In this document: one piece after another, positions 1-32,000 of the stretch
How the letters are laid out: each line of letters starts with the position of its first letter
Numbering within the stretch: the stretch's first letter is position 1
Assembly: GCA_965219535.1 (NCBI GenBank)
Contig: CBDCNV010000001.1
Coordinates: 900,001 to 932,000, forward strand
From: Opitutales bacterium
GTDB taxonomy: Bacteria > Verrucomicrobiota > Verrucomicrobiia > Opitutales > PNEW01
Reading direction: 5' to 3'
DNA: 32,000 nucleotides
Translations under genes and position numbers: made by a program
Notes under the pieces: generated by a model
The model's input: only the letters and a program-made list of their open reading frames with translations
Told to the model about the DNA's origin: nothing
Database searches by the model: none

Positions 1-12
1 ATGGTGGTCCTC

Positions 13-1392
13 CTACGACATAAAATTATCAGCTTTGGCACGTAACCGTTTCACATCATCGACGTGGGCTTTATTATCTATCAGATTGTGGTTTTCACTC
101 GGATCAGCGTCTAAATTAAATAGCTGTTCAGGCCAATCTCTATTCACGAAGCGAAAGTATTTCATGTGATCTTGCTTGACCATCACCGATGGCCCGTAAC
201 CCGGAACATGTAATTCACTGTAAACTTCATTCGGCCATCCGTCTGATCTACCTTCCATAAGCGGAACGAGGGAGCGTCCATCCAATCCGGTTGGTATTGG
301 CACCTGGGCTATCTCGCAGAGAGTCGGGAATAAATCGACCAGTGAGACATTTTCCTGAATAATCGCGCTGCCTCGATTAAACTTCTGTGGCCATGAGATG
401 AAGAATGGCACACGCACCGAAGAGTCAAAGTACAGATCTTTAAACCATAGTCCTTTTTCACCAAGCATCTCACCGTGGTCGGATAGAAAAACTATTACGA
501 AATCGTCGAGTACATTCAGCGCTTCAAGCTTGGAGATAACACGCCCGAACTGCGTATCCGCCCACTCGATCATTCCGTAATAGGCGGAGGTTGCTCTATG
601 CGCTTCGCGGTAGGTTACATCTTCCCCAACTTTTATTTTGCTAGTATCGGCGAAGTCAAAATTTTCAGGGAGGTCTTCGACGCGTGGCTTCACACGTTGC
701 ATGTAATAGGTAAACAGCTCTTCGGGGCATTGGAATGGATAGTGCGGGCAATTCAGGCTGACCGCGAGTAGTAGCGGACCCTCGCCGGGCCTATCGTGAG
801 TCGCATCGACAAAGAATTCGTCGAGGTACATCAAGGCTCCATCAACGGTGTACTTATCCTGTTTCATCAAAGTACTCATTCCGACACGGGTGTTGGCGAT
901 TTCCTTGGCTATCCCCCAGACGCCCGTACCATCTTTGTGCAAGGTAATTTCTTCGTGAAAGGTCATTGCCTGGTGAAGGGAGCGATCCACTGGTTCATAG
1001 CCATTGCGCCCTCGGATGTCTCGGCCAATTCTCTCATACCAGCCGTGCATCTGATCGGATCCGTCGGCAAAGTGCATTTTTCCCGCAGCGACGGGGTGGT
1101 ACCCGTAACGTGAGAGGTGCCCAGGAATGGTCACCACCTCGCTTGGCAGAGGGGTTCCCCAATCTCTAGTTCCGCATTTTTTAAGATAGTTTCCGGCAAG
1201 GAAGCATTGCCTTGCCGGCACACATGCCGGTGATGGTGTGTAAGCGTTACGAAAATAGGTGCCTTGGTTGATGAACCTATCGAGCGTCGGAGTTCGAATG
1301 ATAGAATCACCTTCGATGGGCATTACATCCGGTCGATGCTCATCATCTATTAGCAATAAAATATGAGGTTTTTTTTTAGTATTTTCCATCAT
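13..1392 (-). CDS. Type I (formylglycine-dependent) sulfatase, leaderless; tandem paralog 1
   Basis: 459-aa ORF with an ATG start preceded by GAGGAG. It has the N-terminal metal-binding block HILLLIDDEHRPD, the sulfatase C-x-P-x-R signature in SPACVPARQCFLAGNY, and the LSDHGEMLGEKG block. The catalytic core starts at about residue 9, so there is no signal peptide. Confidence 0.85.
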   Translation of the reverse strand: MMENTKKKPHILLLIDDEHRPDVMPIEGDSIIRTPTLDRFINQGTYFRNAYTPSPACVPARQCFLAGNYLKKCGTRDWGTPLPSEVVTIPGHLSRYGYHPVAAGKMHFADGSDQMHGWYERIGRDIRGRNGYEPVDRSLHQAMTFHEEITLHKDGTGVWGIAKEIANTRVGMSTLMKQDKYTVDGALMYLDEFFVDATHDRPGEGPLLLAVSLNCPHYPFQCPEELFTYYMQRVKPRVEDLPENFDFADTSKIKVGEDVTYREAHRATSAYYGMIEWADTQFGRVISKLEALNVLDDFVIVFLSDHGEMLGEKGLWFKDLYFDSSVRVPFFISWPQKFNRGSAIIQENVSLVDLFPTLCEIAQVPIPTGLDGRSLVPLMEGRSDGWPNEVYSELHVPGYGPSVMVKQDHMKYFRFVNRDWPEQLFNLDADPSENHNLIDNKAHVDDVKRLRAKADNFMS

Positions 1393-1524
1393 TTACTCTT
1401 CTCCTCTCAAGTAATAAGAAAGGTATCATGTCAAATTTTTTTCAATAAATTAACTACTATCCTCATGATATACACTATAGTTATTTTAAAAACGTTATTC
1501 CCTTTTATGGTATTCCGTTTCCCC

Positions 1525-2883
1525 CTAAGACATAAAATCATCAGCTTTGGCACGTAACCTTTTCAGATCGTCGGCGTGAGCCGCGTCATTTATCAGATTT
1601 TGATTTTCACCCGGATCAGCGTCTAAATCAAAGAGCTGCTCAGGCCATTCTTTACCCTCGAAACGGAAGTACTTTAAGTGGTCCTGTTTGACCATCACCG
1701 ACGGCCCGTTAAATGGATGGTATAATTCGCTATAAACTTCATTCGGCCAATCGTCAGACTTTCCTTCCATGAGCGAAACGAGGGAGCGTCCATCCAACCC
1801 GTTTGGTATCGGCACCTGGGCTATCTCGCAGAGGGTCGGGAATAAATCGACGAGCGAGACATTTTCCTGAATAATTGCGCTGCCTTGATTAAACTTTTGT
1901 GGCCTCGAGATGAAGAACGGTACACGTACCGAAGCATCAAAGTACTGCTGTTTTTCCCATAGTCCTTTTTCGCCAAGCATCTCACCGTGGTCGGACAGAA
2001 AAACTACTACGAAATCATCGAGCACATTCAGCGCTTCGAGCTTGGAGATAACACGCCCGAACTGCATATCCGTCCACTCGATCATTCCGTAATAGGCAGC
2101 AGTCGCTCTATGCGCTTCGCGATAGGTGACATCTTCACCGACTTTTATTTTGAAATAATCGTGGCAGTCGAAATTCTCAGGGAGGTCTTCGACGCGTGGC
2201 TTCACACGTTGCATGTAATAGTTAAACAGCTCTTCGGGACATTGGAATGGATAATGCGGACAATTCAAGCTGACCGCGAGTAGTAGCGGACCCTCGCCTG
2301 GCCTGTCGTAAGTCGAGTCGACAAAGAATTCGTCGAGGTACATTAAGGCACCGTCAACGGTGTACTTATCCTGTTTCATGTAAGTACTCATGCCGACTCG
2401 GGCGTTGGTCATTTCTTTGGCTTGCGGCCATTTGCCCGTACCTTCTTCGTGAAAGGTTGTGGCTTGGTGAAGGGGATCATCCGCCGGTTCGAAGCCGGTA
2501 CGCCCTCGGATGTCGCGGCCGATTCGCTCGTACCAGCCGTGCATCTGGTCGGGACCGTCGGCAAAGTGCATCTTTCCCGCAGCGACGGGGTGGTACCCGT
2601 ATCGGGAGAGATGACCGGGAATGGTTAACACCTCGCTTGGCAGTGGGATTCCGTAACCTCTGCATCCGCAGTTTTCCAGATAGTTGCCAGCCAGGAAACA
2701 CTGCCTAGCCGGCACGCATATCGGCGATGGCGTGTAGGCATTACGAAAATAGTTTCCCTGGTTGATGAACCTGTCGAGCGTCGGGGTTCGAATCTGCGAA
2801 TTACCTTCTATCGGCAAGACATCAGGTCGATGTTCATCATCGATAAGCAATAGAATATGAGGTTTTTTATTAGGACTTTCCAT
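1525..2883 (-). CDS. Type I (formylglycine-dependent) sulfatase, leaderless; tandem paralog 2
   Basis: 452-aa ORF collinear with the 13..1392 product, with high identity by eye and the same motifs (HILLLIDDEHRPD, SPICVPARQCFLAGNY, LSDHGEMLGEKG). About 45 nt of the 5' leader (..ataagaaagg..) and the 3' flank (gacataaaatYatcagctttggcacgtaacc) are also duplicated. Confidence 0.85.
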   Translation of the reverse strand: MESPNKKPHILLLIDDEHRPDVLPIEGNSQIRTPTLDRFINQGNYFRNAYTPSPICVPARQCFLAGNYLENCGCRGYGIPLPSEVLTIPGHLSRYGYHPVAAGKMHFADGPDQMHGWYERIGRDIRGRTGFEPADDPLHQATTFHEEGTGKWPQAKEMTNARVGMSTYMKQDKYTVDGALMYLDEFFVDSTYDRPGEGPLLLAVSLNCPHYPFQCPEELFNYYMQRVKPRVEDLPENFDCHDYFKIKVGEDVTYREAHRATAAYYGMIEWTDMQFGRVISKLEALNVLDDFVVVFLSDHGEMLGEKGLWEKQQYFDASVRVPFFISRPQKFNQGSAIIQENVSLVDLFPTLCEIAQVPIPNGLDGRSLVSLMEGKSDDWPNEVYSELYHPFNGPSVMVKQDHLKYFRFEGKEWPEQLFDLDADPGENQNLINDAAHADDLKRLRAKADDFMS

Positions 2884-3032
2884 AATTTACTTTTTTACTC
2901 AGATTATAAGAAAGGAGGTAAGGCGAACTTTTTGCAAAATGATTTTTAAGTAAGCGTACAACCCACCGTCTTGATTGTGAAGGAGGGTGGCTCCTGCTTG
3001 CCTTACTCGACCAGCTACGGTTTGCGCCATTT

Positions 3033-3215
3033 CGATTGTCGATTGAGTTTCTTCTCTATTGTCATTGCGAGAAGCAACGCGACGAAGCAATCCAGGGGGA
3101 TGTCAATACGTGATCGGCATTCCCCTGGAATGGAAGATGTCGCTGCGCTCGGTAGCTGCAATCGGCTACGCCTCCTTCGCAATGACAATAAGAAATCAAT
3201 CCGCATTTCGCAATC
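3033..3215. repeat. Long imperfect inverted repeat (arms about 3033-3074 and 3174-3215) enclosing a diverged copy of the GC-rich core (3095-3155)
   Basis: There is a perfect 13-bp complement: attgtcattgcga (3058-3070) against tcgcaatgacaat (3177-3189). It extends outward: cgattgagtttctt (3040-3053) against aagaaatcaatccg (3190-3203) with indels. The loop contains gggggatgtcaat...gctgcgctcggtag, which aligns to the core at 5621-5679, and an inner 7-bp stem CCAGGGG (3092-3098) / CCCCTGG (3122-3128). Confidence 0.55.
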
Positions 3216-3257
3216 CGTACCGAGAGCGTAGCTCGACATCCTCTATCCGCAATCGAT

Positions 3258-5519
3258 TCACTCTATCGTCAGTTCTTCTATCGTCACTGTAATCTCATCT
3301 CCATCCTCGTTGGCGAAGGTGGCGACAACACTTTGTGTCGGTTGAGGCGTTTCGTCAGACTTGAAGTTGTTTTGCGTGATCAGGGTTTCAAACCCGGTCG
3401 TTGTCGATCCACTCTCCGCGACTACGATCGAAGCGCCGTTCGTCTGCAAGAGGTCTCCACCGGTGATCCGCAACCCGGGGTTGCCGGCCGGTACCGTGAA
3501 GGATCCCTCACCAAAGAGAAGGTGCGGTACCGCATCGCCATCGGCATCGATGTCGCCCACGGTCAAACGTACCGCGATCGGCAAGCCGCGCGCATCGAAG
3601 CCGATCTTGCCGGTGCTTCCACTGAAGACGGTGTTCGATAACTGCACCCCTCCCAGTCCCGTGGAGTTGACTACTTCCACGAGGGCCACGTCTGCCTGGG
3701 CGTCATAGACCTGTCCTTCGGGGAACAGTGCCTGGTTAAAGGCGTTGATCCTTCCCCCCGTGAAAATGCTGAAGAAGGTATTGGCGTCCGCTCCATCGAT
3801 GACCACGCTGGGCTTGCCCGTCACATATTCGACGGCCTGGTTGTAGCGTGGGGGTATGGCCGGGGGTAGGAAGGTGGCCGGGTCCAGGGTTACGGTAAAG
3901 GTACCGTTACCTGAGAACTCTACCTGCACAATGTCCTCGTTTTCGTCCATGAAGGAAACACGGGTGATCTGTCCCGGTTTGGACTGGAGTTGGACGGACT
4001 CTCCGGTGAGTAATATCTGGTCGAAGACGTTGCCGTTGGCATGCTGAATGTCTTCCCCGGCGATATCGCCCGAGCCGTCAAGGACGAGGGGAATGGAAGG
4101 CGCTGCTACGGTGATGACTGCGGTATCGCTGTCAGCGGTACCGCCGGCATTAGTTATTTGTGCCCAGTAGTTCGTGCTCGCGGTGAGCGCACCGGTAGTT
4201 AGTGTGCTTCCGGTCGCGCCGGCGACGGGAGCTGCGGTGTCACCGCTGTTACCGGTAAACCACTGGTAAGTGAGATCGTCACCGCTGGCGGTGACGGTCA
4301 AGCTGGCTGAAGCGCCAGACTGCACTTCCTGGCTCGCGGGCTGGGTGGTGATCGAGGGTGCATCCGCGGGTGGGGGACCCTCGGAGCCGCTCCCAGGGGC
4401 GCCGATCGGGGTAAACCCGAAATCGTCGATACCGTTACGGGTAAATAAACCAGCGTTCACATCTTCATCATCAATATAAACAATCCTCCCAATACCTCCG
4501 GGTGCTCCCAATTCATCTGCATTAAAGGTAAGAAAAGTGGGTTTAAATTCCGGATGAACAACCGTCTCCATGTCTGTTACAGTCACGAGCAGGTTATCAT
4601 TAGTATCGTAGACTTCGATAGAGCAATCGATTTCTGTCTGCCCCGAGGCACTTTCACAATTTGCATAAAAATCCACCTCATAAGCCGGAGTTTCAAAGGT
4701 GATGGTGAATTCCCCATCTCCAGCCTCTACAATAAAAGATTGGTTAAAAGAATGTTGTGATGGGCCGCCGCTACTAGATCTAATACCCCCTCCACTACCA
4801 CCAGTACTGGTAAAAGTAGAGGTATAAGGAGAAGTCCCAATAGAAAAAGGTTCCAGTCTGCCATCACCTGGTCCAAATCCATCACTCGCCTCAAACCGGG
4901 TAAAGACCGTATTATTGTTGGGCTTATCCGTGGGCGTGTAGCCAAGATCATCAATGGAAAATTTACCTGTAACATTGAGAATCTTTACTTCTTTTATACC
5001 TTCAATGAATTCCAGATCCGTGGCATCAAGAAAATTGCCGCTGTCAGCAATAAAGCTTTGCAAGGCAGGGTTGGCTCCCGGGCTGATGTTAGCCGGTAGT
5101 CCTACAACTTCACCATTATCTCCTATCACTCTTAAAACTTCAGCAACTCCGCCGCTGCCTAATCCGAACCCGCTATTTCTATCTCCTCTGACTTCGATTT
5201 TGCCGCCCCCTGTTGATTCGGCCGCGTAAAATTCTAAGGTATTAATCCCGCGGGGGCTGACAATTAATCCTTCCTGACCGGGCGCAAGGGTTATCGCTTT
5301 CGATCCCGAGTGTAAAAGCGCTGGATCTTCTAATGTCTCTACGGTGAAGCCAATGAACTGGATATCATTCGGCGGACTACCGAGTCTAAAATCTCCCGAT
5401 CCTTCGGCATCCTCAAAATCGAGAAATACTTCCTGATCTTGAGGAAGAGCTGACAGGTGCACCGGTAAATAGAGCAAAAGAATCAGAATCGGGGATATTT
5501 TTACAGGTTTTCTATTCAT
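3258..5519 (-). CDS. Secreted multidomain protein of unknown function (signal peptide, two diverged N-terminal repeat modules, Ig-like domain, conserved C-terminal module of about 285 aa); paralog 1
   Basis: 753-aa ORF with a signal-peptide-like N-terminus MNRKPVKISPILILLLYLPVHLSALPQ. It has internal repeats (..LEFYAAESTGGGKIEVRGD.. and ..VDFYANCES..IEVYDT..) and an Ig-like segment ITTQPASQEVQSG..LTYQWFTGNSGDT..YWAQITNAGG..AVITV. A paralog lies at 17653..19884. I did not recognise a catalytic motif. Confidence 0.8.
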   Translation of the reverse strand: MNRKPVKISPILILLLYLPVHLSALPQDQEVFLDFEDAEGSGDFRLGSPPNDIQFIGFTVETLEDPALLHSGSKAITLAPGQEGLIVSPRGINTLEFYAAESTGGGKIEVRGDRNSGFGLGSGGVAEVLRVIGDNGEVVGLPANISPGANPALQSFIADSGNFLDATDLEFIEGIKEVKILNVTGKFSIDDLGYTPTDKPNNNTVFTRFEASDGFGPGDGRLEPFSIGTSPYTSTFTSTGGSGGGIRSSSGGPSQHSFNQSFIVEAGDGEFTITFETPAYEVDFYANCESASGQTEIDCSIEVYDTNDNLLVTVTDMETVVHPEFKPTFLTFNADELGAPGGIGRIVYIDDEDVNAGLFTRNGIDDFGFTPIGAPGSGSEGPPPADAPSITTQPASQEVQSGASASLTVTASGDDLTYQWFTGNSGDTAAPVAGATGSTLTTGALTASTNYWAQITNAGGTADSDTAVITVAAPSIPLVLDGSGDIAGEDIQHANGNVFDQILLTGESVQLQSKPGQITRVSFMDENEDIVQVEFSGNGTFTVTLDPATFLPPAIPPRYNQAVEYVTGKPSVVIDGADANTFFSIFTGGRINAFNQALFPEGQVYDAQADVALVEVVNSTGLGGVQLSNTVFSGSTGKIGFDARGLPIAVRLTVGDIDADGDAVPHLLFGEGSFTVPAGNPGLRITGGDLLQTNGASIVVAESGSTTTGFETLITQNNFKSDETPQPTQSVVATFANEDGDEITVTIEELTIE

Positions 5520-5600
5520 GGTGTTACAATGGTTATAGCATTGTCATTAAATTGCCTAAGTAAAAGTGCTGGTGTTTAATAGTCGAGGGTTATGCAAATT

Positions 5601-5706
5601 GTCGATTTCCGATTTCCGATGAGGGATGTCCATCCGTCGCACGAGGCTATGGACGACAGGCGGGCTGCGCCCTCGGTAGTCGATTCGTGATTTCGGATTG
5701 ATTGAC
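5601..5706 (+). repeat. Composite intergenic repeat: 59-nt GC-rich core (5621-5679) flanked by CGATTTC-type 7-nt periodic sequence
   Basis: The core gagggatgtccatccgtcgcacgaggctatggacgacaggcgggctgcgccctcggtag recurs at 12235-12294 (+) and 21088-21146 (reverse complement). The left flank is tcgatttccgatttccgat and the right flank is tcgattcgtgatttcggattgattg. Confidence 0.7.
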
Positions 5707-5797
5707 TCCTTTTAAATTACCATTTTTAAATCAGACTGTCATGGATAATCTCAACTGCACTAATGTCAATAGTGCTGGGAAGTAAGGAAGTTATGAG

Positions 5798-7267
5798 ATG
5801 ATCAATCTATTACTGAATGATTGCCGCGGAACGATAGAGCCTGAGCTGTATGGCACTCTTATCGAGAATACCTCGACACTTATGGAGGGGATCTGGGTAG
5901 GCGATGATCCTTCGATCCCGAATGATGACGGTTTGCGCCTGGACACCATCGAGGCTTTTCGCCAACTCGGCATATCCCTTGTCCGTTTTCCGGGCGGCAC
6001 TGGGGCTGACTACTATCGGTGGCGGAACGGAATCGGACCCCGTTCCAAGCGTCCCAGGATATGGCAGTTCTTTTTCGGCAACGAAGACTCAAATGAATTC
6101 GGCACCGATGAGTTCATGCGCTTCTGTGAAACTATAGGTGCAGCCGCTTCTATAAAAATTAATCCCATAACAGCACCGCTCCACGAAACCCTCGACTGGA
6201 TGCAGTACTGTAACTACGACGGAAACACCGACCTGGCTAACGAGAGGCGAGCGAATGGCCACCCGCAACCCTATGGTGTGAAGTCCTGGATAATCGGCAA
6301 TGAAACATCTGACACCTATTCTCCTGAAAACTATGCGGACCGGGTATTTGAATGGACCTTTTACATGCGTCAAGTTGATCCCGCGGCGAAGATCATTGCC
6401 ACTGGTGGGATCGACGATTGGAATGAGCGGTTTCTAAAAAGGTTCGCGGAACTGTCAGAGTCGGGAGGGCTTGCGAGCAACAATCCGGTAAAGGTGAATA
6501 ACAAAGGGTTTCAGCCGGGGTTTAAAGTCCATATGCTGGAACTCGTATACCCCAATGAAGAGAGGATTCAGGATGCGATTGCCTGGAGCGACAAGTACTT
6601 CGGTGAGGGCAATCTCGAATTCTGTGTCGGGGAGTACGAAGGCATGATTGAACACTGGTGGCCGGAAGAATGGACCAGCACGCTATCAACGTCCGAGTGT
6701 GTCCTAATGGCGGGCCAGACACCGGACATACCACACGAGAGCGATGCCAGGTTGGACGGTGCGCTCATGGCGGTGGAAAAGATGCACCTCTTCATGCGCT
6801 ACGCGAAACGTATCAAGATGGCCAGTTTTCTCTACCCGACGAATTGCTGGTCACCTTGGATCAAGACCAGCGGCTCGAAATTCGTTCGCACGCCGCACTA
6901 TCATGCCTTCGATATACTCAAGGAACACCTGCGCGCAGAGACAATCGGCGTGGATTTAAATAGTACGGATGGTCTCGACGTTATGGCTTCCCTCACAAAG
7001 GATGGACGACAACTGACCGTGTCAATGCTTAACCAGCAGGAGGGAAAAACGGTGGACGCCGACATGTGCCTGAAGGATGACGAGGGCAGACTCCCTCACA
7101 CAGCAGCCGCGAAGGTACTCACCGGGAATCCCGCAGATCAAAACACTTTCGATGCGCCAGACACGGTGATACCTCAGGAGGCCAAGGTTGAGATCAAGAA
7201 TGGTGAGCTGTCCTTAACATGCAAGCCGGTCTCACTGACAGTAGTTACCTGCAACCTTGCGAAGTGA
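5798..7267 (+). CDS. GH51-like alpha-L-arabinofuranosidase (cytoplasmic)
   Basis: 489-aa ORF with AAGGAAG 8 nt upstream of the ATG. It shows collinear GH51 hallmarks: ELYGTLIEN..GIWVG, LVRFPGGTGADYYRWRNGIGP, and WIIGNE (acid/base Glu context). A candidate nucleophile lies in CVGEYEG. There is no signal peptide. Confidence 0.8.
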   Translation: MINLLLNDCRGTIEPELYGTLIENTSTLMEGIWVGDDPSIPNDDGLRLDTIEAFRQLGISLVRFPGGTGADYYRWRNGIGPRSKRPRIWQFFFGNEDSNEFGTDEFMRFCETIGAAASIKINPITAPLHETLDWMQYCNYDGNTDLANERRANGHPQPYGVKSWIIGNETSDTYSPENYADRVFEWTFYMRQVDPAAKIIATGGIDDWNERFLKRFAELSESGGLASNNPVKVNNKGFQPGFKVHMLELVYPNEERIQDAIAWSDKYFGEGNLEFCVGEYEGMIEHWWPEEWTSTLSTSECVLMAGQTPDIPHESDARLDGALMAVEKMHLFMRYAKRIKMASFLYPTNCWSPWIKTSGSKFVRTPHYHAFDILKEHLRAETIGVDLNSTDGLDVMASLTKDGRQLTVSMLNQQEGKTVDADMCLKDDEGRLPHTAAAKVLTGNPADQNTFDAPDTVIPQEAKVEIKNGELSLTCKPVSLTVVTCNLAK

Positions 7268-7390
7268 GTAGAAAAGAGGGTTCACCGTTCAAGGTTCAAT
7301 GTTCTATCACTGTCGTAGCATTTCAGATATCGAAGCTCGGATAAAAGTGGTGGAGCGGGCTGTCTCTAGCACGCTTCTTTATTTACAGTG

Positions 7391-7547
7391 GTGGCATAAG
7401 GGGTCAAACGTAGAATTTAAATGTTATCGACCGATGCCAAATTTCTAATCTTATGAAAATTCATCCATGCTCCATTGTTCATGATCCAAGGAATACTTGT
7501 CAGCTTATCAATCTTTAAATTCTACGTTTGACCCTTTTACCTAATCC
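7391..7547. mobile_element. MITE-like 157-bp element with 21-bp perfect terminal inverted repeats, copy 1
   Basis: TIR-L ggggtcaaacgtagaatttaaa (7400-7421) and TIR-R tttaaattctacgtttgaccc (7514-7534). The whole 157 bp, including the outer gtggcataa and ttttacctaatcc, recurs at 13181-13337 (3 substitutions by eye) and 16070-16229. It has no ORF of meaningful size and lies between the convergent GH51 and SBP-permease genes. Confidence 0.7.
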
Positions 7548-7550
7548 TTA

Positions 7551-10500
7551 TTACCGACTACCTCCTTCCATTCGTATTCGTGGATCGAGCCATAAAAGTA
7601 ACAGGTCGCTGACCAGGGTGCCTAAGACACCGAGCAAGCTGAGAACCATGAGCATCGATCCGGCCAAGTACATATCTTCCTTCATCAGAGCATCCAGCAT
7701 TAAAGGACCAACCGTGGGTAGGCTGAGGACCATGGCGACGATCGCACCCCCAGAGACTAATGATGGAAAAATTCCCCCGATTCCAGAGATAAAAGGATTA
7801 AGCGCTAAACGCACCGGGTATTTCATTAACAGCTTAAACGGTCGCACTCCCTTGGCCATAGCAGTAATGACATAGGGTTTTCTCAACTCATCAAGTAAGT
7901 TGGCCCGCATAATCCGTATCATGCCCGCAGTACCCGTGACGCCCAAAACCACTACAGGCACCCAAATATGCTGCAAGAGGTCAATTATTTTACCCCTCGT
8001 CCATTCTGGTTGGACTGCATATTCAGGTGAAAATAGACCCGAGATATTAATGCCTAGATACTTACCGCTCCAATAAAGCAGGATCAAGGCGAGGAGAAAA
8101 CTGGGAACACTCATCCCGATGAATCCTATCAATGTAAATAAATAATCGCTAAAGGAATATTGGCGAACTGCTGAATAGATGCCGATGGGCATAGCTACAG
8201 CCCAGGTAAAGAGTATAGTGCCGAGTGAAATGAGAAAAGTGAGAAGGATGCGATCACCTACCACATCATTGACCGTGCTCTGGTTCTCCATCGACAATCC
8301 CAAGTGACCTTGCAATAAACCCTGGTCTTTTTTTTCATAGGAAGTGAACCATTTAAGACCGAGCCAGCGGACATAACGTTCGGCGATGGGCTTGTCGAGG
8401 TGAAAGATCTCGCGCAGCTTTTCGGCCTCATCGATATTTATGCGGCCGCCTTTTAGCTGTAGCTCTAAAATTTTGGTCTCGATGTAATTCCCCGGAGGCA
8501 GCTGGATGATAACAAAAGAGATTACCGAGATGATAAGAAGCGTTGGACCCATGATGAGTAGTCGTCTTCCAACATACGGATGCCGTATCCCGACCATAAT
8601 TATTCCGCAAATCGCGATACCTAAAAATATGTATTTTATAAGCCGCGCCAAACGCTCATAACTGGTTGATTCTAGATCGTCTTGACCGGATCCGAAAGGA
8701 GCAGGGGTGATTTCTACTAATCCTTTTTTTATCTGCGCAATGGTTCCAGGCGAATTATAAGGTTCTTTGAAGTAGTAGGTTTCTAATCCTGCGTGGGCCG
8801 GTGGACTGAAGCGAGCGCCATAGAATGCATTGCGCGGAACATTTTTAAAACCGTTTTTAACCAGGACCGGGTGCGGTGGAGGGGTGGCAATATTTATCGA
8901 CCAGACATTTTCCGCAGCGATATCAAACACTTCATTGAAAATCTCGCGTTGGGCTTCACGCGTGGTTTTACCGTAAGCTTCTTCAATGAGTTTCATCGAT
9001 AGACGTACGGGATGATCTTTCGATGGCTCGAGGCCGCCGAATTGTGTGGCTTCAGGATTGCCTGAAAGTCCATCTCTATTATACCAATTAAAATAGCCGT
9101 AAGCTTGGAGTGCAGTTAATGCGAGGAAACGTTCGGGTGCTATGATGGGATTGAATTCGCTCTCCGAGGCCCAAATGGAAAATTCCAGTTTGCGCGAGTT
9201 TGTTTCTACTTGAAAAAGAGCAAGCGACGGTTGGCGTCGGATGGCGCGAATGCCAACGCGGCTCCAATTTTCGATTATGAGCTCAGTCGGCCCTTCGTCT
9301 TCCCCCTGTGGTAGAGTATAATGCCAGCTCATGCGTGTGCCGTCCTTGAACGTGCGGTAGCCTTCGGTATCCCGCCGGGTGAGGCCTATCGCATCGAGCA
9401 GTTGATTAGCTCGGGCGGGCGCATACTCGGTAAAGCTTTTATGAAGTTTTTCATGGTAGAAAAAGGATTCCTTCCCGGGTGATAACTGCGCCGGTTCTCC
9501 CACCCCATTGTAGACTATGTCAATGATTTGCTGGCGATTGATGGCGAGTGAGAGCGCCTGGCGGAAGCGTTTATCATTGAGGAGATCATGTTTCATTTGG
9601 GTAACCGGATTATCAGAGTCTACCAAAATATTAATATTTGGATGGACGAGGTAGCGTGATCGTGTAGCTGGAAACCAGTGATAGACTTCGTAATCGTTTT
9701 TTTCGCGTTGTGACATGAGCAGGGTGTAATAGAAATCCATAACAAAAATTGTAAAGGTGATGGCCCCGCTAGCCGCTGCTATAGGTACCAGCTTATAGTT
9801 TTTTACTTCGATATGTAATTGGTCCACATAAGGGAGCTGATTGCCTTCGGTATCGACTGCCCAGTAGTAGGGATTGCGTATAAAAATCTGGGGTGGATTG
9901 GCTTTAAAAGTGTGATAAACCCAGGGCCAAAGACGCGGATGTTCGGGATTGTACCACTGTTTCAATAAAGCGTATAGGCTACTACGCGAAGGTATCCTGC
10001 TTTTCGCCTGGGTGGCCTCAATAAGCATATCATCGCCGAGTTCCGGGTGGTATTTTTCCAGGTAATGTCGAGGTGAACAAAAATCCCAGGCTCGAGCCAA
10101 GCGTTCAAGAAACGCTCCATAGGGTTGAGAAAAAACGAATTTTACAGTGTAATCATCGATTTTGATAACTTCCCCTGTCTTTCCACCTATTTTCATCCAA
10201 TCTGGCGGAACACTCCCGCTTAATTCAGGAGCTGTTTCTTTATACCATCTGTAGAGGATATCGTCGGCAGAAAAAGGGTGACCATCAGACCACTTCATGC
10301 CTTCTCGCAGATAAAATGTCCATTCCCTCTTGTCAGGGGTGGATTCCCAACCCTTGGCCACGTGAGGTACGATCGGGTAACCAAGCGGAGACCAGCGAAC
10401 AAGCGTGGATCCGGAAAAGAAGTTTCCGATGAGACTTATCTCGTTTTGTGATCCTCTCACTTGGAACCAGGTTCCACCGTATTCACCGATACTGTCCACT

Positions 10501-10835
10501 CCTTTAAGGATCACAGGTTCCATCCCCACACGCTCGGCCACCGGTGGCAGTTTGTCCTCGTCTACCAATTCGGCAAGGATGGGTGATTCGGATTTTGGAT
10601 ACCACTGGGTGCCCTCTCCCTCACTGTAGTCGACATCCTGTTGTATCTTAAAAAGGTCATCCTCGGTAAAACTGACATCCCTTAATTTTTTTGTATATTC
10701 AATCACCTCCTCACTATAGCGAATAGGCTCCTTCTCCATTACCGGTTTTAAAATATCGCCCCAAAAATAAATAAATCCGAATAAGAGACAGCCAGTGAAA
10801 ACAGTGAACCCAAAAAATCTGAAACATTTTATCAC
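7551..10835 (-). CDS. Fusion protein: N-terminal membrane anchor + family-5 (Opp/Dpp-type) substrate-binding domain + OppB/DppB-type ABC permease domain
   Basis: 1094-aa ORF with a GTG start. The N-terminal hydrophobic anchor is FFGFTVFTGCLLFGFIYFW. SBP_bac_5-like blocks follow (LPPVAERVGMEPVILKGVDSIGEYGGTW.., MKWSDGHPFSADDI). From about residue 735 the sequence is permease-like (RRLLIMGPTLLIISVISFVIIQLPPGNY), with the EAA-loop YVITAMAKGVRPFKLLMKYPVRLALNPFIS and the ending ..WLDPRIR. Confidence 0.8.
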   Translation of the reverse strand: MIKCFRFFGFTVFTGCLLFGFIYFWGDILKPVMEKEPIRYSEEVIEYTKKLRDVSFTEDDLFKIQQDVDYSEGEGTQWYPKSESPILAELVDEDKLPPVAERVGMEPVILKGVDSIGEYGGTWFQVRGSQNEISLIGNFFSGSTLVRWSPLGYPIVPHVAKGWESTPDKREWTFYLREGMKWSDGHPFSADDILYRWYKETAPELSGSVPPDWMKIGGKTGEVIKIDDYTVKFVFSQPYGAFLERLARAWDFCSPRHYLEKYHPELGDDMLIEATQAKSRIPSRSSLYALLKQWYNPEHPRLWPWVYHTFKANPPQIFIRNPYYWAVDTEGNQLPYVDQLHIEVKNYKLVPIAAASGAITFTIFVMDFYYTLLMSQREKNDYEVYHWFPATRSRYLVHPNINILVDSDNPVTQMKHDLLNDKRFRQALSLAINRQQIIDIVYNGVGEPAQLSPGKESFFYHEKLHKSFTEYAPARANQLLDAIGLTRRDTEGYRTFKDGTRMSWHYTLPQGEDEGPTELIIENWSRVGIRAIRRQPSLALFQVETNSRKLEFSIWASESEFNPIIAPERFLALTALQAYGYFNWYNRDGLSGNPEATQFGGLEPSKDHPVRLSMKLIEEAYGKTTREAQREIFNEVFDIAAENVWSINIATPPPHPVLVKNGFKNVPRNAFYGARFSPPAHAGLETYYFKEPYNSPGTIAQIKKGLVEITPAPFGSGQDDLESTSYERLARLIKYIFLGIAICGIIMVGIRHPYVGRRLLIMGPTLLIISVISFVIIQLPPGNYIETKILELQLKGGRINIDEAEKLREIFHLDKPIAERYVRWLGLKWFTSYEKKDQGLLQGHLGLSMENQSTVNDVVGDRILLTFLISLGTILFTWAVAMPIGIYSAVRQYSFSDYLFTLIGFIGMSVPSFLLALILLYWSGKYLGINISGLFSPEYAVQPEWTRGKIIDLLQHIWVPVVVLGVTGTAGMIRIMRANLLDELRKPYVITAMAKGVRPFKLLMKYPVRLALNPFISGIGGIFPSLVSGGAIVAMVLSLPTVGPLMLDALMKEDMYLAGSMLMVLSLLGVLGTLVSDLLLLWLDPRIRMEGGSR

Positions 10836-11183
10836 GCCAGTTTTTATTAATCATGAATTAACACAAATCACACGAATAAACGCACCAGGGAACCAGCTTT
10901 CGCCCCGCAACCAGCAGAACTGATGACGACCATCTTTTGTTCCGCTGTGGCGGAACTAGGGACAGCAGGCAGGCGGGCTTCGATGGGCTCAGCTGTAGTG
11001 ATCCTCTGAGGCAGGGGCCGTAGAGGGTTTCTGTGGAGTAAAACTTATCAATCCAGCGTCGAAAAGCGCAAGAGGTTGGTAGATTTTCACCAGGCGAAAC
11101 ACAAGTGTAATTGCGGAGAAGCGACGCCCGTTTAGTAGGGGACTTAAGGGCTGGAAATCTACCCCGTTAATGGATCGTAATTA

Positions 11184-12041
11184 TTAGCCGCGGTTTAAAC
11201 CTCTTGTTTCTAATTCTTTTCGAAATTCTTCGAAATCCAAATCAAAATAACCGAACTTTCGCATCGCTTTAACCCATTGTGCGCGGATGGGGTGTTCTTT
11301 AGTGTTTAAATGCCATGCCTGAAGCTGTTGCAAATAGGTTTCGTTTTCCAAGGCACGCCTGGCATCCTTTCTACTTAAACCCTCATAATGTTCACGAAGC
11401 ACTGTCTCCTGCTCAGGTGTTCGGGGGTATCCTTTGTATCCGAAACTTGTCATCGGTCGGTCATCTCTTCCGCCATAACTGGAATGCCAACAAGCGGTGC
11501 TGTAGATTATTACATCGCCCGGATTATTCTTACAGACATAACCCGGTAAACTGAGAATCTCATTCGGGTGGTTATTATCGGGATGATTTCTCATCTCACT
11601 GACTAATTCTTTTAATTCGGTATATAACGGGGCTACATCACTCGAGGGGATGATACGTAAGGCACCGGAGTCAGCATCGAGTGGTTCGAGATAAATAGAG
11701 ACATTAATTCCGTGCCTGCGACCAGGTAGGAATTTCCCACTGAGATAAATTCCGACATCTGGATGCCAGCGTGTATTGCCATTAAATGAATGAATCTGGC
11801 ATGGCATTCCAATAGGATCCTTGCCTAGTAACTGTTCAGCTATCGCGTAAAAGCGTGGGCTTTCTGGTAGCCCCGATAGAAAGGGGGATCTTTCATCGCT
11901 GACTGGGAGATCGGGTCTTGTTTCTATAATCGCTGTATTGTATTCATTAATGATCGTTTCCATGTTGTCTTCGGTGAACTCCTGCCTGAGAATGATAAAC
12001 CCAAACGTATTGAAAGTTTTTAACTCAAGATCGGTAAGCAT
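11184..12041 (-). CDS. Fe(II)/2-oxoglutarate dioxygenase, phytanoyl-CoA dioxygenase (PhyH) family
   Basis: 285-aa ORF with a PhyH-style N-terminus LTDLELKTFNTFGFIILRQEF, an HxD facial-triad candidate WHPD, and a distal His in PGDVIIYSTACWHSS. Confidence 0.7.
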   Translation of the reverse strand: MLTDLELKTFNTFGFIILRQEFTEDNMETIINEYNTAIIETRPDLPVSDERSPFLSGLPESPRFYAIAEQLLGKDPIGMPCQIHSFNGNTRWHPDVGIYLSGKFLPGRRHGINVSIYLEPLDADSGALRIIPSSDVAPLYTELKELVSEMRNHPDNNHPNEILSLPGYVCKNNPGDVIIYSTACWHSSYGGRDDRPMTSFGYKGYPRTPEQETVLREHYEGLSRKDARRALENETYLQQLQAWHLNTKEHPIRAQWVKAMRKFGYFDLDFEEFRKELETRGLNRG

Positions 12042-12198
12042 TGGTTGGCGTCCTTTGAAGTAGTAGTCGTCTGATACTCAGGTATTCATCTTATTTATTT
12101 ATCTCTAACTGAACACGCTCCGAAAGCATAAGCAAACCAAGAATTATTGGCCGCAGTTTTCATAACCACCAGAAGCTGCGTGTCACACATTCATGTTA

Positions 12199-12327
12199 GA
12201 GGAGGAGGTGGGGTTGGAGGAGGAGAAACGATTTGGGGGATGTCCATCCGTCGCACGAGGCTATGGACGACAGGCGGGCTATGCCCTTGGTACGCATTCA
12301 CGCGTAATCGTTCTCCTTCATCCTCTC
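12199..12327 (+). repeat. Composite intergenic repeat: GC-rich core (12235-12294) flanked by inverted GAGGAG-type periodic arms
   Basis: The core gggggatgtccatccgtcgcacgaggctatggacgacaggcgggctatgcccttggtacg differs from the 5621-5679 copy at a few positions. The left arm is gaggaggaggtggggttggaggaggagaaacgat. The right arm atcgttctccttcatcctctc is its imperfect reverse complement (atcgtt + ctcct matched). Confidence 0.65.
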
Positions 12328-12424
12328 TTGTCATTGCGCAGACGGGTACATTTATATTCCACGTTTGCCCCCTTTTTCTTCTCTTGTATAAACCTCAATT
12401 GCCACTTATTCATTGGAGCTCGCC

Positions 12425-13006
12425 ATGCAGATTTCAGATCAACTACGACAGTCAGTTATCCATTCGCTACCCGAGATTGAACAAATCGGCAACGATGACC
12501 TGCGTAACAAAGTAATCGACGCATGGGCCTACAGTCTGGATCACAGTTCGTTCACCTCCATTGACCAGATCCGCCCTTCGGGTAATCCGGACACACCCCG
12601 CCTCAAATCAGGGACTCAGACAGACCATATCCGTGGTGTGACCCTGCTGGCCATTGCCATAGGCGACTCCCTGGCCAGCCAGTTTCCCCAGTTGCCCATC
12701 GATCGTGATATGCTGATTGCCTGCGCCCTGTGCCACGACGTAGGCAAGCCCTTCGAGTTCGACCCGGATAATCAGCAGCGCTGGAAACAGAACCCGGCTG
12801 CATCGGGCTTTCCGGCCATCCGGCACACCCAGTACGGCACCCACGTCTGCCTCACCGTGGGCCTGCCCGAAGAGGTATGCCACGCTGCCGGCTGCCACTC
12901 CGGCGAAGGCGAACTGGTAGAGCGCTCCCTGCACGTGACTATTGTGCACCACGCCGACTACGCTTTCTGGCGCCCGCTGGAAGTCGCCGGTCAACTGGAA
13001 ACCTGA
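12425..13006 (+). CDS. HD-domain metal-dependent phosphohydrolase family protein
   Basis: The ORF track begins at a TTG (12413). I prefer ATG 12425 because GGAG lies 6 nt upstream. HD-domain residues are present: TDHIRGV (His), ALCHDVGKP (HD) and IVHHADY (distal His/Asp). Confidence 0.7.
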   Translation: MQISDQLRQSVIHSLPEIEQIGNDDLRNKVIDAWAYSLDHSSFTSIDQIRPSGNPDTPRLKSGTQTDHIRGVTLLAIAIGDSLASQFPQLPIDRDMLIACALCHDVGKPFEFDPDNQQRWKQNPAASGFPAIRHTQYGTHVCLTVGLPEEVCHAAGCHSGEGELVERSLHVTIVHHADYAFWRPLEVAGQLET

Positions 13007-13180
13007 AGAGAAGGAAAATACCGAGTTCCGCAACTTCTGTTTTATTTCTTCCCTCGATGATTCCTTATTCCTTGAACCATTCCAATGGAATCACCCTCAT
13101 GCGCGCTCCCAGCCCCTCAAAAACGCCGCTCCCGAGATCGTACGCAATGGCGACTTCGTCTCCAAGTGGCAATCGTCGAA

Positions 13181-13337
13181 GTGGCATAAGGGGTCAAACG
13201 TAGAATTTAAATATTATCGACCGATGCTAAATTTCTAATCTTATGAAAATTCATCCATGCTCCATTGTTCATGATCCAAGGAATACTTGTCAGCTTATCA
13301 ATCTTTAAAATCTACGTTTGACCCTTTTACCTAATCC
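13181..13337. mobile_element. MITE-like 157-bp TIR element, copy 2
   Basis: Near-identical to 7391-7547, with TIR-L at 13190-13211 and TIR-R at 13304-13324. It lies between the convergent HD and GNAT genes. Its right end overlaps the last 7 nt of the GNAT ORF, including the stop codon. Confidence 0.7.
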
Positions 13338-14146
13338 CTGGAAAGCGAAACTGAACCAGTCAGTATGTGCCCACAGGGAACAAAACCTGCTTTCTGAAGC
13401 GTGTTGCGGGAAGAGATATTAGTGATATGGCAACGTGCCGCAGGAATGCTCCCTTGCTCGTAACACATCCGTTTCAACTCTTGCACCAGGTAACAGCCGA
13501 GACCACGCCTCCAGAACGGTTCCGCCACTTCCATGTAAATATCGCCATAGGGGCGATTATAGTGGAATAGAATACCTCCAGTTGCCGCGATCTTGCCTTT
13601 GACCTCTAATACCCAATCTCCAACGGGTTCCACTCGGTGTGGAAAAATACGTGCGGTATCGCCTTCCGTCGCCCGCCGAAAAACGGAGCCGTGCGACGAG
13701 TGAGTCGTTGTCAGTTTATCGTGGTAGAGGATGGACTCGGGCTTCACTCTAGTAGCATATGTGTGCAACATAACACTCATCAACGGATCGTTGCTCTGGG
13801 TCCGGATCCTGTTCGCGCCGCAGGTGGTGAGCAGCACAACATACAGGTCGAACATGCGCGATCGATAAGGCGGTGCTACATAGAACTCGAACACCGCGGG
13901 CTTCTTTTTCCAAGGTCCGCCGATCATTATGGAGCCATATCCCACAACAACGTCGCCTACAAAAAGCAGATAGGACTCGCTCCAACCTTTGCGAGAGTGT
14001 AATGAGTCATGGATGATCTGGCAATTCATCTCCTGCCGATAAAGATCGCGCCAGGGTAGAATGTCCTCAAGCGTTGTGGCTCTCGCAGTGTATTCTTGAA
14101 TTCTTTCTATGGGGGTGGCAATACCGCGTATCATTAGATTAGCCAA
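13331..14146 (-). CDS. GNAT-family N-acetyltransferase (tandem GNAT-like fold)
   Basis: 271-aa ORF. The track start is TTG 14146; an alternative ATG lies at 14134. The C-terminal half has acetyl-CoA motif A (EPFWRRGLGCYLVQELKRMCYEQG) followed by ..NTLQKAGF. The N-terminal half looks like a degenerate second GNAT repeat. Confidence 0.7.
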   Translation of the reverse strand: MANLMIRGIATPIERIQEYTARATTLEDILPWRDLYRQEMNCQIIHDSLHSRKGWSESYLLFVGDVVVGYGSIMIGGPWKKKPAVFEFYVAPPYRSRMFDLYVVLLTTCGANRIRTQSNDPLMSVMLHTYATRVKPESILYHDKLTTTHSSHGSVFRRATEGDTARIFPHRVEPVGDWVLEVKGKIAATGGILFHYNRPYGDIYMEVAEPFWRRGLGCYLVQELKRMCYEQGSIPAARCHITNISSRNTLQKAGFVPCGHILTGSVSLSRD

Positions 14147-14316
14147 TAGATTTTAATGTAGTCTCCGCTATCGAAGGAGATAGTCAAAAGGTTAATCGCA
14201 AACGCTTCTTTTACAGCATGCCATTCTCGAGTGGTGCGAGTGATGAAATCGTTTTGGTGGGATGAGGTATGGTTGATACCCCTTGGGCTTATTGCCTATA
14301 CCTGAAATTGGAGGCT

Positions 14317-14345
14317 TTGCAATTTTGCTATATGTGTGGTGCAAT
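14317..14345 (+). promoter_or_regulatory. Candidate sigma70-like promoter for the 14377 gene (TTGCAA-17 nt-TGCAAT)
   Basis: TTGCAA at 14317-14322, a 17-nt spacer, then TGCAAT at 14340-14345, about 30 nt upstream of the ATG. This rests on the sequence pattern only, and the promoter rules of this organism are unknown. Confidence 0.2.
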
Positions 14346-14376
14346 TAAGACGCTTTCTTGTAAGCATAGGTAAACA

Positions 14377-15054
14377 ATGTTCATAGGACACTTTGCAGTC
14401 GGATTTGCTGCTAAGACCGTTGCACCAAGATTGTCTCTTGGGGCACTGTTTCTAGCGGTGCAGTTCGTTGATTTGCTTTGGCCACTCTTTATACTTGTGG
14501 GGATTGAGCACGTATTGATTGTGCCTGGCATTACTAAGGTTATGCCCCTTAATTTTGAAAATTATCCCATATCCCACAGCTTGTTATCAGTCTTAATTTT
14601 TGGGCTTTTGTTTGGCATCGTCTATAGCCTTATGCAACGCTATCGAAAGGGTGCCATTGTTTTAGGATTATGTGTGGTTAGTCATTGGTTCTTGGATTTA
14701 ATCGTTCATCGCCCTGACTTACCACTTTTTTTCGGTGAATCGCCACTCGTCGGGTTTGGATTATGGAACTCACTCGTCGGGACTCTGCTGGTGGAAGGAC
14801 TTTTTTTTTGCGCAGGAGTCTTTTTGTATATGCGCACAACCTGTGCTAAAGATAGAATTGGCACCTGGGCATTCTGGTCACTTATCGGTTTCCTTGTGAT
14901 TATTTATATCGGTAATTTATTTGGCCCTGTTCCTCCGAATGTCCAAGCGATTGCATGGGTTGGAAACGCACAGTGGATATTGATAGTTTGGGCCTACTGG
15001 CTGGATCGGCACCGTATCGTAAATAACCATACACCCGCCGATATCGTCGGCTAA
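14377..15054 (+). CDS. Polytopic membrane protein, probably of the membrane-bound metal-dependent hydrolase (YdjM/DUF457-like) type
   Basis: 225-aa ORF with about 6 hydrophobic segments. His-containing motifs occur at helix ends (MFIGHFAVGF, ISHSLL, VSHWFLDLIVHRPD). The family assignment is from memory of similar N-termini and has not been verified. Confidence 0.5.
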   Translation: MFIGHFAVGFAAKTVAPRLSLGALFLAVQFVDLLWPLFILVGIEHVLIVPGITKVMPLNFENYPISHSLLSVLIFGLLFGIVYSLMQRYRKGAIVLGLCVVSHWFLDLIVHRPDLPLFFGESPLVGFGLWNSLVGTLLVEGLFFCAGVFLYMRTTCAKDRIGTWAFWSLIGFLVIIYIGNLFGPVPPNVQAIAWVGNAQWILIVWAYWLDRHRIVNNHTPADIVG

Positions 15055-15187
15055 TGCAGTTTCTGCTCACCCTCCACAAATTCCCCAAGCCCTGCCTTCG
15101 TGTTCTCTGCATGATCTTCTAAAGCTTACCATTCTCAAGCCACTGCGAGCGGTGAGAGCGTTTTGATGAGCTGGGGTAGAAGTGACC

Positions 15188-15958
15188 TTAGAAATAGGAG
15201 TCAGTATTAAGTCCCATTTCACGATGCTGTTTCTTAGCGGCTTCAGCTTGTAGTTGCTTCGCTTCCTCGTCAACTCTACAACTCACACCTTCGAAATTCA
15301 TGGCAAAAGCTCGACGATGTCGAGTTGCAGAACGGTTCGGATCTGCACGGTGAATAATTTCACAATGATGGACGACGGCATCACCTGGTTGCATTTGTAC
15401 CATCATCTCCATCTCTTCATCTTTAAGGCTGTAATCAGTGATGCCCTGTGAAAAACCAAGGATCGATGTCACTGCATGCGGTCTAATACCGAGAAGGTGA
15501 GAGCCGGGGATGTAGCGCAAACACCCATTCTCTTCTTCAACAGGGTCAATGGCCATCCAGACCGAAGCAACATTAGGAGGATTAAGCTTATAATAATAGT
15601 TATCCTGATGAGGCGGTGTGCGATGATCTGTTTTTGGCGGTTTGTTAAACCATAAGGGTCCCTGCGTATGGGCTTCCTCACCAATCAAAGTAGTGGCAAG
15701 TTTATTCCATTTGGGGTGGCTGCGGTACTCCTCGAAGTAAGGTTCAAATTTTGCCATGTGCTCCATTTGCTTCAGGGTCTCGGGCCGTGACTTGTCGTGG
15801 TAAAAGGCGACTGTGTCTGGAACTGATGGTACCACCTCGCGGATATAACGCTCGACAAGCTCGAACAGCGGCTCGTATTCATCTGGAGAAAGAAATTTTC
15901 GCACTACAACAAATCCATCACGATCGTAGTTCTCTTTGTATTGCGTATAGTCGTCCAT
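15188..15958 (-). CDS. Fe(II)/2-oxoglutarate dioxygenase, phytanoyl-CoA dioxygenase (PhyH) family
   Basis: 256-aa ORF with N-terminus YDRDGFVVVRKFLSPDEY, the HxD motif in PPHQDNYY, and a distal His in PGDAVVHHCEIIHRADPN. It is not a close paralog of 11184..12041. Confidence 0.75.
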   Translation of the reverse strand: MDDYTQYKENYDRDGFVVVRKFLSPDEYEPLFELVERYIREVVPSVPDTVAFYHDKSRPETLKQMEHMAKFEPYFEEYRSHPKWNKLATTLIGEEAHTQGPLWFNKPPKTDHRTPPHQDNYYYKLNPPNVASVWMAIDPVEEENGCLRYIPGSHLLGIRPHAVTSILGFSQGITDYSLKDEEMEMMVQMQPGDAVVHHCEIIHRADPNRSATRHRRAFAMNFEGVSCRVDEEAKQLQAEAAKKQHREMGLNTDSYF

Positions 15959-16069
15959 ATCTAGTCCTGCTTATTTTTATCAATCTTTAACTACCAATAA
16001 GAAAGTCGGTATCCACAGGTAGATCTCATAGCGCACAAAAATTAGAGTCAATGGTATTACCTCTACGCG

Positions 16070-16229
16070 GTGGTGACATTAGGGGTCAAAGGTAGAATTT
16101 AAATATTATCGACCGATGCCAAATTTCTAATTTTATGAAAATCCATCCATGCTCCATTGTTCATGATCCAAGGAATACTTGTCAGCTTATCAATGTTTAA
16201 ATTCTACGTTTGACCCTTTTACCTATTCC
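16070..16229. mobile_element. MITE-like TIR element, copy 3 (more diverged, 3-bp insertion near the left end)
   Basis: TIR-L ggggtcaaaggtagaatttaaa (16082-16103) and TIR-R tttaaattctacgtttgaccc (16196-16216). It has about 8-9 differences from copy 1 by eye and lies downstream of desaturase 16360..17466. Confidence 0.65.
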
Positions 16230-16231
16230 CA

Positions 16232-16262
16232 TAACGCGGTAGGGACACCGCGTTCCACCATC
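16232..16262 (-). repeat. GGTGGAACGCG hairpin family member (short-loop variant)
   Basis: The perfect 7-bp stem is aacgcgg (16233-16239) / ccgcgtt (16248-16254) with the 8-nt loop tagggaca, followed by ccaccatcat. Its reverse complement aligns with 29051-29110 and 7348-7374. Confidence 0.55.
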
Positions 16263-16284
16263 ATAATGTTGTAAATAACTGGAG

Positions 16285-16320
16285 AGACGAAGACGAAGAC
16301 GTGGACGATGACGAAGATAA
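16285..16320. repeat. Six tandem units of a 6-nt GACGAA-type repeat
   Basis: The array reads gacgaa gacgaa gacgtg gacgat gacgaa gataag. The same unit builds the arms of the element at 28963-29272. Confidence 0.6.
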
Positions 16321-16359
16321 GATTTTAACCGCCAGGCAAAATCGGCAATTGGCTTTCCT

Positions 16360-17466
16360 TCAAGCGATCGTGAGCGCGGCTTCGCGCTCGAGGACATCGT
16401 CATCCGCGCAGTCGGCACCTTCGACGGGCGATGGCAGTTCGGGGACGTAGGTGTAATCGGGGTCCTCGAGCCGTTTGCGGTGGATCTGCAATATTTCCTT
16501 CCATGTCGCCCAGAGACCGTGGTGTGCCGGTGGTAGGTCGTCCTCGATAGCGGCGCGTAGTTTCGGCAAATTGAAAAAGGGCACCGCGGGGAACATGTGA
16601 TGCTCAATATGGTACTGCATGTTCCAGTAGAGGAAGCCGGGTAACCACGAGCAGGTGTAAGTCCGGCAGCAGAGGCGATGATCCGGTGTGTCTGGAGTAA
16701 GTCCGGAATGCTGCGGATTACCGCAGAGAAAACCCAGCCATTGGCAATAGTGTTTGCCCTGGACAAGGATGATTAGAAACCAGTGTCCGGTGGCGATAAA
16801 GACCGCCGCCAGGGTCGCGTGGCCGAGAAGTGTGACCCTCGCCCAGTTGCGGTGCTCGCGGCGCATCTTGGCGTCACTTTCGGGCATTATGAACTCATAC
16901 CATTCGTTGTCCATTTTACCGGTCGCGCGCTTGGCATAAAATTTCAAAACATCCCAGGTTTGCAACGGTTCCCAGGCAAACAAACGGGTCCAGAATCGCC
17001 AGTCTTTAAACGTGAATTTTGTGGGCAGTACTACCTCGCCATCATAGTCGTGGTGGACTGTAACCTGGTGGTGCCTGATGTGGCTGGGTCGAAACCAGAC
17101 GATATCCCACCAGCCAATGAATCCAAATACCCTAAGGAAAAACTCGTTCAGTGCTTTCGTCTTAAATGGCGTCCGATGCATGAGTTCATGGCACGCTGTG
17201 CCCCCGAGGAAATTGCAGAAGGAGCCGTGAACAAACAACGCGGCGAACAGAAGGGGGACCGACCAGATCCAGCTATCTCCGTTTATCTGCAGGAAGATGA
17301 AGTAAGCCAGTGCCCCGGTCAGGAAACACAATCCCAGGTGCCCCAGGGCTTGGCGCAGCCCCTGCAGATCGCTCCGCTTAGTCAGCTCCTTCATCACAGC
17401 GGGATCAACTTTGCAGCGGTACCAACTGATCGTCTTGTCCTTGAGGAATTTTTGAGAGTCACTCAT
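16360..17466 (-). CDS. Membrane di-iron fatty-acid desaturase/hydroxylase family protein, paralog 1
   Basis: 368-aa ORF with three histidine boxes in canonical order (HELMH, HIRHH, HIEHH followed by MFPAVP) and hydrophobic segments between them. A paralog lies at 21685..22797. Confidence 0.8.
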   Translation of the reverse strand: MSDSQKFLKDKTISWYRCKVDPAVMKELTKRSDLQGLRQALGHLGLCFLTGALAYFIFLQINGDSWIWSVPLLFAALFVHGSFCNFLGGTACHELMHRTPFKTKALNEFFLRVFGFIGWWDIVWFRPSHIRHHQVTVHHDYDGEVVLPTKFTFKDWRFWTRLFAWEPLQTWDVLKFYAKRATGKMDNEWYEFIMPESDAKMRREHRNWARVTLLGHATLAAVFIATGHWFLIILVQGKHYCQWLGFLCGNPQHSGLTPDTPDHRLCCRTYTCSWLPGFLYWNMQYHIEHHMFPAVPFFNLPKLRAAIEDDLPPAHHGLWATWKEILQIHRKRLEDPDYTYVPELPSPVEGADCADDDVLEREAALTIA

Positions 17467-17652
17467 GTCGATTTTCCGCAGATGTCAAAATTAATGAAGC
17501 CATATTACAATAAAATAATTACAAATACTTGGTTAGTGAAGAATAGCATAGATTGTTTATTTAATATAAAGAAGATTAGACATAAAATGCAGTAACTCCT
17601 AGCACATAATAGGAATTAAGTCTCCTCCATTTTGACTTATTGACGTTTTACT

Positions 17653-19884
17653 CTATTCGATCGTCAATTCTTCAGTCGCAACCTCGATCGCATCCCCGTT
17701 CTCGTTAGCAAAAGTGGCGTCGATGCTCAGTGTTGGCTGAGGTGTGTTGTCCGATTTAAAATTGTTCTGTGTGATCAAGGTCTCGAATCCCGTCGTTGTC
17801 GATCCACTCTCCGCGACGACAACCGCGGCACCGTTTGTTTGCAATAAGTCTCCACCTGTGATCCGCAACCCGGGGTTACCGGCGGGAACAGTGAAGGAGC
17901 CTGAGCCAAACAATATGTGCGGTACCGCATCGCCACTAGCATCGATATCGCCTATGGTTAAGCGTACCGCGATCGGTATCCCCCGCGCGTCGACACCGGT
18001 TTTGCCCGTACTTGCGCTGAACGTGGCGTTCGACAGCTGCATCCCACCCATACCCGTGGAATTTATAACCTCCACGAGGGTCACGTCCGCTTGTGCGTCG
18101 TAGACTTGACCCTCGGGGAAGAGGGCTTGGTTCACCGCGTTGATTGTTCCCACGGTGAAGATACTGAAAAAGGTATTCGCGTCGGCGCCGTCAATTACCA
18201 CGTTGGGTCTGCCGGTGACGTATTCGACGGCCTGGTTATAGCGAGGGGGGATAGCCGGGGGCAGGAAGGTGGTTGGATCGAGGGTGACGGTAAAAGTACC
18301 AACACCCGAAAATTCAACCTGTACGATATCCTCGGTTTCATCCATAAAGGAGACGCGAGTAATTTGCCCGGGCCGGGCCTGTAGCTGGATGGATTCACCG
18401 GTGAGTAAAATTTGGTCAAAGACGTTACCGTTGGGGTGCTGAATATTCTCCCCGGCGATATCACCTGAGCCATCGAGAACGAGAGGCACGGTAGGGACTG
18501 CGACCGTGATGACGGCGGTGTCGCTGTCACCACCACCACCGGCGTTAGTTATTTGCACCCAGTAGTTAGTGCTTGTGGAGAGAGCACCGGTAGTCAAAGT
18601 GCTGTCGGTGGCGCCAGAGACAGGGTTCACGGTGTCACCGCTGTTACCGGTATACCACTGGTAAGTAAGATCATCACCGCTGGCCGCTACGGATAATACG
18701 ACAGCGGTCCCGGACTGCACTTCCTGACTCGCGGGGTGGGTGGTAATCGTTGGTTCAGATACCGGGGGCGGTCCACCTCCACCGTTCGCACCGGGTGCTC
18801 CGATCGGGGTGAATCCAAAATCATCCACGCCGCTTTCACCAACACTACCGGCGGCGGCAAAGGGTAAATTCAAGTAGGTGATTTTACCAATCCCACCCGG
18901 TGCTCCTAATGCTTCGGCATTAAAATCAAAAAAAGTAAAAGGTGAACTTATGCCAATATTGATATTCAGAGGAACGTCGGTTGTCGAAGTGAGCAGGTTA
19001 TCTTCGGTGTCAAAAACCTTGATTTCACTATCTCCCTCAACGAACTGTGCAGAATAAAACTGCACCTTGGCCACTGGGGTTTCAAAAGTTATCATTCCCA
19101 TGGTATCATTCTGAATCGCCCATATTCCTCGACTGATATCAGGAAAAGTATGATTTAATGGAGAATTCACTATCGTTCCTACAGACGGTTGCACAATACC
19201 ACCGGTAAAAGTGGCGCTAAAGGGTGATTCACCTAGCGTGAAATTAACTCGGTTAATAAAAATTTTAAATATTGGATGATTATCTAAATCCTCAAAATCT
19301 TCGAAGACAGTATTATTGGGAGGTCCAACGACATAGGTAAATCCAAGATTGTCGAGAGAAAATTGTCCGGTGACGCTGATAACTTTAATTTCTTTTATGC
19401 CATTGGTGAAATTAAGATCATTGAGATCGAGTACATCTTCACTGAAAGCGATAAAACTTTGTAAAGGTGGATTAGCGCTGGTACTTATATCAGAAGGTAG
19501 TCCATTGACTATACCTTGTTCAGAAAGGATCAAAAAATTTTTATCTCTTAATTCGATTCTGCCTCCCCCCTGTGATTCAGCAGCATAAAACTGGAGCAGG
19601 TTGACGCCTCGTTCAAATAAGATTTTTCCTTCTTGCGCGCCAGGGACGAGGACTAAAGCCCTGGTGCCCGAGTGGGCGAGATTTGGATTGTCTACAGTTT
19701 CTAAGGTGAAGTTTATTACCCTGATACTATCGGGGGGTTCGCCAAGAACAAAATCAGTTCCCTCTGCGGACACCCCTTCAAAATCGAAATAAGTATCAAG
19801 GTCTTGAGGAAGGGCATAAAGGTGAGCCGGTAAATAGAGCATTAAAATCAGAATCGGAATTATTTTTATTAGTTTTCTTTTCAT
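17653..19884 (-). CDS. Secreted multidomain protein of unknown function, paralog 2 of 3258..5519
   Basis: 743-aa ORF with signal peptide MKRKLIKIIPILILMLYLPAHLYALPQ. It has the same Ig-like segment (LTYQWYTGNSGDT) and a highly similar C-terminal half ending ..EELTIE. The N-terminal half is much more diverged. Confidence 0.8.
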   Translation of the reverse strand: MKRKLIKIIPILILMLYLPAHLYALPQDLDTYFDFEGVSAEGTDFVLGEPPDSIRVINFTLETVDNPNLAHSGTRALVLVPGAQEGKILFERGVNLLQFYAAESQGGGRIELRDKNFLILSEQGIVNGLPSDISTSANPPLQSFIAFSEDVLDLNDLNFTNGIKEIKVISVTGQFSLDNLGFTYVVGPPNNTVFEDFEDLDNHPIFKIFINRVNFTLGESPFSATFTGGIVQPSVGTIVNSPLNHTFPDISRGIWAIQNDTMGMITFETPVAKVQFYSAQFVEGDSEIKVFDTEDNLLTSTTDVPLNINIGISSPFTFFDFNAEALGAPGGIGKITYLNLPFAAAGSVGESGVDDFGFTPIGAPGANGGGGPPPVSEPTITTHPASQEVQSGTAVVLSVAASGDDLTYQWYTGNSGDTVNPVSGATDSTLTTGALSTSTNYWVQITNAGGGGDSDTAVITVAVPTVPLVLDGSGDIAGENIQHPNGNVFDQILLTGESIQLQARPGQITRVSFMDETEDIVQVEFSGVGTFTVTLDPTTFLPPAIPPRYNQAVEYVTGRPNVVIDGADANTFFSIFTVGTINAVNQALFPEGQVYDAQADVTLVEVINSTGMGGMQLSNATFSASTGKTGVDARGIPIAVRLTIGDIDASGDAVPHILFGSGSFTVPAGNPGLRITGGDLLQTNGAAVVVAESGSTTTGFETLITQNNFKSDNTPQPTLSIDATFANENGDAIEVATEELTIE

Positions 19885-20059
19885 ACTGCTATAACATTTA
19901 GAGCGATGCCAATTCGGGCGAATTATTTGACGGGTTAGTTAGTATTCAACCTAATCATTATTTAAATATTGGCGAGGGCTTTAGGTGGAATAATTAAGGC
20001 CGTTTAAATGAAATAGAGGATTAAGCTCCATTGCCAGTTTTCAAAAAAGAATTGTTCCG

Positions 20060-20160
20060 TTCGGGCAATGCAAGGTGATTGCAATGCTGCGCCCTCGATT
20101 GTCGATTGAGTGGAATGGCAACCAGTCGTCGCCAAGGCTATGCCCGGCAGGCAAATGGCA
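20060..20160. repeat. Degenerate or rearranged fragments of the GC-rich core family
   Basis: ctgcgccctcg (the core 3' end) is followed by tcgattgtcgattgagt, which is identical over 17 nt to 3032-3048. Next comes cagtcgtcgccaaggctatgcccggcaggc, which resembles the core middle ccgtcgcacgaggctatggacgacaggc. Confidence 0.35.
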
Positions 20161-20175
20161 CAAGAGCACAAAAAA

Positions 20176-20964
20176 TCATGATTTCTCTTCTGAAGGATGT
20201 TTCTGTGTATCGTATAATGTAGAAGTACCTGGAAGCTTTGATTTTCGACCATGTTTTTCTAAAAGTTTATCTGATGCTTCAATAACCAAAGAGAGAATAT
20301 TAATTTCTTCTACCACTTCAAAAAGCATGCGTTTTCCCGCGGCATGAACTTTGTCTACCGCCTCGGCAAATGCTTTCTTTGCCTCAGGGTGATTAGGTTC
20401 CCCGGGTAGACCCATGGACTGTGCTATATCTTCAGGCCCACCCGTGAAAAAATCAATGCCGTCAACCGTAAGGATTTCATCCAAATTTTCAAAGGCGGTG
20501 ATGCTTTCCAGTTGTGGTACTAACAGCGTATTTTCATTAGCAAAATTGTAGACAAACTTACGATCGGTTTCTACTGCATTAAATATCATTCGAATACCGG
20601 TTGCGCTGCGGGCTCCTTTGGGCCCGTAGTAGGTGTATTTAACCATAGCTTCCGCTTCCTCTTTTGTTTTCAGGTTGGGAACGACAATCAATTTTACACC
20701 GCGGTCTAAGTAGCTGAGAATTGTGCTCTCATTCTGATCGGGAATACGCATGCCGGCGGTAATTCCAAATCCCTCTGCGACACGACATAGGTGCTCTGCC
20801 GTTGCGGGGTGAATGGCGGAATGTTGACCCTCAATGTAAATATAATCAAGCCCCATAATGGCGGCCAATTCTATAAATTCTTCTTCTCCAGCTCTGACGT
20901 TCAAGCCCAATGCCTTTTCTCCATTCTTAACTCGTTCAATTATTTTATTGGTCTTCATGGACAT
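20176..20964 (-). CDS. HpcH/HpaI-family (class II, divalent-metal) aldolase
   Basis: 262-aa ORF. The N-terminal pattern IERVKNGEKALGLNV..EFIELAAIMGLDYIYIEGQHS matches the family layout. It has the Arg in GMRIP, a Glu in VPQLES, and GGPEDIAQSMG (Asp). Confidence 0.7.
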   Translation of the reverse strand: MSMKTNKIIERVKNGEKALGLNVRAGEEEFIELAAIMGLDYIYIEGQHSAIHPATAEHLCRVAEGFGITAGMRIPDQNESTILSYLDRGVKLIVVPNLKTKEEAEAMVKYTYYGPKGARSATGIRMIFNAVETDRKFVYNFANENTLLVPQLESITAFENLDEILTVDGIDFFTGGPEDIAQSMGLPGEPNHPEAKKAFAEAVDKVHAAGKRMLFEVVEEINILSLVIEASDKLLEKHGRKSKLPGTSTLYDTQKHPSEEKS

Positions 20965-21087
20965 GCTTTCTTTTTATCGGTAGTCTGTGAGAAACAGTGT
21001 TGTGAAAGATTGAAATTTTCAAAAGTAAAGCGCCACCTCCCAATATAGACAAGACCTAATGCTTTTAATCGCTAACTGAATCAATCG

Positions 21088-21146
21088 CTACCGAGGGCGC
21101 AACCCACCTGCCGTCCATATCCTCGTGCGACGGATGGACATCCCTC
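21088..21146 (-). repeat. GC-rich core repeat, reverse-complement copy
   Basis: The reverse complement reads gagggatgtccatccgtcgcacgaggatatggacggcaggtgggttgcgccctcggtag, which has 4 substitutions relative to 5621-5679. Confidence 0.7.
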
Positions 21147-21157
21147 AATAGACATTT

Positions 21158-21193
21158 CAATTTCCGATTTCCGATTGCCGATTTTCGATTTGG
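21158..21193. repeat. Left inverted arm: about 5 units of a 7-nt (C/G)CGATTT repeat
   Basis: The sequence is caatttc cgatttc cgattgc cgattttc gatttgg. The reverse complement of 21641-21677 aligns to it. Confidence 0.65.
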
Positions 21194-21269
21194 AGGATGA
21201 TGAGCTTCGCGCTCGGTACAATAGACAGGGTGTTAATGGTTTTCGGAATTATCCGATTAATAAATTTAT

Positions 21270-21623
21270 ATGGACTCTAATATATTGAAGCAACGGACTA
21301 AAAACTTGGCAATGCGTATACTAAAGATGGTCGAAACTTTACCTAATACATCAACCGCAAGAATTATAAGCCATCAAATCATACTGTCTGGGACCTCAGT
21401 AGCCGCAAATAATCGGGCGGCGTGTCGTGCAAGAAGTAAAGCAGAATTTATTGCAAAACTAGGAATTGTGGAAGAAGAGGCTGATGAAACACTCTTTTGG
21501 CTCGAACTGAGCGAAGAAACAGGACTGTTACCATCCAATCGACTTAAAGATATCAAACAAGAAGCTAACGAAATTACTGCAATTATTGTGTCTTCACGCA
21601 AATCTGCTAAATTTCCTCAATAA
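21270..21623 (+). CDS. Four-helix-bundle protein (23S rRNA intervening-sequence protein family, PF05635/TIGR02436-like; same fold family as DGR Avd)
   Basis: 117-aa ORF with the family-typical pattern: LAMRILKMVETLP..ARIISHQIILSGTSVAANNRAACRARSKAEFIAKLGIVEEEADETLFWLEL. It is on the opposite strand to both neighbouring genes. Confidence 0.85.
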   Translation: MDSNILKQRTKNLAMRILKMVETLPNTSTARIISHQIILSGTSVAANNRAACRARSKAEFIAKLGIVEEEADETLFWLELSEETGLLPSNRLKDIKQEANEITAIIVSSRKSAKFPQ

Positions 21624-21640
21624 TTAATTTTATATTTAGT

Positions 21641-21677
21641 ATCAATCGGCATTCGCAAATCGCAAATCGGCAATTGG
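21641..21677. repeat. Right inverted arm: about 5 units of the 7-nt repeat in inverted orientation
   Basis: The sequence is atcaatcggc attcgca aatcgca aatcggc aattgg. Its reverse complement is ccaattgccgatttgcgatttgcgaatgccgattgat. The last two units are also present downstream of desaturase paralog 1 (16335-16352). Confidence 0.65.
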
Positions 21678-21684
21678 CTTTCCC

Positions 21685-22797
21685 TCAACCGATCATAAGC
21701 GCGGCCTCGCGCTCGAGGACATCGTCATCCGCGCAGTCGGCATTTTCACCTTCGACGGGCGATGGCAGTTCGGGGATGAAGGTGTAATCGGGGTCCTCGA
21801 GCCGTTTGCGGTGGATCTGCACTATTTCCTTCCATGTTGCCCATAGACCGTGGTGTGCCGGTGGCAGGTCGTGCTCGATAGCGGCGCGTAGTTTCGGTAA
21901 ATTGAAAAAGGGCACCGCCGGGAACATGTGATGCTCAATGTGGTACTGCATGTTCCAGTAGAGGAAGGCCGGTAGCCACGAGCAGGTATAAGTCCGGCAG
22001 CAGAGGCGGTGATCCGGTGTGTTCGGATTAAGTCCGGAATGTTGTGGTTGACCGCAGAGAAAACCCAGCCAATGGCAATAGTGTCTTCCATTGACAAGAA
22101 TGATTAGAAACCAGTATCCGGTAGCGATAAAGACCGCCGCCAGTGCCGCGTGGCCGAGAAGTGTGAACCTCGCCCAGTTGCGGTGCTCGCGGCGCAGCTT
22201 GGCGTCACTTTCGGGCATGATGAACTCATACCATTCGTTGTCCATTTTTCCAAACGCGCGCTTGGTATAGGATTTCAAAATATCCCAGGTTTGCAATGGG
22301 TTCCAGGCTAACAAATCAGTCCAGAATCGCCAGTCTTTGAACGTGAATTTGGACGGCAGCACCACCTCGCCGTCATAGTCGTCGTGGACTGTAACCTGGT
22401 GGTGCCTGATGTGGCTGGGTCGAAACCAGACGAAATCCCACCAGCCGAGGAATGAAAAAACGCGAAGAAAAAACTCATTCAACGCTTTCGTCTTGAACGG
22501 TGTCCGATGCATGAGTTCATGGCATGGCGCGCCGCCGAGGAAACGGCAGAAGGTGCCATGAACAAACAAGGCGGCGAGCAGAAGGGGGACAGACCAGATC
22601 CAGCTATCTGCATTTATTCGAAGGAAGACGAAGTAAGCCAGTGACCCAGTCAGGAAACACAATCCCAGGGAACCCAGGCAATGGGTTAGTCCCTGTAAAT
22701 CGCTCCGCTTGGTCAGCTCTTTCATCACAGCTGGATCAACCTTGCAGCGATACCAACTGATCGTCTTGTCTTTAACGAATTTTCGAGCGTCGCTCAT
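21685..22797 (-). CDS. Membrane di-iron fatty-acid desaturase/hydroxylase family protein, paralog 2
   Basis: 370-aa ORF collinear with 16360..17466, with the same His boxes (HELMH, HIRHH, HIEHH). About 60 nt of the 5' flank and about 25 nt of the 3' flank are also conserved between the two loci. Confidence 0.8.
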   Translation of the reverse strand: MSDARKFVKDKTISWYRCKVDPAVMKELTKRSDLQGLTHCLGSLGLCFLTGSLAYFVFLRINADSWIWSVPLLLAALFVHGTFCRFLGGAPCHELMHRTPFKTKALNEFFLRVFSFLGWWDFVWFRPSHIRHHQVTVHDDYDGEVVLPSKFTFKDWRFWTDLLAWNPLQTWDILKSYTKRAFGKMDNEWYEFIMPESDAKLRREHRNWARFTLLGHAALAAVFIATGYWFLIILVNGRHYCHWLGFLCGQPQHSGLNPNTPDHRLCCRTYTCSWLPAFLYWNMQYHIEHHMFPAVPFFNLPKLRAAIEHDLPPAHHGLWATWKEIVQIHRKRLEDPDYTFIPELPSPVEGENADCADDDVLEREAALMIG

Positions 22798-23016
22798 ATC
22801 GAATTTCCGCGGATGTCACATTTAATGGAGCAATATTACAATTAAATAATTCAATAACGAGGAAAGTCAAGAATGGCTGAGATCCTGAAGTATCTGAAGA
22901 TGTTCGCCAGGTATTGCTCCCACCTTTATCCTGTAGCCTTCCTCTTCGAAATGCTCGATTTGGTTCTGAGTTATATTTAATTGAGTGATCTAGACGTGAA
23001 TAAAACACTTAATTAA

Positions 23017-24063
23017 TTACAAGGTAATCTTTGGGTCGCTGGGATAAAAAGATTCGGTAATATATTGCTGTATACGCTCGGTCAGTTCGGGTAAGGAGGG
23101 AGAAGCATCAGGCCCTCCACGATAGATGCGATGGCCGGCATTTTCCACTATGATAAGGTCTGCTTTGGCGCCCACCTCGTCTGCTACCTCTTTTAGCCAC
23201 TGGGAATTATTTTGCAATCGCTTATCTTTTGTTCCTGTCAGGATTAGAGTAGGCGGTGATGTATCATTAAGATAGTTTACCGGGCTGGCCTTGTTATAGC
23301 GGTCGGGTACTTCATCAACTTTACCGCCAAAAAGGTAATTTAAGGTTCTTTTCATTTTCTGTGAAACTTTATCTCCCGCTTTTAGCGAATCATTCGCCTG
23401 GCGAAAAAAGTCAGTAGGAGCAGATAAGCTTATAATGAAGGCAACGCGGTAGGGGTTGTTATGAATAGAATCATACTCAGAAAAATCTGACGCTTTCGAT
23501 AAACCAGATATAAGAGCCAGTTGCGCACCGGAGGAATGGCCGATGAGGCCAATGTTTTGGGCGTCGAATTCCTGATCTTCGGCATTGCTTCCCAACCAAT
23601 GCAATGCATCTTTGCAGTCAGCGATGATGTCAGGCATTGCTGTGTTTTCATCAGCATTTCTAAAATCAATCGATACGACATTAATTTTATTCGCATCAAT
23701 AAGCGGAAACAAGGTATGATGAAAGAAATCAATTCTCGTAACATCATTTTTGCTGCCCCGGGTGTAACCGCCTCCATGAAAAAAAACGACTATCGGAAGA
23801 TTGGAAGCAGCACTCTCTTTAGCTGAAGAATAAATATTAAGCGTCAGTTCTTCTTCGTTGACCTCTTTATAAACAAGCTCCCGGTTGGTAATATTATATT
23901 CCGGTTTTCTCTCGTCTGATTGTCCGAAACTGGAATTATTGGCAAATACTAGTGACGCAATTAAGATAAACAACAACAGTTCCATCCAAGTATTTTTACC
24001 TTTAAAATACAGTTTAATATTTTTCATATAGATAAATTTAATTTGCCACGTTTTACCGAACAT
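23017..24063 (-). CDS. Secreted alpha/beta-hydrolase fold esterase/lipase
   Basis: The ORF is up to 348 aa; the real start may be the internal Met at 24027 or 23985. It has the hydrophobic leader MELLLFILIASLVFA, the oxyanion block VVFFHGGGYTRGS, the nucleophile elbow GHSSGAQLA, and a C-terminal ENAGHRIY (His). Confidence 0.75.
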   Translation of the reverse strand: MFGKTWQIKFIYMKNIKLYFKGKNTWMELLLFILIASLVFANNSSFGQSDERKPEYNITNRELVYKEVNEEELTLNIYSSAKESAASNLPIVVFFHGGGYTRGSKNDVTRIDFFHHTLFPLIDANKINVVSIDFRNADENTAMPDIIADCKDALHWLGSNAEDQEFDAQNIGLIGHSSGAQLALISGLSKASDFSEYDSIHNNPYRVAFIISLSAPTDFFRQANDSLKAGDKVSQKMKRTLNYLFGGKVDEVPDRYNKASPVNYLNDTSPPTLILTGTKDKRLQNNSQWLKEVADEVGAKADLIIVENAGHRIYRGGPDASPSLPELTERIQQYITESFYPSDPKITL

Positions 24064-24122
24064 TCAGCCAAATACTGAACATCCATTTTACCCTCAAGGG
24101 GGGCATGACAATGAACGGTATT

Positions 24123-25196
24123 CTACGGTGATGGGGGTGTTGCCTCAATAAATTTTTCGCGCGATTCCGGGACCTGGTTAAAAACGTAGTTTGAGTAGGA
24201 GAGTGATACCCTTTGCATTATTGAATTCAGGCGGTCATTGGGATCAGAACTCTCATAGAATATAAATACAGGACCGGGTTCTGGCTCTTCAGGTTCCACT
24301 TCATCCTCGGATTCATTATCACTCAATTCAGAATTATCGCTCTCAACCGCGTCCTCTATTTCAGCGGGGCGTCGCCCGATATTTAAGCTATAGGTTTTAC
24401 CGTTAAAAAGCTCGAATTTGATCGAATGGGTATGATCTTTCGCTGCAATAGCATCAGGGTCATTAAGGTCGTGTACCTTCGTATAACGAGCGCTCGACAG
24501 GGTACTGATAAAGCTGGTAATTGCGCTTTCGTTTAATTTTTCATTCTCAGTCAGGTCTTCAGTGGTAAACTCACTTTCTGCTGTTTCTCGCTTTATTTTA
24601 AAGCCCGTTTCACTATTGGGAAATTCGAAATAAAGGGCGGTAACATCACTCGATTGAAAGAGCAACATACGCTTCTCCGGCCAATTATCCACATTGTTAT
24701 CGAAGTATGAAGTAAGATCTGCGAGGTAGGCTTCTGCCTCATCATTGAAGCGGACAAAGAGACCGCCCGATTGCCCGCGCTTCCCCGTTTCCATTGACCA
24801 GACTGTCTCCTCATTTGCTTTCAGCACGATTTTATGCTTACTGAATTCGAGTCTTTCCATTCGATCTTTCTTGCTCGTAACAAAGCGAAGTATGTCAGCT
24901 TTGAGCAAGCTGCTTATAAAGCTGTCCAATTTGGAGAATTCAACGGGTAGAAGATAATAGTCCGGTAACACCCAAGTCCCTTTATCATCCTTCTTAACGT
25001 GTACTGTTTTGTTCTCAGTAATGTTTTTAAGGACAATTTCTGAAATGTCCTTCAACAATTCAGGATCAACTAATTTTTTACCAACTTTGCTGCTAATTTC
25101 TGGCTTTCCTGTATCTCGATTGGACAGCCAATAACCGACAGCAGCCACTGACGCGAGGATAAGAAGTGAGAAAATAATCGTTTTAATTTTCATCAC
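24123..25196 (-). CDS. DUF4340-like membrane-anchored protein, last gene of the ABC-2/GldG-like operon
   Basis: 357-aa ORF with the N-terminal anchor IIFSLLILASVAAVGYWL. The start (GTG 25196 or ATG 25193) overlaps the stop of the upstream gene (GTGATGA), which suggests translational coupling. The family call rests on the conserved operon context and is from memory. Confidence 0.6.
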   Translation of the reverse strand: MMKIKTIIFSLLILASVAAVGYWLSNRDTGKPEISSKVGKKLVDPELLKDISEIVLKNITENKTVHVKKDDKGTWVLPDYYLLPVEFSKLDSFISSLLKADILRFVTSKKDRMERLEFSKHKIVLKANEETVWSMETGKRGQSGGLFVRFNDEAEAYLADLTSYFDNNVDNWPEKRMLLFQSSDVTALYFEFPNSETGFKIKRETAESEFTTEDLTENEKLNESAITSFISTLSSARYTKVHDLNDPDAIAAKDHTHSIKFELFNGKTYSLNIGRRPAEIEDAVESDNSELSDNESEDEVEPEEPEPGPVFIFYESSDPNDRLNSIMQRVSLSYSNYVFNQVPESREKFIEATPPSP

Positions 25197-27106
25197 GCAT
25201 TAGCTATTTGGCGTTTACTACGTTTCCTGAAAAAGTAGATGCTTAATAATCCAATAAGAACAGGCATAGTGATTAAATTGAATAAGGCCAATGTACGATT
25301 GAGCTTCTCGATATCTTCGCGCAATCGCTTACGGATTTCACGCAATTCACCCCGTGTTTCAGCCTCCTGGAGACGATAATTTTCTATCGCCTTGCGAACT
25401 TCGGGGCTGGCTATCAGATTCTGCTGATCTTGTTGCTGTTCGAGGAGGCCGTTTAATTTTCTTTGCACATCCCCCAGCTTATTCTGCAATTCATCATATC
25501 GCATCTGGTATCGCTCTTGAGCTTTGGTCTCCAGTTCGCGGACGACAGTAAAGGGGCGCACGGCAGTTCCCTTTCCACGAAGAGAAATCAGGTCTTCGCT
25601 ACCGGAAAGAAATTCAAGTATATTGCTGACGAAATTAAGATTGTCATTCAGTGGACGGATAGATTGAAACCCTAGAAAGTTTAACTGTTCCACGCTGAAT
25701 TGATCAGCCATAAAATCGGTGTCCGCAATAAGCATCAGGGTACTGGAAGATTCACTTTCTTTTAAGCCTGGCTCAGGGGTAGCCGAAATGTCATTTAGTG
25801 AATTGAGGTTGGTATTATTTTCATCCGTTGATTCCTTTTCATCAATGGGCTTACCTTCTGGAAAAGCAGTTTTGAATTTTCCACTGATAATCGCGGCAAT
25901 AACTTTTTCTTCCAGCGTGGGGTTTACTTGCCTGGTAAGAGCATCCGGTGGCGTAAAGTTGAGAAGACTGGCACTTAACGCATCACTTTGTGTAGAGCTT
26001 TTAATAAGCGGGATAAGAGCGAGATCGCTTTCTTCCTTCAGGCTGAAGCTTCCCGTTTCAATGAGCAGCATATTATCCAGTTGGGCGGTGGGGGGAGACT
26101 CGGTGTTTAATTTGTCAATCGAAAGCCATGCTGGATAGCGTATGGGTTGGTTTCCCATTCCGGATTGTACCATCGAGGCATAGGAGAGATCGGCGACAAA
26201 AAAGCTGGGGTCGTATTCGATATCCCAGGTTTCGAAAAGACGGGGTAAGCTACTGGAGGTATTGGCACCGCCGCCCATCATCATCGCCTGTTGACCGATC
26301 TGGCCTTTTTGAAAAGTTGATGAAGGATCAACGGCGAGGAGAATGGGTCTGCCGGAAAGCAGAAATTGGTCAATTGCATAAGCCATCTTATCCGGCAGTA
26401 GTTGCGGATGAATTACAGCAAGCACATCGATATTTTCCTTAATCGATTCTGCCTCCTTATCTATTCCCTCGATTTCAAAAAAGTTACGCAGCTCCTGAAT
26501 GACGACCCAATCGTTAGGTAATTGCTGATTGGGCATCATGTAGCCTGGATCAGCAGGGCGGATTAAGGGAAGGGAAGAGAGGATACCCAGCCGCGGTAAT
26601 CGATACTGTTGTACGCGATAAATAGCGCGTGAAATATCATACTCGAGAAAAGGTTCACGCTGAAGGTTAAAGACAGGAATTGCTTTTTCCTGATCAGCCT
26701 GGATAGCGACGAGTCCGAAGAATAAAGTGTCACCGTTCCCAAGAGTTTGCCCCGAAATCCCCACTCGGATCGCTGCTTCCTCTTCTTTAGTGTCAGGTCT
26801 GGGATCGACAATTCTTAGTTCAATTCCTCCGCTCGCGTCACTATCATATTGCTTCAGTAATTCTTCGATTCTCGTGGCGTAATTTTTGAAAAGGATGGGT
26901 ATCCCTTCTGCGCTGCGGCTGAAATAAAATTCGAGAGTTATGGGATCCTCGATTTTATCTAAAAGTGCCTGCGTCCCGGGAGAGAGCGTGTAGAGCTTGG
27001 ATGAAGTAAAATCAATCTGGCCTGGTAGAAAGGAGGCGATAAAATTGACTAAGACTAATCCGACAATGAGAAGGAATAAGGCTATCCATTGAGTTGATCG
27101 ATTCAT
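25193..27106 (-). CDS. GldG-like accessory protein of ABC-2 transporters (ABC-type uncharacterized transport system family)
   Basis: 637-aa ORF with the N-terminal TM segment WIALFLLIVGLVLVNFIA followed by QIDFTSSKLYTLSPGT, which is typical of the family. It has a C-terminal coiled region and the TM segment LITMPVLIGLLSIYFF. Confidence 0.7.
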   Translation of the reverse strand: MNRSTQWIALFLLIVGLVLVNFIASFLPGQIDFTSSKLYTLSPGTQALLDKIEDPITLEFYFSRSAEGIPILFKNYATRIEELLKQYDSDASGGIELRIVDPRPDTKEEEAAIRVGISGQTLGNGDTLFFGLVAIQADQEKAIPVFNLQREPFLEYDISRAIYRVQQYRLPRLGILSSLPLIRPADPGYMMPNQQLPNDWVVIQELRNFFEIEGIDKEAESIKENIDVLAVIHPQLLPDKMAYAIDQFLLSGRPILLAVDPSSTFQKGQIGQQAMMMGGGANTSSSLPRLFETWDIEYDPSFFVADLSYASMVQSGMGNQPIRYPAWLSIDKLNTESPPTAQLDNMLLIETGSFSLKEESDLALIPLIKSSTQSDALSASLLNFTPPDALTRQVNPTLEEKVIAAIISGKFKTAFPEGKPIDEKESTDENNTNLNSLNDISATPEPGLKESESSSTLMLIADTDFMADQFSVEQLNFLGFQSIRPLNDNLNFVSNILEFLSGSEDLISLRGKGTAVRPFTVVRELETKAQERYQMRYDELQNKLGDVQRKLNGLLEQQQDQQNLIASPEVRKAIENYRLQEAETRGELREIRKRLREDIEKLNRTLALFNLITMPVLIGLLSIYFFRKRSKRQIANA

Positions 27107-27144
27107 GAGATAAAAAATGAAGGCTGGATATTGGTATTACCCCT

Positions 27145-27876
27145 TTAATATGAGCGTTCTAAAACTAAAACATTTAATAATAAGCTAAAACCTATGAGCG
27201 AGAGATAGAAAATAAGATCGGCAATCGTAATCAGTCCTTTAGTCATCGGATCGAAATGCGTGATAAAACTGAAATTGGACAGGGCATCGATAATCCAAAT
27301 GGGAATATGAATTGAGGTGAGCAGGTTATTGAATACACTCCAGCCGAGAAAAACCAGGATGAGGCAGATAATTACACTGAGGACAAAACTAATAACCTGG
27401 TTTTTCGTAAGCGCAGAGGTAAGCGAACAAATACTCAGGAATGCCCCAGCCATTAGAATGGTTCCGATATAGCCGCTGAATATGGGTCCCCAGTCAGGAT
27501 TACCGAGATAGGCAACGGTTATGGGCATGGTCAGCGTTAATAATATGGCCAGGGTGATAAATGCCCACCCGGCAAGGAATTTTCCTAATACTGCCTCGAC
27601 CGTCGTCACGGGCAGGGTAAGCAGTAATTCCCAGGTTCCCAACCTTTTTTCTTCCGCCCACAGGCGCATACCTACAGCGGGGATTAGAAAGAGAAATACC
27701 CACGGCATGAAAAGAAAAAATCGATTCAAGCTCGCATCATTGGCTGCAAAAAACTGCCCCACAAACCATGTAAGCCCGACAGATGCAATGAGAAAGACGA
27801 TGAGGAATACATAAGCTACCGGTGATCGGAAATAACCGAAAAATTCACGTTTAAAAATAGCATTGATCGTTCGCAT
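27145..27876 (-). CDS. ABC-2 type transporter permease (GldF-like)
   Basis: 243-aa ORF with about 6 TM segments and the N-terminus MRTINAIFKREFFGYFRSPVAYVFL, which is typical of ABC-2 permeases. Confidence 0.75.
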   Translation of the reverse strand: MRTINAIFKREFFGYFRSPVAYVFLIVFLIASVGLTWFVGQFFAANDASLNRFFLFMPWVFLFLIPAVGMRLWAEEKRLGTWELLLTLPVTTVEAVLGKFLAGWAFITLAILLTLTMPITVAYLGNPDWGPIFSGYIGTILMAGAFLSICSLTSALTKNQVISFVLSVIICLILVFLGWSVFNNLLTSIHIPIWIIDALSNFSFITHFDPMTKGLITIADLIFYLSLIGFSLLLNVLVLERSY

Positions 27877-27897
27877 AAGATATGAGCCTGGTAGTAT

Positions 27898-28818
27898 TTA
27901 ATTTTGTGTCAGGTTCCAGAAAATTTCATCCATATGAATGGGTGCTTTCTCGATGCTCGCAAGCGGCCAATTATTTTTCAAAGCGGTATCAAAAACAATA
28001 TTGATTATATCCTTTCCCTCTTTGGGAATCACTAGCATTACGTCACTGTTGGTTTTTATCTCTTTTACTTCGGGCAATGATTGTATCACTTCTTTTATCT
28101 GGGCGGTATCTTTATTCCTTAGTTTTATTTCCACCGCATTATAATGGGGATGGCGTTGACGCATCTCCTCAGGTCTCTCGTCGACAAGGATTTTTCCTTT
28201 ATCAATTATGATCACCCTATTACATACCGATTCCACTTCTTCCAGAATATGCGTCGAAAGGATAATTGCCTTTTCCTCCGCCATCGACGCGATTAAGTTG
28301 CGCACCTGTTTTTTTTGATTGGGATCGAGCCCATCAGTAGGTTCATCCATGATGAGGCAGGGCGGGTCATGAAGTATGGCCGATGCAAAACTCACGCGTT
28401 GGTGGAAACCCTTACTCAAGGTTTCTATAGATTGGTTGCATACTTCCTTGAGCTGACAGATCTCAATTGCGCGTTCTATTTTTTCATTTTTTTCCGCGGG
28501 TGGGTAAGCGGCGCGCATTTCCGCGATGAATCCTAAAATTTCAAGAACGGTCATTTCCTGGTAGAGGGGGCCGTTTTCCGGTAAATAGCCAAATAGTTTT
28601 TTTGCCGCGATTGGTTCCTCGTGAATATCCTTATTGCCAATACGTGCGGTTCCTGATGTGGAGGGGAGAAAGCCCGTCAACATCTTCATCGTCGTCGATT
28701 TACCCGCCCCGTTGGGCCCTAAAAATCCAAGGATGTCTCCCTTCTTGACCTGGAAACTGATATCATCAACGGCACGTATGTTTCCATAATCTTTTACCAG
28801 GTTTTCGGCTTCTATCAT
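27898..28818 (-). CDS. ABC transporter ATP-binding protein (GldA-like)
   Basis: 306-aa ORF with Walker A GPNGAGKST, the signature LSKGFHQRV, Walker B LIMDEPTDGLD, and the H-loop STHILEE. Confidence 0.9.
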   Translation of the reverse strand: MIEAENLVKDYGNIRAVDDISFQVKKGDILGFLGPNGAGKSTTMKMLTGFLPSTSGTARIGNKDIHEEPIAAKKLFGYLPENGPLYQEMTVLEILGFIAEMRAAYPPAEKNEKIERAIEICQLKEVCNQSIETLSKGFHQRVSFASAILHDPPCLIMDEPTDGLDPNQKKQVRNLIASMAEEKAIILSTHILEEVESVCNRVIIIDKGKILVDERPEEMRQRHPHYNAVEIKLRNKDTAQIKEVIQSLPEVKEIKTNSDVMLVIPKEGKDIINIVFDTALKNNWPLASIEKAPIHMDEIFWNLTQN

Positions 28819-28927
28819 AGGATGTATAAGTGGTGAAACAGATGGTCTGATCTATAGCTATGAAATAAGCGGCTCAAAATAGTTCCAGAAAAGAAAATAT
28901 TTTTTACCTTCTGTCCAGAGGAAAATT

Positions 28928-29307
28928 CAGTTTCCAATTAATTATGATAAATTTACAATAAAGCTTCGTCCACGCATGCCACGTCGTAGACTACTGGGGA
29001 AGACGGGTCTGCCTCTTCGTCTGCGTCCTTTCAATCACTAAATTAAATATCATGGTGGAACGCGCTGCCTGTCCGACATAGCCTTGGCAACGGCTGATCC
29101 CTAGCGCGTTTGATTATGTCGTGATTGAAAAATTGTGCTAGTGTTCAGCCTTAGTTATATATTATCAGGCTACATAGATCAGCAACCTGCACCAGCTTGG
29201 TTTGCAAGATTTATGTACAATTGTTCGAAAAGATCCACTAGAGACGCAGACGCGGACGAAGACGAAGATCCCTTGATGACTATTATGGCTCGCAGTTTCC
29301 AATTAAT
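28928..29307. mobile_element. ORF-less stem-loop element (about 350 bp) bracketed by a 15-bp direct repeat
   Basis: The direct repeat cagtttccaattaat occurs at 28928-28942 and 29293-29307; the second copy contains the dctM stop codon. Nested complementary arms are present: gcttcgtccacgc (28963-28975) pairs with gcggacgaag (29252-29261), and cgtctgcgtc (29018-29027) pairs with gacgcagacg (29243-29252). The inner hairpin is aacgcgct (29059-29066) / agcgcgtt (29103-29110), and its loop resembles the GC-rich core. Confidence 0.55.
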
Positions 29308-30682
29308 AAGTTAACTCGGGCAACCAGGTGACAAGAGAGGGAAATAGAAGAACGAGAATCAAGGTCAACAGTTGCAGGAGAATAAAAGGGACCGCCCCGC
29401 GATAGATGTTGACCAGTTCAATTCCTTTTGGGCATACCCCTTTGACATAAAATAAAGCGAATCCTACCGGTGGCGTAAGAAATGAAGTTTGCAGTGTTAC
29501 CGCGCAGAGGATGGCAAACCAGACAAGTTGTGCGTTCTCCAAGTTCGCAGTGACACTTTCGAGATTAAGCGCAGCAACTACCGGGGCAATGAGGGGAAGA
29601 ATAATGAGTGTGATTTCAATCCAATCAAGGAAAAATCCGAGTAGAAAAATGATAAAAAGAATGAGCACAATGAGTGAATAAGGCGCAATGTCCGCACCTA
29701 ATAAAAGACCGGAGATGAGATCGTCTCCACCGAGCAATCGAAGAACAAGTGAAAAGCATGTTGCCCCAATAAAAATCGCGAAAAGGAACCCCATTGTTTT
29801 CATCGTTTCAGCCAAGGCTGTTGGAAGAACATCGCTGCCTAGTTTACGGTTAAAAGCAGCGAGAAGAAGTGCCCCGAAAGCGCCTAAGCCACTTGCTTCG
29901 GTCGGAGTAGCGATCCCTAAAAAAATTGAGCCGAGAACAAGTATAATGAGCATCATGGCGGGGATAATTGCCAGGGCAAGTTCCCAAAGCACTGCCCAAC
30001 TCAGTTCACTGCGGTTTGCCGGCAAGGGTGCAGCTTCAGGTTTAAGCAACGCATAGATTAAAATATAAGTTCCATATAAAGTGGCGAGCATAAGGCCCGG
30101 AATGACAGCACCCATAAATAGGGCGCCAACGGATAGTTGTATCTGATCGGCCATAATAATAAGCATGATACTGGGAGGAAGAAGGATTCCCAGGGTACCC
30201 GCTCCGCAAACCGTACCTACAGCCAGTTCTTTGCGATATCCCTGATTGAGCATGGCGGGTAGTGATAGAATTCCCAGGAGCACGACCGAAGCGCCGATTA
30301 TTCCCGTTGAAGCGGCGAGTAAGACACCGATCAGGGTAACGCTGAGTGCGAGTCCCCCGCGTACGCGTCCGAACAGGTTTTGTAATGCATGCATTAATTT
30401 TTCTGCCACTCCTGATCGATCGAGCATGTGTCCCATAAAAATAAACATCGGCAGCGCGACGAGGACCCAATTATCAAGCAACTGATAAATGCGGTTAACG
30501 ATGAGTGAGAGCACGTTGAAGTCTAATCCGATAAATGTGCCGGCAAAATGATCAAGGCATATGGCTATCACGGTAAAGATAACGGCTAAACCGCCCAAGG
30601 CATAGGCTACCTGCACACCAAGAAGCAGGAGTGCGATAAATGACACAAAGAGAGCAATGATCAGGAAGGTAGTGAGATCCAT
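29303..30682 (-). CDS. dctM: TRAP transporter large permease subunit (DctM family)
   Basis: 459-aa highly hydrophobic ORF whose length and pattern are typical of DctM. It lies immediately downstream of DctQ- and DctP-like genes. Confidence 0.85.
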   Translation of the reverse strand: MDLTTFLIIALFVSFIALLLLGVQVAYALGGLAVIFTVIAICLDHFAGTFIGLDFNVLSLIVNRIYQLLDNWVLVALPMFIFMGHMLDRSGVAEKLMHALQNLFGRVRGGLALSVTLIGVLLAASTGIIGASVVLLGILSLPAMLNQGYRKELAVGTVCGAGTLGILLPPSIMLIIMADQIQLSVGALFMGAVIPGLMLATLYGTYILIYALLKPEAAPLPANRSELSWAVLWELALAIIPAMMLIILVLGSIFLGIATPTEASGLGAFGALLLAAFNRKLGSDVLPTALAETMKTMGFLFAIFIGATCFSLVLRLLGGDDLISGLLLGADIAPYSLIVLILFIIFLLGFFLDWIEITLIILPLIAPVVAALNLESVTANLENAQLVWFAILCAVTLQTSFLTPPVGFALFYVKGVCPKGIELVNIYRGAVPFILLQLLTLILVLLFPSLVTWLPELTY

Positions 30683-30702
30683 AGGGTCTAAAAAATAGTT
30701 GG

Positions 30703-31236
30703 CTAGTCCGCCGGGTGGTTTTCGTCACCGACAGTTTCGCTTCCTGTAGATAAGCGAATAATTCTGGTCACAGAATTTATTATCAGGAGTGCGGCCCCGA
30801 TAGGGATAAAAGCCTTGATTATCCAGCGCGAGGGAAGGCCTCCGGGTGCAGGTGATTTTTCACCCAGACGGAACGCTTCCTGTGTAAATTCCAGGCCCTC
30901 TAAAAAAACGAAAACCATCAGCGGGATGAGAAGAAAAAGGAGAGAAAATACTTCGACGATTCGTTTAATCCGAGGTGAAAAATGCCGATGGATGAGGTCA
31001 ACCCGGACATGCGCATCTTCCTTCTGCGCGTAAGCGAGGCTGATCATCACTACCACCGCGTAAAAATGCCATTGAAGTTCTGTCAGCGCAATCATGTCAC
31101 GACTGAAGACGTAACGAAGGATGACGTTCACAATAATCGCTAGCAGAAGTAATACCAACGCCCAAGAAAAAAAGCGGCCAATCCGAAATACAATCTTTCC
31201 AATAATCTCGGCAAAGGAATCGATTAACTTAAGCAT
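30703..31236 (-). CDS. dctQ: TRAP transporter small permease subunit (DctQ family)
   Basis: 177-aa ORF with 4 predicted TM segments, positioned between the DctP-like and DctM-like genes. Confidence 0.8.
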   Translation of the reverse strand: MLKLIDSFAEIIGKIVFRIGRFFSWALVLLLLAIIVNVILRYVFSRDMIALTELQWHFYAVVVMISLAYAQKEDAHVRVDLIHRHFSPRIKRIVEVFSLLFLLIPLMVFVFLEGLEFTQEAFRLGEKSPAPGGLPSRWIIKAFIPIGAALLIINSVTRIIRLSTGSETVGDENHPAD

Positions 31237-31247
31237 TGGCGATTTTC

Positions 31248-32000
31248 TTATCTACTGCGAGGGAGATAAGCTTTGGATCCCCAAGTTGCATATTGCTTTC
31301 TGAAATCAGAATAATCTTCCCAGACTTTTTGAAAGAAAGGATCGGCCGCCGTTTGTTCTTCGACGACTTCGAGCCATTTTTCTCTGTACGCTTCTATTAC
31401 CTCCGGCTGCCAGCTGAGGATTTCTACACCATGTTTCAACTCATTACGTTGGAGCACTGCCGCCTGACTGGCTTCACCAGTGGCAATAGAATGAACAATA
31501 GTGTCACGGCATGCCATTTCAATGATCACTTGCTGAGTGGACGATAAATTGTTCCATACATCCTTATTGATAAGCAGCTCGAACGCAGTCGCCTGTTGAT
31601 GCCAGCCGGGAAAATAATTATATTTTGCCAGTTTGTGAAATCCCATATTTTCATCGATGACCGGCATGGAAAATTCGGCTGCATCGATCACTTTCTTTTC
31701 TAACGCGGGGAATATCTCTCCGCCCGGAAGGATGTTAACCGAAACCCCCAGTTTTTGCATAACCCGACCACCGAGGCCAAAAAAACGCATTTTTAATCCA
31801 TTCAGATCTTCTACAGATTCAATTTTTTCCGAAAACCAGCCGGATGACTCAGGAGGAATGATCGCCATTAAAAGTACTTTCACATTGAATTCAGAGCGGT
31901 CATACATTTCCTGGTATAGTTTCATTCCATTTCCAGCGAGAAACCAGGCGAGGTATTCGCTTGCATCGGGACCGAACGGGACTGCGGAAAAGAGTGGGGC
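31248..32000 (-). CDS. dctP: TRAP transporter substrate-binding protein (DctP family), 5'-truncated by the window edge
   Basis: The ORF track starts at the internal Met at 31925, but the frame stays open to position 32000. The upstream codons read APLFSAVPFGPDASEYLAWFLAGNG, which is typical of the family. The gene order P-Q-M is canonical. Confidence 0.8.
   Translation of the reverse strand, partial: APLFSAVPFGPDASEYLAWFLAGNGMKLYQEMYDRSEFNVKVLLMAIIPPESSGWFSEKIESVEDLNGLKMRFFGLGGRVMQKLGVSVNILPGGEIFPALEKKVIDAAEFSMPVIDENMGFHKLAKYNYFPGWHQQATAFELLINKDVWNNLSSTQQVIIEMACRDTIVHSIATGEASQAAVLQRNELKHGVEILSWQPEVIEAYREKWLEVVEEQTAADPFFQKVWEDYSDFRKQYATWGSKAYLPRSR

Follow-up and report, generated by a model that had tools for sequence, protein, structure and literature searches.

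The element at positions 12199-12327 of an Opitutales (Verrucomicrobiota) genome segment raises the question of why a GC-rich core lies between two periodic, partly reverse-complementary arms. A first-pass annotation of this segment (32,000 nt, hereafter the window) had proposed that the same core recurs between arms built of locus-specific 6-7-nt units, and that selection maintains the stem of an RNA or cruciform while leaving its sequence free to vary. Comparison of the window with approximately 100 kb of DNA from the lineage leads to a different answer. Instead of a single RNA whose stem co-varies, the element is a mosaic assembled from intergenic repeats, and it is probably one of the gene-less copies of a mobile intergenic repeat of modular build. 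A cyanobacterial origin was considered and rejected: the gene content of the window is rich in sulfatases and glycosidases, the window contains no HIP1 octamer, and it matches Opitutales MAGs.

Arms and centres in the window

The left arm of the element (12199-12234, + strand) is a purine-rich GAGGAG tract with one CGATT unit and the right arm (12306-12327, +) reads AATCGTTCTCCTTCATCCTCTC; within them, 12216-12233 and 12306-12323 form an inverted pair (18 nt, 72%). Between the arms lies a copy of what we call core A (12235-12293, +), which has two layers: a 28-nt GC-rich module, module G (GGGGGATGTC ... GGGCTATGCCC TTGGTAC), is split by an inserted hairpin module, 29-31 nt long in general and 31 nt here (12245-12275, +; CATCCGTCGCACGAGGCTATGGACGACAGGC), with a local hairpin GTCCAT / ATGGAC at 12242-12247 / 12263-12268. 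The second copy (5598-5706, +) has its core at 5621-5679, 93-100% identical to 12235-12293, and its insertion at 5631-5661. Its flanks (5598-5620 and 5680-5706) consist of CGATT-type heptamer units running in one direction on both sides, and are nearly identical to those of an empty module G in locus L067. A third copy (21088-21146, −) sits just outside the left arm of a cassette at 21158-21677, where the arms, previously taken to enclose a core, bracket a gene. No target duplication was found at the core A ends.

At least three different centres, not one shared core, occur between or beside such arms: core A, M1 (3088-3170) and M2 (29054-29111 and 16233-16261). M1, of a family distinct from core A, lies in a long hairpin (3033-3215, +) between TATTGTCATTGCGA arms (3057-3070 / 3177-3190; 14 nt, 100%), and RNA folding of 3025-3225 was strongly better than that of shuffled sequences (z −5.6, 0/200). 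The M2 element (28963-29272) carries GACGAA-type inverted arms (28963-29028 / 29241-29272, with 29005-29027 / 29249-29271 matching over 23 nt at 83%) around the M2 hairpin (29054-29111, −), which contains a variant of the hairpin module at 29066-29096. A one-armed M2-family copy (16233-16320), made of an M2 half (16233-16261) and a GACGAA array (16285-16320), is the reverse complement of 29007-29067 (61 nt, 70%), and the GACGAA array accompanies M2 at both 16246-16306 and 29007-29067. Tandem Repeats Finder confirmed the periodic tracts, with period-6 arrays at 16285-16317 and 29242-29268 and period-7 arrays at 5603-5620, 21160-21191 and 21653-21669. Mutually inverted arms were likewise confirmed at 12199-12327, at M1, at M2 and at the cassette. 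Arm type nevertheless follows element family, not locus, each type being found again, together with its own centre, both at further loci and in further genomes: M1 reappears with TTGTCATTGCGA arms in the relatives L013 and L005, and the left arm of 12199-12327 has a homologue at L013 7298-7336, where the GGGGTTGGAGGAG arm again accompanies core A. The window also contains a true MITE-like element of 157 nt with 24-nt terminal inverted repeats (7391-7547), plus two more copies of it.

That core and arms together form a single structured RNA or DNA cruciform, whose stem is selected while its sequence drifts and whose loop holds a functional element, we consider unlikely. RNA folding of 12190-12335 was somewhat better than that of shuffled sequences, if weakly (z −2.2, 7/200), whereas that of 5590-5715 was no better (z −0.9). 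Across the window and its relatives, only two of nine core A copies had flanks more complementary than shuffled controls; at 5601-5706 the score was 10 against a shuffled 11.1, which confirms that these arms are not complementary in the Watson-Crick sense. Left flanks paired as well or better with the right flanks of other copies (scores up to 37) as with their own (best matched score 21), and three copies have units in direct rather than inverted orientation. RNA duplex energies of the flanks with G-U pairs allowed (CGAUUG is self-complementary with wobble pairs) gave a nominal p ≤ 0.025 in three of the nine copies, an unconvincing result.

The proposed co-variation of arm pairs across orthologous loci could be followed in L059, whose positions 1-4515 correspond to window positions 7683-12209 at 98.5% identity. 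Homology stops at 12209 and restarts at 12238: the left inner arm (12210-12237) is swapped for 104 unrelated bases, and the right arm is retained with one substitution. This is the opposite of co-variation. The difference between L059 and the window includes a larger rearrangement, in which the HD gene is missing from L059, and is not a clean insertion. Synteny around the HD gene was tried as a route to empty sites at 12199-12327 and abandoned, as this gene has different neighbours in relatives at 81-89% identity and no alignment of the upstream regions was possible; L059 was instead identified through the search with the four-helix-bundle gene. L005 and L013 were likewise rejected as orthologues of the 5520-5797 region, since they do not share its gene order and paralogues obscure the correspondence. 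Another Opitutales MAG (L002) matches the window at 95.9% identity over 3.4 kb. The repeat elements may spread as DNA, through a process resembling transposition or recombination and accompanied by conversion among the copies.

Heptamer arrays around S23p genes

The window contains one complete intervening-sequence-like cassette (~500 bp; 21158-21677, +), with an aldolase gene on one side and a desaturase gene on the other. It consists of a left heptamer array (21158-21193), a module G variant (21192-21219, GGAGGATGATGAGCTTCGCGCTCGGTAC), an ORF for a four-helix-bundle (S23p) protein (21270-21623; Pfam PF05635, E 1.7e-17; TIGR02436, E 1.6e-25; PDB 2rld, E 7.7e-18) and a right, inverted heptamer array (21641-21677). 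The arms match over 33 nt (21158-21190 / 21644-21676, 79%; inner 22 nt, 91%) with a score of 34 against a shuffled 14.6 (sd 2.6, 0/200), and they close both the MFE and the centroid predicted folds of 21150-21685. Arrays stood on both sides of the gene, inverted, in six of six cassettes examined, which represent at least three lineages (the window, L059, L065, L067, L069 from soil and L073 from Flavobacteriales). Arm scores ranged from 28 to 47 against 14.4-15.3 for shuffled sequences (sd ~2.4; 0/200 shuffles reached each), and all 12 arms had a lag-7 autocorrelation peak. Here the idea of a stem maintained under free sequence, which was not supported for core A, stands in part: the unit varies by subfamily (CCGATTK / MAATCGG in the window, CGGATTG / CAATCCG in L065, TCGATTT / CAATCGA in L067, GCGGAAT / ATTCCGC in L069), left and right arms match, and every pair beat 200 of 200 shuffles. 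The units are not free to vary altogether, however, and share a consensus, NCG(G/A)(A/T)TT, in at least three lineages.

The periodic heptamer arms of the gene-less copies are likely the same arrays as those that bracket S23p (PF05635) genes in inverted orientation. The hexamer arms (GACGAA, GAGGAG), which had no gene-bearing counterpart in the DNA compared, are grouped with the heptamer cassettes by analogy only. Gene-less copies may be decay or deletion products with no function of their own. When transcribed, inverted arrays would form a long stem, which RNase III would cut if they behave as rRNA intervening sequences do. A chance origin of the tracts as independent, microsatellite-like slippage products that happen to lie beside cores is very improbable. 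Heptamer copy number does vary between copies and, in Coxiella, between strains, but in the noncoding DNA of the window strict CGATT arrays occur only next to module G or the four-helix-bundle gene, so that the arrays are not independent simple-sequence tracts. This adjacency and the inverted arrays of the six cassettes already contradict slippage.

Array preservation might instead reflect sequence-specific protein binding and not a stem, the heptamers being iteron-like candidate sites for a pentameric four-helix-bundle protein and the gene-less copies decoy or regulatory sites in promoters; we think this unlikely as well. The unit consensus across lineages speaks for it, as a stem needs only pairing, and the entry of the closest solved structure, 2rld, contains five chains. 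Avd, a related DGR protein, binds nucleic acid. All three core A copies in the window lie in divergent promoter regions (three of the four such regions, among 17 intergenic regions counted by hand), but in the relatives L002, L005 and L013 the copies occupy intergenic regions that are convergent or tandem. In addition, the Coxiella S23p protein is apparently not made (PMC4990558).

Cassettes occupy differing sites. Window positions 21167-21662 match L059 4898-5393 (93.3% over 496 nt) in a different flanking context; in L067/L068 a perfect direct repeat of 25 nt brackets the cassette, and its second copy is the 3' end of tRNA-Ser; and the L069 cassette exactly fills the space from the stop codon of one pump gene to the start codon of the following one. 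At the window cassette no target duplication was apparent, and no transposase, integrase or other known mobility gene was found in the cassette or the window. The shared array architecture, the differing sites and the duplicated tRNA end together make the idea of a mobile cassette testable. Inverted arrays of a shared heptamer around the gene, in the six cassettes and in the translated tails of most homologues, point to a common architecture: translated arrays were recognized by a heuristic pattern in 68 of the 70 homologues with a C-terminal tail, among 113 homologues. The repetitive N- and C-terminal tails of many predicted four-helix-bundle proteins (MRNSEFGMRN..., ...SAFRIPNSAFE) are translated arms. 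S23p genes are among the most numerous unexplained small bacterial genes, and the cassette evidence suggests what their protein might bind. A literature search for a general account of heptamer arrays around PF05635 genes returned only the Coxiella case.

The nested hairpin module

Module G (28 nt; GRGGGATGTC-GGGCNNNGCCC-TCGGTAG) is part of the cassette left arm and also occurs alone, as can be seen by comparing the L059 cassette (GGAGGATGTCGAGCTTCGCTCTCGGTAC) with solo copies such as GAGGGATGTCGGCCTTCGCCCTCGGTAC. A solo copy without the insertion lies in the window at 3190-3257 (−), where AGAGGATGTCGAGCTACGCTCTCGGTAC at 3217-3244 is flanked by CGGATT / CGATT units and matches module G of the L059 cassette at 26 of 28 bases. 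Elsewhere in the window, 20086-20111 (+) holds the 3' half of a truncated module G with a CGATTG array, followed at 20121-20154 (+) by a hairpin-module variant (CCAGTCGTCGCCAAGGCTATGCCCGGCAGGCA). Three pairs of filled and empty sites, each in a different host module, show that the hairpin inserted. Module G copies in L067, L065 and L017 lack the insertion, as does M2 at L013 4862-4890.

The hairpin module itself (29-31 nt; stem-TCC GTCGC ACRAG GCTAT GGA-stem) consists of a stem of 7 bp and a conserved loop of 15 nt, inside which CGTC lies. In its closing stem, 83% of cells were paired, compared with 70.7% in shuffles (0/500), and the covariation score was 0.253 vs. 0.082 (0/500); pair 7-33 is CG in nine cases, UA in eight and GC in one. 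This covariation is real, and together with G-U pairs on the motif strand in three contexts and a terminator that follows on the same strand in L031 it favors a structured RNA. It is limited, however, to the 7-bp stem of a 30-nt module and does not extend to the periodic arms. Rfam searches at gathering and permissive thresholds also returned no match at the window cores, arms or hairpin, or at the hairpin in 29 other loci. An Acido-Lenti-1 match in L038 lies elsewhere in that locus and is unrelated to the hairpin.

An identical 20-mer of the hairpin recurs in unrelated metagenome lineages, after exclusion of chance matches in coding DNA (13 of 16 genome matches and ~6 of 37 metagenome matches, for example in an isocitrate dehydrogenase gene in L048 and sigma-factor-like genes in L018, L041 and L045). 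The hairpin occurs in several bacterial phyla, and its hosts appear to include Verrucomicrobiota, acidobacteria-like, CPR-like and other lineages; a scan of viral contigs for the 20-mer gave no match. In two lineages small GIY-YIG nuclease genes follow the hairpin at a distance of 20-25 nt. A conserved partner may recognize the hairpin, possibly such nucleases of ~79 residues, with the start codon 20-25 nt downstream, beside tRNA and tmRNA genes; this would be a first lead on orphan small GIY-YIG nucleases. A tblastn search of other lineages found no link between the hairpin and four-helix-bundle genes. The element is a variant of known repeat kinds, and its new part is the mini-hairpin.

Two further proposals, taken jointly, we advance only tentatively and regard as rather doubtful: that S23p genes with inverted heptamer arrays are autonomous mobile cassettes, whose protein pentamer recognizes the arrays and so provides a mobility mechanism that uses no known transposase, and that the hairpin represents an ultra-small mobile element, or an RNA motif, not described before. 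With its identical 20-mer in unrelated lineages, an insertion of 30 nt would rank among the smallest mobile elements known.

Comparison with known systems

The small dispersed repeats (SDR) of Nostoc and relatives, reportedly described by Elhai and colleagues in 2008, are said to be hairpin repeats of 21-27 nt with compensatory stem changes, often within tandem heptamer arrays and nested in other repeats, and reportedly were proposed as the smallest mobile elements. The 29-31-nt hairpin, inside module G within heptamer arrays and with stem covariation, resembles them in function only. It differs in its Verrucomicrobiota host and apparently in sequence; in addition, the same 20-mer here spans several unrelated lineages, and the heptamer arrays that host the hairpin go with one particular gene family.

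The first-pass annotation was right that the element is poorly described as a REP, a CRISPR or a classical MITE; it overlooked the family that matches, S23p cassettes resembling intervening sequences. Short intergenic palindromes in mosaics, inverted pairs and a possible GTAG tag recall REP and BIME elements (PMC3733652, PMC3116915). An origin as REPINs moved in trans by a RAYT-type tyrosine transposase, with the GGTAG end of module G as the GTAG tag, is nevertheless distinctly improbable. Module G does end in TCGGTAG or TCGGTAC, GTAG repeats are reported to abound in Opitutus terrae and REPs to combine with other repeats into mosaics (PMC3733652), and in other lineages the hairpin lies beside CCATCC-GTAGC...GCGAA-GGATGG palindromes. 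Described CGTC/GTAG REPs, however, have 8-9-bp stems, 4-5-nt loops and an unpaired end tag, whereas the conserved loop here is 15 nt long and itself contains CGTC, the tetranucleotide is not an unpaired end tag, and GGTAG follows the small hairpin of module G rather than preceding it. Membership among the CGTC-type REPs was rejected on this stem and loop geometry. No RAYT (Y1 transposase) gene was found in the window or the loci compared; CGTC-type REPs also occur without a dedicated transposase (PMC3733652, PMC3116915). The arrays are tied to PF05635 genes and not to transposase genes, and REPs are not characterized by an association with four-helix-bundle and GIY-YIG genes.

The relation of a gene-bearing cassette to shorter, gene-less copies that share its ends recalls MITEs. 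The parent cassette, however, has no recognizable transposase and its ORF does not encode one, the ends are periodic arrays and not unique inverted repeats, and the core A copies have neither target-site duplications nor, in seven of nine cases, complementary flanks. CRISPR arrays are equally unlike the core copies in the window, which lie 6.6-15 kb apart in both orientations.

The closest parallel is with the intervening sequences of 23S rRNA in Leptospira and Coxiella burnetii, whose ORF belongs to the same family (PF05635 / TIGR02436). In that of Coxiella, an S23p ORF is accompanied by a terminal stem of 28 bp, at which RNase III cuts, and by two to three tandem heptamers whose number differs between strains (PMC4990558). 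The likeness extends to terminal inverted repeats forming a long closing stem (here in predicted folds) and to tandem heptamers of variable copy number beside the ORF; the ORF is found in the 21158-21677 cassette only, and 12199-12327 is without it. Several features differ. Intervening sequences sit in a 23S rRNA helix (9, 25 or 45), but the window cassette lies outside rRNA, the window containing no tRNA and, at Rfam gathering or E ≤ 5 thresholds, no rRNA. In the cassette, moreover, the stem itself consists of heptamer arrays on both sides, an extra GC-rich module is present, and gene-less fragments are scattered in ordinary intergenic regions. Intervening sequences with an S23p ORF have long been suspected to be mobile or selfish (PMC4990558), and their origin has been unsettled since 1990. 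If S23p cassettes are autonomously mobile, rRNA intervening sequences would be just one of their landing sites.

Arms and centres at 12199-12327

The window codes for sulfatases, an arabinofuranosidase, TRAP and ABC transport proteins and PhyH-type dioxygenases and has no tRNA or rRNA genes. The element at 12199-12327 comprises a purine-rich left arm with a terminal CGATT unit (12199-12234), a GC-rich 59-nt centre (12235-12293, a copy of core A) and a pyrimidine-rich right arm that starts AATCG (12306-12327). Both tracts are partially complementary (12216-12233 vs. 12306-12323, 18 nt, 72%), and the region folds somewhat better as RNA than shuffled sequence (−54.0 vs. −46.3 kcal/mol, sd 3.5; z −2.2, 7/200). 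The periodic tracts and inverted arms described in the first-pass annotation are real: Tandem Repeats Finder recovered period-7 arrays (5603-5620, 21160-21191, and 21653-21669) and period-6 arrays (16285-16317 and 29242-29268), and further inverted pairs were found at 3057-3070/3177-3190 (14 nt, 100%), 21158-21190/21644-21676 (33 nt, 79%), and 29005-29027/29249-29271 (23 nt, 83%).

Where that annotation saw a single core, these loci hold at least three unrelated centres: core A (5621-5679, 12235-12293, and 21088-21146(−), 87-100% alike), M1, a different hairpin (3088-3170), and M2 (29054-29111 and 16233-16261). Nor are the arm units locus-specific. TATTGTCATTGCGA arms accompany M1 again in two loci from other genomes, L013 and L005; the GACGAA array plus half of M2 forms a repeat, present at 29007-29067 and, reverse-complemented, at 16246-16306; and the GGGGTTGGAGGAG arm of 12199-12234 turns up again beside core A at a site that is not orthologous (L013 7298-7336). 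Each type of arm thus keeps to one centre, and the unit varies by element family. Purine-rich inverted arms (GGAAGG/CCTTCC) were also seen around another, unrelated centre (TCCCCTCCTTGCCAAGGAGGGG...) upstream of the HD gene in an 81%-identity relative (L056-L058, 3716-3900).

When a collection of genomes was scanned with a 19-mer taken from the centre, true matches came from only two Opitutales MAGs. One of these (L002, OY829953.1) shares 95.9% identity with the window over 3.4 kb, and the matches place the host in the Opitutales (Verrucomicrobiota). All three core A copies in the window (5621-5679, 12235-12293, and 21088-21146) lie in divergent (head-to-head) intergenic regions, occupying three of the four such regions among 17 intergenic regions (roughly p 0.006, hand count), a placement not followed by the copies in L002, L005, and L013.

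A selected RNA or cruciform stem, maintained while its sequence varies, had been the initial interpretation of the arms. We took nine different copies of core A (three in the window; one in each of L002, L005, L013, L017, L024, and L051) and compared local Watson-Crick complementarity between their 45-nt flanks with shuffles. The window copy at 12235 (21 vs. 12.6, sd 2.3) and that in L013 (20 vs. 10.5, sd 1.7) exceeded them (0/200 each); the flanks of the remaining seven were no better than shuffles (fraction reaching the score, 0.075-0.88). Left flanks paired equally well or better with right flanks of other copies (L005 left with L013 right, 37), and on either side of core A at window 5621 and in L002 and L005 the CGATT-type units share one orientation. 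At the orthologous locus in L059, which matches window 7683-12209 at 98.5% and 12238-12383 at 97.3%, core A is retained, as is the right arm with a single substitution, but 104 unrelated bases take the place of window 12210-12237, which contains most of the inverted pair's left half. Because one arm changed wholly and the other did not follow, this difference reflects recombination turnover rather than compensatory evolution, and a maintained, co-varying stem is not supported for core A.

The four-helix-bundle cassette and its heptamer arrays

The arms at 21158-21677 enclose a 117-codon ORF rather than a core. It belongs to the "23S rRNA intervening sequence protein"/four-helix-bundle family (PF05635, E 1.7e-17; TIGR02436, E 1.6e-25; PDB 2rld, E 7.7e-18). 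Six such cassettes were examined as DNA, from the window and from sequence fetched around homologues, with ∼100 kb of the host lineage covered, and inverted heptamer arrays flank both sides of every one: CCGATTG/CAATCGG in L059, CGGATTG x3/CAATCCG in L065/66, TTCGATT x4/CAATCGA in L067/68, GCGGAAT/ATTCCGC in the soil contig L069, and GCGGAWT/AATCCGM in L073 (Flavobacteriales). Left/right complementarity was 28-47 against 14.4-15.3 in shuffles (sd about 2.4; 0/200 in all six), and autocorrelation peaked at lag 7 in 12 of 12 arms. The arms of the distant L069 scored 47 with each other, far above their match to the arms of other cassettes (mean 19.8); among the closely related Opitutales cassettes, which have a unit type in common, arms from different cassettes pair freely. 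In both MFE and centroid structures, the arms close the fold predicted for 21150-21685.

Chance microsatellites, i.e., simple-sequence tracts independent of any core, were weighed as a rival, but strict CGATT arrays outside coding DNA in the window all adjoin core A, a related module, or the four-helix-bundle ORF. Putative binding of the arrays by a protein is compatible with the main explanation. The idea is attractive because different lineages conserve the heptamer consensus NCG(G/A)(A/T)TT, beyond what pairing alone would require. By analogy only, the hexamer-armed M2 and the GAGGAG tracts may belong with the heptamer cassettes.

The arms often appear in translated form in predicted proteins, N-terminally as MRNSEFGMRN... 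and C-terminally as ...DSAFRTPNSAFE or ...RQSAIGNRQS, and a heuristic pattern found a translated array in 68 of the 70 homologues having a C-terminal tail. Many database four-helix-bundle proteins (homologues P0130-P0240) carry similar repetitive tails (MRNSEFGMRNE..., ...ADSAFRTPNSAFE, ...RQSAIGNRQSAMP). Since these tails are translated flanking arrays, the gene calls are over-extended.

The cassette is mobile in the sense that it occupies two different flanking contexts; the route of its movement we infer. Window 21167-21662 corresponds to L059 4898-5393 (93.3%) with different DNA on both sides, in genomes whose neighbouring 4.5 kb are 98.5% identical; since a larger rearrangement is part of this difference, it does not amount to a clean insertion. 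The 512-nt cassette of L067/L068 lies between perfect 25-nt direct repeats (4858-4882 and 5395-5419), the second overlapping the 3' end of the tRNA-Ser(cga) gene at L068 5402-5491(−). In L069 (1498-1920), the cassette exactly fills the gap between an RND adaptor stop codon and an AcrB-like pump start codon, and RNase III cleavage of its stem would split the operon mRNA there. No transposase or integrase is encoded in the cassette.

Other repeats and duplications were noted. A 157-nt MITE-like repeat with terminal inverted repeats of 24-28 nt (AAGGGGTCAAACGTAGAATTTAAA), unrelated to the core family, occurs at window 7391-7547, 13181-13337, and 16073-16229, L002 4420-4578, L013 7432-7587, and L005 4632-4781 (copies 95-98% identical; two window copies between convergent genes). 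Between flanks about 96% identical, window 16229-16359 (131 nt, half M2 plus GACGAA array) stands where L002 has 3366-4419 (1054 nt, PhyH-like gene plus core A element), a gene-sized, repeat-bounded presence/absence. Paralogous pairs comprise tandem sulfatases (13-1392/1525-2883, about 82%), Ig-domain proteins (3258-5519/17653-19884, about 77%), and fatty-acid desaturases (16360-17466/21685-22797, 93% over the 3' part including 84 nt downstream); the desaturase duplication extends into the cassette's right arm, taking in its outermost unit (16339-16359 matches 21664-21684).

Core A as a composite, and its hairpin in other lineages

A 28-nt module, G, lies inside the cassette's left arm (window 21192-21219; L059 form GGAGGATGTC-GAGCTTCGCTC-TCGGTAC) and occurs alone within heptamer units at window 3217-3244(−), L017 8923, L065 2769 and 384, and L067 4802. 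Core A is module G plus 31 extra bases: apart from CCATCCGTCGCACGAGGCTATGGACGACAGG, window 5606-5695, with its arms, aligns base for base with the L067 copy. Filled and empty sites were found for L013 1921-1950 (vs. contiguous CTCCTTC followed by GCAATGACAAT at window 3172-3189) and for window 29066-29096 inside M2 (vs. L013 4862-4890, M2 without the insert). The conserved centre noted earlier is thus a 29-31-nt insertion that landed in at least three different repeats. The insertion sites have no clear target duplication, with a one-base ambiguity at two.

A metagenome scan with the 20-mer CCGTCGCACRAGGMTATGGA returned 37 loci, ∼28 of which carry it as a hairpin (variable stem - TCC GTCGCACRAGGCTAT GGA - complementary stem) in roughly a dozen unrelated contexts from soil, peat, freshwater, and marine samples. 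Because the scan demanded the 20-mer, loop conservation is partly by construction, but the stem was left unconstrained. In an alignment of 24 distinct instances (A1) the 7-bp stem covaries (pair 7-33: CG 9, UA 8, GC 1; pair 8-32: CG 15, AU 4, GC 1, UG 1), with 83% of stem cells paired vs. 70.7% in shuffles and a covariation score of 0.253 vs. 0.082 (0/500 for each). G-U pairs occur in three contexts and speak for an RNA role of the strand as written. Opitutales copies are shifted in register by two bases (GTCCAT/ATGGAC). The 15-nt "loop" could itself pair, GUCGC with GCUAU, around a pentaloop ACRAG, into which its only variable base falls. Neither Rfam families nor viral contigs matched the hairpin.

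REP/RAYT elements were a further rival. In acidobacteria-like soil and peat contigs (L021 4480-4640, L022, L026, L030, L035, L038, L040, L043, L050, and L053) the hairpin sits within a longer palindrome, CCATCC-GTAGC...GCGAA-GGATGG, whose outer stem varies (CACTCC/GGAGTG in L046) around a constant GUA/GAA internal loop; this may be a GTAG-type REP.

In two unrelated lineages, genes for 79-residue GIY-YIG nucleases have the reverse complement of the hairpin 20-25 nt upstream; one lineage is represented by L027 13980-14030, L029 1-340 (three tandem 111-nt units, a hairpin in each), L037, L049, and the relative L042 2840-3000, the other by L046 1170-1300, directly after a tmRNA gene. In L021 and L043, too, a GIY-YIG gene directly follows the tmRNA gene. 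In relatives of the nuclease (L074-L080, one of them labelled Candidatus Berkelbacteria), the gene lies after a tRNA; a hairpin of the same position and build but different inner sequence (stem-GAAGC-N5-GCGAAG-stem) is present, and before it stands a palindrome with the tRNA CCA end as its 5' strand. Directly after tRNA-Asp or tRNA-Ser (L074 613-800, L078 464-800, and L080 607-800) the order is tRNA, palindrome (CCATCC TTCGC...GCTTC GGATGG), second hairpin with U-run, and ATG; in L078 the 3' end of the tRNA is partly duplicated. This layout looks like a tRNA-targeting mini-cassette; the link between hairpin and nuclease is an association, not a mechanism. The ∼100 kb of Opitutales DNA examined held no GIY-YIG gene.

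Origin of the element and known counterparts

We favour, with moderate confidence, the explanation that 12199-12327 is a gene-less, decaying fragment from a family of intervening-sequence-like cassettes, further modified by the 31-nt hairpin insertion and spread and reshuffled at the DNA level. We observed its modular structure, filled and empty hairpin sites, the cassette in two flanking contexts, and an arm swap at an orthologous site. The elements would spread and reshuffle as DNA, by a presumed route; full-cassette transcripts would fold through their arms and be cut by RNase III, as in rRNA, and gene-less copies probably have no function of their own.

The literature searched held no general statement of inverted heptamer arrays bracketing four-helix-bundle genes, no evidence of recent relocation of such cassettes outside rRNA, and no 30-nt hairpin of this kind. 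The window elements resemble known kinds: S23p intervening sequences, REP/BIME-like mosaics and SDR-like mini-insertions. The inserted hairpin resembles the SDR mini-insertions reported by Elhai in 2008.

The closest described case for the cassette is the 23S rRNA intervening sequence of Coxiella burnetii. That suspected mobile element has a 28-bp terminal stem that RNase III cuts, and it carries an S23p ORF with 2-3 tandem heptamers (GACAGAT) upstream, their number differing between strains (PMC4990558). The window cassette is built in the same way, but outside rRNA.

Follow-up and report, generated by a model that had tools for sequence, protein, structure and literature searches.

The stretch of DNA analysed here, the window, comprises 32,000 nucleotides from an Opitutales bacterium. 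Between an HpcH aldolase gene (20176-20964) and a fatty-acid desaturase gene (21685-22797), both on the minus strand, it carries on the plus strand a unit of about 527 bp (21150..21676), which is common to copies at unrelated loci and is called the cassette here. The gene for a 117-aa four-helix-bundle protein (21270..21623, plus strand; HMM matches to PF05635 / TIGR02436) is preceded by a left (5') arm of about 5 units of GATT(T/G)(C/T)C at 21158..21192 and followed by a right (3') arm of about 4-5 units of the complement nnnAATC at 21644..21676, both given as read on the plus strand. The paired segments 21158-21190 and 21644-21676 are 33 nt long, 79% complementary and spaced 453 nt apart, and in a shifted register 22 nt pair at 91%. 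TRF reported ATTTCCG in 4.6 copies at 21160-21191 and TCGCAAA in 2.4 copies at 21653-21669, and CGATTNNCGATT was found 7 times in the window when 0.14 occurrences were expected. The initial annotation had placed the ORF inside a loop of about 450 nt bounded by inverted heptamer arms, and all of these elements were found where it had put them. A scan of the locus for promoters and terminators gave no convincing promoter, and the arms had no T-run terminator features. Because the ORF is antisense to both the aldolase and the desaturase gene, as had been pointed out, and no convincing promoter was seen, expression of the ORF by read-through cannot apply in the window.

The borders of the cassette were defined with the loci L004, L093 and L094, where the homology extends at 93-95% identity over 21150/21160-21665/21676 (blastn), from 'AGAyATTTCAATT' to '...CAATT'. 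The right end is exact, and the host sequence GGCTTTCCCTCA that follows it (21677-21688) is also present in the cassette-free locus L102; the convergent desaturase gene has its stop codon 9 nt beyond the end of the right arm. The left-arm terminus TTTCAATT at 21155-21162 is kept in the 72%-identical paralogue L114. The 77-nt leader between the arm and the ATG contains a lineage-specific companion motif, GGAGGATGATGAGCTTCGCGCTCGGTAC (21192..21219, plus strand), which was found again in reverse complement at 3216-3243 (96% to the L004 copy) and has a 59-nt long form that occurs three times in the window, each time adjoining CGATT-containing sequence. To the left of the cassette lies a variable segment (21062..21149), which consists of a stretch containing AATC (21066-21087), a GC-rich repeat core of 59 nt (21088-21146) and 3 more bases. 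No rRNA (searched with Rfam) or tRNA was detected in the window. Rfam models matched neither the arms nor the hairpins, whether in the window or at 20 homologue loci; they gave only one chance snoRNA hit below threshold and one tRNA.

The membership of the ORF in the IVS-protein family, proposed from the letters of the sequence, was confirmed by matches above the curated thresholds of PF05635 (E 1.7e-17, 64 bits, cutoff 33.8) and TIGR02436 (89.4 bits, cutoff 24). The protein also matched PDB entry 2RLD, which has five chains, over its full length (E 7.7e-18). The Xanthomonas campestris homologue is a homopentameric toroid (PMC4990558), and in Avd all five protomers contact an RNA stem-loop whose flipped-out bases lie in the inter-protomer crevices (bioRxiv 10.1101/2023.10.23.563531). 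From the 2RLD match and the literature on homologues, the window protein is predicted to be a four-helix bundle that assembles into a homopentameric toroid. The conserved core RSGTSVGANYRAACRARS...VEEEADE..FWLEL is present, and the substitutions R39L and Y48N fall in columns that are at least 90% conserved. No recognisable catalytic domain was found in the window protein; PF05635 was its sole domain, and PADLOC and PHROG gave no match. A single-protein search of a viral collection returned no relative, and a profile search returned 3 loci, of which the one examined appears to lie between BREX-type genes, as judged by protein motifs only. Between protein copies at different loci omega was 0.04-0.10, and the cassette protein is under purifying selection. 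Between the window copy and its orthologue omega was about 1.2, from only 5 differences. With this value, the 79% arm complementarity, R39L and Y48N, the window copy looks degraded. The right arm of L094 matches the left arm of the window at 94%.

The arm-arm RNA duplex had a predicted energy of -32.0 kcal/mol for the sense and -32.6 for the antisense strand, compared with -12 +/- 3.5 for shuffled arms (z -6.0 and -5.4). Both strands were folded as proposed in the initial annotation, and the arms paired in the minimum-free-energy fold of each. The folding energy of the 561-nt region was like that of shuffles on either strand (z about 0), and the z-scores of the 59-nt core and of the leader were non-significant. 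G:U-compatible arm mismatches were not in excess over A:C on either strand (56 versus 54). With no such excess, the arms offer no positive sign that selection favoured RNA pairing over a DNA-level inverted repeat.

Arms were also searched for at 82 homologue loci of about ten phyla: Verrucomicrobiota, Chloroflexota, Acidobacteriota, Bacteroidota, Planctomycetota, Cyanobacteria, Nitrospirota, Deltaproteobacteria, Ignavibacteria and CPR. At least 3 units of GA(T/A)Tnnn were present upstream in 71/82 loci (87%) and the complement downstream in 69/82 (84%), whereas the controls gave about 5% (wrong orientation 4/82 upstream and 5/82 downstream; distant windows 15/286). Inverted periodic arms are therefore general among the homologues, as had been suspected. 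When arrays were detected by periodicity only, GATT or GAAT appeared in 50 of 54 upstream and 49 of 51 downstream consensus units, and the wrong orientation gave 0 and 3. The family unit is 5'-GA(T/A)T-K-n-n upstream with the complement downstream, and GATTGCG is the commonest heptamer. The idea that the arrays supply stop codons in all three frames was rejected, since there is none in GATTGCG. The variable triplets of the left and right units agreed at 2.05 of 3 positions compared with 1.2 after permutation (maximum 1.59 in 5000), which shows that the two arms co-vary, and in several loci the complementarity runs on into non-periodic sequence. The number of upstream units peaks at 5 (30 of the 71 loci) and rarely exceeds it. 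The arms adjoin the ORF; the median gap is 21 nt to the ATG on the left and 6 nt from the stop codon on the right. In more remote homologues (35-45% identity) the period is still 7 nt, with an altered unit (GAAGTCG, GATGAAn, GAAGAAT or GGAAAGn), and the unit switches along with the protein clade. The ORF at the plasmid loci L108 and L110 is flanked by two complete hairpins and not enclosed in one. Some genomes of the set abound in heptamer repeats of other sequence. In the literature searched for repeat strings, HEPN or Avd links and IVS-like elements outside rRNA, this architecture was undescribed, except for a note on heptamers in Coxiella.

The same cassette, at 93-95% nucleotide identity, occupies the aldolase/desaturase site in the window and an unrelated PhyH/Ig_7 site in L004 and L093, where the copies include both arms. 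A third copy, in L094, shares with L004 the Ig_7 gene and the left flank over about 95 nt and is probably part of a segmental duplication with that locus. A second, 72%-identical copy is found on the same contig as L092. In the close relative L102, whose aldolase is 97% identical, the cassette is absent between aldolase and desaturase, and a GH32 gene takes the place of window 21062-21676, that is, of the variable segment and the cassette. The number of arm units differs between L004 and the near-identical strain L093, and also between the window and L004. The comparison of related genomes that the initial annotation had called for (L102, L004, L093) thus uncovered insertion polymorphism and not conserved intergenic sequence. 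None of the refuting observations named in that annotation was made, and its interpretation is supported. A clean empty site was not found; at L102 a gene-sized segment has been replaced, and a rearrangement separates L004 from the window. Both neighbours are co-directional with the ORF in 52 loci and both antisense in 4, so that the antisense placement in the window is the exception in the family. The cassettes usually lie co-directionally inside operons, defence operons included, and these operons are unrelated and of every kind. The blastn search against the E. coli rrn operon placed none of about 100 homologue loci in rRNA. Taken together, the cassette is widespread and apparently selfish.

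Hairpins of the same polarity also occur without an ORF. In the homologue genomes 18 such heptamer hairpins were found in F-to-R order and 0 in R-to-F order, and solo heptamer arrays occur as well. For the window, the report of ORF-less structures with the cassette's architecture held only in part. The element at 3032..3256 has 16-nt two-unit inverted GATT arms (TCGATTGTCGATTGAG and CTCTATCCGCAATCGA) around a 193-nt structured insert, with inner inverted repeats nested within the arms, and borders directly on an Ig_7 stop codon, which is the position of the cassette in L004. The second candidate (5603..5705, plus strand) consists of 2.6 units of CGATTTC, the 59-nt core and GATT-rich sequence without an ORF; its flanking arrays are direct, not inverted. 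Clear ORF-less heptamer hairpins were seen in other genomes, and the look-alikes in the window are weak or differently arranged. A right-arm remnant, AAAATCGGCAATT (16338..16350, plus strand), adjoins a paralogous desaturase gene and is followed by the host sequence GGCTTTCC, as at the cassette.

We regard the unit at 21150-21676, with a probability of roughly 55%, as a non-rRNA IVS-type selfish cassette, in which a PF05635 ORF lies in the loop of a long hairpin with inverted arrays of 7-nt units as arms, and the arms form a predicted RNase III stem. This reading builds on the observed anatomy, its generality and polarity, the co-variation of the arms, the co-orientation with host genes, the insertion polymorphism and the purifying selection on the protein. 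The cassette would normally be transcribed by read-through of the host operon, and at the window locus either strand could give the transcript. In the transcript the arms would anneal over about 25-35 bp, and RNase III would cut this duplex, as it demonstrably does in the ORF-bearing 23S rRNA IVS; for the non-rRNA cassettes the processing is deduced from the architectural homology with the Coxiella IVS. Cleavage would free the cassette RNA from the host transcript, and the host could thereby tolerate an insertion between genes or into rRNA. As DNA, the unit with both arms would be gained, lost and duplicated between intergenic sites, a mode of mobility that we infer, as we do an interaction of the protein with the repeats.

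Because the GAWT phase is invariant, the hairpin polarity strict and the number of units capped at about 5, the arms should be read sequence-specifically and not serve only as a stem. The most economical candidate for the reader is possibly the homopentameric toroid encoded by the ORF. From this follows a bolder proposal, which we put forward tentatively: the free-standing PF05635 genes and the ORF-less heptamer hairpins may form a cross-phylum self-recognising system, in which the toroid reads up to 5 GAWT-phased heptamers on the 5' strand of the hairpin, as RNA or single-stranded DNA, and the hairpin is also the RNase III site. The two together would make up a class of 'operon introns' able to invade intergenic spacers, rRNA and defence operons, and the ORF-less hairpins would be its non-autonomous derivatives.

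Alternatively, the cassette could be purely a DNA-level element of the MITE/REPIN type. Its arrays would be terminal inverted repeats with multiple binding sites for the four-helix-bundle protein, or for a host enzyme in trans, which would promote copying or recombination; hairpins without an ORF would be its non-autonomous copies, and RNA pairing would be incidental. Transposon ends carry subterminal repeat motifs, and the fixed-phase conserved tetranucleotide resembles these. The arm mismatches without G:U asymmetry, the movement of the arms with the ORF between loci, the ORF-less hairpins of the same polarity in the same genomes and the joint change of heptamer unit and protein clade fit such an element as well, as do the arm termini TTTCAATT ... 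CAATTG, which are kept between 72%-identical paralogues. We nevertheless consider it unlikely. A general target-site duplication was not found: in 60 loci, direct repeats spanning the cassette boundaries had a mean maximal length of 5.9 nt compared with 5.8 nt in controls, and a 25-bp direct repeat was present only in L012. The 8-bp TCCCTCAA flanking the window cassette was rejected as a target-site duplication; it is partly host sequence and also present in the cassette-free L102. No transposase, integrase or reverse transcriptase was detected in the 32-kb window (RT domain: ORFs of at least 177 aa), the protein is without a recognisable catalytic domain, and no mechanism of DNA mobility is evident. 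The 52-to-4 co-orientation points to a constraint at the level of RNA or transcription, for which a DNA-only element has no need, and RNA processing has been demonstrated for the homologous rRNA IVS (PMC4990558).

The peak at five upstream units, the homopentameric build of the family and the contacts of all five Avd protomers to RNA also allow an autoregulatory module. Here the pentameric toroid would bind the 5' (GAUUnnn) array of its own mRNA in competition with the pairing of the arms and thereby set translation or stability, and the gene would be ordinary and possibly useful, not selfish. The short distance between left arm and ATG and the strong purifying selection on the protein agree with this, but it accounts poorly for the ORF-less hairpins and solo arrays, the patchy, insertion-polymorphic presence and the cassettes in unrelated operons of every kind, and it leaves the need for a downstream complement array unexplained. 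We judge it improbable.

A role of the protein as a functional accessory of neighbouring CRISPR-Cas, restriction-modification or DISARM systems, with the arms as local terminators or insulators, is suggested by the reports of IVP genes within cas loci (PMC3936711; PMC10910872) and by loci found between drmD and an MmeI-type enzyme, csx2 and cas1, DUF1156 and Swt1-HEPN, and a helicase and an N6-methylase. However, metabolic, transport or signalling genes flank the ORF in the window and at most of the 82 loci, the same cassette is present in unrelated contexts of sister genomes, and the arms are free of T-run terminator features, which makes this role very improbable. The chance placement of a small gene beside ordinary intergenic simple repeats (STRR- or REP-like) without a functional link, which other CGATT-type arrays and repeat families in the window and the heptamer-rich genomes of the set might suggest, is already contradicted by correctly oriented arrays in 87% and 84% of the loci, the absolute polarity of the arrays, the co-variation of the arms and their joint movement with the ORF.

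Very many uncharacterised 'four helix bundle proteins' (TIGR02436) are annotated in many phyla, and the literature searched treats them as an rRNA curiosity or as possible accessories of CRISPR and defence systems. A PF05635 gene that comes with a conserved, polar, heptamer-phased hairpin has the build of the rRNA IVS that is excised by RNase III, and with the whole unit inserted co-directionally in operons of every kind, an anonymous family becomes a defined genetic element. Predicted are RNase III cleavage in the arms, binding of the pentamer to about 5 repeats and a dependence of the ORF-less hairpins on ORF-bearing elements. The presence of such genes in cas or restriction-modification operons calls for caution in inferring a functional association. 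The result may also bear on the abundance of tandem heptamers in some bacterial genomes. If the self-recognising system were true, one of the commonest uncharacterised small protein families would have a function, and its 'association' with CRISPR-Cas and restriction-modification would be parasitism of operons.

Several known systems share single features with the cassette. The cyanobacterial STRRs are tandem 7-nt repeats in intergenic DNA; compared by description only, they resemble the arms in these respects and differ in their unit sequences, and to our knowledge they were never described as inverted pairs around a gene. TRAP and HutP are homo-oligomeric rings that bind repeated triplets in an mRNA leader, in HutP with sites every 7 nt. 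A ring and evenly spaced short leader repeats make a likeness by analogy only: the fold is unrelated, the cassette array has a complementary downstream partner and binding is putative in PF05635. With MITEs and TIR transposons the cassette shares inverted multi-motif ends, multiple copies per genome and insertion polymorphism, but it has neither a target-site duplication nor a transposase and is strongly biased in its orientation to host transcription. In REPINs, inverted REP copies flank a small gene and palindromic copies are spread in intergenic regions. The cassette is similar to this REP/RAYT arrangement in its small gene between inverted short-repeat copies and in the many dispersed intergenic, ORF-less palindromic copies. 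Its protein, however, does not belong to the Y1 (IS200/IS605-like) transposases and shows no known catalytic motif, PF05635 being the sole domain, and its repeats are tandem heptamer arrays, whereas REPs are single hairpins.

Two systems are related through the protein. Avd, the accessory protein of DGRs, is a homologous pentameric, positively charged four-helix-bundle barrel and binds an RNA stem-loop. The 32-kb window, in contrast, contains no reverse transcriptase (ORFs of at least 177 aa) and no template/variable repeat, and the neighbours are an aldolase and a desaturase gene; we know of no heptamer arms described for Avd. The closest counterpart is the ORF-bearing 23S rRNA IVS of Coxiella burnetii, also found in Leptospira and Brucella, which encodes a protein of the same S23p / PF05635 family and is 428-444 nt long compared with about 527 nt for the cassette. 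Both have terminal inverted repeats that form a stem of about 28-35 bp, a GC content below that of the flanks and a patchy distribution that suggests horizontal transfer (PMC4990558). In Coxiella, the 428-nt IVS ends in a 28-bp terminal stem, its 5' arm carries 2-3 tandem heptamers GACAGAT in strain-variable number, and the RNase III cut falls at the first of these (PMC4990558). Among the rRNA IVSs such heptamers are described for Coxiella only; the cassette has 4.6 units of its own GA(T/A)Tnnn type. The differences are that the cassette lies in an intergenic spacer between protein-coding genes and not in rRNA, that RNase III excision is demonstrated for the rRNA IVS and putative for the cassette, and that the cassette protein is under purifying selection, whereas the Coxiella protein is thought expendable; S23p is probably not expressed there, according to the authors of that study (PMC4990558). 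In conclusion, the tandem heptamers of the Coxiella IVS and the RNase III cut at the first of them make the link of the cassette to the rRNA IVSs stronger than first supposed.

The open reading frame at 21270-21623 on the plus strand (117 aa) had been assigned to the IVS-protein family in the initial annotation, and this was supported by PF05635 (E 1.7e-17), by TIGR02436 (89.4 bits, cutoff 24) and by a match of the product to the solved structure 2RLD, which has five chains (E 7.7e-18). Inverted heptamer arms around a loop of about 450 nt had also been noted; they are 33 nt each, located at 21158-21190 and 21644-21676, 79% complementary and 453 nt apart. The left arm consists of 4.6 copies of ATTTCCG (TRF), and the window has 7 occurrences of the pattern CGATTNNCGATT, with 0.14 expected. 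The arm-arm duplex reached -32 kcal/mol on either strand, compared to -12 +/- 3.5 for shuffled arms. When both strands were folded, the arms were paired in each minimum-free-energy structure, and the whole 561-nt region was no more stable than its shuffles. The location outside rRNA and antisense to both neighbours was found as described: no rRNA, tRNA or Rfam family was detected in the window, and the HpcH-type aldolase gene (20176-20964) and the fatty-acid desaturase gene (21685-22797) are on the minus strand. The 32 kb contain sulfatases, transporters, dioxygenases and desaturases; neither a reverse transcriptase, a transposase or an integrase nor a defence gene is encoded there.

The arm architecture was then compared in the 80 best matches to the ORF in GTDB representative genomes (one scan, 50-74% identity) and in 6 plasmid loci, a set chosen by similarity rather than a random PF05635 sample and mostly of MAG contigs. 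The hosts of the 80 include Chloroflexota, Acidobacteriota, Bacteroidota, Planctomycetota, Cyanobacteria, Nitrospirota, Deltaproteobacteria, Ignavibacteria, Verrucomicrobiota and one CPR lineage, and rRNA was present in or near 0/80 loci. With a detector based on periodicity alone, 7-nt arrays were found within 200 nt of the ORF upstream in 49/81 and downstream in 45/81 loci, at a density about 17 times that of the remainder of the loci. At least 3 GA[AT]T units at 7-nt spacing were present upstream in 71/82 loci and their complement downstream in 69/82, compared to 4/82 and 5/82 in the wrong orientation and 15/286 in control windows 1-1.5 kb away. The calls depend on the threshold, since the strict periodicity detector finds arrays in 60% of the loci and the chain detector in 85%, with about 5% false positives. 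Inverted periodic arms are thus a general feature of these homologues.

When arrays were detected by periodicity alone, GATT or GAAT was part of the consensus unit in 50/54 upstream and 49/51 downstream arrays, and was in the wrong orientation in 0 and 3, respectively. Positions 5-7 of the unit are variable (K, n, mostly G or C). The dominant triplets in the two arms of one cassette agreed at 2.05 of 3 positions, whereas permutations gave 1.2 and reached 1.6 in 0/5000 cases. At several loci the arm complementarity runs on into non-periodic sequence. Upstream arms had 3, 4, 5, 6 and more than 6 units in 15, 18, 30, 5 and 3 loci, and downstream arms 3, 4, 5 and 6 units in 20, 22, 21 and 3 loci. 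The median distance was 21 nt from the arm to the ATG and 6 nt from the stop codon to the arm. More distant homologues, at 35-45% identity, still have inverted arms with a 7-nt period, built from other units (GAAGTCG, GATGAAn, GAAGAAT, GGAAAGn). Two of these, in plasmid loci L108 (Planktothrix p1) and L110 (Pseudanabaena pPg_04), have a complete heptamer hairpin on each side of the ORF instead of one around it; L110 has an additional upstream tandem repeat (about 35 nt).

The neighbour was co-directional upstream in 68/80 and downstream in 61/78 loci. In 52 loci both neighbours ran in the direction of the ORF and in 4 both were antisense to it, so the typical cassette lies inside an operon and the window locus belongs to a rare antisense class. 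The arms often touch the stop codon of the gene upstream and the ribosome-binding site of the one downstream, as in the homologue loci L063 and L014; in L014 a histidine kinase is on one side and a response regulator on the other. The plasmid cassettes of cultured bacteria (L108, L109, L110, L113) are co-directional within defence operons, with the annotated neighbour pairs DISARM drmD and MmeI-type enzyme, csx2 and cas1, DUF1156 and Swt1-HEPN, and helicase and N6-methylase. In an IMG/VR locus (L105) the cassette is co-directional between BREX-like pglX and pglZ, assigned by protein motifs only. The family was earlier reported as CRISPR-associated (PMC10910872, PMC3936711), and these 23S_rRNA_IVP calls are probably explained by cassettes in defence operons.

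The window is from an Opitutales-like verrucomicrobial MAG, and the nearest GTDB representative homologue is from an Opitutales bacterium (74% identity). ENA contigs encode an identical protein beside the neighbours that it has in the window, and proteins 94-97% identical are found in sister genomes in three contexts: aldolase/desaturase (L092), PhyH ... Ig_7 (L004, L093) and FAD-oxidoreductase ... Ig_7 (L094). Blastn and alignments showed that the homology of the window with L004/L094 (93-95% identity) is confined exactly to the segment between 'AGAyATTTCAATT' (21150) and 'CAATT' (21676), both included, beyond which the flanks are unrelated. L004 and L094 look like a segmental duplication, since they have a further 95 nt or so on the left and the Ig_7 gene in common. 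The number of heptamer units differs between L004 and the near-identical L093. The L092 contig also carries a 72%-identical paralogue with GATTGCG-type arms and the same termini, TTTCAATT / AATTG. In the close relative L102 (aldolase 97% identical) the gene order is desaturase-GH32-aldolase; host sequence is common to both up to 'TGAGGGAAAGCC' and resumes from 'ATTAGGTCTTG'. The comparison of related genomes therefore shows 21062-21676 to be an insertion or replacement polymorphism with an exact right cassette boundary, and a clean filled/empty site pair was not found among the loci compared.

Solitary arrays of 2-3 units, AATTTTCGATTTGCGAAT in L102 (5477-5515) and AAAATCGGCAATT in the window (16338-16350), directly follow stop codons of desaturase paralogues at cassette-free positions and may be footprints or landing sites. 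The one in the window is a 13-nt arm remnant beside a paralogous desaturase (16360-17466). In the closest GTDB relative (loci L012, about 2865-3420, and L116) the cassette lies between perfect 25-bp direct repeats, ATTGAACTGGCGGAGAGGGAGGGAT. The 3' end of the adjoining tRNA gene (Rfam tRNA, L012 3420-3506) constitutes this repeat, which looks att-like; no other locus is like it. Homologue locus L055 matches the middle of the protein three times in tandem (3411-4466; partial matches of about 65 aa each, 63-68% identity), with short repeated heptamer hairpins between the matches, which suggests a tandemly amplified cassette fragment.

Copies at different loci differ by a dS of about 0.2 with omega 0.04-0.10, and the protein is therefore functional. 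Four amino-acid changes are private to the window copy; two of them, R39L and Y48N, fall in columns with at least 90% conservation across 44 homologues. Its omega against its orthologue is about 1.2, from only 5 differences. The L094 right arm matches the window left arm at 94%, compared to 79% complementarity between the window's own arms. From the private changes and this arm divergence, the window copy may be decaying.

ORF-less hairpins with the same units were found 18 times within the homologue loci with the GAWT array on the 5' side, the AWTC array on the 3' side and a loop of up to 120 nt between them, and 0 times in the reverse order. In a Gallionella MAG (L072, 480-2550), coding pieces that by eye resemble the Hpt, ATPase and CheW-like portions of a CheA-type kinase have GATTGCG-type hairpins between them and apparently also inside them, and the arrays are seemingly translated as a linker peptide, e.g. 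ADFGLRIAE.

Other repeats were observed in the window. A 59-nt GC-rich core, GAGGGATGTCC...CCCTCGGTAG, is present at 5620-5685, 12233-12292 and 21083-21148 (reverse orientation), each copy adjoining CGATT-containing sequence; similar cores are present in the Opitutales locus L012, and the folding z-scores were non-significant. The cassette leader has a 27-nt short form, GAGGATG..CTCGGTAC, at 21192-21219, which is also found at 3216-3243. An intergenic 157-nt repeat (7391-7547, 13181-13337, 16073-16230; 94-98% identical) is about 65% self-complementary and MITE-like in appearance, with no relation to the heptamer arms. AGACGA arrays are located at 16285-16317 (5.5 copies), just beside the arm remnant, and at 29242-29268 (4.5 copies). 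Three pairs of paralogues are encoded in the 32 kb: desaturases (16339-17553 and 21664-22883, 88% identical), sulfatases (8-1445 and 1520-2937, 83%) and Ig_7 surface proteins (3262-5546 and 17657-19911, 67%). Gene-sized rearrangements in L102 and L004 show that this region is plastic.

We favour the reading that the cassette is a selfish IVS-type element (probability about 0.55), whose arms would pair into an RNase III stem in any transcript crossing it. Cleavage would then excise the insert from the host RNA or cut the host RNA apart, and the spreading entity would be the DNA unit with its arms. The RNase III step is proposed from the homology of architecture with IVS. The arm mismatches are chiefly G/T unit variants and had no bias of G:U over A:C (56 vs 54), and hence give no independent signature of RNA-level pairing. 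A DNA-only element of the REPIN or MITE type is a viable but less probable reading; it leaves the orientation bias unexplained, the cassette has no catalytic protein and a target-site duplication is absent. Three features of the arrays, namely their invariant GAWT phase, their absolute polarity and a unit number capped at about five, go beyond what a plain stem would account for, and a sequence-specific reader is therefore called for. The only constant partner of the arrays is the encoded protein, and heptamer unit and protein clade change together. In the DGR relative Avd, all five protomers grip an RNA stem-loop (bioRxiv 10.1101/2023.10.23.563531). That the encoded protein, of a pentameric-ring family, reads the arrays is a tentative and rather doubtful hypothesis.

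Neither heptamer-array arms as a family-wide feature nor IVS-type cassettes in mRNA contexts were found described in open-access papers or bioRxiv, and no Rfam family covers the arms. In X. campestris the homologue forms a homopentameric toroid (PMC4990558). The 23S IVS of Coxiella burnetii has 428 nt and an S23p ORF, and its terminal inverted repeats form a closing stem of 28 bp. Two or three tandem heptamers, GACAGAT, in strain-variable number, are located in its 5' region, and the first of them is where RNase III cuts (PMC4990558). The window cassette is of the same build, heptamers included, but is located outside rRNA, whereas the Coxiella IVS resides within it.
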